Shown here piece after piece: positions 1-64,000 of a stretch of 64,000 nucleotides of DNA. Within the stretch, counting starts at the first letter, position 1. The number at the start of each line of letters is the position of its first letter. Both the position numbers and the translations under genes were made by a program. The notes under the pieces were generated by a model. That model made no database searches. It was not told the origin of the DNA and saw only the letters and a program-made list of their open reading frames with translations. Source of the stretch: Blasia pusilla (Eukaryota); NCBI GenBank assembly GCA_050084515.1, contig CM114271.1, positions 28,086,001-28,150,000 on the forward strand, written 5' to 3'.

Positions 1-345
1 AAAAGTAAGGGTAATAAATCTATACTATTATCAAAAAAATTGGGGGTTTTGTAATAAGTAAAGGGGAAAAAATATAAACTTTATAAGTCTATCTATAATT
101 AAGAAGTGAAGCTAACTATTAAAAAAATTATTTTACGTTAAGAGACGAAAGCCTACTTTTTCCTAGGAATTTAATCGGTTAACTAAAGGTGAAGTGCTCT
201 CAATTTTTGCTCGTAGGGGCTTTGCACTATGTTCACATGACATTGGTTAGTTACATGTGTTATTGTGTTAGGAGAGGTGCTATTGTATCTACACAAATGT
301 GTGATAATTATGAGAGGTACTTTAGTATAACTCCGGGTACCTGCA

Positions 346-420
346 CATCCAAAGTTGGAGTTGGGGAGCTTGCACAACCAAAGTTGGAGTTGGGAAACCT
401 ACACAACCAAAGGAGTTGCA
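346..420. repeat. Short ~30-bp tandem repeat (about 2.5 copies)
   Basis: ccaaagttggagttggg recurs at ~349 and ~377, with a partial third copy (ccaaaggagttg) at ~406. Confidence 0.6.
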
Positions 421-484
421 GTTGTGGGTGGAGGTGAATTGGAGCTCTCTGTGGAGGTGAAATTAAAGTTGTGGGCTGAGGGAA

Positions 485-617
<133 letters not shown>

Positions 618-1805
618 ACGAGTGATTTTGGATCAATTGCCGTTTCGTATGGTCCTGAGACATCTTAGAGCCGAAACCTCGTACGTATGTCTTGGACTTT
701 TCATTCAATAAAATACTCGCTTTTGAGTCAAGTTAGAACGTCATGAGATATTAGAATCCAAGATCCAACCTCTTTACCAAGAAGATTTATCTTACCGGGA
801 AAATTTACTCCCACTATGGAGGGCCAAGTGCTTCTCAAGTTTCGAGGTCATCCTAGGAGATAAGTACTAGCCTATGGGACCTTAGACTCCCACACTCCTT
901 TCTGAAATTTTAAAAAATAATAAAATTTATAATTATCTTGTTTTTTTACTTTTTTATTTCTTCTTTTTACTACTTCATTTTTTCTTTATTTTCTTATAAT
1001 GTCTACTTTGGTTTCTATTTTTATTTAAATATAAGTGATAAAATTTTCTTTGGTTGCAACAAACACTTATTAATTATACAGAGTGATCCTAGGGTTAGTC
1101 ATGTCAAGTCTCTCGTCGACATGTAAGGGGCCTATAATTGTGAAAACAATTGTAGCAAATGGAAGCCCTGAATATTTGATAGAGAGACTTGAGGAGCATA
1201 GATTTTGTTTGTCTTGCTTTCAACGAAAATGAAAACTACTTCATTTACATCCTAACTTCTCCACTCGTACCTCTAATGTTTCATTGACTTTGAGGAGGCT
1301 AGGGAAGTTCAGAAAGGCCATGATATTGTAGGTACACTCATAGTGATGAGAGATACTCTATAGATATATGCTTTCGTCTTAAAGAACATGACGATGCAAA
1401 ATATTCTTCCACTTCTCTCTATTATTTAGAGGGATGGTATGTAGGTGATCGGAGGTCGTAAAAGTATCTAGCGATGGCTATGCTCCAATACATGTGTTTG
1501 ATGTTGAGGTAGAAAATCAGTACGTGATAGTATCGATCGAGGATATAAGGCAATAGCTCGATGAGAGTGTATCTAGAGTTGTATCAACTCCGTTAGTAGG
1601 ACATATTTATCCATGTATTAACATTGAGCCATCCCAAGGTGAGGAGGATGAAGGAGATACATGTTAAACTAATATTATATTCCTTCTTATGAGCGTATAT
1701 CTTCTAGCTGCTCATTTGTACAAGATGCCTTAGGTTTTGGGTCGAGGGCTCTAAGGAGTGGTCGTACTAATAACTCAAATGACTCAAATTAAATGATTAT
1801 TGCTG

Positions 1806-1892
1806 ACATTTTATATTTCATCAAGATAATGAATCTACTATCAAATGACTCATTTGATAGTAGATTCATTATCTTGATGAAATATAAAATGT
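1806..1892. repeat. Perfect palindrome, 43-bp arms, 1-nt spacer
   Basis: 1806-1848 (acattttatatttcatcaagataatgaatctactatcaaatga) is the exact reverse complement of 1850-1892. Confidence 0.97.
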
Positions 1893-2910
1893 AATAAACT
1901 TTCCACTCTAGGTAAGATATCAATGTAAAAGTTAAGTTTGTTATATAGTTCTATTATTCCATAAGTGTATATTTATAAATGTTAATTCATATTGAAATTT
2001 ATGTTTTGTCCTATGTGGAAAGATTCATCATATGATGGATCAAGATCCAACACCATGACATACTAGCAAAAGGCCTTTTACTGACCTTACAAACTTCAAG
2101 CGCAATAGGCATCTTAAGTCTCGGAAGGAAACAAAAGGCCGCGTATCAAAGGAAAAAACAAGCACTTCAAGATGTGCGCTTTGTACCTCCTTCTATAGCT
2201 CCAGAGTTTGCAATGTAAGAAGTTTTAGCGCTACTGTAATATAAATATAGTTGGATTTTATTGGAATATCATGGATTTTTTTAATTTTTAATTTCTTTTT
2301 ACTTTTCTTATTATAGACTTCTAAAACCATTCAACGCACAACAGCTACGTCAAATGCACAAAGATGCTAGAGCTAAAAGAGTAAGTTAAAGATATGCAAA
2401 TTTTGATCTTAGATATTATTCTATTTCATTTTGATTAGTATTTCAATATTAGAAACTATTGCAAATAATCTTGGCTTATTAGGATTTTTCTTTGGGTTTT
2501 GCATTTGAAATACAATTGAATCTCATGTGGTTCATCATTATGATGTTTTAGTTATGTTATCTTAAAAATATTTTTACATTCTAGAGATTTATTTTTAGCT
2601 TAGGAGAGTTAAACCATGATAACTTTCTCCTTTCTGCTAACCACAATGATAATATGTCATGATTTGAACTGCACAAGCTCAAATTCAAAAATCAAGATTT
2701 GATGATTTTGTTTACCGTAATAATAGTGAAGGAGGCCATTGTGATCCTTTTAGGACTGATACAGATGAAGAAAATCCTTCTATTGGGATGGCTCTTGCCC
2801 CTCTTGCCTCTTGCTCCTATGACTATGATTAGTATTGATGACTTTGATGTTGAAGATAATATCCGGTATAAATATTTTTTTATACTTTACCTTCTTGCCA
2901 TTTTTTATTA

Positions 2911-3640
2911 ACGGCCTTACGTATTCTATGGGATAAATCTTAGGGCAATGGGAAAGCTTTGTTTGGCGGTTTCATCGATTTCAAGGAAGCTTTTGATACA
3001 ATACCTCGTAAGCTCTTATGGGATAGGCTGCAAGCCATTGGAGTTCCACATAATCTCCTAGCTACCGTGACCATGTTGTTCCATTCCGTTCGGGCCAAGA
3101 TCAAAGATTTACAAACTCAAGAGATCTTGAGTACTCGTCTCCCCTTAACATTATTTGGAGCAGCACGGGTAAAAAAATGGAGTATCATGTTAATCCTATG
3201 CTTGTATATTATGAACATGGATACCTACTTGCGGGGATCTCCACCTTTTTACGTCATATTATCGCACGACATAAGACTACGAATTGAGGAAAGACGATTG
3301 CTTAACATTGATAGAAGTGAACGAATATGTATGTTATGTGACAACAAAAGTATTGAGGATGAAGAGCATGTGTTTGTTGCATGCCCAAGGTATGAAGAGA
3401 TTAGACTAGCTCATAAAATAGATATGGGGAATTTCTATTCTTTACGATAGCTAGTGCCTTATAATTTAGGTTGTTATATTAGGGATATTATTATTCATCG
3501 CTCGAGTGCTCTAGGCATTGGCTAAGAAAAGGCCTTTAGGGTATTTTCCCGAGTCATTGTGTTATTTGTAATGTTCTTTTTAGCCTTTCGACCCTTTGGG
3601 TCTCACGGGCTTGATCGATTTATCATTTACCATTTATCAC
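2911..3640 (+). mobile_element. 5'-truncated, internally deleted copy of the RTE/RTEX-like LINE family
   Basis: RT motif FIDFKEAFDTIPRKLLWDRL is joined directly to the C-terminal Cys/His motif ERICMLCD..IEDEEHVFVACPRY. It ends in the family 3' tail (gggtctcacgggcttgatcg + ATTTAYC repeats) and is similar to the reverse complement of parts of 5904-7690. Confidence 0.9.
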
Positions 3641-6019
3641 ATGTTCTAAATTTTGGTTTTTTTCCAAGTCTAGGATAATTATCTATGATTTTCTTCCTCA
3701 TTCGACAACTATTATCCTATCTCCTATGTAATATTCTTGAATTTTATAATCATATTTAATTATTTCCTATTTTTTCAATTATTTTAGATTTATCATTGTG
3801 TGATAGTGATTATAAATTTTATAATTTTCTATTTTACTCCTTCGGTCCAGCCCTCAACGCTTACATGACATGCTTCGAGTTGCACGAGTGCTAGACGCGA
3901 TGATCCGCTTGATCTACTTGATGGGGTGTATATTGGTGATTCTTTGATAAGGATGGATACATGTACCACATGAAGGCCTACAATCCATTGGGAGATGTTT
4001 TGCTCGGTTGAAGAAGTACTAACTCTAGAATTGATAACTTTGATATTGATGATAATATAAGGTATATATTTTTATTGTATTTCTATTATAAAATCACTTC
4101 TGATTTTTTTTTTAAAATTATGTATATATATTTATTCTAAAATATTTTTCAAACAAAAAATAAGGGCATTTAAATTGGTCCCTCCGATGAGGATTCTTAT
4201 TATGCCATCTCCAATAAATAATTATTTTCAATAGCCTTCTTATTTTATTTGTACCATTCTCTTATTTATTGACCTTATTTATCGCTTCCACAAATTCTAC
4301 TCCTAAAAATATATTCTTCGTAGTCTTCATGTTGCTTCCAACCCTCAAAGATTGCATGATATGTTTCAAGTTGTATGAGCCAATGGCCAGAGACGGCGGC
4401 ATGCTAATTTGGTCGCACCACGTAATGGAGGACTATATGGTGATTCTACAATAAGGAATCCTATACTTAACGATAAGTTTCCTCTTGGAATCGGTTCTCC
4501 TAAGGTTCACAAGGAGGTAAAAAAAGTTACTATGTTTTCTATTGTTCCAAATGTGGTATGCAAAAGGATTGTAGACTTGACGAAGTTAGTGAATATTGCC
4601 TATATACGTAAATTTGAAGAGAAATTTATCCGAATTCTTTGGTTGGGAGATGGTATTGATAGTAATACTAGCTGTTATAGTATTGGATGTATGGATGATG
4701 TATGTTCAACTTGCCAAGCGCTTCATTAGAATGTGAGAGTTTGAAGCCATCAAAGTTCCCCAAACTCTCCTTTCGAGATGTGTTGTGATCTTGGTAAGGT
4801 TCAATTACCATATTTCAAGGCTTCATCTCCTTTTCTATTTGAGTTCATTTCGGGTGTTATGTCAAATAGCATATATTTTTTGCGTAATGCATGTGCTTAT
4901 AATAGCCTGCTTCAATTGACATCCTCTAGAGCACATGTTATAGAGCAAAGCCGTGGTGCAAAGAAGCTTGACAATTCAAGGTGGTATTTATCATGCTATT
5001 GGATCTCTTAATATGGAGACGGGTGTTTCTCCATAGTTAGCATAAATTTATATTCATGATGATGTATATCAGATTAAACAAAGGAGAAGGATCATGAATC
5101 AAGATAATCGTGATCGATTAAGGGTTGAGATTTTGAGGGGATTCTAAGACATGTTTCATGTCCATAATCTATATGTCACTATTTTTTGATATGTGGCAAT
5201 GAATCCATGTAATTATGATTTTCATATTGTTCTAAAGGGTAGTAAGCGAGGGTTTAATGCGAAACGATACACATTGCCTATTGCTTCGGAGATTGCTGCT
5301 ATCTTGCCTTGAGATGGAAGTGAGCCAAGAGAAGGACTTGATATTATTGTTTGTTTGCATAGAGGAGGGATTCGTCAAATATCTAACTTGATTCTCAAAT
5401 TAGGCATATATTCCATTGCCCTTTATATTTCCTTTTATGTATGGTGAAGCTAGTTGGAATCTTGACATATGCAGGTCGTGATATTAGAAGAAATGCAATG
5501 GGAAGAGGTCATGCTGTGAAGGAGGAGGATGGAGGTAAGGATGTTGATCATAATGTACCAGAGGGAATAGAAGAAGAGCAACTTCAAGGTGGAGAAATGA
5601 CTAATGAAGCACGTTCAAAAACTATCATAGCTCTATAATTTGCTTCATATCAACTTGAAGTACAAGCTAATGTTGAAGATCATAACATGTTGTTGAGGTT
5701 TGGTTGTCTTACTCAAGAATATATGGTAGGTATGTACGCAAGTATTGAGTCGCAATGATTAACTTGGATACGACTTCATCAAAAGGAGTGGGGAATTGAT
5801 TTATATCAAGGTGTAATAGCATGAGATGGTCATGATGAAATATATGTGATAATGATGGTTATGCCATAGGGAGAATAGTGATTTTATTTTCATCTTTTAT
5901 GGTAAATAGTAAATGGTAAATAGATCAAGCCCGTGGGACCCAAAGGATCAAAAGGCTAAAAAATACTTTACAAGCAATACACTGACACGGAAAAACACCC
6001 TAAAGGCATTCTCCAAGCT

Positions 6020-9000
6020 AATGCCTAGAGCACTTCAGCAATGAATACTGATATCCCTAATATAACAACCTAAATCATAAGGCACTAGCTGCAGTAAAGA
6101 ATAGAGATTCTCCACATATATTTTATGAGCTAGTATAATCTCTTCATACCTTGGACATGTGACAAACACATTCTCTTCATCCTCAATACTTTCTTCGTCA
6201 AATAACCTACAAATCCGTTCACTTCTATCAATGTTGAGGCATCGTCCTTCCTCAATTCTTAGTCTGTGAGACCCAATTCTATGTTGTGCGATAATATGAC
6301 GTAAGAACGTGGAGATCCCCGTAAGTAGCTATCCTTGTTCATAGTATACAAGCATAAGATTAACATGAAGTTGATAATATTCTATTTTTATGCCCGGGTT
6401 GCTCCAAATAATGTTGAGAAATTGCTTTTGTAGATGCTCGCAGAGTGCCATCGCTTTCAAGTCTCAATTCCGTTCTACCACATTCCACTTTGAAGACCAA
6501 GTCACCACATCTGCAATCCATCCTATGGAACGTATGGCTCGTAAAGCTTGATGAGGGAGGCGAGAAAAATCAAGAGATCTCACCCTTGCGATATAAGTGA
6601 TGGTCAAGTAGAGAGCTTCAACCTGTTTATGAAGAAGAAAAGCATAAGGAGTTGGTTTCTTACATCAATTCTTCTTGTAAAAAGATCTTTTGCACCCTCT
6701 CCACGCCTTTCAAACGTGTCTTCTTACAACTAGGGCCCCAAACTTTGGTCCCATATAAGACCAGAGATAGCACTAAGCTCCTAATTAAGAGCTTCCTAAG
6801 ACCCCACAATACAAGATGAGCTTTTCTACACCGATTTCAAAATCAATATAGAGCTTTGTAACCAGCTTGGATTCATTTTTAAAAATTTTGGAAGGAAGGA
6901 TTTGGTAACAAACTAGTGCACTATCATGGTGGGTAGTGTTTTTTCCAAGATGTTTGGGAAATTGGTGGAGTCAAAGTTGAGCGCATGGATAGATTCTTTC
7001 CAAAAGAGAGCACGAGTCCAAGCTAGTTATAAAATGCCCATTTAAAAATGAATATAGAGCTTTTTAATCCAAGCTTTTAAAAATGAATCCAAGCTGGTTA
7101 CAAAGCTCTATATTCATTTTTAAATCGGTGTAGAAAAGCTCATCTTTGTAACCTTGATTTAAAAATGAATATAGAGCTTTGTAACCAACTGTAAAAGAAT
7201 GAGAACTTGGATCTAGTACCCACTATAATGACTGTAAACTTCTCCATCTGATTCTGGGTACAAAAACTATGTACTTTTGTAAACTAATGCTATCACGTGC
7301 CAGTAATATGATATTATCTGCATACAATAAAGCTTTGATGACAAAGTCTCCAAGCTCTACACCTTCATTGTCATATTCCTCCAACCACTTTTCAATATCA
7401 TCTATGAAAACTCCAAATAGAGTAGGGAAGAGAGGGCAACCTTGAATGACTCCGATAGTACTCAAGATCTTTTGAGTTTGTGAATCTTTGATCTTGGCCC
7501 CAACGGAATGGTACAACATGGCCATGACAACTAGGAGATTTTTTCGTACTCCAATGGCTTACAACCTATCCCATAATAGCTTACGAGGTATTGTATCGAA
7601 ATCTTTCTTGAAATTGATAAAACCGCAAAAAAAAGCTTTCTCATCGCCCTTAGATTTCTCCAATAAAAAATGCAAGGCCAAGATATGGTCGAAGATGTTG
7701 TATGTTGGGCAAAAATCAGCTTGGACTCGTGCTCTCTTTTGGAAAGACTCTATCCATGCGCTGAACTTTGACTCAACCAATTTCCGAGACAGATTGGCAA
7801 AAATACTACCCACCATGATAGTGCGATAGTTTGTCACCAAATGCTTCCTTCTGGATTTTTGAATAGGAATAATCTTCCGTAGCGACCAAGAAGAAGAAAA
7901 ACCATAGATAGTAGCATCACCCAATACTTTGGTGAGGATCGACCCGATAGAATCTCCTCCCCACTTGAGAAGTTCAACAGAAAGACCATCCAAATCCTCA
8001 CATTTGCCATTTTCTAATTTTCTTAGTTGAGTTTTCACCTGTGCTTCAGAGAATTCCTCCACAATGCCGCATAGATGTAGCATGGGGGAAGAAGTAGAGC
8101 TTTTTGTCAAAAGATATCAAAGACTTGGGATCAAGAGTAGATTTTGAAGATCGTACTACTAACCGTCTCCAAACTGATTTGGGGTCGTCATGGACTTCCC
8201 TTGTTAAGGACTCATGCTTCCGCCGCTGGAAAGCTCGTTTCTTAGATTTCACTGAGTGTTTGTAAAGGCTCGTCATGATAAGCCGAGATTGGATATCCAA
8301 AGATTTGTCCACTGATCTTAACTTTGCTTGCTTGCATTGAGAGTCAAACCACCCATTACAAGGTGCCTCGTAGCACTTCTATCCCTATGCCGGGAAAAGA
8401 ACTTGGATGTAGTGTTTTTGAGCAATTCGATTAGTTGCAAACTTGCCCTCTTTGGATCAGGGCTCCATACAATGTGAGTCAAGAGTTCTTGTAAATCTAC
8501 CATGTAAATATCTTTTTTATGAGAATCTAAGCGAAACTAGGGAGAAGCTAAAACAGATTGACATATTGAGAGAGGAATTTTTGTAACCCTCATAACCAAA
8601 CAACATCAAATAAGTGCCAACCAGAACATCAGAACTCAAGTGGACTCACGCTACGATGATCGCGTTTTGGAGAGGCTTTTGGAAAGGTCTCGTGGAAAAG
8701 TCCAAGAGATGAAACGTGGAACAGAGTTGTGCATTTCATGTGTTAGTGGTTGCGACCAGGAAACCTTGACCAAACGCGAACCAAGATTTGAGATGAGTTG
8801 AGTCTTGGATGGTTGGTTGCAAAAGAGGTGAGAACCAATTTTGGAACGAGACAAGCGTTTGGGGAAGTTGATTGTATTTTGGACCATAATGTTTAGCCCC
8901 AAGATGCGTTTGGGACAACTAAGGGCGCGTTGGAAAGCTTATCTTTTGGAGCTTCTCATGCATAAAAGATCTTAGAAAACGCGTAAGTATAGGCTTGGAT

Positions 9001-10410
9001 TTTGGCTCAAAAAAATTATGAAAGAAACGATTGAGGGCCAATTTGAGGGTCCCGACTGTCCTTCCTTAAAGTTAGGGGGACCCTGGAGATCTCTTGAAGT
9101 ACTTATAAGAGGGGAATCTCTCCAAGATGTCTTAAAATACGAATCCCCACTTGAAACGCCAAACGGCGTCTCAAGGGCACGGGATGGAAAGGGAGTTTGG
9201 TGTTGGAACTCGAAACCCTAACCTGATCCAAGGGTGTGGACTTTGTAGCCACACTTGGATTCTGACCCGTGATTCATTTTGTGTGAGTCTCGGTTAGAAA
9301 CTCATTGGATGTTCATCGGAAAGTTGGAACTGCCACACGCGAAACGCCGTTCGAGGATTCTAAACTAACCATAAAGTCTGTCCCAAGTCTTCTGAGACTT
9401 TCATGTGTTGTAAACCGCGAAACTAGGAAGGTTAAGCTTGATGAGAGACCAAGACGAGAACTCAGAGAGGTAGCCCGCTGATTGAACTAGACCCGACTAA
9501 CCAGAGTGCGCGTTTAAATGTAGATCAACATTGAGATCGTGATCTACTAAACGCACGCTTTCGCAACAACAAAGATTAACGTTCAAGGAGAGAAGGCGTA
9601 CGACAGGAATGGTCTTAGAAAATTAGAGAGTAAACAAAAGAGGTGCATGATTTGATTTAGGCTGAAGTTTTAAAACTTCCAATGTAGAGATATGAGAGCT
9701 ATTAGTGGGCGAGGAGAGAAGATAGTGAATGGTGCTAGCACCGGTAGGAGAGAAACAAGTATTGGAGTGAGAGTTGGGAAAATGAGAGGTTCCATTAAGA
9801 ACTTTCAAATTACAAATGGCTCCAAAAGTTAAAAAATGTTTTGTCAAAGAATTTGGAGAAAGATCCAAAGAGATTCTAGACCACAAACCATCCTTTGGTT
9901 CTTCAAGAAGAGGAGAAGTCAAGGAGTCACTGAATTGGGTAAATTGAGTAGTACATGTGGGAGCATTGAAATCCTCAACTAGAAAGACTTCACCTTTGCT
10001 TTAATATTTGAGAACATCCCCAATAAGTCGATGAAATGGTTGCCTTTGATTACAAGTGCGGGTTGAGTAGCTAAGCATGGAAAGTGGTGCAAAATAACAA
10101 ACTGCCAGATAACAATAAGATCTCCCAACCAAAGACGTAGCCAATGATATTGGCCCCCAATGTCTTAATCTTCTAGATGTATGAGAGGTGTAGAAATTGA
10201 GATCTCATGAAAGTAGCACTACTGCCATAACCCCCTCTTTCCCGTTGCCTTCTTTTGTTCCATGTCGATCCCACCAAAGTAAACCCTTGCATCTCTGCAA
10301 TAGTATTTCTCTCATGTTCGCAGTCTCCTCGATATTGATGATGTCCCCATCTCCCAAACTGGTATAGCACTCACATACTTTATTGTTGAAAGGCGCATAT
10401 ATTCCACATC
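6020..10410 (-). pseudogene. LINE ORF2 (AP endonuclease + reverse transcriptase), disrupted
   Basis: ORF-track fragments 9623-9922, 8318-8503, 8046-8312, 7559-8110 and 7223-7525 are successive pieces; interrupted by solo LTR 8579-9605 and a rearrangement at 6813-7230. Confidence 0.85.
8579..9605. mobile_element. Solo LTR (older copy), 5-bp TSD GGAAT
   Basis: Colinear with 12831-13830. Its left end ttttgtaacc aligns to tgtcgcgacc with CpG-type changes; right end is ...cgaca. GGAAT at 8574-8578 and 9606-9610. Confidence 0.9.
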
Positions 10411-10472
10411 AACACTCTCAGCTTCTTGGATTGCTAGGTTGATGACTCTCTCTTTCCCTAAGTAAAAATTGC

Positions 10473-11190
10473 TCAACAATTGCGTACAAAAGTAATAAAA
10501 CCTACTTCTTGAGCCTCGTTGACCTTTGCAATCTTCTTTCTCCTAGCTTCAACTTGTAAAGGTGGAAGATCAGAATCCAACCATATCCTCCGTCCTTTGA
10601 GAATGGCCTTGTTAGCCATGGCAGTATCATGTTGAGTTTGATCAATAAACTTAACTAGAATAGCACAAGGCTGTGTTCCCATTTTTTCAATGGAGAAAGC
10701 TTGAGCAAAGTCCGGGTTGTGAACATGAAGTGTATCAACCAAGAACTTGGTGACAACACTCTTCACCTCTTCACTCTCTGTTTCCGACAAACATGAGATT
10801 CTCATATTCTTTCTACGTGCAAATTGGTTTTCCTTTTCTATCTCTTGCTCTTGAGAGAAATAGATATGAGCAACCTTTGTAGCTCCAACATAAGATTTCA
10901 TTCTCACTTCTAAAGTTTCAAAAACCTCATGCAATCCTGAACTATTGGGAATAGTCGCTAATGATTAAGCCTTCTCTTGAACATCCGCAATAGATTTGGA
11001 AAGATCCAGCATCATACTAGAGCTATCTCTCAACACCTTCTTCAAAATCTCTTACGTTGCCTTCAACTCTCTGATTGAAATATGAGTAAGGTTCAATTGA
11101 GAAGTTTCTACCTTTAATTCTTGTCGAAGCTCTTTCAATTCATGCAGGACCACGTGTACTTGATTCAAGATTTCCTCTTGAGTAGTCATC
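10473..11190 (-). pseudogene. LINE ORF1 (coiled-coil + RRM-like nucleic-acid chaperone), disrupted
   Basis: Heptad-rich EEILNQVHVVLHELKELRQELK followed by RRKNMRISCLSE..AILVKF..AILKGRRIWLDSDL, the pattern of L1-like ORF1 proteins; it lies directly upstream of the APE. Confidence 0.8.
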
Positions 11191-11199
11191 ATGAAGTGG

Positions 11200-12110
11200 A
11201 CTTCACTACAATCCCAGATATTGCACGACCTCCAATCAAGTGGAGCAGAATCTCTAATACCACACAACTTCTGCCCTATAAGTTGGTTACGCTTGCAGTA
11301 TTTAATTATTGTGCGCCTACAAAATTTAGCTTGAGATCACAATTTTAGCTTGAGATCACAAAGATATAGCCTCTGCAAGATTCTAAGCTCCAGTCCTTAA
11401 ACCTACAAGATCAGAATATCCAACACCACACAAATTTTTCTCTATGAGTTCATTGTCATTGAAAATTTCTGAAATTGTGCGTCATGGCAACCTAAAATCT
11501 CCTTGAAAATTTCAGTTTGAGATCACAACTCACCACAAAGATAAAACCTCCGCAAGATTTTGAGCTCCAATCCTCACATCTACAAGAGCAGAATCTTCAA
11601 CACCACACACCTTCTTTGTTATAAATTGGTTGTACTTGAAATTTTGAGAAATTTTGTGCCTTGGAAACATCCAACTTTCCTAAAAATGTCAACTTGCGGT
11701 CACAACCTATGACAAAGATACAGCCTCCGCAAGATTCTAAGCTCTAATCCTCAAATCTACAAGATCAAAATCTCCAACACCACACAACATCTTCTCTATA
11801 AATTGGTTGTTAGTGAAATTAGTGAATTTTTTTTCCTTGACAAATTCCAACTTCCTTGAAAATTTCAGCTTGAGATCACAACCCATCACAAAGATACAGC
11901 CTCCACAAGATCCCGAGCTGCAATCCTCAAATCTACAAGAGCAGAATCTTCAACACAACACAACTTCTTCTCTATAAGTTGGTTATACTTGAAAGTTTGA
12001 GAAATTGTGCGCCTTGGCAATCTCCAACGTTCCTAAAAATTTCAGCATGAGATCGCAATCCACAACAAAGATATAACCTCCGTAAGATTTTGAGTTTCAA
12101 TCGTCAAATC
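11200..12110 (-). repeat. ~176-177-bp tandem monomers (about 5 copies) forming the LINE 5' region
   Basis: aaagatayarcctcygcaagat recurs at about 11360, 11537, 11713, 11890 and 12067. Confidence 0.9.
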
Positions 12111-12830
12111 ACACACGCATCAATTGTATCTTGATGCCATGCCAATTGTGAGATATTTTGGGAAGCCGGACTACTTTAAGACTATGACCTGCAACCCTAA
12201 GTGGCCAAAGATTTCTTTTACTCTACTTCATGGTCAAACAACATCTGATTGTCTTGAGTTGGTTGTACGTGTTTTCCAACAAAAGAAGAAAGAGTTATTG
12301 AGGCTTATAGTGGATAAGCATATTTTGTCGCGAGTCTTGGGATGTATTCTTGAAGCCGAATTTCAAAAGTGGGGTCTAACACATGCGCATATTTTGATTA
12401 TCTTGATATTATATGTGTTGAGATTCTTGATTTGACTACTCATCTAAAACTTTAATCGAGTGTGAGAAATTGTATGATACATGGATCATATGGAGTACTT
12501 CACCCAAGTGCATTGTGTATATACAAAATAAAAAATTGTTCAAAGGCCTACCTAATATGTTGTACATCCATGACAATCCAAAGTGAGGATAGTTATCCTA
12601 TTTATAAGCGGTAATCTTGCGGACCTTCATTTGATTTTTTTCTATCGTTCTATTTTTTCAACATATTCCTATATTTATGTTTATGTAGATGTGATAATGG
12701 TAGTTCAATTAATGAGTCAAATCACAATTTTGATAATCTATGGGTGGTTTCCTATAATCCGATATTATGGACCTTGTTTGATTGGCATATCAATTTGGAG
12801 ATACGAATAGCATATTGGCAGCAAAGGGAT

Positions 12831-13830
12831 TGTCGCGACCCTCATGACCAAACAAGTGCCAAGCGGAACATCGGAACATTAGCGGGCTCACGCTAAGATG
12901 GTTTGCGCGTTGGAGTTGTCTCAAAGAGGAGACAAGAGACGAGTCGCGAGCGATGAGTCGCGTTTCAGGTGTTATGGTCGCGACTGAGAAACCTGGACCA
13001 AACGCGGAATGAGACTTGAAAGAAGTTGAGTCTAGGAAGTGGGTTGCCAAAGGGAAGATCCGGATTTGGAAACGCCACTAGCGTTTGAGAGTTTCCGACT
13101 GTATTTATAGCCATAACTTTTAGCGCCAAGATGTGTTTGAAGCAAATAAGGGTGCGTTGGAAAGCTTATGGAGAGCCAGTCCAAACGCATCAAAGATCGC
13201 TGCAAACGCACAAGCAGCGGCCGAGATACGACCCAAATCGACTGTAAGTGGAGTCGGGTTGAGGGCCACAATGAAGGGCCCGAACCTCTTTTCCCAAAGG
13301 GGAGGGGTTATTGGAGAACCCCAGAAGTACTAGTAAGGGGGAAGGTCTCCGAGAGTGCTTGGAACCCAAACCCCACTTTGGGCGCCGCATGGGCGCTCAA
13401 GGGCATGGAACGGAACGCGAGTTTGGGCGTTGGGTTGGAAAAACTGCACCAAGTCCATTGAGGCGATTTTAGACATCCTCTTGGATTTCACGCCGCGACT
13501 CAATTACTTGGGTCTCGGTTCGAACTCACACGAGGATCGTTGAGCAGTTGGGATCGCTAGGCGTGCAAGTGCCGTTTCAGATCCCTGGACTAACCAGGAA
13601 GTCTGTTCCAAGTCTTGAAGGACTTGCCATGTGTTGGGAGCTAGGAACTAAGGAAGGTTGAGCTTGATGAGACGCCGAGTTGAGGACTCGGTGGGTTGGA
13701 ACGCCGGTTGACCAAACCCGACTAACGAGAGTGCGTGTTTGGGTGCAGATCGGCGATGAGTTCGTGACCTACTGAACGCACGCTTCCGCAACACTAAAGA
13801 TTGACGTTCAAGGAGAGTAGGGGCGCGACA
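12831..13830. mobile_element. Solo LTR (younger copy, 1000 bp), 5-bp TSD GGGAT
   Basis: Ends TGTCGCG...CGCGACA (7-bp perfect inverted termini). GGGAT at 12826-12830 and 13831-13835. CpG-rich; candidate TATA on the minus strand at ~13102-13110. Confidence 0.95.
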
Positions 13831-14531
13831 GGGATGGAATGCCATATCCTATAACTTGGCAAAAATTCCAACAATCAAAGGTATTAGTACTGAAACATTA
13901 GCATACCTTGATGCGAGGTATATTAGATTTCTATTTTTTCTATAGTTTTTTACAATTATTTTAGAATGTTGAAAGGTTGGGTTTTGATTGTATTTTCTTT
14001 TTTGTCAGAATGTTGGCGAATTTTCAGGTTGAGTCTACACACTAAGCAACCAAGTATTATAAGATTAATTGTTCATTTTCAAGATAGCCATATGGTATAT
14101 TCTCATGATTGAGAGTTTATTGGGTAATAGTCTTGAGCAGAGTAAGGAGACCACTCTTACGTAATGGTTTGCAACTACTATTTCCGATCCTATGGCTCCA
14201 CAACACCTTCATTTGGAATTCCCTTCTCATTATTCTTGGAATAAGAAGAAATCAACTTTCATGTGGAAGAAAAGGATTTAGACATTCCATCAGACGTTTA
14301 TATATGACTAACCTTGGTGAACTTTCTCTTATATGTGTAGATCTAATTTGTATATAAATATTTTAGTTAATGTAATAAAATGATATTAAAATTTTAAATA
14401 TAAGATTTGTTGTAAAAATATGTAAGTGAAGGCTCCGGAGCATCATTGGTTACGATCACTTCTCCATCATGTGAGAGGAGCTAAATCATATGAAGATTTG
14501 AGAATGATGGTGTCGTCTATCCTACTTTTCC

Positions 14532-14782
14532 ATCTTCTAATAGTCTGATTTGAAATTTTCATCAAAGAATTGGGAAACCCGATCCTCCCTTGAACATTCA
14601 AAAAATTCATCTTGCTTTATTAGGGGTCCGTTACCATCTTCAAGATCATGGATTAACTTGAATTTTTTGCTCGGGATTTATCAATCTCGTGCTAATCTAA
14701 TAAAGCAATTTTTTGAATGTTCAAGGAAGGATCGGCTTTCCCAATTCTTTGAAGAAAATTTCAAATCAGACTATTAGAAGAT
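14532..14782. repeat. Fold-back insertion (~85-90-bp inverted arms) containing a copy of 15046-15175
   Basis: 14532-14624 is nearly the reverse complement of 14697-14782; 14560-14695 is a direct copy of the downstream Helitron exon. Confidence 0.88.
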
Positions 14783-17519
14783 AATAGGGAGGTCTTTTCT
14801 TATTTTGAAGAAGCGGTTGAAATTTGTGTTGGTCACTCCTTGCGTCTACTATGTGCTATCATCCTTGTCTACAACATGTCATCTATACCTCGTGTGCTAT
14901 GGGAACCTTTCTTAGTTCCATTGACATAACACCTTTTACATCAAAGGCGTGAGGTAATATGCATGCCTTATTTTAAATTATGACTTAATAAATTTTGTTA
15001 TGTTTTATATTCATATTTTTTCATCTTTAAGCTTTTTTTGTAATTTTCTTCAAAGAATTGGGAAACCCGATCCTTACTTGAGCATTCAAAAAAATCATCT
15101 TAGAGGTCCATTACCATCTTCAAGATCATGGATTAACTTGTTTTTTCTGCTCGGGATTTACCAATCTCGTGCTATTCTGAGGAAGAGCTTTGCTACGATC
15201 GCAATATGCTTGCAGAACTTCTTGAACCAGGAGAGACCTCATTAAACAATGGACAACAAGCTATTTGGGATGTTGTCCATCTTCTTTTTTAGGAGCTGTT
15301 AAATGATGCACCATCTACTATAAGTACATTTTATTTATGTTATGTTATTGAAAGATTTAAATATATCTAACTTTCTTTTCTTTTAAATATCTTCTTGCTA
15401 ATTATGGTTTTATTAGGCAAAGTTATTCTTCATTGATAGTCTTGGGGGCACGGGAAAAACATTTCTATACAATCTTCCTTCGGGGATTGCTACTCTATTA
15501 TTGGATGGATTGCACATGACACATTCTTGATTCAAGATTCCAATTCAGATACATGAATTATCCACTTGCAAGTAAGTTTATGTGTAAGACTTTGCTAGCA
15601 TTTTACTTCCTTTCTTAATAATAATAGTAATAATAATATTTACTCACATATATTATGATTCAATGTTTGCTTAGTTTTTCATTTGTTGTGTAGTTTTTAG
15701 CCTAGAGGTTAATAGTCACTTAGTACGCCTTATACAAAATGCAAAATTTATCATATGGGACGAAGCCCTTATGACCCATCATCACGCTTTTGAGGTTGTT
15801 AGTCATACTTTCGCATACATTTGTTTAGGACAAGGATAGCATGAACAAGAAGTATTTCCAAACTGGTTATTGAAGGTTGGCTTAGGTTTGATATCATTGC
15901 ATTCTGACCTTGGAGATGATGTTATACGAATTCACGATACGATGATTGTTAAGAGCACAAGACTTCATGATCTCATAGACATTATCTATGAACATGACAT
16001 TGATAAGTGGAATGATATTCACTTCTTGAAGGGTATATCTATTCTTCAACAAAGAATACTACGATGGACTTCATAAATGCCGAAATAATGTCGTAATTTT
16101 CTGAAGAGGTAATTTGATTAAGTTATCAAATATCATAAATTTATTCAATACAATGAACATTTTTTGCAAGGATCACCGCATTCTTTAACTTTGAAGATTG
16201 GAGCTTTCATCATGCTATTACAAAATATGAATGGAGCAAAAGGACATGCAAACGAGACTCGCTTGGTCATTGTTGGATTTGGTTGACATGTTCTAGCTGC
16301 AGTAATTATGATTGGAAGAAATGTTGGTGGTTGAGGGTTTATTCCAGACATTTCACTAATTGCATCTGAGAGAAGTTTACCTTTTGATTTGCGACGATTT
16401 CAATTTCCTATTCGTCCACCTTTGGCGACAACAATTAATAAGTCTCATGGTAAAAAAATAGATAGATTTGGTATTTACTTGCCAAATCGTGTATTTTATC
16501 ATGGGCAATTAGATGTTTCAATTGATAGTCAACATCCAATAAACAAAGTTAGAGCTTATACTAGAAATGATGTTTATCATCAAATGCTACATTGGAAAAA
16601 ATACAAGGATGTAGTTTTCCATATTTTCGTATTCTTCTCTTTTTTCTTATTAAAATATTCGACTAATTTTTTTATCGATTATTATAAATACGCATGGATT
16701 CTCATAATGCATGGAAATCTTCAACTAGGACTCCACTACGAATCCACCAATCCCTATCTCGTCTATAATTCCAACTTCATCTCTAGATTTGTCCGGCATT
16801 TCCGTGGGAAAATACAGTGTTCCCAACCTGGTACACGCGTTGGTGTCCGAATGCATTGACGTTCACTCTGAGAGAGATTACAGGTAAATCCTCTGAGGTT
16901 CAAAAATATGTTACGGCGGGCAGATAAATTACACCCGAAAGGAACTTGCAGGTTTTAGAAGCTTATAGGTATATAGGAAAGTGTGAAGCCAAAGCCCGAG
17001 AGAACGCTCGAGTCAAGAAAGTGAACTTTTAATTTGAACTTAAGTGTTCAAAGTATTTGAACACTTGTGAGTTCAGTACTTTTGTGAGGTGCCGTGAAAG
17101 GGGTAGGCAATTCACAGAAAATACTCGGGTTGTGATAAAGATCACTCTTACTGGTACTCTTAAAACTCACAAACAAAGTGTATTAGTACGTTCCAATTTT
17201 CCTTCCCATCAAGGACTCACTAGTGGATTATCTCCGATTACCCAACTAGCTTTTTTTTAATTTATCAACTCGAATTGGGTTTAAAAGGTTGTGTTCTTTA
17301 AGAGAGACAACCTTTCCTTTGGAAGATTCTCGCGCGAATTGGATCACAGTGTAATGGTTTCAATGGACCAGCGAAGACGCTTGGTCGGTCGGGGTGGGGT
17401 GATTTCTCACCTTTCTCTTGGGGCCGTTACGTTTCGGAGCAGAGAAGATCGGAACGTGCGTGTGGATCGCTTGGCCTGTGCAGATTTGGGTGCAGAGCGG
17501 GTCCTGGACTCCTGGATAT

Positions 17520-19971
17520 ATGGCCACTCTGTCGTTTGTTGTTCCTTCCACTGCCGACATTTCTTCTTCTTGTGCATCCCAATCAATCGCCGCGCGCCCA
17601 TGGACGAAAGGCTTCTTTGGCAGCGCGGGAGCATGGGGACTTTCAAGAGCGTCTGGTTTAGCGGCGACGCCTGCGCTTGGAACCAGCACTCCTCGGAGAC
17701 GTTCTGGGAGAAAGTATGTCTATCCTCTTCGTGGCGATGGCGGCAATTGTACAGGAGCGCCAGCTGCGAGGAATGTTATTCGTGGCGGTGAAGGTGTGCG
17801 GGACTCCGGAGCTGCAGATGCGGAGCGGGGAGTTTCTTCCGTTTGTTCCGATCACGCTGTAGATGATGAAGGAAAGAAAACTGTTCTCCCAAGTGCTTGC
17901 AATTGCTGCATGTGTGGTCGAAGGGGTTTTGTCGCTGCTTCCGTGGGGGGACTTGTTGCTTTGAAGGTTCAGAACGCCGGTGCGTTTAACCTCGACAGCT
18001 CTAATTACAATGTACATCTGCTAGCCCTGTCTTTACTTCCTCGAGGTGACGTAGATTCCCCCTAATGGAACGCATCATTGTTTTGCGACTGGTCTCCTTT
18101 CTCTCGGTCCGTGTATCACCGTGGGCTTCGGCGTGCGCCGCACTTGTCAGGGTAGATCTGTTTGCTTCGTTAAGACCAATCTCTGACCGAGGCTGAAATT
18201 GCCGACACCGTCATACAGAGGAGAATTGAGGAATTTCATCCTAGCAGAGCATCCTGGTATGATGAAATCTTCGCCAGAGTTATGGCTACGAGCATGTCAA
18301 GTTACGAGGCAAAGGTAAGATAACGATTGACAAAGTGAAAGTGTAAACCAAGTCTATTAGGAATTGTTTCATCGAAGCTTGAATTCATCAGTGTAAAAGA
18401 TCTCTTTGTTCATTATTTTTTTGGTTATCTTACATTGTATCGTTGTTTGAGGCACTTCTCTTTTATGAAATTGGTTGGGATTCTGTTTGGAAGGTGGCAG
18501 ACTACAAACTCGAACTATTCGGTAAGCTGGATGAGACAGTGGAGCAGGTCCTTGAGCTGGGAATTGGCACAGGGCCCAATCTCAAGTATTATGGAAAATT
18601 GCCTCAGATTCAAAGAGTTGTGGGAGTAGATCCGAACGTTCAGATGGCTAAATTCTGCTCAGCTGCTGCTCTATCTGCGGGGCTATCCCAATCACAGTTC
18701 GAGTTCATTCATGGAGTAAGTTTCTAATAGTCTTCAGGATGCACTGTCTTCAGCCATCTAGATTCCTTGCGATGTCTTCTCGCAACGTTTAGAGAAGTGT
18801 CTCTGTCATGCCTTCGTGTCAATTATCCAAGCAGCTTTCGGAAATCCCCCTATGTGAATCTTCCCCTAGATATAAGGAAACTGATTTCCTCGTCAACGCA
18901 TTTGAATGTAAAAGATGCGCGGCTACTTTTGAAGGTAGGGAAAGGCATCCACGCAAGATTGAAGTTTTTTTTTGTCCAAACAAACTTGCCTCTCGTCTTC
19001 GTGAAATGTAAGGAGTCTACTGCCCGCCATCTAGGACCATAACTGTCTTTGGTATGGGACTCACATGACTACGGGTGGATCTAGGTAGGAGAGGTAATTC
19101 CGCTCCCCGACGCGAGCATGGATGCCGTGGTCTGTACTCTTGTCTTGTGTTCAGTAACGGACGTGGCTTTCACTCTCAAAGGTATGACACAAGCGATATC
19201 TTCTTAATCTGTTCGCATGATTTGCGCTGCAAACCCGTGGTAGACGCATATCTGTACAAGCATATCTATTCAGTAGTGGAGAGATGGTATAAGGTCATCT
19301 ACGTGCAAGTGCTGGTAGATTTGTCGGGAGATGTTGCAGATTGGGAGAGACAGCTTAGAAGGTATCGCGGCCGCTCTGAAAAGGTGGGCGTTCCAAATTG
19401 TCACTTGATTGGAAGGAGAAGAAGAAGCTTTAGCAAGTCTCAGTATTAGCATGCTCCTACGACGGTCGTAGAGCAGCTCACGAAGGTATTGGAATGTGTC
19501 AAGTGCTGGTAAAAATCTACGTAACTCATCATTTTCTGAGCACATCCGTTTCCAACCAAGTATTAACCCTGTGTGACTTCCATGTTTTCAGAGGTGAAAC
19601 GAGTTCTCAGACCAGGTGGCGCTTTCTTCTTCGTCGAACACGTTGCTGCAGCTGGTATGGATTTTCCAACTTACAACGCAGAAAAAGGATGAGTTCTACT
19701 CACATCGCTTCAATGGCAGCTGCTCTTCTGTTCATGATTTCAAATTTGTCTCTGGTTTATTTTAACAGATGGGACTGGAGTGCGAACATGGCAAGTAATT
19801 TTGGATCCAATCCAACAGTTTCTTGCGGATGGGTGCCACCTCACTCGGGACACTCTACATTCCATCGAAATGGCCCAATTTGGTTCTGTGGACGTGAAAC
19901 GGTTCAATCTTCCAGGTTCATTCGTCATTGGTCCGCATATTCTTGGAGTTGCTCGCACCTCATATGCTTAA
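17520..19971 (+). CDS. SAM-dependent methyltransferase type 11 (METTL7/TMT1-like plant family), about 390 aa, 6 exons, probably plastid-targeted
   Basis: Exons 17520-18011, 18219-18314, 18494-18715, 19085-19181, 19592-19654, 19769-19971; all introns GT-AG and phase-compatible (1173 nt). Motif I VLELGIGTGPN, plus PLPDASMDAVVCTLVLCSV, EVKRVLRPGG..FVEHV and DGCHLTR. Ser/Ala-rich N-terminus resembling a transit peptide (inference). Confidence 0.93.
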
Positions 19972-22539
19972 AGACGATATTATAGTCATGTTGGAGTCCT
20001 TATCATGCAGGTAGGTTAACCGTGGAGTTAACCCAACCTCGTAGCGAGGCTTGTGGGTCTGGCTCTCCAAGCTACTCGTGATGGGCCAGCTATGGTATGC
20101 CTACAGGATTGGAAACTGGAGATGTATTTATTCCTCTGTCGATCTCAAGGCTCTTACAGACCCTGAACAAGCTTGTGAGGTTCCAGCACGGGAATGTACG
20201 AAATACCTCTTGGAGGTCTCGAGCAGGAATCGCACTCTGTCATTCCTGTAGCATCTGAACTGGAAACTTGGGGAGGGAATGCGTTGTCTGCGAAGTTAGC
20301 GGACAAATGCAACTTATCCCAGATCTGCTGCGCCATGAATATACTTGACATTATCTTTTCTAGAAAAGTCAGTAATCGTCGTGACTAACTAAATCCTTCC
20401 CTCCCTTGTGCATAATGTGAAAGCTTTGGATCTTCACCAGATTTTCTGTTCATCTCTTGGATCCTCTTCTAGTTTAGTCAATACCTACCGCTTATCTGTA
20501 CGTATTGACAAAACTCTGTGGTTTCGCACTTTCGGACCGATCATGAATCGTGAGAAATTTGGGAGCTAGGAAATTTGAAGCAGCAATGTAATTTTTAAAC
20601 GGAAGGGAAGAGTGTTCCCCACTAACGTGTTGACGATCTAGATGTGGTCACCCTCCAAAGATATATTGAAAACCAACCGATGGACATGATGTTCTTTTCG
20701 GCGGACCCGTGGAAAAGCCATCTGTATTTTCTTCGTTAAGCGACCCTGCCACCGGGCAAAGGACCCGGGAATGGTAAGAGGTTTGCACGATGAAGGAGGG
20801 GAGATGTGCAAATTACAACGACAGCTGAAAGCTCCCAGGGGAAGTGGACTTACAACTTGGGAACAGTTCTCACACTACCCTCGTTGCAGGAATGGAGAAA
20901 AGGGTTTCATGGTCAGAAACCCTAGGAGTCGAAGCGGCACTAGAGCAGGTTCATGGTGAAGCAGATACAGTATTTCCCATGAAAAAAAACGTAGTCACTT
21001 GACTTGACGGTGTATATTTGCCCGCTCTCCCTTTGAGTTGTGATCTAGTCGAGGATCCATTTCGAATATTGACGGTGTATATTTGCCTGCTCTCCCTTCT
21101 TTTCACTTTGGAATACTGTAGGATTGTCCAAATTAAGAATCTCGGGACTTGCATTTGCGAATGATTTTATGCGTTAGAAGGTTTGTCTTGGAGAACAATC
21201 TTGGTGATAGGGGTCTAGATTGTCTGAAATCAGTTTTAGCATTCCCTAACCACGGTGGGGTTATTTCCTGGTCAACTTTGAAATATGTGGACTTGAGGTT
21301 CCTAAGTTGTCCATTTAAAAGAAATGTGAACACAATTGAACACAAATATATTGAAACTAAATGTGAACTTTTGCTTTTGCTGGGGCTTGATTTTCTAAGA
21401 AAAAAATTGTATGTTTCACCAATTGTTGGATGATGATAAAAGGACAAAAGTGCATAAACATGTGGAAGCATGGATTTTGTCTTGTCATATTGAACAAGTC
21501 TTTTGAAGTTTTAATATTATTGGAGAAAATTTTCTTGAATTGTCCACTACTTGATATTATTCAACAACATGACTTAAATACTTTTGTAGAGGGAATATTT
21601 AAGAAATTTTATTGGCATTTAGAGAACCTTGATATGTTAACATGATTGACTCTCTTGATGTGGAAAAGAATTACGAACTTAAGCTCACAATTTTGTCAAC
21701 AAGCTTGCTATTTGATCGAATGATAGTCCCATTGTTGACTTCCTTCATACTCGAATCATAAGGAAACAATCTCATAACAAAGCACAAAAGGGGAGAGTCA
21801 ATTTGTAGAGAAATATTTTCTCACTAATTTTTGCCAAGTGAAAATTGGGTGCTCAATAAGCCAATCGGAAAATAATATTGCACTACTGAACAATATGGGG
21901 TGTCATAATACCCCTATCCGGGATTTTATTTTAGTGTCCCCAGATCTTTCTGTCCGGGACTTGCCCGATCCCAAACGGATAGTTTGGGATCGGGCAAGTC
22001 TCGGACCCGTTTTGGCGCCCACGGGACGAATCATTCCCGTCCCATTTGCATTTCTTCTCGGGTAGCCCGTGGATTTAAGGCTGGCCGATGACCATACACG
22101 GGCCAACGCAAAACTGCCGCCCCGTCCTCTTCCGGGTTAGTCGAGTGACTTTCCGGGTGGCCCCCTAACCTGGACGATTCCGGATAGGCACTAAATTGAC
22201 ATCCCCTAATGACTTCTCCTGCAGCTAGTTGATCACCGTCACTCAAGGGATGATAGAGTCCCAGGCTATCTGGTCATGGTACGCGATGTTGGACCAAAAC
22301 CTGCACACATGGATGCGGGAGGGGGTGCTTCTTATGAACACCTCACCTATGTTGAGAGATGTTTTTACGAACCTCAAGAACATTGAGCGCAACGTGGCGT
22401 AGGAGAACATAGCCACCATGGGTTCTAGGCGAGAGCAGACACGATTGCCTGCATCACCAATGCAGCAAGGTGGATTCCAAGATAGGTCTGTGGCACCACG
22501 AGCTCAGGGAGAATACCCGGAGGCTGTGCCATAAAAGCT

Positions 22540-22850
22540 TAGGCTGCCAATGGTGCACTAGGTACTTTTATTGATTGTATCTACAACGGTGTTGAGCTTA
22601 ACACTATACTAGTGAAGTTGCACTCCAATGGTACAACAATCAGAATCTCTAGAACAAACTTTGCTAACTTGTGGCACGGGCCTCATGTGAAGTACCACAA
22701 AAAGACATTCCCTCTTGTATTGGGATATGCAATAACGGCACACAAGAGCCAAGGTCTGATTGTTGAAGGAAAGTGTTTATTGAACATACGCTCTTTCTTT
22801 GCTCCTGGCCTTATGTATGTGATGTTATCATGAGTGAAAAATTATGCATT
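22540..22850 (+). pseudogene. PIF1-family helicase C-terminal fragment (Helitron remnant)
   Basis: AANGALGT...KKTFPLVLGYAITAHKSQGL...FAPGLMYVMLS*VK = PIF1 motifs IV-VI; closer to the 54500-55175 helicase than to the first Helitron. Confidence 0.85.
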
Positions 22851-25800
22851 CTTGTTGCCCTTGTCCTTGCTGATATTCAATTTTTTGGAAAAGAGGCATG
22901 AAATTGACAATAGTTGAGCTTCACAGAAATGGCAAGTAGCGAGGGTTCCTTGAGAGGGCGTGGAAGGAGATCTACCCCATTGATTACATCAACATTGCCC
23001 CGTGTCCGTCGGACCCACAAAGTGTCTCGTGCCCTTTGGGTCGTAAGTCCTTCGGACGCTTCTTTAGCTTTACGGGGACTTACCCAAAAGGACAGTCCTA
23101 GATGATGCATCGCCGTTCATTCCACCTGGTTCCAACCCAATTGTGCTTAGTGATAGTAGCTTGGATGATTACAAGAAAGTTGCTCCAACATTACACGGTG
23201 TCTACAGCCGCTGTGGGGGCGGGAAACCATAGCTCCAGATAGCCGGTTTGACCATTGGGGGGCACCGCCATTTCCTATGGGCGGTAGAAAGAGTACAAGT
23301 CTCAAAAAGACGAGGTGAGTTGTATCCATTTCTCACAAATAAATGTCGAAACGGGAGAAGGTGACATTTTCAAAACCTGTCCATCGTTTGGTCCATTCCA
23401 ACTCACGAACTTCCGCATCCCTCATGACGATTTAGGGCCAGTTTCCATGGAAAATATGGCCCAAACCAACCTCCTACGTCCGTGTCGCTCATGGTCGATC
23501 GGCGCGCGCAGAGGAAATTCGGAGAAGGGGCTCGCGACCTTCAAAGCCATCACAATTCGATGCGAGTCAACGGAAGCCCTTGTCCCTCTTCATCTCTGCA
23601 GCTAGCTGGCGCCGCAGGTTCACAGGTTCACCTCCTTGCTCTGCGGCATGGGAATCCGACGAAAGCTGGCTGCTGGCCAGTGGATATAGGATCCACGATT
23701 CGATCAGGGCATGGGGTTTGCACCTGCAACTCGTGATGGATATCTCCGGGGATGACAACGGGGAAAGGAAGTGTCAGATCGGTCACTCCGTTTTCAACAG
23801 AAACTGGAATCCGTCGACCTCGAGGCTCGAGCTGTCAATCGTGAGCGGCACTTACACGAGAGCGATTTCAGATGGCAAGCTTGCAATCGTGGGATCCTCC
23901 CAAACTGCTCCCCTGCGATGGAGCTTCTACGACATACGCTCTCACGAGCGGTTCGTACTCTCGCTTTTCATGTCTGCAACAAAGCATCGGAATAAGAGCA
24001 ATGTACTATGGACCGACTTCCACGAATCCACTTCCTTGTCCCGACTCCTCCACGTCCAGGGCATCTACATAACAAGCCCGCCCCGCCCCGCCCCATCTCA
24101 TCAATCAATCAAATAATGGAATGTCGCGGACCAGCAAGAATCTGCGCCTCGCCCCACGTGGTATCTGAAGCTCCGCTATTCGATGCCCCCCGTACGAGCA
24201 GGAATCCTGCAACATGGGCCCCGCGGCCCCCGCCCCACATGGCTCGGACCTCCAGAATCCAGATTTGAGTTTTCGAGCATAGCCTCCAGGGATTCAGACT
24301 AGTGCCGCCATTCTTCAAGAGCCAACCAGCACAATCTAGAAGTTGTTTTGTCACCGGTTCCTTTGTTTAGTCTTGACAGGGATCCGCCTAAACTTCAAGG
24401 CCGGAATTGGATAGGAGTGCTTTGCCATAGAGCGTCCCTCACCTTGAAGCGTTACTTAATCGTCTCTCTTGATTTTGGGAGTATGGATTACTTTGAGGAA
24501 GTTTTCTTTCTCAACTTCTAATTTTAAAAGTGTTTGAAGTTCCGGTGCGTATCTTCGGTATTATGTATTGTTACCGGAGGTTGGAAAGTATTGTTACCGG
24601 ATTTGCAAACACTTCTTTGTTTGACACGCGGCAACCGGACAACAAGAACAATATTTTCATTCTATGGGCAACAATAAAAAAAACTGTATGATGAGTCCCT
24701 GCACTTCTACATGGCACGGGCTGCAAACCAGTTTTATTTGGAGACAGTGCATGTTAGAAGGAGGATACGATGTATATACCAATGCAATCAAAAAAAGTTA
24801 GTGGGCCAATTCAAATCTGTTCATTTTAAGATGTTGTTTAGTTAAAGTAATAATCCTAGGAGAGAAGGTTAAATATTTCATATAGAAGGGAAAATCTAAA
24901 AAATAATTTCCAACTAAAGTTTCATTAGAAAATTTTGCTCCAAGTACTACTTCTTTCATTATAGCTCCCATTCTTGTAAGGTAAACATTCTTTTTTTTAA
25001 CTGTTTTATCAAGTCCCTTTTGCTATTCTTTATTCAAGAAATCCACTCCTCTATTTTGAAATTCTTAAAAACCCTAATCTTTTGGCTAATCTCTTTGTTA
25101 TATATATAATCATTATAAACCTTGAAATATGTATATGCACTTTCCCATAATTAGTACTAGCTTTAGCTTGTGTACGAATTAAAAATAAGTCTGAATTACC
25201 CATCCAAAATGTACAATTGACTTCTAGTGATCTTATTGGTTTAGACAATGAGCGATTCTATTGGTTTAAAAGGACATGTGTCAAGAGGAGAGAGGTAATC
25301 TCAAATGAAGAGACACTCTCCAATAATAATATAAATTGAAAAAACTTTCAATTCCCCTTCCCAATTGTCCTACACTTTTCTTCTTAATTTTAAATCACTC
25401 TTCTTTCCACCTTGTCTATGCTTTTCTAATCTTTGATTCTTGCCCCATTTTTGTAGAAAATTAATTAAATAATCCCTTATGAACCTCCCCTAAACACCCC
25501 TTCCATCTTGGCTCCCTCCTTCACCTTCTTATTTTCAGAAAAGGAATTGGCCTCCCTCCCTTAATTTCTTTTTAACCGCTAACTTTTAAATATTTTATAA
25601 CTTAAGAAAATACTAACCCTCACCCCTCCCACTTCCATATTTTAGAAAATAAATTAAAATACATACCCCACTATATGCTACTTCTTTTTTTCAAGAAAGG
25701 AAAAGGTGTCCCCTCTTTGTTCTTAAATTACCCCCGAATAGGATACATATATTGTAATTATACGTGCACTTTCCCATACAAGTATAGATATTTTAACTAT

Positions 25801-25907
25801 TTTTGTAGGTATTTATTTGGATGTCACAAATCATGCATCATGCAAGAACTCACTATCACATGAGGATATCTTGTCGTGCACATACTCCCTTAAACGCCCG
25901 TCTTTTG

Positions 25908-28900
25908 TGTCGTGTGCATATATATCGCTACACAACATACATGGCTGGTCACATCTACACCACACAACACCGATCTTCCCCACACACGGGTAGATCCAGA
26001 TATATACTGAAATCAACCCATACATATACATGGAGATCACACAACAAAAAGAAAGAGTAGTAAAAACGGCACACCCGGCCTAAAACTCCACTCCTCAATC
26101 TACATCGGCATATCGAGCCTCGTCCACCGTGCGCTATTAAGGAATCCAGACACACATACACGAGAGGTACTCCAATGGCCCAACATGAGAAAGATGGCTT
26201 AGGAAAGCCATGTTCCTCTCTTATATAGGGTTGGGAAGAGCCAAAAGGCTCTTCCCCTTAGAATAGCCATCCCCTTGGTAACACGCGCGCACAGGTTACT
26301 AGGGGCGTGTGACCTGGTCAACAAGTCATCCGGCTGTGAAAGACCTCAACAGGAAAGTTGTCAGAAACGACGTTCTTGACATAATGGACCTATCCTCAAC
26401 CTCATCCGACACTGTGGGATAAAGTTACACTCAAGATAGTCCGCTGGCTCCTACGCCCTATCCACGATAGATCTCGGCCTATCGGCTACTCAGATGTGAC
26501 ACTTTTCATGCACATAAATATTGCTACACAACATACATCGCTGGTCACATCTACACCACACAACACTGATCTTCCCCACACACGGGTAGATCCAGACATG
26601 TACAGAAATCAACTCATACATATACATGGAGATCACACAACTGCCCCCCTAGTTGGCAGTTGGATCCCCCTAACTCCAGATGGAAAATATCACATCTCTC
26701 TGACATGACCTACTACCCTATACAGATTCGTACACATTCATTGTCCCGTGGGAACTACATCAAGAGGGGGGGTCATACATGACATATGCCACCCTCAAGA
26801 ACAACCATCACATACCAACATGGTGGCTGCACCCCTCGCAGATCCACACACTATACACCTCAAGCTTGTAGGTACCACTGCCAAGCTCGGATCCACTGTC
26901 CCGTCTACGTTCGGAAGATGACATGGCGTACAATTGCGCACATGATCCATCCCTCCAACATGAGGACTCCGGTCGGTAATACCTTGCGCACACGTAGGAT
27001 CGTGCCCCCTACAGTGACATCTAGCGTGGTGGGTGCCGCTTGCTGTAAATACACATAATCTCCAAGATGAAAACTCCTAATACCGGGATGATAACCTCCT
27101 TCACCAATTGTTGCGTATCTCTATGTATCTCTCTGTTGAGCAATAGCTAAGTTCTCAAAGGCCATAAGCATAACTCTACAAAAAATCTCTGCCTTCTGAG
27201 AACACGCTTGTACCCACACATCCGGATCATCAAGATTTAACACCTCTGCCATGTCACGTCAAATAGCTGTAGGTAAATCTGGCTCTCTCCCAAAGAGCAA
27301 AAAGTACGGTGAAAATGACGCCAAGGATGCCTGCCGACTAAAGCGATAACCCATAGCCAACCATGGCAACTGTAGGTCCCACTCCCTCAACTTTCCTTGC
27401 TGCAAGCCATACTTGCGCAATCCTCTCTTCACCATCTGTACTACTCTCTCCGCCAACCCATCCGCCTCAGGATGATCTTTGGAGGTGGTGCAGTGATGTA
27501 TCAACGCCTGATCACACAAGGTGTGAAACTCTCCCCTGAACTCGGTACCCTCGGCGGTCAACACCTCCGCCAGTGCACCAAAATGACTAACTCTATCCAC
27601 TTGGAGAAATGCTCCACCATGACCAACAAGTACCTATGATGACGCCCCGTCAATGGCAAAGGTCCCGCAAAGTCTAAACTCCACCGATAACCTAAACCCA
27701 TAATCGAAAAAGGATGTAACAGTGGAGTGGGAGCATTGAAGGATGCTCACACTCTGTCACATACCATACATCTGGCCACAAACTACTGTACCCCAGTATG
27801 CATGCCGTGCCACCAATATTGAATCTGGAGTAAGTTGTAAGTACGCTTCACTCCAAAATGTCCCAACTCCTCATGGGCATGTCGCACTACACGTGCTTGT
27901 TGGGAAGGATGAGGTACCACTCGTATCTTACCATCTCCCCATACCCGCAAAATGTGAGTCCCCTCCCACCTAAACCTCCTGGCTCTTTGTAGGATCTGAT
28001 CCCACTCCCTAGCACTCACTATGCTTGCTATGACGCCAGTGCGCAAGAACTCCACAACCTCCACATCTTCATGGATATCACGACCACCTGTCGCCTCCTC
28101 ACTGACCTCCACATCCAAAGACTCGTCATCCAACCCCACCACTGGAGTCATCACCTGTGGCTGACCTACCATAGTCAACCAACAAAGATAGGTAGATACT
28201 TGCCAACCGGGCGCCATCTACTTATCACTCTCTCTCTGCCATCGACCTTCTGTGTCGTCTCTCTGACTCGGACATGGGTTACAACTCAACCCATCCGCAT
28301 CTTGGTTCAGCCTGCCTGGCCTATGAACCACCTCAAACTCATACTCATGTAGTAATAGAGCCCACCTGGCAAGCTTTCCCGTAAGCTTGTGATAAGTGTG
28401 AAAGGGTTGCCGAATAAATAACACCTGAAATGTGCCACGGCCCACACTACAACCAAGCACTCTCCCTCATAAGAGCTATACTTTTCCTCTTCAATGTTGT
28501 TTGATCGGCTCGCGTAAGCCACAACAAACTCCCTCTCCTCGTCATCTCTCTGAGTAATCACTGCTCCTAGACCCAACATGCTCTAATCCGTATGTAACTA
28601 GAATGGGGGATCCCTAATCGGTCTTTGAAAAATGGGTCAGGACGTCAACCTATCCTTGAGCTCCTGAAATGCTCAATCCTGATCATCTCCCCATAACCAA
28701 ACCTGATCAAGTCTCGTCAACAAGGTCAAAGACTTTGCGATTGCACTAAAACCCTTGACATACCGTCGATAGAAGTTTTCCAGTCCAAGATACGCTTGGA
28801 CTCAACTCACATCTGTAGGGCGTGGAATTTGCGCAGTAGCCTCCACCTTCGTCAACTGAACGCCTAACCCACTCGGGTATATGGTGTGTCCCAAGTACTC

Positions 28901-30614
28901 AATCTGCTCCTGAAAGAATCTGCACTTGCCTGGATTGACCATCAGAGGACCCTCCAAGTGCTGGAACAACACCTTCCATGCTATGAAAGGGTTGAACCGT
29001 GTTGGGGTCCGTATCTCCTGGAAGTCGCACCACGTGTCCAACTCCTGGATAAAATCATCTTAATCGATGGTGCCCACTACACCCGAGAAATGACGCATGC
29101 TCCGATGGCCCATGTCGTCCATCTCCTGCCAAGTGATACTGGCTCCGTCTGCGATCTCGTCACCAGACCCGGTGTCCACTGATAACGATCCAGCCATGGA
29201 TGGATATCGAGGTAGCTCCTCACTCGTAACCCCTCAGTATCTCAATCCACTCCGTGTCACACCACTACTAGTGCTCGTACTACCCCATTCTTCCTGACCC
29301 TAGAAGAATGCCGTGATGACAACCCTATCTCACCCGCTCAAGCACTCAGACTCACCAAGAGTCTCCCACACTCCTCACTAGCTCACCTATGCTAACGTCA
29401 ATCCCGTGATGACACACCCGGCCTCACGCACACTCAACACTCTGGTCTGGCTCACCATGAGCCTCCCAACTGACTCACCTAACCTAGCGACACTCTCGGG
29501 TCATACATGCGACCCCTACTCGGAAACCTCCGTATATCCACCACATGCTACACATGAAAAGAATCTACACTCGTCATCATCATTGCACCCACCTAGCAGT
29601 AGCTACTACCCGATACCCAACACTCTCAATCACACACGACAAGTGCGGGAAAAGGGACTCGAATGGGTAACGTGATCACGCCCTCCAACCTACGTACCGT
29701 CAACACTCACTCCTCCATGTGGTATGGCAACCTTTGCAACACGACACTCTCCTCCTTTGGGAGGGGTGTGGGTTTGCATCCGCACCTAGCCGCCTCCGCA
29801 ACCCTAACCGCCTCCGTGACCCGGCCGCCTCCGCGATCTAAACCTAGCCCGCCTCCACGCCCAAGCCGCCTCCAGGAAAATTCTTTCCTTCCTGCTCTTT
29901 CCCGACACACCCGCTTGCGTACACTCGACGCCACACCGCGCGCTACACCTGACTACTGTCCCCCGTCACCCCGCACCAAAGAAATCTGCGAAAAATAGAG
30001 AGCACTTCCGCGCATGGCCTTCCGAACTCAAAGTGACCAACACAACGCCAAGCAGCATCTCCAGGGGCTCCCAACCAAGGCAACTCGCTTGCCTACCTGC
30101 AAACAACAAATTCCCACCAGCCCCTGACATCTTTCTCATGTAAAAATAAAGAGTAGTAAAAACAACACACCTGGCCTAAAACTCCACTCCTCAATCTACA
30201 TCGGCATATCGAGCCTCGTCCACCCTGCGCTATCAAGGAATCCGGATGCTAGCACCCTAGTCCTATCTCACACACATACAAGAGAGGTACTCCAATGGCC
30301 CAACATGAGAAAGATGGCTTAGGAAAGCCATCTTCGTCTCTTATATAGGGTTGGGAAGAGCCAAAAGGCTCTTGCCCTAAAAATAGCCATCCCCTTGGTA
30401 ACATGCGCGCACAAGTTACTAGGGGCGGGTGACCTGGTCAACAAGTCACCCGGTTGTGAAAGACCTCAACAGGAAAGTTGTCAAAAACGACGTTCCTTAC
30501 ACAATGGACCTATCCTCAACCTCATCCGACACCGTGGGACAAAGTTACACTCAAGATAGTCGGCTGGCTCCTATCCACGATAGATCTCAGCCTATCGGCT
30601 ACTCAGATGTGACA
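25908..30614 (-). mobile_element. Ty3/Gypsy retrotransposon (internally deleted) with permuted/split LTRs
   Basis: Minus-strand pol pieces: RT C-terminus (NPGKCRFFQEQIEYLGH), RNase H (LGLGAVITQ..VAYASRS..YSSYEGECL), HHCC (HEELGHFGVKRT), integrase core (EGTEFRG..HPEADGLAERVVQMVK), PHD finger. Repeats: 25908-26043 matches 26504-26640, and 26047-26501 matches 30142-30614. PPT at 26641-26650. Exact left end is ambiguous (25902-25910) and there is no clean TSD. Confidence 0.92.
30128..30138 (-). promoter_or_regulatory. Self-priming primer-binding site (TGAGAAAGATG)
   Basis: Immediately follows the LTR-terminal CA (30140-30139) and is perfectly complementary to 30316-30306, which begins 31-32 nt downstream of TATATAA (30347-30341). 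Confidence 0.8.
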
Positions 30615-31414
30615 TATGCGTTCAACACATCACGCTCTCCTTGCTAATCCGTTGTCAAATCCTTTCACATTAGCCGTGAGTTGAGTCAGCCAGCCTTGCG
30701 TTGCTCAAGTCTCTCGTCATCCTTCAAACTCAACAAATCTAGACGAGGTCGAATATCAACCTAACCCCTTACTCCCCAACATAACCAAGTTATTCAAGAC
30801 TTGGGATACACTTCCTTGACATTTATAGAGTGAATACATATGAGTGCCAACATAAATTGGTTGTCATATGCATAAGCTCAAGATCCACCTAACTATGAAT
30901 CCTAATATATCTACAAATGAATGGTTGGACATATCCCAATATAAAAATCAACATGCTATATCATCGTTCATTGAAGCATCCACTCAAGATATGCAATACT
31001 GTAGCAACAAGAGAAAAATTGAATCAATAATGAACTCTCATTGTACAACCTCTGATCAATCCTAACCCATTCTTACTTGAGAGAATCAAGGCTCAATACA
31101 ACAACATACCTGTAGCATATTATATATAGATCCTAACATTAGCCTTATCTAAGGAAGATGAGTTTCAAATGAGCCTCGCCCAAGGAATACCCCCTATGCA
31201 AAGGATCATGGAGTACACAATATTCTTACTCTCCAACCAATCCTTCACATAGTCTTCTCACAAGATAACATAATCTATCATGTTGGCATACTAACCTTGA
31301 GCTAAGACTTCACTTGCTCACAATATATAGACATCTCACATGTTTATGAGGCGCATTAGTTTTGGATCACTATTGAATTTGATTGGCCCAAACAACAAGC
31401 GTGGATTTATTTAG

Positions 31415-31743
31415 CATGGTTGCACAAAAAAAGCAAGTCCGCCCCTAGGACAGATATGGACGGACAAGTTTGGACATGTCCACGGACATGGATTGCAAAA
31501 AGTGGGGCCCACACTTATAGTTCATGGTGGAAGGCAAGACAAGGATGGACGAGACAAGAAGGGGGGAGGGAGTGGAAGTGGGAGAAGAAAGAAAGGAGAA
31601 AGTATAAATCACAAAGGCAAGTGGGGAGGATGAGAAAGAAGGGGGAGATGGAGCCCATTTGGACAAGTCCTTCTATACGACAGACGTAAGTCCACAAACA
31701 TGGACATGTCCGCGGACACGGAGTTTGTCCATATACAACCTTG
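31415..31743 (-). mobile_element. hAT-type MITE (copy 1)
   Basis: Termini CATGGTTGCA...TACAACCTTG; reverse complement of 47518-47837; GGACA/TGTCC subterminal motifs. Flanks TTATTTAG/TAATCGAG match only 5/8. Confidence 0.85.
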
Positions 31744-31899
31744 TAATCGAGTGAATTATCTATCGTGGCACTTCATCCACATCTTAGTATGAAGCTTGTT
31801 GTCAATTATATAGATTTGGCTTTGTTCAAATCTTAGCAAACCATGCTTCAAGCTTATGTTGACTACCTTCTCTTACCATTACTACTTTCTTCTCAAATT

Positions 31900-33330
31900 C
31901 TCATCTTCTTGGGTATCCTTCATATATGCTTCACAAATCTTTCTTTCCAAATCTATTTCTTTTGGAAACATGGCTCACAACACTTACATCATGGATGACA
32001 TTATCTTTCTCCGACTTGTGTCTAAACCCTATCGGTTCCACATTCATAAGCACCAAGTTATCATGTCATCGCAATTTTTCAATGTAATGTAATCCTATAT
32101 CTCATAATACTTAAGAAATATGTTATCAGTGTACACTTAAATGTGATGAAACCCCAAGAAATGACGACACTTCCTCAAAAAATGAACCAATACATACAAC
32201 TCTTTCTTATGAGTAGGTCATATGCGCTGCATGTTCTTGACCTTCTTGTTTTTGTACACAATATGTCTCCTTCTTGCACCAACATTCTTACAATCACATG
32301 GTCACTAGCATCTGTATGCACTTGGAACGGTTTGTAAAACTCTAATAATCTTAACATTTACTCATGTGACAAGATTTCTTTTATTTTCGTAAATATTGCA
32401 TCAAATTATTTGGTCCATGTGATGTTGGAAAAATTTGGGGTCCAATCCATAAGAGGTCTCACTATTCCTAAGAAGTTCCTCACATACGTCTGATAGAATT
32501 GGAGTGATTCTATGAACCTTTTGATCTGCTTCATTGTGGAGGGAGATTGCCAATCAAAAATAATGGTAGCTTTGATCCTCTCCATATCAAGATTGAATTT
32601 TTCTGCACCAATCGATCACATGTTCCCATAACTTGATTTCCTCAAGCTAAATTTTCTCTTCTCTACATTGCCACATAGCGTGTTCGATCTAATGTTCACA
32701 AAATCACCTCGAAGTAATGACATACTCATCCATCTCCCTATGAAAGATGGATTTCTTCAATGTGATGAATGTTAAAGACGCATTACACAAACCAAAAGAC
32801 ATCACTACAAACTCAAGGGAATCATATCTCATCCTACACGTAATCATCTCCACATTAGCCTCCATATGAAGATCTAGTGATAGCCTAACTTTTAGTCGAT
32901 CCTATTGAAGTAATTAACACCCAACATCCTATCGGAGAGGTCATCCATCCACCGTCACTTCATTTAGCATCCAATAGTCAATACATAATCTCAATTTCCC
33001 ATCCTCCTTCTTCACAAAGAGAATCGGTGTTCCACAAGGTTACTTACTTGTTTGGTTGTATCCCTTCTTGAATAGCTTACCCATGGCCGATTGGTTCTTC
33101 AATTCCACAAGCTCAAATTGATTGAGTCTATACGGAGCATTTGAAGGTGGTTGAAAACATGATATCATTTCAATCTTGTCACATATTTTTCGCTCCTAGC
33201 TGGTAATTCATTCAAAAGTGAATTTGTAATATTTTTTCTTAACCAATCTGTGAAAGTATCCTCAAAAGTGACTCTTGATCTCTAAGTGTTTTGCTTGTAG
33301 TCTCTACTTGGCGCATCAAGAAAAGAAAGA
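31900..33330 (-). mobile_element. Highly decayed Gypsy RT-RNase H remnant (different family)
   Basis: KPFQVHTDASD (RNase H) at ~32300 and FVVMSFGLCNA (RT) at ~32800; many stops; boundaries approximate. Confidence 0.8.
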
Positions 33331-33597
33331 TTGTAGTAAATGCAATTCACGAGATTGAGTAGGTCTCCCAAATTCTCCCTTTTGGTTTAGTGTTGATTCA
33401 TTTCTCCATCAATAGACGAGGATGTGTCATTGGAGTGTTGTGGTTTGTTTGGTTTAGTATGTTTAGGTATTTATTCACATCTTAAATTTAAAGAATCGAA
33501 GACAACAACATATCCTTCCTACATATTGCGTAATGGGAGGATATGTTGTCCCCCAAACTTTGTTTCCATTATAAGTTGAAAGAAAATTAACATAAAT

Positions 33598-33636
33598 ATT
33601 TGGGTCCCACGGGCTTGATATATTTATCATTTTATA
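33598..33636 (+). mobile_element. Extreme 3'-end stub of the same LINE family
   Basis: tttgggtcccacgggcttgatatatttatcattt matches the LINE 3' terminus at 3595-3640 and the reverse complement of 5910-5945. Confidence 0.7.
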
Positions 33637-33955
33637 CAAGAGACATCTATATTATTATTGGTGAGTGTCTTTTTGATTTGTAAACATGTGACACCCACAC
33701 AATAAGAAAATGTTTAAGATTGTGTACATAAATGATTAATCCTTTCAATCTAGTGCAGGACAAGGGGCCACTAGTATTTTGTTGTAACTCACTTCACTTA
33801 AGGGTCCTATATAATTCAGACTCAATGGATTCCATAGGGGATTTTAAGAGATAGAATCACTTTTAGATTCCTACTAAGCAGGAAGTGTGAGAAAGCATCC
33901 ACAATTTACAGTAAGAAATATGTCATTAGTTGATCCACTATGGGCCGAATCACTA

Positions 33956-34080
33956 GAGTATAAGTCCTACTTCAGGCCTAGTAGTAGAGCGATGGATCAT
34001 AAAGAAATGTGGTGGTGGAGTATGAAGTCCTACTTTTGGCCTAGTAGTAGTGTGATGGATCATAAAGAAGTGTGGAGGTG
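33956..34080. repeat. ~62-bp tandem duplication
   Basis: aagtcctactt..gcctagtagtag..gatggatcataaagaa.tgtgg occurs twice in tandem. Confidence 0.8.
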
Positions 34081-35050
34081 AAGTTGGAACCTTATCGACT
34101 TCTCGCAAGGCGCGCATCTTGTGCGGACATTGTACGCGACGACGATCTCCCAGAAGGTACCAGAAATCCTAGATTTCACTCGTTCTCATATAGATTTGAA
34201 AAACAACTGCATTCGCTATAGAGGCTAAGGATTAGTTCCTTAGATCTTGAACCCTCTAACACCTTAGTCCGAATGGCGCACGCTTGTCTTGCATTCTAGT
34301 GACATCCTGATCTACGATTAGGGTCTACGATCATGCGACCACCGGCACCGCGGATTGGAGCATGACCACAATGACACATCCCAGGCACCATTAGCTGATT
34401 CCAAATCTACAAATGTTTAGAACATGTTACGTTCGTGCTTTGAGTGCAGCTACGAAGAGGCCAAAATTTTAGAGCCGCCCAAAGAATCTATGCGTATATT
34501 TATATCAAGAATCTATACGTATATGTTCATATGATTCCCACCTGCGGATCCCACCGGTGAGAGAATTTGGGCTCTCACCGGTCAGGGTGCATTGGATACA
34601 TGAATTTTAAATAGTTCACTCTGATTTGAAATTCGCGATGAGTATATATCCACGTAGCCCCCGTGCCTGCAAACATTTGAGCGTCATGCTGTTAGATCTG
34701 GAACCAGCAGCCGAACGTAGGATACCGGAGTCCTGAATGAACCAGATGCTAGGTATCATCATCCACTAATCCTGATGAATGTACGTTGTTGTAGTTGACT
34801 CCATGTCATGTGATTTACCGACCTGGGAATCACAATGTCTACCTGTGACCACTCTAGGTCTTTCCTGCTAGTTTAGGACTGTTGATGATAGACGACTTCC
34901 AATCAATCGAGATTTCCGATTCTCAATACGTAGCTTAATAATTCTGTATTGTGCCTGCGTACATCATGGAGGGTAGTAAGTAGTTCGTCAAGTGAAAGCG
35001 TACTAGTATCGTAGCAGCATTTCGGTGTCTGTCTGCCTGTCAGTCAGTCA

Positions 35051-37131
35051 TCAGAAGTTGGTGCCTTCGTATGTTTGACCAAAGCGCCAGTACCGAGGAA
35101 TCACGTCCCAGGATGTGGCAACGCGACCATCGCCGGTTGTCACTCGGAATGATAAGCCTGCGGCTGCGAGTTGTTTGTCGTTTATTTGCCAGTTCTGACC
35201 CCAGTTCCTCCGCATGTACAACCACGGGGTGTTTGGACCTTTCACAGACACTGATCGAACGTCTCCGGCTCCACCGACATTGGTGAGGAGCACCAGGAAA
35301 GCCCATGGGTTTCCGTTCATTGTGAAGTGGATGCCTCCTCTTCTCGAGCAGGGGACCCTGCACCAGAGAGCATCATGATCGAGGATCCATGGAGAGTTAG
35401 TGAACACATCTTGAGCATTTATACGCAGCGAGAGAAAGAAGCCTTGAATTCGGTATCACCGATCATTCAAATCGGAGACAATTCTAATTGCGTGAAACTG
35501 GTAATTTCTATTCTAACGGTGCGGAATCGCGGATTGTAGCGGAGTTTTAGAAAGACACAGTTGTTCTTGTTTCGTGTACGCATTCTCCAGCGGTCACCTA
35601 AAATTAGACGTCAATCAATCATGAGTAGCAATCACCCTAAACCCCGACAGAAATTCAGACTACGTATAGCTAAGGTAGGTTTTGACGATTCCAAATCCGA
35701 TGTGCACTCCCTGACCCAAAATAGTGCCTCAATCTTTGAACAAGATGTGGTCGGTGCTTACTCATGGGGTCAGATCCCACTGACTACCATACATCGGATG
35801 CTATTCAAAGGTCGCAATCAGTTCTCGAGAGAGGGCCTCTCGGATGCGGACAAGAATGAGTGAAGATCTAAAAAACTTGGCTGGCATGCATATGCTCCTT
35901 TTCAATAACAGGAGCAGTGCCTGCCTAATAATGGAATGGAACGCAAAACTTCGAGAGTCGGGATTCGAACAGATTTGAGTATGAGTAGCGGCGACCTATC
36001 AATGGCCAGTGAACGTTCTCTCTACCAACATCAGAATTTACTAGTTCAAGTCTTGAAGCCTTGTGAGCACGTAGCTTTGACACAGGGCTTCTCAGTCCTG
36101 CATTGATGGCCACTATCGACGGAGGAAGTTGAGTTCCATGCCTTGGTGGATATCGATCAATTGATTTACATCATCCTTCGATTCCATGTATGAACTTTAC
36201 AGAATCGAGTCAGACTGATGTTCTAGGAATTGCTCAAACGGGGTGAATACATGACCGAGCGACTTATACTTTGAGAGGTTTCATCACGAGGGCTCCGTAT
36301 CCATACCTTCTGAATTGGACAGGAACTATGCCGGCACGGTAGATGGCAATTCGCTCATATGCAGGCTGCGACAAGTCGAAATGCTGTAACGGGTAGTTGC
36401 ACCACCCCCCAGCATTATTCGGATGGGCATGATTTTGAGGGCAAAAATTGGTGGCCGTGATTTGGATCGAACCCCTGCCTGGGAGACACCATCTTGGAGA
36501 ATTGCATTTTATCTCGAAGCAGGCTCCACATGATAGTCCATTATTAAAAAGCGTAGTACTCAAAGCAGCTGTGCTTGTCCCGTATCCTGTGCGGTAGAGA
36601 TTTCCGTAACCACACGCTCCTCCTGACCGATCCGCGATCAAAACATTATTAATTCAAGCGTACTACCAATCGATGAAGGTGGCACGTACAACCAACCTAT
36701 CATTAACGATCCGCATCTTGTGGACCAGGAAATTTCCCGGACCAGAAAAATTAGACTAGCGGACATGTATGCTTGCAAGCATCGTGAGCATGCTATCTGA
36801 GGCATGACTTCTCGTATTGGCTGCTGGTGAGCCTGGATTGGTAGCTCCCAGTACCTTCAGTTGGTGTATGTAGACCTTGCTTTCAAGCAGTACATCGATT
36901 AACCCACTGCTCACAGAGAACTAGGTGTAGAGAGCCTACTCTACGAGTTGTACCTTGAGTCCCTTGTGCATCGCTGCCTCCATAAAATGTTGCATGACCG
37001 TCACTCCATCCCCAGTAAAGCGCAAAAGTACTTCCAAGGTGGCCCGCACATAACACAGCAACGACAATAAGTTTCATCGCCCATGCTCCCACAGGGGTAC
37101 CGGTCTTCCGTGTGCACATCTTTCCACTCAT
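35051..37131 (-). CDS. EXPA: Alpha-expansin (EXPA), 3 exons; 266 aa from ATG 37131 or 248 aa from ATG 37077
   Basis: Exons 37131-36954, 36622-36307, 35357-35051 with GT-AG introns in phases 1 and 2. Motifs [76 protein letters not shown]. Signal peptide [19 protein letters not shown]. Confidence 0.97.
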
Positions 37132-40100
37132 GGAGAACGTCTACCATGAAAACCAATAACAGCAGCGAGCTCTGTAATAGCAGCAGCCAGCACTGTGGGA
37201 CAAGAGGAATTGCCTAGGGTAGTGTTGATTGTGCTGAGATATAGTCCTGCTTCACATCACCGGATGGAGTCACGATCATATCAACAGAAGGTATCTACAA
37301 AGAACATGAAGCTATCCATGACATAAGCACACTTTTGTTGTTGACCGTTCAATGACATATGACTCTCGGACAAGCGTGCTTCTTCAAAATCTGGAAAGTC
37401 TTAGTAGTTTAATGACAGGTGACCACCGCAAAGGCTAGCATTGGCTACGTGAATGTCCATTAGAAAGACCCGACAACTGTTAATCCACGTGTATTCACAT
37501 CTCTTATGTTTCCAAATCTGACCAGGTTTCTACGCGTGTAGCATAAAAGACACACACACGTAGGTAACAAATTTCGACCTCTATGTTCACATATGTATAT
37601 CACCAGCTTATCAATCTCAAGAGTACTTGGTCCTTCCTACAATGTCATATGTACACTACACGATTGAATGTAAAGAAGGAAATCAAAATGGTGCCGCTTG
37701 TACACTGTTCAAAAGTAGATTCATGACTGAATTGCAATAAAAGCTCGCGCTCCCGTAGATGTAAACCTATGTTGCGTTGTTCCTTCCATCGACTGAACGA
37801 TTGCCAGAATGCGGACTCTTCCGACAAATATGGAATTAATATCGATACGTACGGGGACCTCCGACTATTGCTTAATTCAGTGTACGCAGGCACAGACTCT
37901 CAAAGACTGGAGATTGGAAACTCACCGTTTGTATCTTCGCAGATGACCAAGAAAAGGAATTTCGTTGTAGCCGAAGAAGACCTTCACTGTCCGTAGACGA
38001 TCAATTCGGTCCCATTTGGGCGATGCTGCAGAATTCTCCAAAGACCTAAGGCTTGACAATGGGAAGAACTAATAGTGATTGCACCGTCTTACTCGAATGC
38101 CAAACACAAATATCTCTGAAGAACTCTGAAAAATTGATGCGCAAGCTCTGACAAGAGCGATGAACCCCAAAGACGACCTAAGTCTTGAGGATACTTATAC
38201 TGCCAATTCCCGCAAATAGGGGGCGAAGCACGTGCAGTTGCATTGGGTGCTATCGCTGAGTCTTCTACGCCTTTATTTATGACGAGCAAAGGAAGAACGC
38301 AGCCGCTCGTCATACAAGGGTACCTGTCCAAGAGTTAAATCGTGAAGCAGCCAGAAAATGCGTCGTCAGATCGATGGTAGTTGAGACGTTCGCTGCCGGA
38401 CGGTAATTCAACGACGAGAAAGCGACGTTGATAGCGTTAAAAGCGTGTCCTCATAAATATTTAGTCATGCCTGTTGCCCAAATAATCTCAACTCCCTCGC
38501 TTTTTCGACTATGCACTAAGATGTAGGGGGACTAGCACTGATAGTCTTCGAGAGCTTTTGATTTGCTCAAAATAGCGTACCCTGGAAGAATGATTTTCTG
38601 GCTACTTAGAACTCCGTGTTGAGGAACTGATCATGACCTCTCCGTTGTTGTTGTGTCGATAGTGGAACAGAAGAAAATAAGTTTAGCGGAAATAATTAGC
38701 AAACAAATTGAAAACCTCGGATTCAGGTGAATCCGTGTGCGAGTTAAATCTGCAAGTAAAAAATGAACTGGTCACTTACGATCGAGTACTTATGATTCGC
38801 TTTCGTATTTAAGAACTTACTTAATTTGATACTTCTGATACAATCTACGAAAAAGAAAGAAAAAAAAAAAACAAATTCAAGCTGCCTATGTAGGAAATCG
38901 ATGAGTATGAATCTTCAAAAGCTTCTTCACGCTTATTGCGTGAGCAGGTTTGGTAATCAATCCCATGCCACCTACCTTCACCTCCCTAGCTTGACATCGT
39001 AAATATCCACTGGCAATCGCTATCTCCCAAACCTTCCCAGCCACCCACGGGTGATGGGGAAGCGCGGGAGAAGGACGTCCAAAGTCCAGACATGGAAGAA
39101 GAGGGAACTCCCGCCACGGCAACTCACCATCGCGGCGACTGTTTCGTTGACAGATCGCGGAGTGACTAACTAGTCACTTGCTGCGCTTGTCGGGTGGAAA
39201 CTTAGATCGTCAGGCACGGGAGAGCCAACTTTCTAGCGATCTCGACTTTGAATGTACTGTAGGCAAGTTACAAGATAAAATGCCCAGGAGGATCGTTGAG
39301 CCGTATCCATTCATATGATCGTTTCCTCTCAATTGTAGTCGCACCACTGCTCTGAAGATGACAATGGTAATTAATCTGCTCCGCCTTTCCACTTGAGACT
39401 CTGAGTGACGGACATTATTTAATGGTTGTATTAGAATGGCCATCCTGGACTAGCGCGGGGTAGGTATACTCAACTACTAATGCAGTACCATAGGCAGGCC
39501 TGCCTACACACATAATACGGTTTCAGATGGAATCCAGATGATGGATCCACTCCAAGGCCAATAATTCTTATGTAGGTCCACTAGTCTATTGAGGTCCTCT
39601 TGCAGGCCTCTCATGGACCTCGACAATTCATCATGGTGATCAATGAGCTTCCCTGCACAGATCTATCAGTGGATTATCAAATTCTTCCCGGTATCAAATA
39701 GCCTACGCTTTGATTGCGAGGCCTGCAGGCGATCACATGGACCTTCCTATTTTCTTAACCTCGACGACGATCAACATCACACAAAAGTACACCTTCCTCA
39801 AAACAGGTTCAAGAACATTTCTCGGCCCTCATGATGGTTTATTTACTCACTGCTGAGAATTTTTCTCTGATCCATCTCCTACGCTCTGATCACCGCGGCG
39901 ATAAGGTATTAGCACTTTTATTCCAAATCTTTGGATCTGATTCTAGATTCGTGTTTATTGATCATGAGTTCGATTGAACAAACCTATATTTTCATAGTAC
40001 CATGACCAAAACCCTTAGAGAAGCACAAAGATTATACGTAAAACAAAGCTACTGTTCGATCAGTACCTCTCGCGGACCCGCGGGCTCGCTCCCCGAAGCA

Positions 40101-41046
40101 GCCAACACGCGACCGACCTGCAACCGAGGTCTGGGAAATCGAAGAGGAAATGAGGATGTGGGCCCGGGCTGTCTTTTGGACGAGAAGCGGACCCGTCATC
40201 CAGCTGGTCATTGCCGATTGGATCATCATGCGTGCCAGGAAAACCTCGGGAATCCAGATGGCTGACATGCACATTAAGCCCATTCCAGTCCCAGTCCAAA
40301 CAATTATTCTTCGTAGTTCTCTACGCTCCTCCTGTTTGTAGAATATTTTTCAAGAGTATCTGCTTCTCTCTACTGTAAAGTCTCGTTTGGGGCTGGCTAG
40401 CCGACGTGATCCACACTAATTAATCAGGTACGTTAAGCAGAGTTTCTTGGGTTTTTTAATCAGTGAAAACCTGCATGCCAACCGCCCACCGGGTATCCCT
40501 AGAGGTTTTTTTTATCTCTTGTAGATGTCACTTTAAAGCATCATGATATCGAGGCAATTGAAACCCTAAATTGAAATATTTGATGTCGCGTATAGGCGGA
40601 GGTGGGGATATGGAAACCTTCGAGCTCTCCCTCTACTACTCAGCCTACCTACATCTATTTATACAATAGGAAACTGGACCGAAAGCCTCTGAATCGTAAT
40701 CTCGTATCCATTTATCCATCTATTTACGCCAATGTAAGAAAAATACGAAATGGCCAGCAGTATCTCGAGTGCACGCGCTCACTGGCCACAGTTCGGTACT
40801 TATATGCCGCACTTGGAAGCGATGCCATAGAGTACCTCTGAGGGCACACAGCACAGGAGCTCTACCTATCATGCATGCCCTTGCAGGATGTTGATGTTGA
40901 TGGGTACATCTGTGCACTGGTTCTCACGCTCGGCATGTTTTGGTTCCCTGTGACAGTCGTAGAAATCCCCAAGTATTCGTAAGATGTGCCGTCTTGCGAT
41001 TTCGATTCAACCTTGAAGATATTATGTATCAAAAAGTGAGTACGTA

Positions 41047-41095
41047 TGCACAGCTTCCACGCAAGCATCAGCTATGCTTGCGTGGAAGCTGTGCA
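41047..41095. repeat. Perfect 22-bp stem / 5-nt loop inverted repeat
   Basis: tgcacagcttccacgcaagcat-cagct-atgcttgcgtggaagctgtgca. Confidence 0.95.
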
Positions 41096-44000
41096 CAGCT
41101 GATGGAGATCATCCGAGAAACTGCTTACAGTTTTTCAAATTCATACCACTCAAATATCCCAAATGCACGGTGCAAGAAATCAGACCTAGATCACGTGGAC
41201 AAGGAAACGAGGAGCGCACTCCGTCCGGAATTCCTGTGCCGACGAATGAAGCCAGCCCTGATATCCCAACACCGAAGTTCGGAAAGTCGACATCTGGGAG
41301 TCAGCCATCCGATTATAGCTTAAATTCCATCCCGGCGTATGTGCACTGTAACAGGCATCCGAGTCATAAATATCTACTGTCCCCAGCATATCCTGGCGCT
41401 CTTCGGTTTAGTTCACAATGTGAACAGGAACAGTATGCGAAACTTGACCACATCACATTGAAAATCTACAGGTATCCTTGAGCAACGCGCACGTAGATGT
41501 TAGACTCTGTGGTGAACATTCCGAAGTCCGAACGTCATATTCATGCACGAGTTTAGAGATTATAAATCTCCATAGATGCAGCGTCCATGGCAGCAGCCTT
41601 GTAAGCCCGGGAATAAATCAGAGAATGTGCACTGTGCTTTTTAGATTAGAAATCAGACTGTGAAGACTGTGGAACTCCGGATCCGTACACTTAGTGATGA
41701 ATATCTACTAAAGTCTACAAAGTTTAGTAGTTGTCCAAACACCAGTTAAAATTGATGCTGTACATATGTTTGTCCAAATCTGCCAGTACTGGCCATCCTG
41801 TACCACATCCCATACCTTGTCGGTGGCTACTAGTTACATTCAAGCTGACCATTGCACATTTTTTTACTCTCATTTTTTTCATCCATGATTCTATATCCAC
41901 TGTGTCTCGCGGACCTTCACTGCTAGGGTCACAACGTCTGCAGCACAACGCACGTCGGCGGCCACAACTGTTGCAAACTCACCATTAAGTCCAGGTACTG
42001 TGATATGAACCGCGTACCCCAGTTTCTTTGACAACATTCTCTGCGATGTATCACTTCAAAGCGCACATGAGGTGTCCGGCATGAATTGTAAGGCGGAATT
42101 CCATTCTAAACAATCTATCGACGGAAAACGATTGCACGCAAATCCCACCGAGGTTTACCGGGAATTATTTCAACTTTTACCGGATTGCAGCAACCTCTAT
42201 CGTCACTTGGCGCAGCGCAGTTAGGAGGAGATAGGATGGTGGCGCTGACGGTTATCACGTGATCTCTGGGATCCCATTCGAGCTACATCGGCCCTAATTA
42301 CACGCGCGTGTACCTGACCAAATCTGCTACCAAAGGCACAAACATTCCAACTTTGGAAATGAGTATTGCTTAGAGCCGCTTGTCATTCATCACACAAATT
42401 TCCATATCCATATCTACAAACTAACAGAAAGAGTCAGTCAGGAAAGATCGAATAAGTTGCAAATTCAGAATCTCTTCGCATTGTCCATCTACTGCGACCT
42501 CTCTGACTTGCTAAGTTACAACTAGCATCCGAGCCAGCAGACAAGATTTTGGGGCATCTTGTCGTAGAATGAACAATGTAAATGCTTTTTATACCAAGCT
42601 ATCTGCTATCCTACTCAAAACAGCTAAAGACCTGGTGCCATTACAAGTATTTTTACTACATGATACCGGGCCATCAGTAACCTATACCCGTGTCCCTCGT
42701 AATGGTAAAGAGCACGAACACCACATGGTCTCACGGGCCCTAGAAAACTGGAAACCACTCAAAAATTTCCAGACGTGGAAGAATTCAGTTGACCAAGTAA
42801 ATATAAATTTTGCTGTAGTCGAAGCTAGGATACAGTTAGTCCTGAGATCGACATCGAGCTTCATGGATACAGACTACAACTGTCTAACGCATGAGGAAGA
42901 TCTCGAACCGAAAACCCTACCGAGAATGCCGACTAGACATTGAGGGGATTCGAACCTGGGACACAAGTTCATATCCATGCACGTGCGTACATTTCCAAGT
43001 GCATCTTCGAACTGGTAAGGACAAGCTGGTCAGATTTTGTTGGAAAGTCTACTTCATCGCCTCATTGATCAAGGTTCTACAAAGTATAGAGATGGTGATT
43101 GAATCCGATCAATTAAAGTTCAAAGCACCAGGAACACAACGATTGTCATCCGCCCAAACAGCGGCTTTACAATTATGCACGGATCTCCATGTCAAAGCTA
43201 CAGATAAATCTATCCTTTATTAGCGGATTTCCATATTGAATCTGCACTCCGCTATTCACTCTACATGTAAGACCTGTTGCATTCATATCGTGGACATATG
43301 TACCGATTGCTCCGAGGCAAAAGGTCCAACATAAAACCACCGTAAGTGCCTGTCCATTACCAAGTCCAAGCTACGACCGTCATGACTGCACTGGAATTCT
43401 GCTTTGAAGCTGTCTGACTTACAAGCTTACGTTCTCCTCTCCGAATCCTGTTCCTGGCCCTGGGATATGTTCAGACCAAGATGTTTGTGCGACGTAGACC
43501 CTTTCCTGGGGCTCGAGTCCAACAGCTGTTGCAGTATGTTCACACCGAACGGCCGAAATGTCATTCCAGCATGATTCCCGAGGACATCAATAGCTCAGGA
43601 GTCTGATATGCACCAGTCCTGTGATGATCGTCCGGGTCACATTCTTATCGACATCAGCAAGCGGTGAATGACGGTGAACTTGGAAGATTTCAGACAAGCT
43701 CCCTTTTCAAGATTATTCTTCCGATCTTCAACATCGACTTTGCAGTAGAATATTTCCGTTCGTACCTCACTTCCAAAAACATATTACGTCTCTGACCATT
43801 ATCTCACATGCTCTCACACATCGTCATAACCTTTTTTCTGGAGTCTGGCCTCTCGCTCTTCCGTAACAGAAGTACTTTTATTGATCATATGCACGACCTC
43901 TGGCTAGACTGTATAAATGAGCGTGGAGTCGCAAACTAGCTTCCCGATTACAGGTAGCGTATGCGGCCACGCTCTGAAGCTCATGGCAATCCGAATAATC

Positions 44001-46759
44001 GAGAGTATAGCTAGATAGAGTTCCGACCTTCCTGATCACGCTCCAGTCAAGCGGTTCACGGTCTGCGCGCGGTGGCCCGTTTTAGGAAAGTCAGCTACTC
44101 TTCAGCCTCCATTCTCAAGAATCCCGACAAGCTCATAGGAATGCTCCTCCTCAACCCAGATAACGCAGAACATGCACGCAGAGCCTCATGGAATCGATGT
44201 CTTTAAAGTACATCCGTAGTGACCTTGTACTTCATGCAAGAATCGTCGGTCAAGTTTGGTCAAGTGTCGTCCGGCTAGATGGGTAAATCACCCTACCTAG
44301 ATATACCCGGTGGAAATCAGGACTCCACAATCGAGAATCTCGGAAGTTGACCCACGCCTGTACCAGTGTTACAGTTCTTGCTAGTGCTGTGCGAACATGT
44401 ATGACAGCAGCTCGGTGCTGGTGCTCCCCGTCGTCGCCAAGGTTGATGCACAAAAAGGTGAACCGCCGGGTTTATCTAGGTTATAACTGCGTAACCTGCA
44501 TGACGGCATCTGGATTCGGAAAGCCGGGTCGGGTCGGGTCGTGTCCACGGATTATGGCAATGCGATCCACCCGGTCCTTACTTGCGATTGCACGTCAACC
44601 AATGTCGATAAAGGTGGTTTCCTTGTCTTCAACTGGAGCATTGCAGCCCAGGGACGATCCCAGTCTTTAAGATGGTGGAGTGGTCCCACACTGTGAATTA
44701 AGTTCGAGACCAGGTGCTGGAATTTGACTCTGCAACTTCGCAGGTGTGAAGATCATGTCTAGCAATTATCATCATTTGTGCGCTATACACTTTCCTAAGG
44801 CCAAAAAGTGCAGCATCTGGACTTTTTCTTCCCGTAGATGAGAGAAGATTCCTCGCTTTATAAGCGGTGTACAGAATCAAATGGTCATTTCAATATACAT
44901 GTGGATGCAAGATTCGAGTCAAGACCTCAAAGGTGAGCCTGACTCCTAGGTTTATCATCTCACGGATCACTAGTTCATCCCTGAGATTTCCTAAACTATA
45001 TACACGATACGGAAGTGGACCTTTCACCTCGTAAAGTCACATGAAACTATAGTCAACAAAGGATAAATTCACAAGACGAGCATCAATCACCTGTGACAGC
45101 TTCGGCTTCGAAACATGACTTGTCCAGCATACTGGCGCAGACTGTAGCCCTCGCCTGTCTGCTTGTTTCCTCACGGGAACGCAGCAAGCACATCTATGGA
45201 TTGGGCCCCGAGTGCGTGGGAACGGCTCGCTCAGGAACAGCTCAGGAGATCTGGAGTCACAGGGGATTCAAACGACGTGGCCTCTGCTACGGGTCCTGCT
45301 TAGAACAAGCGAGTCACATTGCGCTCATGGAGTGAATCCAAAATGGAATCTTGGACCATAATTAGAAAATTATAACATTTCTCTTCTATTATAATAATAA
45401 ACATCAAAAGAGGATAAAAAATAATAATTTTTAAAATGAGAAGTTAAAAAATGCATAATACAATGAAAAAGAAAATGGCAACACCCATTGATAAAATCTG
45501 ACAAAAACAATAGCAGTTGTGACGCGTGAAAATAAGACGCTACAAGATCTATCATTTGGTTTCTCCACTTCACCAAGAGTACATGTCAATCGGGCAGTGG
45601 TAACTAATTGGTTGTTAGGTGAGGAGCGTTAAGTTTCATGATTTAACATAATTTTACTCCCTGAATTCCAGATTAGTATACTAGAGCAAAACCCATGTTA
45701 GGGTTCTGTACTAAAATTCATCCTACCTAAAACAAATGTCTTCGTCCTGGTTGGTCACATAAAGAGACCCTTACAAGCCAAGTAAATTATCCTTGTTAGT
45801 GGTATAGATATCAGTAATACAGATAAAACCAAGTTTTGTATCATTACTTATTTGGTTGGGTGAGTTAAGTAAACTAGCATTGAAGGGTGTTTCAAGCGTT
45901 TCATAATCTTTTTTTCTAACACGCAAGAGAGCATGATCAAAACCTACCCCGGTTTCTTTAGATTAGAATCCACTATGAAAATATGGGATGATGGATTTTG
46001 TTTTTTACTTCCTTATTATATTTTTTTTTTTTAAATCGCTCCTCCTTTTTTTCTTTAGGATGAAGATGTGGTGATGTCCTTTTTACGGCCTCTACATATA
46101 CGTCTCCTAATAAATACTCGCTAGGGGGCCGCTCCACATTTGAAAAAGTTGGTTCTCGATGGGCAGGGCCTCCGGCTAATTTGCATGACTACATGGCATA
46201 ATGTCGTAAGTCAAGCTCCCTAGGTTCCTAAGCGAAGGGTGCTACTCAGGTCGTGGCGCTTAATTCTCGATTAATTCTGAACCTCAACTCAAACATGTGG
46301 CGTAGCCATTTTAAACTCAGCCTAAGAATGCCTAAGAATGGTCAGTTTGCACGAGCATAGCACCTTCGCTTGCACCTCCATTGCTACTCCTTGGTATTAC
46401 CACCACTCGTTCAGGCCTGCCCTCTCGGGCTCCATCGATAGTGCACCAATCCTAGCAGAGATTTTCGACCTCATGCGTGCGATGAGAAATTCAGCTCCAA
46501 CGAACTATTACTCATCTGCGGACGATCGTCGTTCACCTTATGGTCAAGCAACATTTCTTTTCCATCTTGGTTCATCTTTCTTCTCCAGTCTCTCGTATTT
46601 CGCACTCAGCTTCCGGTTAGCTTCTCCACTTCAATCTGCTCCTTGCTAGGTCCTTGAGTAATTTTTCCATTTCTCTCGTCTGCTTGTTGTTGTTTTGTGC
46701 CATGCTTGTTGCATTCAATTTCATCCGGGAGCTACACCTGTATTGGCCAGGTTTGCACC

Positions 46760-47430
46760 TTCTTTCTTGAGTGCAGCTCCTCCCTTCTTGTTCCTAATCA
46801 TTTGGCTGATCCGTTTGGCTTGGCTTTAATCAGAGTTATTAGCTACTTCTGTCGTGACCAAATCCTCTGAATTCCATCATGTGCGCCTCTTGCTGATGAT
46901 TACAACTGGTCTTTCTTCAATGCGGCTCCTCCCTTCTTTTTTCTGATCGTTTTGTTGATCGGCTTGTTAGCTGCTACTATCGTGACCAAGTCCTCTCAAT
47001 TCCATCCTAGGCGCGTCTTGCTGATGATTACAACTGGTCTTTCTTCAGTGCGGCTCCTCCCTTCTTTTTGCTGATCGTTTTGTTGATCAGCTTGTTAGCT
47101 GCTACTATCGTGACCAAGTCCTGTGAATTCCATCTTGGGTGCCTCTTGCTGATGATTACAACTGGTCTTTCTTTAGTGCGGCTCCTCCCTTCTTTTTTCT
47201 GATTGTTTTGTTAATCAGCTTGTTAGCTACTACTTTCGTGACCAAGTCCTCTGAATTCCATCTTGGGCGCCTCTTGCTAATGATTACAACTGGTCTTTCT
47301 TCAGTGTGGCTCCTCCCTTCTTTTTGCTGATCGGATTGGCTTGGATTTAAAGAGATTTAATAACTGCTATTATCATGATCAAGTCCTTTGAATTCCATCC
47401 TGGGCACCTCTTGCTGATGATTAAAGATGG
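46760..47430. repeat. 128-bp tandem repeat, about 5 copies
   Basis: cgtgaccaa recurs at about 46853, 46981, 47109 and 47237, with diverged copies on either side. Confidence 0.92.
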
Positions 47431-47517
47431 TCTGTCATTCTAGTACACACAACTGTTGCTTCGCTACATTCTCAATTTGTCGATGGCGGCTTGTCTGATT
47501 TCGACTAAGACCCCAAA

Positions 47518-47837
47518 CAAGGTTGCATGTGGACAAAGTCCGTGTCCGTGGACATGTCCATGGCTATGGACTTATGTCCGTCCTATGGAAGGACTTGTCC
47601 ATATGGGCCCCACCTTTCCCTTCTTTCTCATTCCACTTATTTTCCTTCGTGTTCCATACTCCCCCATTTCTTTCTCCCTCCACCTCCACTCCCTCATCAC
47701 TCATTGCTCCTCTCATCCTTGCATTGCCTTCCATCATGGACTAAAAGTATGGGTCCCACCTCTTGTAGTTCATATCCATGGACATGTTCAGACTTGTCCA
47801 TCCTAAGGAAGGACTTGTCCATTTTTGTGCAACTATG
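47518..47837 (+). mobile_element. hAT-type MITE (copy 2, 320 bp), 8-bp TSD
   Basis: Termini CAAGGTTGCA...TGCAACTATG; flanks ACCCCAAA (47510-47517) and ATCCCAAA (47838-47845), 7/8 identical. Confidence 0.92.
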
Positions 47838-50222
47838 ATCCCAAACCCTGTAGTCGACTACTTTGCCTATGTAGTTGGCTCATGAAGTGCCCTAAGCAGA
47901 ATTCTCTTCTTTCCACAGCTAAGTGAGCATGAACTTGTTCATTATCAAGTGGTTACCTACTTACGTTTTGCATTATATGCACATATCTTCTTGAACACAA
48001 GTGCTTGTTGTGGTATTTGTAGTGCAGAAGCAGTTCTATAGGACATCCTGAGTTTTGCTCGAATCTGGTACAACATCTGTTCTGTGCATCCGCAGGTGTA
48101 GATGCGCATCTCTCAACCATCTGTTTAGTTATTTCTTTCTGGAAATGCTTCAAGGACAATTGATACTCGCTTCTTAGTAGACGTTGCTATCATAGGCAAC
48201 TTAGAACTTCCCTTAAAGCACAGTTACAGGCTCTGAGTAATTTCCTATACATTCAGACTTGGACACTGCACTACTCAGCTCACATAAATTTATTACGGCC
48301 ATTGAATCCTACCATGCGTCTCTACTATGTGAAACAATCCGTTCTACCTTTGAATGACTTCCTCTAGCAAGGATATGTTTGTGACTTGAGCATTGCGCTA
48401 GGCCGAGTACCAAGCAAAAGCATGGTTGTTCTGCTACCTCTTGCTACTTAGGATTCATCCAGATTCAGGTAACACCGTAATTGAACTCTAAAGGCTATTC
48501 CAGCAATTAAGAGTTCAATCTATAAAACATCTTTCCTACTACTCAGTGGAGTAGCTCCTGCTTTTGCAATGTAGACTATCCCAGCAGCCAGCGAATTCGG
48601 TTACATAAGACATCCTTTCTATTACTGAATAGAAGTTTTACTGTTTTTACTATCAAGTATGCAGCTACATTGAGCAATGGTGCTACACCTGCACCTACAC
48701 TAGCACTTCTGTTTATGGTGTTGCTCTGATGGATGCAAGACCACTAAGGCATGAACCACTCTCTTGTAGCTTTGGCAGGCTCATTTGTGCCTATTTCGAG
48801 GGTTTTCTTTGCTTAAGTGATGTACCAGCTCCATTCTATGAGGGATACCTAGGGGACTCCTACATCCGCAAGACTAATTTTAGGCTCAGAATAACAAAGT
48901 AAGCATTCTTATGCATCATCTGGCTGCGTTAAGAATCACTCAACCCGAAGTAGAACCATAAGCTCAAGGTACTCAAACCTATGTTGATAACTCTGGTTGT
49001 AGTCAGAGTTTATACAAGCTTAAGTAAAAGCATAAAGTAAAGTGCAAAAACACTAGCTCCTTGTAGCCAGACTAAGTATTCATTCAACAGAAGTAAAACT
49101 CAGCTAAGTGCACATCTTCTTCAATAGCTTAACAATAGTGTGCCTGTATGTAGTTTACATCATGATGAAGTTGCATTGAAAATGTTATTCCATGTACAAG
49201 AACTTGATGAGCCCATATCTAGCACTTGCCATTTATTGGAGTAGTGTTCCACACAAAGTTGAATCCGCACTATCTAAATTCAACCATATTCTCATAGATT
49301 GAAGAATCCAATGACTAAACAACAACCTACTGCAATCTGAGCTACCCAAGTCACTAGGCAGCTGGGTCTTGTGATACTCATATAAATCTGCTTAATTGAA
49401 ATTAGTAATGCTTAATTGACATTAGTGAGCTACCAGCACTCTCATAATATAGCTCTTACAACTCTGAGTTTGGCTTTGAGGCTCAGACTTACCTTCAAAT
49501 GCCAGCATAATGACATATTTACATGCAATCTGTGGGAGGCTGCTCATCCTTATTTTGTTACTAATGTACTCTAAGCATCAATGATATTCCTTACTCCCTT
49601 GGTAATATAGTCTAAGCTTCACTAAGCATTGCACCTTATCACAGGTGTTGCTTACATGCACTTAAGCACCCGGTAATACTCCATTGGAATCACTTTCTGT
49701 ATAACACATACATCACGTCTGTAGGATCCAACTCTCCACAACCAAAAAGCAACATTGCCTAGAGTAGCTACCAGTTCCAAATTCTAGCTGAAGCAAATAC
49801 AATATGGGGAGCTCTTCTAGACCAACCTCACGTAATAGACCCAACTCAACTTCTGCGAGAAGGAAACAACAGTTCAACAAGAGCAGATTGACTACCTTGA
49901 GAGATTCCAGGAGAAGAAGAGTTGCTCTGCTGAGAAGCTTAGCATGTAAGCCACAATATCAGGGTTGCCCTTTCGTAGATATGTACATCAAGCAATGGGA
50001 ATCAGTCTGTTCACAATCAATAAAGCAGATGCAATGCTATGGATATTGTGGTTATGTGCAATACGGGAGCTCACACTCACGCATGTGTCTGCTTGAATCT
50101 GATTGCAACCTACCATATGCTTTATGTAATGGTTTCTTCAAAGACTATGCATCTCCCCAATGAGGTAGATTCTATGTGTGTGACATTTGCATTGCAGATA
50201 AACCATGCACGCATTTCAACGT

Positions 50223-51502
50223 TGTCGTATAATAAAATCAGCCAGTGTGTAAACTCCTTCCCCGTTAAGTGTTAGATAGAGTTTTATTAGTATTAAGTAA
50301 ATTAGCTTAAGAAAAAAAAATTCCCATGTTTAAACCTCTTAATGGTGCCTCTTTTATGTGGGCCCAACTTTAGGAAAAGAGGTAATAAATAAAAGATGAC
50401 TTTATAAAATTAAAGTAGTGAGGTTGATGCTTTAATGAAAAGCAAAAGTAGGCTTGGTTGGTGGCTAGGTTAGTTGGGGTAATTTGGAAAATATCAAGTG
50501 GATAAAATAGGATATTTTGGAAGAGATAAGAGAAAATCTACTTGTGTCAAAATGTGATTGGCTAAACCTTGAGAGGAAACCATGTGGCACAAGATAAGAT
50601 TAGTTCTATTTCGTACTCTTGTGGATCACTTGTGAGTATATAAAGAGGAGGGACCTTCAAGGGTTCATCCCCTTCTATTCCACGTCTTGAGTCTCTCGTG
50701 TCACTCTTGAGTGTATGACTTTGGGATTGCTTGCTCTTCTAATGAGAATGGATCACCCCTCTTGGGAGAATAACTTGACCATGGTCTATTCTTTGAGAGA
50801 TTTCTAGAGTGTGGTGTGTGTGTGTGGAGATGAGAGGTTTGTCACCTTAGAGGAGTTTAGTCATACTAAAATCGTGAATGTTTTGGCTTGTTACTGTCCC
50901 AATGAGAATGGATTACCCCTCTTGGGAGAATAACTCCGCCAAAACCCATTCTTGAGGAGAGTAGAGAATGTTTGTCAAACATGGATAGGAGTGGAGCACT
51001 AGTTGTGCCCGATTTTCCTTTCCTCAATCCATATCATATCAAGATACTCTTTGTAGATAGGCATTGGTTCACTCGCTATTTAGTTTATCACTTTGGAGAG
51101 GCATTCATGAACCTGGTCATTCAATCTCCAACTCCGGTGATCCTTCCTATCGTCACATATGCAAGGACATGGGATTGTACTTTGTATGTCTTTATATAGC
51201 GATCCATGGACGTCAATAGGCCTGCTTAAATAGGGTTTAACACTAGTTGTGTTATCTTCCTCGTGTACAAGCGTAAAGTAGTTTATAGGGATTTTATAGT
51301 TAGGAATTTCAGGATCCAATGTCTCGAAGAAGTGATCGCCTCGGCACTTCCATTTGTGATACTTGTCGTGAGAGAATTGAGAGTATACATAATAATCTTG
51401 TATTGAAAAAGGAGAACTTCTTAGAGAGTTCACCTTGCATCGACCACGTCTGCCGCAGCTAGAAGGCATGCCCTTACTCAAAGAAAGGCTCTCAACACAA
51501 CA
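50223..51502 (+). mobile_element. Solo LTR (third family, 1280 bp), 4-bp TSD ACGT
   Basis: Ends TGTCGT...ACAACA. ACGT at 50219-50222 and 51503-51506. TATATAAA at ~50637; internal 35-bp direct repeat at 50741/50901. Removing it restores the Helitron frame (HFNVYMIP). Confidence 0.85.
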
Positions 51503-52669
51503 ACGTGTATATGATCCCATCCTAGATCTGATCAGTCCTCAGCATGGATCCTATAAAGATGCAATTTTTATCTATTGTAGATTCCAAGATAGGTGGTGAG
51601 AGAAAGTTTAATGGTTTTCATAGAGGGTTCTTCTTTATGATCTCTCTGCTCGACTCCCCTTTAGTAGGTTTTAACCTAGCCAACAAATCACATGCCAACT
51701 ACTCACATATACCACCACCTTTAAAGTAGATTATGTATATTAATCTACAAGTTAATCCACTATTCAAAGATTATAAAACACTAATAGAGCTACCAGACAC
51801 ATCATCTGGCTTGATCGTGCTACCTCTATCATCAGTACACAGCATATTGAAGTCATCTCATGAGAAAGGCCAGGTTACTTACAGCATGAACCATGATCCT
51901 TACCACCTGAATATTCTCCAAGATGTAGCCTACTCTTTTCCTGTTCAAAAAAGGACTTCTACAGACATCTATGACAATGGGAGTATATCTCTACGTTCGA
52001 GTGCTTCCTCAAGGGTTGATCTACTCACAGATGCCTTTGGTACATCTCTTGATCCTAATCTCACAATAGAGACAGCTTCATTCCCATTCATGTTTTTGTT
52101 TCATCGTGGCTACTTCACTGGTCTTACCACCTTTTCAGAATATATGTGTAATAGATCTCCTCAGTTGTTTAGTCTATTCTCTTGGTACAAGCCATGTGCA
52201 TTGTTGATGCCCCAGTTGCGCCTATCTATTGCATTATGTTCAAACTCACGTACATTTATCCTTAATAAAGAGTTAGATAAACTTAAGAAGGACAAGCCTA
52301 ACCTGTCTAAGAAAGACTTATATCATCAACTATCAAAGCACTCGATAAGTCCTCAGATACCATGTAGTCCATGTTGGCATAGGCGACATCTCAAAGATCT
52401 TAAAGCTATGGTGCATAAGTGGGGAATGCCCCAATTATTCTTAACTCAAACTTCATATGAAGTGTCTGCTACAAGGTGATCAGAATTCACTGATATAGAA
52501 TCAATAGTAAGCAAATTCAACGCAACTTTTACTTGGCGTGATGCTCCAGCTGAGTGCTCTCAGCTCTTTCTTGTCAGGCTTCATTCATTTCTTTCATCCT
52601 TCATTTTCTCAGGTCCTCAGATACTTGGGAAAGTTCATGACTACCTTATTCGCTATGAGTTGTAGGGCA

Positions 52670-53366
52670 TTTTCGTGCGCATACACATCGCTACACAACA
52701 TACATCGTTGTCATCGAACACACACACAAACACACACGATCCCATGCTAACTCATGGCATCCATACACAGAGGCGAGAAGTACCAAAATATCTCCAATAA
52801 AGTAAGATCCAATCTCTCTCTACACCATCTCACACCATAGCTCTCAAAAGTGTCCACTCTCTCTCATGTCAAACCAAACCCACTCTCCTAATGAGAGGCT
52901 TGGGTTACATTCACAAGGCAAGGAATCATAGCTCGGCCGCCTCATGCCAAGAGGTTCAACAAAGAGAGAATGAGCTCTCAAGCTCTCTCCTTGAGGTATA
53001 CCCCTCCCCTCTCCCAAGCTCTCTCCATGGTAACCTATTCTCCCAAGTCACCTCCTTGGCTCTTGACCTGATGTAGGACGTCAAGGGCCACTTACCAAAA
53101 ATATAAAGTCGATCATATACTCAGACTAGTACTTACCTAAAATAGTAAGTTTCTCAATATGGCTCCAAATGAGCCGAAATGAAGGGGAAACCTGCTCTCT
53201 CAGGTTTCCCGAGGCCTCAACAGGTCATCCTCAACCTCTTGGGTCTATCCTCCACTACTCGTGCAGACGCTCTGCTAGATCCTACCGATCTATCATAACA
53301 ATCGTGACAACGCGCACGGGTAGTCTCAGAGATTTGTACCTATACGGGTAGTCTCTATTGTTGACA
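52670..53366. mobile_element. LTR-derived insert related at both ends to the permuted LTR of 25908-30614
   Basis: Starts ttttcgtgcgcatacacatcgctacacaacatacatcg (cf. 26503 and 25908) and ends cctatacgggtagtctctattgttgaca (cf. cctatcggctactcagatgtgaca at 26501/30614). No TSD; the adjacent Helitron HUH motif is missing. Confidence 0.65.
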
Positions 53367-54845
53367 AACCAGTACCAAACCTGATGACAGAGGTTCGTGG
53401 TGGAAGACAAGCATCTGAACTTCTTCAAGACTTAGTATTGCATAAGCAACTACATAAATGCAGGGAGGGGGTTGGTATCATTAGGAAAAGGACATCCAAA
53501 CCTTACTTTAGGCTTGGATTCCCTAGTAGTGTTAATCCTAACCCTTATCCATTCATTGATCCTACAACTATGAAGTGGAACTACTACAACCCATCACTTG
53601 AGCACCGTAATGTAATCCCTTATCACCCACTAGTGTTAGTGTTATGGGGGGCTCACATGAACATTCAAAGACTTACTTATGCATATTGGTCATTTTACTT
53701 GCTAAAATAGGCTCTCAAATCTGAGCCCAATGGCTCTCTAGATATAGATATAGAGACAGCTAAGTGCCTTGGTCTTGGGGGTTTAGATGAAGTTAAGCTC
53801 AGGCTAGTCTCAATTGTTGTACTCAACATATCAGTTTCCTTGACGAAGGCTGCCTTGACATCTCTACAAATACCTATGATCTACAGATATAGGGTTTTCC
53901 ACTACATTGATTCAAATCCACCTAGCAAAAGGACTAACTTATATAAGAATGCATCGACCCCATGCATTCATCCTACTACTACATAGTGCAACACACTTGC
54001 ACTTGCAGAAGAACACACCTTCTACCAGTACTGGTCAAACCATGAACTACTCAAAGTCCTACCAAATAGGCAGAGTAGGAAAGTGATTGGATTTGACAAC
54101 TTAGGCAATATTGAAGCTAAGTCTGGTTGAATTTTCCGCTTCATTGAATTCCATCCTCTCTACCAGTGGAATGAATTCTTCTACTCGATTCTACTTGAAA
54201 ACATAGTATTCATATCAAAAGATGATATCGTGCCAAGCCATGATGTTGGGTGGAAATTCTTGCATGAATGTGTACACGGAGGTATTGTCAAATCTATGGA
54301 TGATATACATATCTTGATTATTTCCCATGTAGCTCAAAATTTATGGAGTCAAGTTCATGAAGCTGAAATTCTTTTTAAAGCTACATACTTCAAGCTGAGT
54401 TAGCAACTAATTTAGACATTATGCTATCTACTTCACCTATTGATATTGATGTACTTGAGATAGTTCAGAATACATAAGATGACTAGATTGATCAAGCAAC
54501 ACTCAATGAGGAAGAGCATCTGCTCTTCATGAAACTTAAGGATGTAAAATCTGGTCTAGTAGTCCTTTCAGGCCCTCCAAGTTGTGGCAAGTCCTTCTTC
54601 ATACAATTAATGTATAAGTTTTGGTCTTCCAAGAAGATGGCATCACTACTAACTGCAACAACAGGTATAGCGGTTGTACGTCTCCATTCACATGCAATCA
54701 CGGTTCATTCAACGTTTGCTATCCCTATTCGTTGTGATCTTCCAGCTATGCATGCTACTTTTGATTCTTATGCCAGGCTTACATCTGCTCAAGTTATTTT
54801 CATTGAAGAATTCTCAATGCTAACGTGCAAATTGTTGCAAGTTAT

Positions 54846-55072
54846 ATGTCCATATGGGCCCCACCTTTCCCTTCCCCTTACTTGCCTTCATGTTCCATAC
54901 TCCCCCATTTATTCCTCCCTCCATCTCCACTCCCTCCTCCCTCATTGCTCCACTCATCCCTCCTTGCCTTCCATCATAAAAGTGAGGGTCCCATCTCTTG
55001 GAACTCATGTCCATGGACATGGGCGGACTTGTCCATCCTTAGGAAGGACTTGTCCATTTTTGTGCAACCATA
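54846..55072 (+). mobile_element. hAT-type MITE (copy 3, left-truncated)
   Basis: Matches 47596-47837; right end tgcaaccata; sits where helicase motifs III-V have been deleted. Confidence 0.88.
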
Positions 55073-56626
55073 TTCCACAATAGTTGGTCCATGCTTACTC
55101 GTTATCAACTCTATATTTGCCTACGGCCTAGCATATGTTGTGCTATCACGTGTTAAGACCAGGAAACAATTGTGAATACTAGGTAAACTAGAACCTTCTG
55201 ATTTCTCTGTTCTTGGTCAGCACTCATAACCCATTGGATACTCCATACAGCTACCAAAAGATGCCCACAAGAGGCAACTCAAGTCGGTGTCGTGTTGCAA
55301 GAACTTCATCCCAAGTCCCTCAGCAAACACAACTCCCACAAACCTAACCCAGACACATTTTGAGCAGTGCAATCTACAAATGAGTATCATCGCTAGGAGA
55401 GAAACACACATGAGGTACTTTCCTGACCCCTCTCTACCGTTCATTTTCTCTATAGTTCTCTCTTCTAACCTACTATCACCATGTGCCTTCAAGCTACCTT
55501 GATTTTGCAAGCATGATTCTTAGTGACATCAAGTTTGAACCTACAAGCCACGATTCATTTTCCCAACTGAGAATCATATAAAGTACATGGATAATCTAGG
55601 CTTGGTCCCTTCTTTCTAGGAGCACGGAGTAACAGGAAGGCAAATACAATCACTCATTAACCAGGGCCAAATCTAGGATTCCAAGTTCCGTCATATCAAC
55701 AAGAAAGCACCCGCATCAGATACTTTTTACCTTCTGATTTATGGTTTTCATTGTGCTATTCTCCATTAAGTCTTAAGATTAGATGAGGCCCTCCATGTAC
55801 TAACACTTTCCATTTATCACCAAACATTCAGAAAGAAGCCTTGAAGTTTAATAATGTGGCAACCCTGACAAGGAAACATGCAGCACGGCTCTTCAATATA
55901 ATCTCAGGAGGGATTAGGCTAGATCAGTTGTGTGCACCCAGGCATCAAATGCATTTACCTATTAACATGTTGTTTGACTTTTCCTCAGCCAAAGCAAGCC
56001 ATCTCATTGAGAGGATAAAGTTAGCCTAGGATAATGGCCACTACCGGAGTTTGAGACATTAGCTATTGATGTTGACAACCCTAATCATTTCCCTGAATTA
56101 CCTAAGTTTGATGATTTTATCATCTTGTCTCATATTCCTGGTTGAGATGCACCATCTCAACCCAAGGCTGAATTCTCTTTGGGCAATTCACCTAACTTTG
56201 GTTTTGGATCAAACTCTCTCGCTCTGAGTACAACTCTACTCTCTAGTCCCCCAGCAAACGCAAATGCAGATAATAGGTAAAGTTTCATTTCCTTAGTATC
56301 TTAGATTCTTGCATGAACCTCCACTGCAAATTCTGTTATAATTTAGTCTTAATGTTCTATTCTGACACTTGAGCTTTGTTTCTCTGCAGGTCGCTATTAT
56401 TTTCCCTGCAGGTTCTTGTGGCTGATGAAGTGCACAATCATATCCCTAAGATATACTCCATACTTGTGCAAGTTCTTAGTTCAGTTGAACTTTGATTTTT
56501 TTCTTGAAGTTTCTTGCCTAGTGGACATTTACTTCACTAATTTTCCTGATGCATGCATCAGGTTACACTCAATGTATTTCGCAATAGGCTTCTTTCCATT
56601 TGCATATGTCTCCTTCTAGGTTATCT

Positions 56627-56910
56627 TTTAGGCAACTGTAGCAATATAGTACTTTACTTAAGCTCAGCTGGAGCATGATGCATTTTTTTTTCTTACAACT
56701 TAACGCACAAGCCATTTTTTGTAGAGTTCCACCTCTAATGCATTTGCTGCAATATTTTTCCTTTATCATTTAGGCAGTTGTAGCAATGTAGTACTTTACT
56801 TAAGCTCATCTAGAGCAGGATCCATTCCTTTTTCTTACAGACTTAATACACATGTTATTTTTGTGGAGTTCTACCTCTTATGCATATGCTGCTATATTTT
56901 GCCTTTATCA
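56627..56910. repeat. ~142-bp tandem duplication
   Basis: tttaggca..tgtagcaat.tagtactttacttaagctca...ctttatcat occurs twice in tandem. Confidence 0.8.
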
Positions 56911-58536
56911 TTGTGCAATCATCTAAGATTATGATGTGCAAATAAACATGCATGTTTCATCTCTTATTCATGTCACTTTACAATATTTTGTATGTTCAAC
57001 CAGCAGGTCATGCTCTTGTGGAACTAAATACCCCTTACTTTAAGCTCCCACTTTTACTATCACCACTATTAGTTCCCAGTTAGTCACTTAGTGTTCTAGC
57101 AATGCTTACTTTGCCTTCATGTTGTTGTGTATGGCAAGTTTGCATTCAGTCTTCACATTAGTTTGTTTAATATTTTCTACTAAGATGCTCTTGCAATCTT
57201 TAACACTTCTACTTGTTTCCCACTTTGGATCATATATCATGTACTCACTTGTTTTTTTCCTATTTCTTCTCATTATGGTGCAGCTCAGACAAATGAGGAT
57301 AAGGGCAATACCAAGGAGAGGTAACTAGAATCGAGATCAACGTCAAAGGAGCCTACATGCTACCAATGTTGCTTCAAGTGTTCATGCTGATCATCCTTCA
57401 TCTGCTGCGCTCTTGACAAACAACTCTAGCGCAACACCTTTCAAGTTTACAGAAGGATTTCATGTGCTCTCGCTGCAGCATACCAAAATTCAGCTAAACT
57501 CAGTTCAAAGCTTGCAGTTGTCACCGAGTCATTGCATTCAGCAAAGGCAGAAAGTTTTGCAAGTACTCTTGCTTTAGAGGAAGCAAATCATAAGCTTGAA
57601 TCAACAAGGACTGAGTTCGGATCTATTCTTTCTACTATGCATGTTACATTGACCACGATGAGGCACTCAAGCAGCAAGTACAGATCATCAAGGATATTTT
57701 TAACTTGTAGTTACTGAGGGATGATTTAGATCCACGTTGCTTCCACCATTCTATTTTATTCTCATACTTAGCATGTAACATTGCAATTGGTAATAAGCAA
57801 GCTTGCAGCTGGGAGCTTACTACAGCTACTGCAACGTGTATATTGGTCTTCACAGAGCCCATATTAGGACTTCAAATGTTAGTGGCTAATATGGATCTAT
57901 ATTAAACTTTGTGCATTTGCAATTTTTGTTCAAACTACAATGTGTTACATTTCATAACACTTTCCACTATGTCTAACTGCCTCTATGACAATTACAACTC
58001 ATTTTCACATTCAGCCTTCTTCATGGTTTATTCATTTTGTTCCAAGAGTTGCTCACAACATGTATTGACTTGCAATTGAGTGAAACTTGAAATTGTTCTA
58101 CCATGCAAGGGTGAATGGTATTCGTTTCAGCACATCTACTCAACATTGATTTAGTTAAAGCAAGAATCATCACTAGAATTTATGATTATGTACTACTTGT
58201 GAACCTCTTCTGCATCGAAACAAATTGTTAGATAGTCTACACTCAAATATGTGTATATGGCAGCCCTTACATACATTGTCTTCATGTGCATGCATACTTA
58301 TCAACACTTTGCAACCTTGGAGAAGGTAAACTCTAATGAGGTACTCTTAGGCTCGCTCTTAGGTAGTGTTTCTTTTATTTTCCTCTCTCCAATTATTGCT
58401 CCCACCTATTCTAGGTCTAATAGCAGTCATACTCCTACTCTTTTTTCTCTTCTTCACTTATTAGCTCTCTTACTACCAAGCCTACATATACATTCATAGC
58501 TCAATCATCATTATGACTACTACCAAGATAACAAAC

Positions 58537-61500
58537 CAATTTTTTCACACATCTGGGGTCGCGAGTAGTGCTAGCCGGCAGTTTTTGCAATTTTTCGTTT
58601 GGGTCAGCAAGGTTCTGGCAGGGTTTCCGGTGAGTGACAGGGCCAATCCGGCAAGTGACGGTGCTACTAGAGGAATGACGGAAAGTATCCCCATTCTGGC
58701 AGAGAGTCGTCAGGATATAGCCGCCGTCCGTCTGAAATCAGCAGAAACTGATGGCTCCCTACAATGAGCCTCCCGAAATAGTGCCGATTTGAATTTTGAT
58801 GGCCGGCTATTTTAAGGCTTACCTGGCAAGGGGTGATTGGAGGAGACAGCTGATGGTTGGATGAGATCTCCAAAGGCAAAGCATGTCGTCGCCGTCAAAT
58901 TTGGGGGAAGGATTTCAAACCCTAGCCCGTCGCTCTTTCTCCTAAGGTTGTAGCCGTTCGACTCAAATCCAACGGCTTCAACAGAAGATTTCGGAGGGGC
59001 AGCCCAAGACGGGAAGGCAGAAGCGACACGGCTGGGGCCGCTGGGTGACAAGCATGTGGGGCCATGGGGTAGTACCCTCAGACTGAGCCCTCCCGAGCTC
59101 ATTCCTCACTATTTTCTCTACGACTCCTCTGCTCTCTCCCCGACTCCGAGGCTCCAACTCCCCGCACTCTCCATAGCTTCGATTATGTTCGTGATTTTTC
59201 TCGATCTGCTGCTCTCTCCCCGCTCCGCTCGCTACTCTCTCCCCGACTCCGCTCAGTCCGTTGCTCCTCTCTCCCACTCCCCGCACGGCCCGCAACTTTC
59301 CCTCTCCCCGAAGGATCCAAAATTTTTGACTCCATTGCTGCTCGGCGACGTTGATACTCGCTTAGTTGCGCAACACAGATACTCGCTCGAGTCAGGACTT
59401 CTCACTCCCTGACTCTGCTCAGTTCGCTGCTCCCCAAACTCCAAGTACCCATCTCTCTGCAGCTTTGATTCTCCTAGAAGGACCCGACTCCGTTGCTACT
59501 CCAACACGATGCATAGATTTTTGCTACGCTCTGGAGTCTAGACTCCTCCCTCTCCGCAGCTGATCATCGTTTTCTCATTGCTGACTTCGAAGCAGTCCAC
59601 AACAAACCTGCATTGAAGCAGGTCGTCTTCTCTTAGACTCTGCGAGTTTGTATGTGTGCAGCATATTTGTGCGCTTTCCAGCTTGTTTTCTCTCTGCTCC
59701 GTAGACTTTCTTCAGTTCGTTGCTCTTATATGTTGGCTCCCCAACGTACTCTGCACAGTGGCTCCCCAAATCCGCAACTCGTGTTCGTAGTTATGAAGTT
59801 TTGGCTTTCGGGAGCTCCACGGCTAGCTGCAACTGCTCTTCATTACACAGTCGTAGCTTCGTTGAGCTCGGGACTAGGCTGTTCTCCAAGTTGGGCTCCG
59901 TGACTCCATAGGTTGTTCTCCTAGACTCGGAAGCAATGCCTTCTCTCTTAGCTGCCCGGCTTCATGACAGTCCGGCTCTAAGGAATTTCTAAAGTGTCGG
60001 CATCTCTGCCGTGTTTGCGCAGCTTTGTGACTCCGCTCAATCGTTCTCAATTTTCGTTCTGAGTTTTTGGTACTATGCAGATTCGGCTGAGTTTCTGACT
60101 CCCCGAGAACGCTCACCGAGAATCGCTCAGGCGCTACCTAGTGCCCACTATTTGGAAGTCCTCCTTCCACTATTTGGAAATCTTCTTGGGGAATGAGTTT
60201 GAAGCTTTCGGAGATCTACGCATGTTGCATTTCTTCCATAGCTACCTCTTTGTACTAGCTTTGCACAAGCCTTTTTTGTGAATTTCCTTTTGTAAACGTT
60301 GTCTGATTTAGGGTTCATTTAGACAGATTGATTCACATGCGTGTCTAGTTCACTGGTTATTATGGCCAAGAGACAAAAGATGATGAGTTCATTCTTAGAT
60401 AAGGGACCTCGAAACGATGTGTCAGATATTATTGCATTATCTGGCTCATCCGATGATAAAGATGAACAACCTATGTCAGGTAGTAGTGGATCCTTACCTG
60501 AAAAAGTTTGCATTGCATGGAAGGATGTGTGGTACTCAATGTATGATTGGATCGATTATGATTCAGGTCTTGGTAGGATTTTTTGTAAAGTCTGTAGGAA
60601 GGGGAAGGGGAAGAGTGCTTTTGCTAAAGATGGGGCAATTGATTGCAAAGTCTCTGCGTTCACTGACCACGCCAAGTCCAATGAGCATATCAAGCTCTCA
60701 TGGGCTGCTAATGGAGGTAAGAAGTCGATGGCCAAGGCCATTGCGACCACAAACCGGACCTGTGAAGTAGCCCTCCTAACATTGTTCAAGTGTGCATACT
60801 TCCTTGCAAAGGAGGCTATGCCATTTCTGAAATTTCCCAATCTGTGTAAGTTATTGCTTTCTATATACGCACCTATTACAAGAGGTCTTTATCATGATGA
60901 AAGGAGTTGCAGCGAAATGTCTTATTTCATCAGCCAAGTCTTGCTAAGAAGAACTCCTTCAAGAGTTCAGGCTTCTCCCTTTTTTGGTATTATGATTGAT
61001 GAGTCCACAGACATATCTATTACTGGTCATTTAGTTTTGTTTGCCACTTTCATTGAAGACGGACAGGAAAAGTGTTGTTTTCTCGGATTACTTCAGTGTG
61101 AGTCAAAGTCTTCAAACGTTATTACTGAAATGTTGTTGCAACTCATCAAGGATGGAGGGTTGGAATTCTCCAAAATGGTTGCCTTTGGCTCTGATGATGC
61201 CTCGAAAATGGTAGGTAGCCAGACAGGGGTAGCTTCACAAATGAAGCAAAAGGTGAACCCCTATATTCTATCTGTTCATTGTGTCGCTCATAGGACAAAT
61301 CTTGCTGCTTTGTCTGCTGCGAAAGTTGTTGATTGCAAGGCAATCTCTAGTGAAGTGGATTCCATTCTCAATTCTGTTGCGGGTTACTTCAGAAGGTCCT
61401 CCAAAAGGAGAACACTTCTATCCACTTTGCACGAAAAGTTCAATGATTCCAAGCGAGTGATAAAGAGATATCATAAAATACGTTGGTTATCTCGATGGCA

Positions 61501-63173
61501 AGCCGTTTCCACATTGTGTGATTCTCTAGAATCGGTGTTGATTTATTTTAGGGACATTTATCCTTCGGAGGATGATGGGAATGCTGCTCATTTATTTAAC
61601 AAGTTAAGATCATTCCAAATGATCTATCAGTTATATTTTTTAGCTAATATCCTTTCCATGCTTGCAAATTTGAGCAAGATTTTCCAGTACAAGTTTGTGG
61701 ATGTTAGCACTATAGGAAGCATTGTTAACTCCGAGATAGCTTCCATCACTATGAATTTTGCGATGGAAACACATGACTTGAATGCATCGACCTTCTCTGA
61801 AGACACAGGTTATCACATTTTACCTGATTTTGGGCCTCCGGGTGGCTATCTTCGACGTTTACAGTCTGAGATAAGGGGTAAAATGTTCCATAGTATAGAG
61901 ATGTCTTGAGATCACACAGGTAGGGATCTGGAGGCTGCATTATTCTTTCAGAAAAGATTTGCTAAAAGTGCATGTTCAGCTTTGCAAGATCAATTTCGAG
62001 ATAACCATCTTATTGGTGCAATGAAAATTCTAAACCCCTTACACATGCCTTCTAGACATGTGGGATTGAATAGCTGGGGATGTAAAGATTTAGATGATTT
62101 GTGTGGTTTCTTTGGAGCTCAATTACCTCTTAGAGGTCAGTTGCAACTTGGTTTGATTAACTCTCCTATTGTGAAACAAGAGTTTCAGTCTTTCAAACTG
62201 ATAGCTACTACAGAGTGGAAGGATCGCAACTTTAGGGACCTATGGGCTATGGTAAGTTGGAGTCCCTCTTTGCAATGTAAGTTTTCAAACTTGTTGATTT
62301 TAGCAAATATTGCTAGAGTCCAATGTGTGAGTACTGCTATTTGCGAGAGAGCTTTCTCCATTCAAAATATGATCAAGAGCAAATCTCGCAATAGGTTGTC
62401 TACAAAATACTTAGATGTTGTTTTGAGGATTTCCTTAGAAGGCCATTCCTCTGATTACGAGGACTTGTTGGGTGAGTCTGTTGTGTTATGGAAAAATTCT
62501 GCTCATTTTAGATATATCTTTGCTAGTCCAGAAAAATATCTGTCTTCAGAGGTAGAAGGAGACAACACTGAATTTTCTATAAAGTAGGATGTTTTGATTT
62601 AGATTTGTTGGTTTTGTAGGGCCCTTTTAGAATTCTTGGATCTTTGGGGCTCCAAGTATTGTAGAGGGGGAGGATCCTTTGCTCTCAACTGGTGGGAGGA
62701 ACCAGGTTCAACTCCTGCCAAGGATATCTTACTAAATGATATGTGATTTACTACCAAGTGACATGAGGTCTTTGAATGTGAATTTTTTTAGAGTGTTGGA
62801 AGTCAGGTTGCTTAGAATGTCGGAGTGATGATAGTGAATGAATGGGAAAGAGAGGACATTGCTTGCTGGCTGAAAATCTTCCGACCGTACTTGCTAGCCG
62901 AAAATTAACCGACGAAAACTTCAACGGCCGGATTTTTCCCGGTGACTACAAAAAAAGCCGGAAACTCATTGGTGACCATGAATCGGGACGAAAATTCGGC
63001 ACGGAAATTTTTTAATTTTCGGAATTTCATGGATTAAAATGGAAATTTACCAGAAAATGAACCTGGATAATAAAAATTTCCAGTTAGAGCCGATGACTTC
63101 AGAAAAAAAACCGGGTAACTATATATATTACCAGTAATCGCCTGGCATCTTTAAAAAATCTCCCCGAACCCTG
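58537..63173 (+). mobile_element. hAT DNA transposon, 4637 bp, perfect 8-bp TSD TAACAAAC
   Basis: TAACAAAC at 58529-58536 and 63174-63181; right terminus ...GAACCCTG; CCGG-rich subterminal regions at both ends; transposase inside. Confidence 0.88.
60362..62587 (+). pseudogene. hAT transposase (ZNF862-like) with a single in-frame TGA at 61907-61909
   Basis: Zn finger (W..IFCKVC..H...EH), IDESTD, FGSDDASKM, HCVAH, RW, STAICERAFS..K..RNRL. ORFs 60341-61909 and 61982-62587 are in the same frame with one stop between them. Confidence 0.93.
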
Positions 63174-64000
63174 TAACAAACACTCCAACTTACTTTCAAT
63201 TGCATCATGCAGCAACCATATTATTTCATCCAACCACCAGCTTTGAGAGCTATGTACATGTCTAAACAATTGTACCTTCTATAATTATTTTTTAAGGCTA
63301 CTCTATGTTGTCAATGATGTCCTTTTACCTTCTTCCAAAAATCTTTTAATGCACACCACTATGGCCTAACCTATCTTTAATCATCTTATTTAATCCACCC
63401 ACATCTTTTTTTCATCTTCACACATTCAATGCACGCTGATCCCTTATTATATGTTTCATGCTTCTAAACTCTTCTCAATTCTATCTTTTGCTTCCCATGC
63501 CTCCTATTCAAGTCTATTCTAGGCCGCACGCTTGTTGATAAAAACTAGGCGATATGCGCATGTTACGCCATTAAAAATCCATGGTACAATGGAATCAAGA
63601 TCGAGCCTTGATTCCACTGTACCGGCTTCTTTTGTAAAGGCTTCCGACAGAAATTAGAAATTTCTAAGACACGACCAAAGGCATCGGGGAAAAACCGGAT
63701 GCAAAATGTGATGTTCCAAAAACCAGCCGCTCTTCCATAAGTGTGTCGACAATTTTTCCAAGTTACCTTAGGTTTTCCGGTGAGCTTCCCGAGTACATTA
63801 ACCGAGCAAACGGGGATTGCCGATGAGGGTCGAGTATTTCCGGGGGCGAGCTACCCGGGCCCGTTTAGCCTTGTTATGGGACATCGGGGACTCGGGGCTG
63901 CCTTAAGGAATATAGAATAAGGATTAGGGTAAAACAATATTAGGGCAACGGGGTTGGGGCCCGCATGGATGGCGGCGCTGATGCGGGACTCAAGGGAGGC

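What the first reader, a model, noticed from the sequence alone, without database searches (positions are those of the whole stretch)
25908..30614. Gypsy element with a circularly permuted (split) LTR: b-internal-a-b-a
Seen: on the coding (minus) strand the order is b(30614-30139), PBS, pol, PPT, a(26640-26504), b(26501-26047), a(26043-25908). PPT and PBS define the reverse-transcription LTR as a+b, yet the genomic ends fall at the internal a|b point, which has its own TGTCAC.../...CGACA termini. A b|a fusion at ~26044 resembles a 2-LTR-circle junction. Established: A1-ORFs-B1-A2-B2 split direct repeats are the hallmark of PAT/Ngaro tyrosine-recombinase retroelements that integrate circles, whereas Gypsy elements normally integrate linear cDNA at the LTR tips. 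Inference: this family may integrate a 2-LTR circle through att sites inside the LTR, although it encodes a DDE integrase and I see no recombinase here. I do not know of this layout for a Gypsy element, but could not check the literature.
Basis: partly seen in the sequence, partly recalled or inferred. Interest (0 to 1): 0.9.

Follow-up and report, generated by a model that had tools for sequence, protein, structure and literature searches.

The report
Gypsy retrotransposon with permuted, split LTRs
This is a decayed copy of a bryophyte Gypsy-type retrotransposon lineage whose normal inserted form carries its long terminal repeat split and rotated (b-genes-a-b-a), which suggests its integrase cuts inside the repeat instead of at its tips.

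Summary
The interior is a decayed, internally deleted Ty3/Gypsy pol: RT C-terminus, RNase H, H2C2+DDE integrase, PHD finger. No recombinase was found.

The layout is not a one-off. In related elements on metagenome contigs, 3 complete copies and 10 distinct 3' ends show b-int-a-b-a. All 14 distinct 5' ends start at the b start, and none is preceded by a. Of 9 complete elements, 8 carry perfect 4-bp target-site duplications outside the b start (TG) and a end (CA).

A G-run polypurine tract precedes a1. A self-priming PBS abuts the b end: it is complementary to b about 30 nt downstream of the TATA box. So reverse transcription defines the LTR as a+b, and the inserted unit is a circular permutation of it.

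The internal a|b joint is a CA-NN-TG palindrome. The b|a joint behaves like an LTR-LTR junction. How the permutation arises (circle or end-joining plus integrase cleavage) is inferred, not shown.

Precedent: de Mendoza et al. 2018 noted "DIRS-like repeats, Gypsy domains" for KnitGypsy-Dnmt3. I therefore call this a new member of a known kind. In my searches I found no mechanistic account of this layout.

The parts
30615..30618 (-). Left flank tetranucleotide (CATA), candidate target-site duplication
   Evidence: It matches the right flank CAAA at 3 of 4 positions. Relatives have perfect 4-bp TSDs at the same two points.
30142..30614 (-). b1, the 5' copy of segment b. It starts with TG(TCAC). 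It holds a TATA box at 30347-30341 and the putative transcript start/self-primer at 30316-30303.
30128..30141 (-). Self-priming primer-binding site: 14 nt that are the exact reverse complement of 30316-30303 in b1 (and of 26196-26183 in b2)
   Evidence: 14-nt match, reached by 0 of 300 shuffles. The complement lies 31 nt downstream of the TATA start. Two other families show the same arrangement.
29198..30127 (-). Leader/untranslated region. 29732-30099 is low copy in the reads.
   Evidence: depth 56-226 against about 1000-2500 for the rest of the element.
28940..29197 (-). Gag N-terminal remnant, joined by a deletion directly to the RT C-terminal part
   Evidence: P0011 residues 108-162 map to 29104-28940. 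(1487 reads break away behind 28935).
28224..28945 (-). RT C-terminal part and RNase H remnant, with stops and frameshifts
   Evidence: (RT_RNaseH E 6e-18)
26950..28217 (-). Integrase remnant: H2C2 zinc domain and DDE core
   Evidence: Integrase_H2C2 E 9e-11; rve E 0.0035. (66% identity to P0005 residues 420-643).
26732..26947 (-). C-terminal PHD-finger remnant of the integrase
   Evidence: 67% identity to P0005 residues 651-722. PHD PF00628 in relatives.
26642..26652 (-). Polypurine tract (run of six G) immediately upstream of a1
   Evidence: Conserved in all 17 related loci tabulated.
26504..26641 (-). a1, the internal copy of segment a. Its last 7 nt carry two substitutions relative to the family form.
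   Evidence: (at 26505 most reads carry the other base).
26502..26503 (-). Two-nucleotide spacer of the internal a|b joint (CA-NN-TG palindrome)
   Evidence: The same architecture appears in 5 families.
26046..26501 (-). b2, the 3' copy of b
25908..26045 (-). a2, the terminal copy of a, ending in CA. The b2|a2 joint at 26046/26045 is LTR-LTR-junction-like.
25904..25907 (-). Right flank tetranucleotide (CAAA), candidate target-site duplication

Best explanation
The element is an old (repeat copies about 6% diverged), internally deleted copy of a very abundant Ty3/Gypsy family in a liverwort-like genome. It belongs to a bryophyte clade with the gene order gag-protease-(DNMT3-like)-RT-RNase H-DDE integrase-PHD. 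The regular inserted form of that clade is b-internal-a-b-a.

Shown:
- The inserted unit is bounded by TG (b start) and CA (a end), with a short terminal inverted repeat (TGTC...GACA), and is flanked by a 4-bp target duplication. That is the mark of a DDE integrase.
- The polypurine tract precedes a.
- A Tf1-like self-priming PBS follows b.
- Reverse transcription should therefore yield linear cDNA a-b-internal-a-b, and the inserted form is a circular permutation of it.

Inferred:
- The integrase recognises the internal a|b joint, a CA-NN-TG palindrome that mimics joined LTR ends. It cuts both strands there, which produces both processed ends at once.
- The original cDNA tips (b end and a start) are joined to give the b|a joint. 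This happens either beforehand, as a 2-LTR circle, or afterwards by host end-joining.
- Cutting in the 5' LTR copy gives b-internal-a-b-a. This is the only form whose transcript again carries a, the a|b joint and the 3' b.

My confidence in the structural part is about 0.85. My confidence in the cleavage/joining path is about 0.45.
For: Window
- The repeats and their order are confirmed.
- The Gypsy pol with integrase is confirmed.
- The PBS at 30141-30128 is complementary to b at 30316-30303, 31 nt after the TATA start. No shuffle of 300 reached this match.
- The flanks are CATA and CAAA, a 3 of 4 match.

Reads
- Family depth is about 1000-2500 against about 1-2 for the unique flank.
- The b-end-to-a-start joint is seen in 105 split reads plus contigs.
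- At the a end, 1669 reads break away. Their consensus is weak (agreement 0.46) but b-start-like. About 1000 reads also cover the internal a|b joint.

Relatives (80 loci)
- b-int-a-b-a is complete in L004, L017 and L067.
- a-b-a is found at 10 distinct 3' sites across 16 loci, and in two more divergent families, L075 and L060.
- All 14 distinct 5' ends start at the b start, with unrelated flanks and no a upstream.
- Of 9 complete elements, 8 have perfect 4-bp TSDs and 1 matches at 3 of 4.
- The a|b joint reads ...GACA-NN-TGTC... in 5 families (and 16 for the window family).
- The b|a joint varies on its PPT side. L007 carries 2 extra nt and L004/L011 carry 4 extra nt, and in both cases these are the bases that follow the G-run. 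L004/L011 also have a 17-nt filler. This is expected if the joint is made anew from a PPT-primed plus-strand end.
- No tyrosine recombinase domain was found in the 16 ORF pieces scanned.

Precedents
- Foamy-virus and HIV-1 integrases cleave the palindromic LTR-LTR junction (abstracts of PMC1180852 and PMC1905944).
- The same repeat layout with Gypsy domains was noted for KnitGypsy-Dnmt3 (figure-legend passage of PMC5890265).
Against: - No second full copy from the window's own genome or family could be read. No genome is held, and reads gave only junction-level hints.
- The window's own TSD matches at only 3 of 4 positions.
- The leader next to b1 (29732-30099) is 5-40 times less deep than the rest, so the b1|leader context is typical only of a subfamily or is poorly conserved.
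- Among relatives, a shorter form b-int-a without the terminal b-a is commoner: about 20 distinct sites against 10-13. Its origin is undecided. It could be a1 x a2 recombination, or a primary product of cutting both a|b sites.
- A circle cut at random in either LTR copy should also give b-a-b-int-a. That form was seen at 0 of 14 5' ends, so an extra assumption (a kinetic or structural bias toward the 5' LTR copy) is needed.
- The PBS complementarity was not significant in 5 of 17 tests (L067, L004, L001, L029, L018, all decayed copies).
- No circular or linear extrachromosomal DNA was examined.
- A b-a unit of a sister subfamily in the window (52674-53311) has no recognisable TSD.
Confidence: 0.6

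Rival explanations
1. The layout is made by reverse transcriptase alone, and no circle is involved. After completing a-b-int-a-b, the plus strand jumps end-to-end from the b end onto the a start. This yields an over-length linear cDNA (a-b-int-a-b-a-b...). Integrase then processes the outermost internal a|b sites on each side. That gives b-int-a-b-a from over-length molecules and b-int-a from ordinary ones.
For: Both forms exist and both carry TSDs. The b|a joint is mostly precise, with a 1-nt overlap. This model explains the absence of b-a-b-int-a (0 of 14) without invoking a site-choice bias. It needs the same internal att site as the best explanation.
Against: The 17-nt filler at the b|a joint of L004/L011 looks more like end-joining than a template jump. 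No evidence for over-length cDNA exists. The model would make the replication-competent form depend on an error-like event.
Confidence: 0.25
2. It is a one-off rearrangement, truncated tandem or assembly artefact of a canonical Gypsy element in this window.
For: The window copy is decayed and carries several internal deletions. Its TSD is imperfect. The unique junctions could not be verified at about 1x read depth.
Against: The identical layout recurs at 10 distinct sites, with 3 complete copies, on independent contigs from other assemblies and in 5 families, and these copies carry TSDs. Both the b|a and the a|b joints are abundant in reads of the window's family.
Confidence: 0.03
3. It is a DIRS/PAT/Ngaro-type element in disguise. 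A circular cDNA is integrated by a tyrosine recombinase, encoded in a part I missed or supplied in trans.
For: The A1-int-B1-A2-B2 repeat layout is the hallmark of those elements. All papers listed by the search concern tyrosine-recombinase elements. The legend passage describes that layout for a DIRS element.
Against: A DDE integrase (H2C2+rve) is conserved in frame with pol. No Phage_integrase hit occurred in the 16 ORF pieces scanned. Perfect 4-bp TSDs flank 8 of 9 complete elements. Lack of TSDs in recombinase elements is my recollection, not a call result. The termini are TG...CA.
Confidence: 0.03
4. The true LTR is b alone (or b+a), and the extra a copy is a passive duplication with no role in integration.
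For: b by itself is bounded by TG...CA and is followed by the PBS. An LTR finder would report b...b as the LTR pair.
Against: The TSDs lie outside a2, not outside b2. The G-run PPT lies upstream of a1, not upstream of b2. a1 and a2 evolve in concert within each element (91-98% identical), while a differs between families, where only the last ~40-55 nt align at 76-85% identity. The a end carries the inverted-repeat partner of the b start in 5 families.
Confidence: 0.04

Closest known systems
KnitGypsy-Dnmt3 of Klebsormidium nitens (de Mendoza et al. 2018, PMC5890265)
   Same: Gypsy domain composition combined with a DIRS-like repeat layout. I read this only as the Fig. [quoted passage not shown] It has Dnmt3 inside Pol, as do the window element's relatives (P0012 against DNMT3A chains E 4e-8; PF00145 in Marchantia proteins).
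   Different: It is from a charophyte alga, whereas these are bryophyte relatives. Homology between the two lineages was not tested here. The passages I read do not mention TSDs, the PBS/PPT placement, the palindromic joint or any integration mechanism. Supplementary figures were not available to me. The window copy itself has lost the region where Dnmt3 would lie.
PAT/Ngaro/DIRS-like tyrosine-recombinase retroelements (and TOC1 of Chlamydomonas)
   Same: Split direct repeats in the order A1-internal-B1-A2-B2. The internal B1|A2 joint reproduces the joined element ends.
   Different: Those elements encode a tyrosine recombinase. That they make no target duplication is my recollection. Here there is a DDE integrase, TG...CA ends and 4-bp TSDs. 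TOC1's layout is recalled from memory; only the title of its paper was seen, as cited text found.
Tf1/Sushi (Tcn1) self-priming Ty3/Gypsy elements
   Same: The PBS directly after the LTR is complementary to the first nucleotides of the transcript rather than to a tRNA. Self-priming in Tf1/Sushi and the plant Tcn1 clade is described in passages of PMC6317226.
   Different: Those elements have canonical LTR-int-LTR insertions. Phylogenetic placement of this clade was not tested.
Integrase cleavage of the palindromic 2-LTR circle junction in retroviruses (foamy virus, HIV-1)
   Same: An integrase cuts an internal CA...TG palindrome and releases two 3'-processed ends (abstracts of PMC1180852 and PMC1905944). 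This is the reaction proposed here at the a|b joint.
   Different: In retroviruses the palindrome is formed by joining the LTR tips, and cutting it restores the ordinary linear genome. Here the palindrome lies inside the reverse-transcription LTR, so cutting it yields a permuted insertion. Nothing was tested biochemically.

Membership tests
Ty3/Gypsy (Metaviridae) LTR retrotransposon | Pol domain order RT - RNase H - integrase (DDE, with H2C2 zinc domain) | tested here: met
   Window: RT_RNaseH, Integrase_H2C2 and rve remnants in that order. Relatives: RVT_1, RT_RNaseH, Integrase_H2C2, rve.
Ty3/Gypsy (Metaviridae) LTR retrotransposon | Two identical LTRs, each spanning PPT-side start to PBS-side end, at the two ends of the insertion | tested here: not met
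   The PPT/PBS-defined LTR is a+b. The insertion has b alone at the 5' end and a-b-a at the 3' end, both in the window and in relatives.
Ty3/Gypsy (Metaviridae) LTR retrotransposon | TG...CA termini and a short (4-6 bp) target-site duplication | tested here: met
   Termini are TG (b start) and CA (a end). Of 9 complete relatives, 8 have a perfect 4-bp TSD and 1 matches at 3 of 4. The window copy matches at 3 of 4.
Ty3/Gypsy (Metaviridae) LTR retrotransposon | PBS next to the 5' LTR and polypurine tract next to the 3' LTR | tested here: met
   A self-type PBS abuts the b end (12 of 17 tests were reached by at most 4 of 300 shuffles). A G-run PPT abuts the a start in 17 of 17 loci tabulated.
DIRS order (DIRS1/PAT/Ngaro) tyrosine-recombinase retroelements | Split direct repeats A1-int-B1-A2-B2 (PAT/Ngaro type) | tested here: met
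DIRS order (DIRS1/PAT/Ngaro) tyrosine-recombinase retroelements | Encodes a tyrosine recombinase and lacks a DDE integrase | tested here: not met
   No Phage_integrase hit in 16 ORF pieces, and a DDE integrase is present. The scan covered large ORFs of decayed copies only.
DIRS order (DIRS1/PAT/Ngaro) tyrosine-recombinase retroelements | No target-site duplication (feature recalled, not from a call) | tested here: not met
   4-bp TSDs in 8 of 9 complete relatives
Streptophyte Gypsy-DNMT3 elements (KnitGypsy-Dnmt3 type) | Gypsy domains combined with a DIRS-like repeat layout | tested here: met
   The definition comes from the legend passage.
Streptophyte Gypsy-DNMT3 elements (KnitGypsy-Dnmt3 type) | Dnmt3-type cytosine methyltransferase domain inside Pol | tested here: inconclusive
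   It is present in relatives between protease and RT (P0012; PF00145 in 20 of 27 longer homologues). In the window copy that part of pol is deleted, so the copy itself cannot be scored.
Streptophyte Gypsy-DNMT3 elements (KnitGypsy-Dnmt3 type) | Common descent with the Klebsormidium elements | not tested
   No Klebsormidium sequence was available to me, and none was named among the hits.
Tf1/Sushi-type self-priming elements | PBS complementary to the 5' end of the element's own transcript | tested here: inconclusive
   The complementarity is 14 nt in the window, 10-17 nt in the L017 family and 15 nt in L014/L015. In each case it lies 26-31 nt downstream of a TATA-like motif. The transcript start itself was not measured.

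The most novel reading that the evidence does not exclude
A whole streptophyte clade of DDE-integrase Ty3/Gypsy elements has made the junction pathway obligatory. Its integrase does not use the tips of the linear cDNA. It cuts a CA-NN-TG palindrome inside the reverse-transcription LTR, on a circular or end-joined intermediate, so every replication-competent insertion is a circular permutation (b-int-a-b-a) of the cDNA. This would be natural, genome-scale evidence that a retroviral-type integrase can use junction-type substrates productively in vivo. It would also be a convergent route to the split-repeat architecture of tyrosine-recombinase retroelements.
Probability: 0.4. Interest if true: 0.85.

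Novelty: new member of a known kind. Interest (0 to 1): 0.68.

Why it matters
Textbook LTR retrotransposons and retroviruses integrate linear cDNA at the LTR tips. Whether LTR-LTR junctions or circles can ever be productive substrates has been argued since the 1980s (that history is my recollection).

Here a DDE-integrase lineage shows the relevant features at many independent sites: a 4-bp TSD, TG...CA ends, an inserted unit rotated relative to the PPT/PBS-defined LTR, and an internal copy of its own joined ends. This makes the question testable in tractable plants such as Marchantia, which carries many related genes.

There are two practical consequences.
- LTR finders will report b...b as the LTR pair. 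They will then mis-set element ends and insertion ages, miss the terminal a, and mistake b-a units for solo LTRs.
- Junction-based eccDNA assays will give false positives, because the LTR-LTR junction is already present in every chromosomal copy.

Tried and rejected
- Own-genome search: no genome is held.
- Exact LTR patterns found nothing in viral contigs or metagenome contigs.
- A protein-based scan of viral contigs found no relative.
- Earlier findings of this scan: three look-ups returned nothing.
- 'LTR = a-b-a' model (a as a terminal direct repeat inside one LTR): rejected, because none of 14 distinct 5' ends has a on either side of b1.
- tRNA-type PBS: I saw no TGG-type site after b1 or after a1 by eye. 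No tRNA comparison was run. This idea was replaced by the self-priming complementarity.
- A 9-nt complementarity between the a end and the leader of L004, noticed by eye, was not pursued. It is degenerate in L017 and L067 and does not include the 3' terminal bases.
- Idea that a is a GU-rich downstream polyadenylation element placed only after b2: G+T is 0.64-0.67 in a against 0.56-0.62 in b in three families, but not in L075 or L060. This is too weak to use.
- Several reverse-transcription-only schemes with the PBS or PPT placed at the a|b joint were worked through on paper. They predict a-b-int-a or b-int-a, not b-int-a-b-a, and they conflict with the PBS found next to the b end.
- Read-depth ratio a:b (about 1.3 by my rough apportioning of bins) could not separate the models.
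- The loose-end table shows only the best-supported rows, so ends at the b start could not be counted for the window's family.


Full report
**Observation.**
On the plus strand, a lies at 25910-26045 and 26506-26641 (92% identity). b lies at 26046-26501 and 30142-30614 (three blocks, 93-98%). blastn gives 88% over 480 columns including indels for b, and 93.8% over 129 for a. The first 24-25 nt of b and of a each occur twice in 64 kb, with none expected in 100 shuffles. Read on the coding (minus) strand, the order is b1 (30614-30142), internal (30141-26642), a1 (26641-26504), two spacer bases, b2 (26501-26046), a2 (26045-25908).

**What the interior is.**
The interior is a ruin of a Ty3/Gypsy pol. 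The longest open frame is 144 aa. Pfam finds RT_RNaseH (E 6e-18), Integrase_H2C2 (E 9e-11) and a weak rve hit (E 0.0035, below the curated cutoff) among 8 ORF pieces. tblastn with related proteins maps the following:
- a gag N-terminus at 29104-28940
- RT C-terminus plus RNase H at 28945-28385
- integrase at 28451-26950
- a PHD-finger tail at 26947-26732

Gag is joined directly to the C-terminal part of RT, so most of gag, the protease and the N-terminal half of RT are deleted. The closest proteins are liverwort proteins (Calypogeia fissa 56%, Marchantia polymorpha 46% in a variable linker). Some of the other hits carry a C-terminal PHD domain.

**The window's own family, seen through reads.**
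No genome is held for the window. I laid one raw WGS run and three sets of contigs of the same organism label on 25500-31000 at 80% likeness.
- The unique flank has depth about 1-2 and the element about 1000-2500, so the family has on the order of a thousand copies.
- 1487 reads break away behind 28935, and 1914 before 27589. This confirms that the window copy carries private deletions.
- The b-end-to-a-start joint appears as a split alignment (26641 to 30142) in 105 reads from 70 start points, and in contigs. A few variants are shifted by 1-9 nt.
- At the a end (25908), 1669 reads run into unlike sequence. Their consensus is weak (agreement 0.46) but resembles a diverged b start. About 1000 reads also cover the internal a|b joint (depth at 26505).
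- Both joints are therefore family features, not private to this copy.
- Against a simple picture, the leader at 29732-30099 next to b1 has only 56-226 depth.
- The table of loose ends shows only the best-supported rows, so ends at the b start could not be counted.

**Independent relatives.**
A profile of five related proteins plus the window ORF retrieved 192 related stretches from metagenome contigs, and 80 were kept as loci. Their pol is about 68% identical to the window's at the DNA level. Of the LTR parts, only the last ~40 nt of a align.

Self-comparison of 43 longer loci, then of the 3' region of all 80, and BLAST with a, b and leader of L067 and of L014 against all 80 gave these results:
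- Three complete elements (L004, L017, L067) are b-leader-internal-a-b-a.
- Sixteen loci have a-b-a after the integrase. Their flanks collapse them to 10 distinct insertion sites.
- Three further sites have a-b or b-a remnants.
- By the self-repeat scan, 17 of the 48 loci with at least 900 bp after the integrase match show the a...a pair (19 counting two partial pairs).
- Two more divergent families (L075 at about 53% and L060 at about 43% protein identity) show the same PPT-a-b-a arrangement.
- At the 5' side, 15 loci contain a complete b start followed by leader. These are 14 distinct sites, all with unrelated sequence directly upstream, and none with a upstream.
- No canonical (a+b)-int-(a+b) copy and no b-a-b-int-a copy was seen.
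- 24 of the 80 loci had no hit to these queries and were not classified, except L060, L074 and L075, which were caught by the self-repeat scan (L060 also had a single a hit).

A result that complicates the picture: about 20 distinct sites (23 loci) carry b-int-a, or int-a, followed by unrelated flank, that is, without the terminal b-a. Six of these are complete.

**Ends.**
In all nine complete relatives the unit begins with TG (mutated to TA or TC in three) and ends with CA. The four bases outside the two ends are identical in eight: TCTC, AAGG, CATA, TACA, TGTG, TGTT, ATTA, ATGC. In the ninth (L042) they match at 3 of 4. This holds for both the long and the short form. In the window the corresponding bases are CATA and CAAA (3 of 4).

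The b start and the a end form a short inverted repeat (TGTC...GACA) in all five families. The internal a1|b2 joint therefore reads ...GACA-NN-TGTC..., with NN = AC, GC, AT or GT. It is AG in the window copy and AC in the read consensus of its family. That is the form of an LTR-LTR junction of an element whose termini are the b start and the a end.

A staggered 4-bp duplication with TG...CA ends is the signature of a DDE integrase. Pfam found no tyrosine recombinase in 16 ORF pieces from the window, L015, L067 and L004.

**What reverse transcription should make.**
A run of six G (nine or more in L060) lies immediately upstream of a1 in the window and in 17 of 17 tabulated loci.

Immediately after the b end lies a segment that is the exact reverse complement of a stretch inside b. 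In each case that stretch sits 26-31 nt downstream of a TATA-like motif:
- 14 nt in the window (30141-30128 against 30316-30303, and the same in b2; TATA at 30347-30341)
- 10-17 nt in ten loci of the L017 family
- 15 nt between L015 and L014

No more than 4 of 300 shuffles reached the observed length in 12 of 17 tests. Five decayed copies (L067, L004, L001, L029, L018) showed nothing above chance.

This is the arrangement of self-priming elements, in which the first nucleotides of the transcript prime minus-strand synthesis. It is described for Tf1/Sushi and the plant Tcn1 clade in passages of PMC6317226.

The inserted unit b-int-a-b-a is a circular permutation of that molecule.

a1/a2 and b1/b2 are about equally similar within each element (91-98% and 86-92%), while a differs strongly between families. 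Both pairs are therefore renewed at each cycle.

**The b|a joint.**
In most of the 10 sites the b end is joined precisely to the a start, two bases after the G-run block. L007 carries two more, and L004/L011 four more, of exactly the bases that follow the G-run upstream of a1. L004/L011 also have a 17-nt filler. The left edge of a2 thus behaves like the 5' end of a PPT-primed plus strand joined secondarily to the b end. This is what a 2-LTR circle junction or an end-joining event would leave. The a|b joint, by contrast, varies only by transitions in NN and looks inherited.

**Mechanism.**
- *Shown:* the unit of insertion, its termini, the TSD, the positions of PPT and PBS, and the palindromic internal joint.
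- *Inferred:* the integrase binds the a|b palindrome rather than the cDNA tips and cuts both strands after CA. This creates a processed b-start end and a processed a-end at once. These two ends are inserted 4 bp apart. The old tips are joined either beforehand (a circle) or afterwards by the host.
- *Precedent:* foamy-virus and HIV-1 integrases cleave palindromic LTR-LTR junctions (abstracts of PMC1180852 and PMC1905944).

Cutting in the LTR copy next to the PBS gives the observed form. That form is also the only one whose transcript carries a, the a|b joint and a 3' b for the first strand transfer.

Cutting in the other copy would give b-a-b-int-a, which was never seen (0 of 14). I therefore have to assume a bias. 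One possibility is that the 5' LTR copy becomes double-stranded long before the 3' copy during plus-strand synthesis. This is conjecture.

The short form b-int-a can arise in two ways: by later recombination between a1 and a2, or by cutting both a|b sites of a linear cDNA. I cannot tell which.

A rival without circles also fits most data: an end-to-end template jump makes an over-length cDNA, followed by processing at the outermost a|b sites. I give it 0.25.

**Comparison with what is known.**
The repeat layout is that of PAT/Ngaro-type tyrosine-recombinase retroelements. All 15 papers listed for 'split direct repeats' concern such elements or mention the layout in passing (listing only).

One precedent for a Gypsy element exists. 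The Fig. 4c legend of de Mendoza et al. [quoted passage not shown] The earlier legend defines that structure as A-coding-B-A-B (passages). 'KnitGypsy' occurs in no other paper of the library.

A 2026 preprint refers to streptophyte Gypsy-DNMT3 as known, without discussing repeats in the passages I saw.

The relatives found here also carry a DNMT3-like domain between protease and RT (P0012 against DNMT3A chains, E 4e-8). Marchantia polymorpha has many such genes.

My searches for a mechanistic treatment found none.

**Verdict.**
The circle or junction step remains an inference. The window copy itself is a dead, internally deleted member. Because the layout has been noted in print for a related type of element, I rate it a new member of a known kind. 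The biology behind it is largely unexplored.

Noticed in passing
L067:7364-8767 (also Marchantia and Sphagnum proteins P0013-P0028): Relatives carry a DNMT3-like cytosine methyltransferase domain between protease and RT (E 4e-8 to DNMT3A chains; PF00145 in 20 of 27 longer homologues). This corresponds to the streptophyte Gypsy-DNMT3 type known from Klebsormidium, but I saw no description of it for bryophytes. The window copy has this region deleted.
   Followed up: partly
window 26732-26947 (-); L067:11012-12136: The integrase ends in a PHD finger (PF00628, E 2.7e-8 in L067; present in P0002, P0005, P0035, P0038, P0039) where chromoviruses carry a chromodomain. This suggests chromatin-mark-guided targeting.
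   Followed up: no
window 52674-53311 (-): A b-a unit of a sister subfamily. Its b start and its a variant match the loose-end consensuses. There is no pol next to it and no matching 4-bp flanks (GCGT against ATGC). It could be the solo-LTR equivalent of this lineage or a truncated 3' end.
   Followed up: partly
L001, L018, L031, L033, L042, L059 and about 14 further sites: A short form b-int-a, with no terminal b-a, is commoner than the long form and also has 4-bp TSDs (5 of 6 perfect). Whether it arises by deletion or is a primary product is undecided.
   Followed up: partly
window 29732-30099: The leader segment just inside b1 is 5-40 times less deep in reads than the rest of the element. 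It is either subfamily-specific or fast-evolving. It contains short GGAGGCGG-like repeats.
   Followed up: no
window 28389/28390 and 27589/27590: Most family reads carry about 35 extra nucleotides at 28389/28390 and diverge at 27589. These are small private deletions of the window copy inside RNase H and integrase.
   Followed up: no
window 22229-22498 (+) and 32127-32594 (-): Weak protein similarity to gag (30% identity, E 6e-7) and to RT (24%, E 3e-8) of the same superfamily. The element is flanked by remains of other retroelements. 30652-31000 is itself a low-copy repeat (depth about 20).
   Followed up: no
L058:3244-3876: a-b is followed directly by an inverted partial b (94% identity over 178 nt). 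This is a rearranged 3' end, possibly a nested or head-to-head insertion at the b end.
   Followed up: no
last ~40 nt of a in the window (25908-25947) and in L013, L018, L037, L038, L045: The a end is the only non-coding stretch alignable between the window's family and the metagenome families (82-85% over 37-40 nt). This is far more conserved than an integrase-binding tip usually needs to be. Its function is unexplained.
   Followed up: partly

What the first reader, a model, noticed from the sequence alone, without database searches (positions are those of the whole stretch)
30128..30347. Tf1-style self-priming: the PBS pairs with the predicted first 11 nt of the element's own RNA
Seen: the PBS does not begin with TGG, so it cannot pair with a tRNA CCA end. 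30128-30140 and 30304-30316 form a perfect 13-nt inverted repeat, and the LTR copy starts 31-32 nt downstream of TATATAA, the usual plant TSS distance. Established: S. pombe Tf1 primes minus-strand synthesis with its first 11 nt after RNase H cleavage. Inference: the same mechanism operates here, with the primer ending exactly at the LTR-terminal CA.
Basis: partly seen in the sequence, partly recalled or inferred. Interest (0 to 1): 0.7.

Follow-up and report, generated by a model that had tools for sequence, protein, structure and literature searches.

The report
Self-priming retrotransposon with rearranged ends
A broken copy of a plant jumping gene appears to start its DNA copying with a short piece of its own RNA instead of a tRNA, and its scrambled end repeats record where that primer stops and suggest that it inserts from a circle-like copy cut at an internal site.

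Summary
The inverted repeat is real, and it is 14 nt (30128-30141 / 30303-30316), not 13. It sits in a deleted copy of a high-copy Ty3/gypsy family. Full copies carry a Dnmt3-like methylase, RT, RNase H, DDE integrase and PHD finger, so they are relatives of KnitGypsy-Dnmt3.

Self-priming is well supported. Three families with unrelated LTRs each have a PBS that matches their own LTR about 30 nt after a TATA-like box (13-17 nt; 0 of 2000 shuffles; 3-6 nt across families).

The element reads A1-PBS-internal-PPT-B1·A2|B2 with a 4-bp TSD. A2 stops just before the duplex: 388 junctions lack the 'terminal' ACA and 3 keep it. So the primer covers the ACA and is about 13-16 nt.

The TG...CA integrase ends come from an internal CA-GC-TG site. 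This implies end-joined or circular cDNA opened internally (inferred).

The transcription start was not shown. Self-priming is already predicted for plant Tcn1 and TAR elements, and the repeat layout was noted once, in a figure legend. My searches found no paper with this combination or mechanism.

The parts
30615..30618 (-). left copy of the 4-bp target-site duplication (CATA)
   Evidence: 3 of 4 letters match the right copy; exact in 10 of 13 complete family-1 copies
30142..30614 (-). repeat A1 (473 nt; begins with TG; inferred distal U3 + R + U5), left end of the element
   Evidence: sharp left boundary in 30 of 30 loci
30341..30347 (-). TATA box TATATAA
   Evidence: sequence; a TATA-like motif lies at the same distance in families 2 and 3
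30307..30340 (-). hairpin across the predicted start site; its 3' arm is the 5' part of the primer
   Evidence: -18.2 kcal/mol, z -3.3; equivalent hairpins in family 3 (z -2.95) and family 2 (-18 to -19 kcal/mol, 5 of 5 copies folded)
30303..30316 (-). predicted self-primer, 14 nt (CATCTTTCTCATGT)
30128..30141 (-). primer-binding site, 14 nt (ACATGAGAAAGATG), which includes the ACA that looks like an LTR end
   Evidence: the left edge is fixed by the A2|B2 junction
28939..29197 (-). start of the first reading frame (presumed gag; one in-frame stop), cut by an internal deletion
   Evidence: the gag label is by position only
28935..28939 (-). junction of a deletion of about 4-4.5 kb that removes the rest of gag, the Dnmt3-like domain and most of RT
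   Evidence: L050 2216->6394, L049 1724->6252, L031 1804->5729
26720..28935 (-). broken pol remnant: end of RT, RNase H, zinc-finger and DDE integrase, C-terminal PHD finger (about 26857-26726); many stops and frameshifts
   Evidence: Pfam on sister copies
26642..26650 (-). polypurine tract; repeat B starts right after it
   Evidence: the same motif is in families 2 and 3
26504..26641 (-). repeat B1 (138 nt; inferred proximal U3); its CA end is decayed in this copy
26498..26507 (-). internal B1·A2 junction; in the family it is a GACA-GC-TGTC palindrome (inferred integrase att site), decayed here
   Evidence: (499 matches, control 0)
26046..26501 (-). repeat A2; ends at the base before the PBS (no ACA); has a 24-nt deletion relative to A1
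25908..26045 (-). repeat B2; ends in CA, right end of the element
25904..25907 (-). right copy of the 4-bp TSD (CAAA)
52670..53309 (-). solo A|B unit of sister family 2, with its own primer sequence and hairpin; no TSD seen

Best explanation
This is a dead, internally deleted copy of a high-copy Ty3/gypsy lineage with a PHD finger and, in full copies, a Dnmt3-like methylase. (1) Transcription starts inside A1, about 30 nt after the TATA box (inferred). (2) The first 13-16 nt of the RNA pair with the PBS (complementarity shown). A cut at the duplex end, by the element's RNase H as in Tf1 (inferred by analogy), frees a primer whose 3' end pairs with the A of 'ACA'. (3) Ordinary LTR reverse transcription then gives linear B·A-PBS-internal-PPT-B·A. 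Its right end is the base before the PBS and its left end is the base after the PPT; both are read directly from the A2|B2 junction. (4) These ends carry no usable CA, so they are joined (a 2-LTR circle, or an end-to-end jump of the plus strand). The DDE integrase opens the molecule at the internal CA-GC-TG palindrome inside U3. This gives A1-internal-B1·A2|B2 with TG...CA ends and a 4-bp TSD (products shown; intermediate inferred). A-internal-B copies come from 1-LTR circles, from cutting a linear cDNA at both internal sites, or from later B x B recombination. (5) The hairpin across the start site can form only in the 3' LTR copy of the RNA, where it would mask the second primer sequence (speculative).
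For: Duplex: 14 nt in the window, 13 in L172, 17 in L108; 0 of 2000 shuffles each; 3-6 nt across families. Family 1 and family 2 primers differ at several of 14 positions and each matches only its own PBS. Family 2 is 16/16 in 6 of 11 rows (some rows are the same locus twice). The 11 free letters of the PBS pattern are unchanged in 83 of the first 100 of 473 junctions. Both arms are perfect in 21 of 29 parsed copies. A|B junction: 388 without ACA; 10 with a remnant (5 A, 3 ACA, 1 ACAT, 1 ACAC). Truncated A ends join exactly at B position 1 (L065, L073), and one junction keeps the PPT (L075). A1/A2 and B1/B2 share private variants within each of 12 copies, so both are remade in each cycle. 4-bp TSD: exact in 10 of 13 (a 5-bp TSD in 0 of 13), and in 4 of 6 family-3 copies. 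Solo A|B units: 8 of 30, 4 with an exact TSD. The same layout, PPT and att site occur in metagenome contigs with 60-71% protein identity. Domains.
Against: No reproducible RNA 5' end at 30315-30316. The three raw-read runs gave only scattered piles (30342, 30337, 26390, 27661, 28161; 5-6 molecules each), none shared between runs. No compensatory change was seen within family 1: 8 of 29 copies have a single uncompensated mismatch. In family 3 the pairing runs to about 21 nt in some copies, upstream of where a TATA-based start would lie, while several decayed copies pair only 7-12 nt. A symmetric 2-LTR circle predicts the mirror product A|B·A-PBS-internal-B equally often, but it was seen in 0 of 30 A1 loci, 0 of 30 B·A junctions and 0 of 30 A|B junctions. 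The whole 217-nt leader folds no better than its shuffles (z -1.1). No circle, cDNA end or cleavage was observed.
Confidence: 0.72

Rival explanations
1. Self-priming, but by the copy of the primer in the 3' LTR of the RNA (RNA cut or ended just after the primer sequence), or in trans by a short separate transcript, rather than by the capped 5' end.
For: Family-3 pairing reaches about 21 nt and family-2 pairing 16 nt, reaching to or beyond the expected start site. The conserved hairpin could mark a processing site. No 5' end was seen in RNA.
Against: The hairpin would mask the primer in a U3-containing RNA. The constant distance from the TATA-like box points to the transcription start. Private variants downstream of the primer are shared by A1 and A2, as in a normal strand transfer. 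The Tf1 precedent uses the 5' end (PMC7175516, passage).
Confidence: 0.12
2. One reading: an 11-nt Tf1-like primer ending at an LTR-terminal CA, with the ACA trimmed later.
For: 3 junctions keep exactly ACA. Tf1 uses 11 nt (PMC7175516, passage). ACA, ACT and ACA open the PBS in all three families, like an old att end.
Against: 388 junctions lack ACA. The remnants form a ladder (A, ACA, ACAT) rather than one 3-nt end. In all three families the junction falls exactly at the duplex end. Family 3 has ACT there, not ACA.
Confidence: 0.07
3. A DIRS/Ngaro-type split-repeat cycle: an RNA runs from the start of A1 to the end of B2, and the internal B1-A2 junction templates the circle junction. The inverted repeat is then only structural.
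For: The A-coding-B-A-B order is the one described as typical of DIRS elements (PMC5890265, legends of Figs 1 and 4). It would explain why only one permutation is seen. A few reads cross the A|B junction.
Against: The 4-bp TSD, TG...CA ends and rve integrase. PBS and PPT lie exactly at the repeat edges. The A2|B2 junction holds PBS and PPT remnants. B1 and B2 share private variants. No PF00589 in the 12 stretches scanned or in the 120 listed homologues.
Confidence: 0.06
4. A host tRNA or tRNA fragment is the primer, and the LTR match is incidental.
For: tRNA priming is the rule for most plant LTR lineages (PMC6317226, supplementary table). Only 28 distinct tRNAs of 15 anticodons were checked.
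Against: No TGG under either boundary. The longest word shared between any primer and those tRNAs is 5-6 nt. Three different PBS sequences each match their own LTR.
Confidence: 0.03

Closest known systems
KnitGypsy-Dnmt3 of Klebsormidium nitens (de Mendoza et al. 2018, PMC5890265; passages and figure legends read, figures not seen)
   Same: Gypsy pol with a Dnmt3-like domain. The methylase stretch of L041 is 44% identical over 263 aa (E 5e-59) to K. nitens KFL_009030040 (that this protein is a KnitGypsy copy is my inference). The repeats are described there as DIRS-like, i.e. A-coding-B-A-B.
   Different: The paper gives no priming or integration mechanism ('priming' and 'circular' occur 0 times). 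This element also has a C-terminal PHD finger, groups with Marchantia copies, and is only about 42% identical in RT to the Klebsormidium protein.
S. pombe Tf1 and the Tf1/Sushi group (PMC7175516 and PMC4600332, passages)
   Same: The PBS is complementary to the presumed 5' end of the element's own RNA; no tRNA.
   Different: The duplex is 14-17 nt rather than 11. No chromodomain. Permuted repeats instead of two LTRs. The one chromodomain-bearing fish sequence in my tree falls in a separate, fully supported group (thin outgroup).
Plant Tcn1 chromoviruses and TAR copia elements (Neumann et al. 2019, PMC6317226; passages and supplementary table 5 read)
   Same: Self-priming is predicted in plants: Tcn1 83% of 1500, TAR 89% of 203.
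   Different: Tcn1 has a 5-bp TSD and a chromodomain in 100%; TAR is Ty1/copia with a 5-bp TSD. This family has a 4-bp TSD, PHD and Dnmt3-like domains, and split repeats.
Phygy non-chromoviruses of Physcomitrella (PMC6317226, supplementary table)
   Same: 4-bp TSD, 7.6-10 kb, no chromodomain, bryophyte host.
   Different: Phygy is listed with a tRNA-Trp PBS (81%) and an NCGN target preference. Neither is seen here. RT relatedness was not tested because no Phygy sequence was on hand.
Chlamydomonas Gypsy-7a_cRei (PMC9940879, passages and legend)
   Same: A Gypsy element with a PHD finger and LTR 'subparts'; naturally active in laboratory strains.
   Different: It is 15.4 kb. Its sequence was not seen (the supplement is cut), so layout and PBS are untested.
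Integrase cleavage of palindromic LTR-LTR circle junctions in foamy virus (PMC1180852, abstract and outline)
   Same: A DDE integrase can cut an internal palindromic att junction of a circle.
   Different: There the cut site is the junction of the cDNA ends. Here it is a templated site inside U3, and the joined ends are kept inside the element.

Membership tests
Ty3/gypsy LTR retrotransposon | RT-RNase H-integrase order with a DDE core | tested here: met
   (PF00078, PF17917, PF17921, PF00665)
Ty3/gypsy LTR retrotransposon | TG...CA ends, short TSD, PPT | tested here: met
Ty3/gypsy LTR retrotransposon | two complete direct LTRs at the ends | tested here: not met
   the layout is A-internal-B·A|B or A-internal-B
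KnitGypsy-Dnmt3-like lineage | Dnmt3-like C5 methylase upstream of RT | tested here: met
   full copies: (best solved matches are DNMT3A/B); deleted in the window's copy
KnitGypsy-Dnmt3-like lineage | A-coding-B-A-B repeats | tested here: met
KnitGypsy-Dnmt3-like lineage | one RT clade with the Klebsormidium elements | tested here: inconclusive
   the green-lineage rows lie apart from the animal rows, but the tree is a midpoint-rooted FastTree with few outgroups and an open backbone
Tf1-type self-priming | PBS complementary to the element's own LTR downstream of the promoter, covarying between families | tested here: met
Tf1-type self-priming | the complementary stretch is the RNA 5' end | tested here: inconclusive
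   no reproducible ends in fragmented RNA-seq
Tf1-type self-priming | 11-nt primer | tested here: not met
Tf1-type self-priming | RNase H cleavage releases the primer | not testable with these tools
   needs biochemistry
Tcn1 / Tf1-Sushi chromovirus | C-terminal chromodomain and 5-bp TSD | tested here: not met
   a PHD finger followed closely by the PPT; 4-bp TSD
Phygy | tRNA-Trp PBS and NCGN target site | tested here: not met
DIRS/PAT/Ngaro | tyrosine recombinase instead of a DDE integrase | tested here: not met
   rve is present; no PF00589 in the 12 stretches scanned (not every base of an element was scanned) or in the 120 listed homologues

The most novel reading that the evidence does not exclude
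A green-plant Ty3/gypsy lineage, from algae to bryophytes, has given up both standard end-making steps. It primes with its own 13-16-nt RNA 5' end, which removes the U5 att site. It then integrates only through an end-joined or circular cDNA that its DDE integrase opens at an internal CA-GC-TG site, one of two chosen specifically. That would make it a DDE-integrase retroelement with an obligatory circle-like intermediate, convergent with DIRS elements and missed by two-LTR finders.
Probability: 0.55. Interest if true: 0.8.

Novelty: new variant of a known kind. Interest (0 to 1): 0.66.

Why it matters
It would add a third plant lineage that self-primes, outside Tcn1 and TAR. The primer boundary can be read from hundreds of genomic junctions. 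It also offers a mechanism for the unexplained DIRS-like repeats of Dnmt3-bearing Gypsy elements. Whether circular cDNA can be a productive substrate for DDE integrases is a long-debated question in retrovirology (my background knowledge; see PMC1180852); here the integrated products appear to need such a step. In practice, programs that need two LTRs with a TSD would misread these abundant elements, and methylase-bearing copies are present in land plants.

Tried and rejected
RNA evidence for the start site: no RNA holder was listed for the stretch (shares 0.08 or less, not used as evidence). Three raw-read runs (6-12% of each read) and one contig set were laid. They show transcripts of related copies (mostly 86-95% alike), mainly in one direction, but no reproducible end at 30315-30316. 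The organism of those runs need not be the window's.

Fetching 10 kb upstream of 20 diverged B·A junctions found a matching A1 in only 4 (one more gave a partial hit), so no fourth primer family was obtained.

The first family-2 hairpin fold used wrong coordinates (third row, discarded) and was redone.

The idea that A1/A2 homogenisation would stop at the TSS was rejected: shared private variants occur on both sides of it.

Nested insertion as the cause of the B-A-B end was rejected: the layout recurs in 12 of 20 fetched copies and in another genome.

The one apparently compensated family-3 copy (L098) is not counted, because CpG decay could produce it.

The REM1 paper was not held. REXdb's element table and FASTA were too large to read, and the KnitGypsy supplements had no hits for the terms searched; these unseen files may bear on novelty.

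Earlier findings of the scan: none.

Full report
OBSERVATION. On the minus strand, a repeat begins with TG at 30614 and runs to 30142, followed by ACATGAGAAAGATG (30141-30128). Its exact complement lies at 30316-30303, 31 nt after the first T of TATATAA. The match is 14 nt, one more than reported. Anchored at the PBS start, 0 of 2000 dinucleotide shuffles of the repeat reach 14 (mean 4.4, max 10). The predicted fold of the 217-nt leader contains this helix, but the leader as a whole is no more stable than shuffles (z -1.1).

THE ELEMENT. The internal region is a broken Ty3/gypsy pol ending in a PHD finger, with a deletion of about 4-4.5 kb at 28939/28935 relative to three longer copies. The family is abundant: 4053 candidates, of which 40 were scored. 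Twelve open stretches from sister copies gave RT, RNase H, H2C2 zinc finger, rve, PHD and a C5 DNA methylase; four stretches gave no family. The methylase is closest to DNMT3A/B among solved structures and 44% identical to a Klebsormidium nitens protein. RT-RNase H homologues with PHD and/or methylase domains are named from Marchantia, Coleochaete, Closterium, Klebsormidium, Haematococcus and Pleodorina. In a 127-row FastTree, families 1 and 2 of this genome are sisters and group with two Marchantia proteins and the metagenome copies (support 99). The animal rows, including the only chromodomain-bearing one, fall in a separate group (support 100), but the backbone is open and the outgroup thin. 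The host is probably a bryophyte (inference; not determined).

THE ENDS ARE NOT TWO LTRs. The order is A1-PBS-internal-PPT-B1·A2|B2. Of 20 copies fetched over 10 kb, 12 showed B1·A2 or A2|B2, 4 ended at B1, and 4 were uninformative. A 4-bp TSD flanks the A1 start and the last B end: exact in 10 of 13 complete copies including the window's (3 of 4 letters there), while a 5-bp TSD is exact in 0 of 13. B1 starts right after the PPT. B1 and A2 meet at GACA-GC-TGTC or its C-to-T decay products (499 matches, reversed control 0). Within each of 12 copies, A1 and A2 share private variants along their length, and so do B1 and B2. Both pairs are therefore recopied from one template in each cycle, as LTRs are, and the true LTR is B·A. 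Eight of 30 A|B junctions are solo units, 4 with an exact TSD. De Mendoza et al. 2018 (PMC5890265; passages and legends read) state that KnitGypsy-Dnmt3 has DIRS-like repeats, defined there as A-coding region-B-A-B, and give no mechanism.

PRIMER BOUNDARY. If B·A is the LTR, the A2|B2 junction is the join of the two cDNA ends and shows where minus-strand DNA began. An exact pattern without ACA has 388 matches. A pattern that keeps an A plus up to 4 letters has 10: A five times, ACA three times, ACAT once, ACAC once. The junction thus falls at the end of the 14-nt duplex, and the exceptions look like leftover primer. One junction keeps the PPT (L075), and two join shortened A ends exactly to B position 1 (L065, L073).

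COVARIATION. Family 2 in the same genome shares the PPT and the att site but has an unrelated A repeat. Its PBS (ACAAAGAGAGAATGAG) matches its own repeat 16 of 16 in 6 of 11 rows and 12-15 in the others (some rows repeat a locus), and its A2 also ends at the base before the PBS. Family 3, from metagenome contigs with 60-71% RT-RNase H identity, has the same layout (L108, L119), a 4-bp TSD in 4 of 6 copies, and a 17-nt match in L108. Decayed copies pair 7-12 nt and some pair about 21; 4 of 13 rows could not be scored or were mis-parsed. Each PBS matches only its own family's repeat (13-17 nt versus 3-6). The distance from the TATA-like box to the primer 3' end is 44 and 43 nt in families 1 and 2 and about 42 in family 3 (counted). 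Within family 1 there is no compensation: 21 of 29 parsed copies are perfect and 8 carry one uncompensated change, as expected from decay after insertion. Against 28 distinct host tRNAs of 15 anticodons, from 30 of 63 tRNA loci, the longest shared word is 5-6 nt; this is a partial test. All three families have a hairpin across the predicted start site.

RNA. Reads of related copies cover the element mostly in one direction, which is the sense strand if the libraries are of the usual stranded kind. Many reads cross family 2's B·A junction and few cross A|B, which fits B·A lying in the 3' part of the transcript. No end pile is shared between runs and none lies at 30315-30316. Fragmented RNA-seq of diverged copies is a weak test, so the start site stays inferred.

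MECHANISM. Shown: complementarity, covariation between families, junction positions, TSD, domains. Inferred: start site, RNase H cleavage (by analogy with Tf1: first 11 bases, cut between bases 11 and 12; PMC7175516, passage), joining of the cDNA ends, and integrase cleavage at the internal palindrome (precedent: foamy virus integrase cuts palindromic circle junctions; PMC1180852, abstract). Unexplained: a symmetric circle should also give A|B·A-PBS-internal-B, which was seen in 0 of 30, 0 of 30 and 0 of 30 loci in three samplings. A plus-strand jump from the right end onto the left end, stopping near the att site, would explain the bias but is speculation. Three of the 30 B·A junctions (L052, L061, L070) are PPT-B·A-PBS-internal, i.e. 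head-to-tail forms.

NOVELTY. Self-priming in plants is not new. Neumann et al. 2019 (PMC6317226; passages and supplementary table 5 read) predict it for Tcn1 (83% of 1500) and TAR (89% of 203), and do not mention PHD in the main text. Novikova et al. 2010 (PMC2864245, passages) found no priming signal for SM-Tcn1. Ten full-text searches found one paper on KnitGypsy and none that describes self-priming, an internal att site or permuted LTRs for this lineage. Subscription papers, Repbase notes, theses and some supplements were not searchable. Verdict: a new variant of a known kind.

Noticed in passing
window 53309-52670 (-): Solo A|B unit of sister family 2, with its primer and hairpin; no TSD seen.
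   Followed up: partly
window 60332-62587 (+): Long frame split by one stop that reads like a hAT-type transposase (label recalled from motifs; not scanned).
   Followed up: no
window 51730-52479 and 54487-55083 (+): Frames that look like Helitron Rep/helicase fragments (label recalled; not scanned).
   Followed up: no
window 11229-12110 and 46761-47439: Tandem arrays with periods of about 177 nt and 128 nt.
   Followed up: no
window 8607-9612 / 12849-13837: A 1-kb direct repeat at 68% identity, 4.2 kb apart; possibly an old LTR pair.
   Followed up: no
window 2913-3639 / 5900-7870, 6813-7190, 14520-15178: Long inverted repeats and palindromes, like MITE or foldback elements.
   Followed up: no
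window 22229-22531: 83% match to part of locus L172 (3036-3341): an internal fragment of family 2 or of a sequence nested in it.
   Followed up: no
L040 right end: B2 is followed by the att spacer and a family-2-type A start: a tandem or inter-family recombinant.
   Followed up: no
L083-L118 (metagenome contigs): In family 3, B1 is followed by flank in 14 rows and by A2 in 7 (one more row is cut off; some rows are the same element). The A-internal-B form is much commoner there than in family 1.
   Followed up: partly
P0006, P0007: Two annotated Marchantia polymorpha 'hypothetical proteins' with RT and C5-methylase domains look like copies of this lineage.
   Followed up: partly
P0151: A close relative is labelled as a cyanobacterial protein in a public record; probably plant or algal DNA in a metagenome bin.
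   Followed up: no
A2 of the window, L032, L039, L047: Independent 20-30-nt deletions in A2 that A1 lacks; this may only reflect that loci were picked by their A1 match.
   Followed up: no
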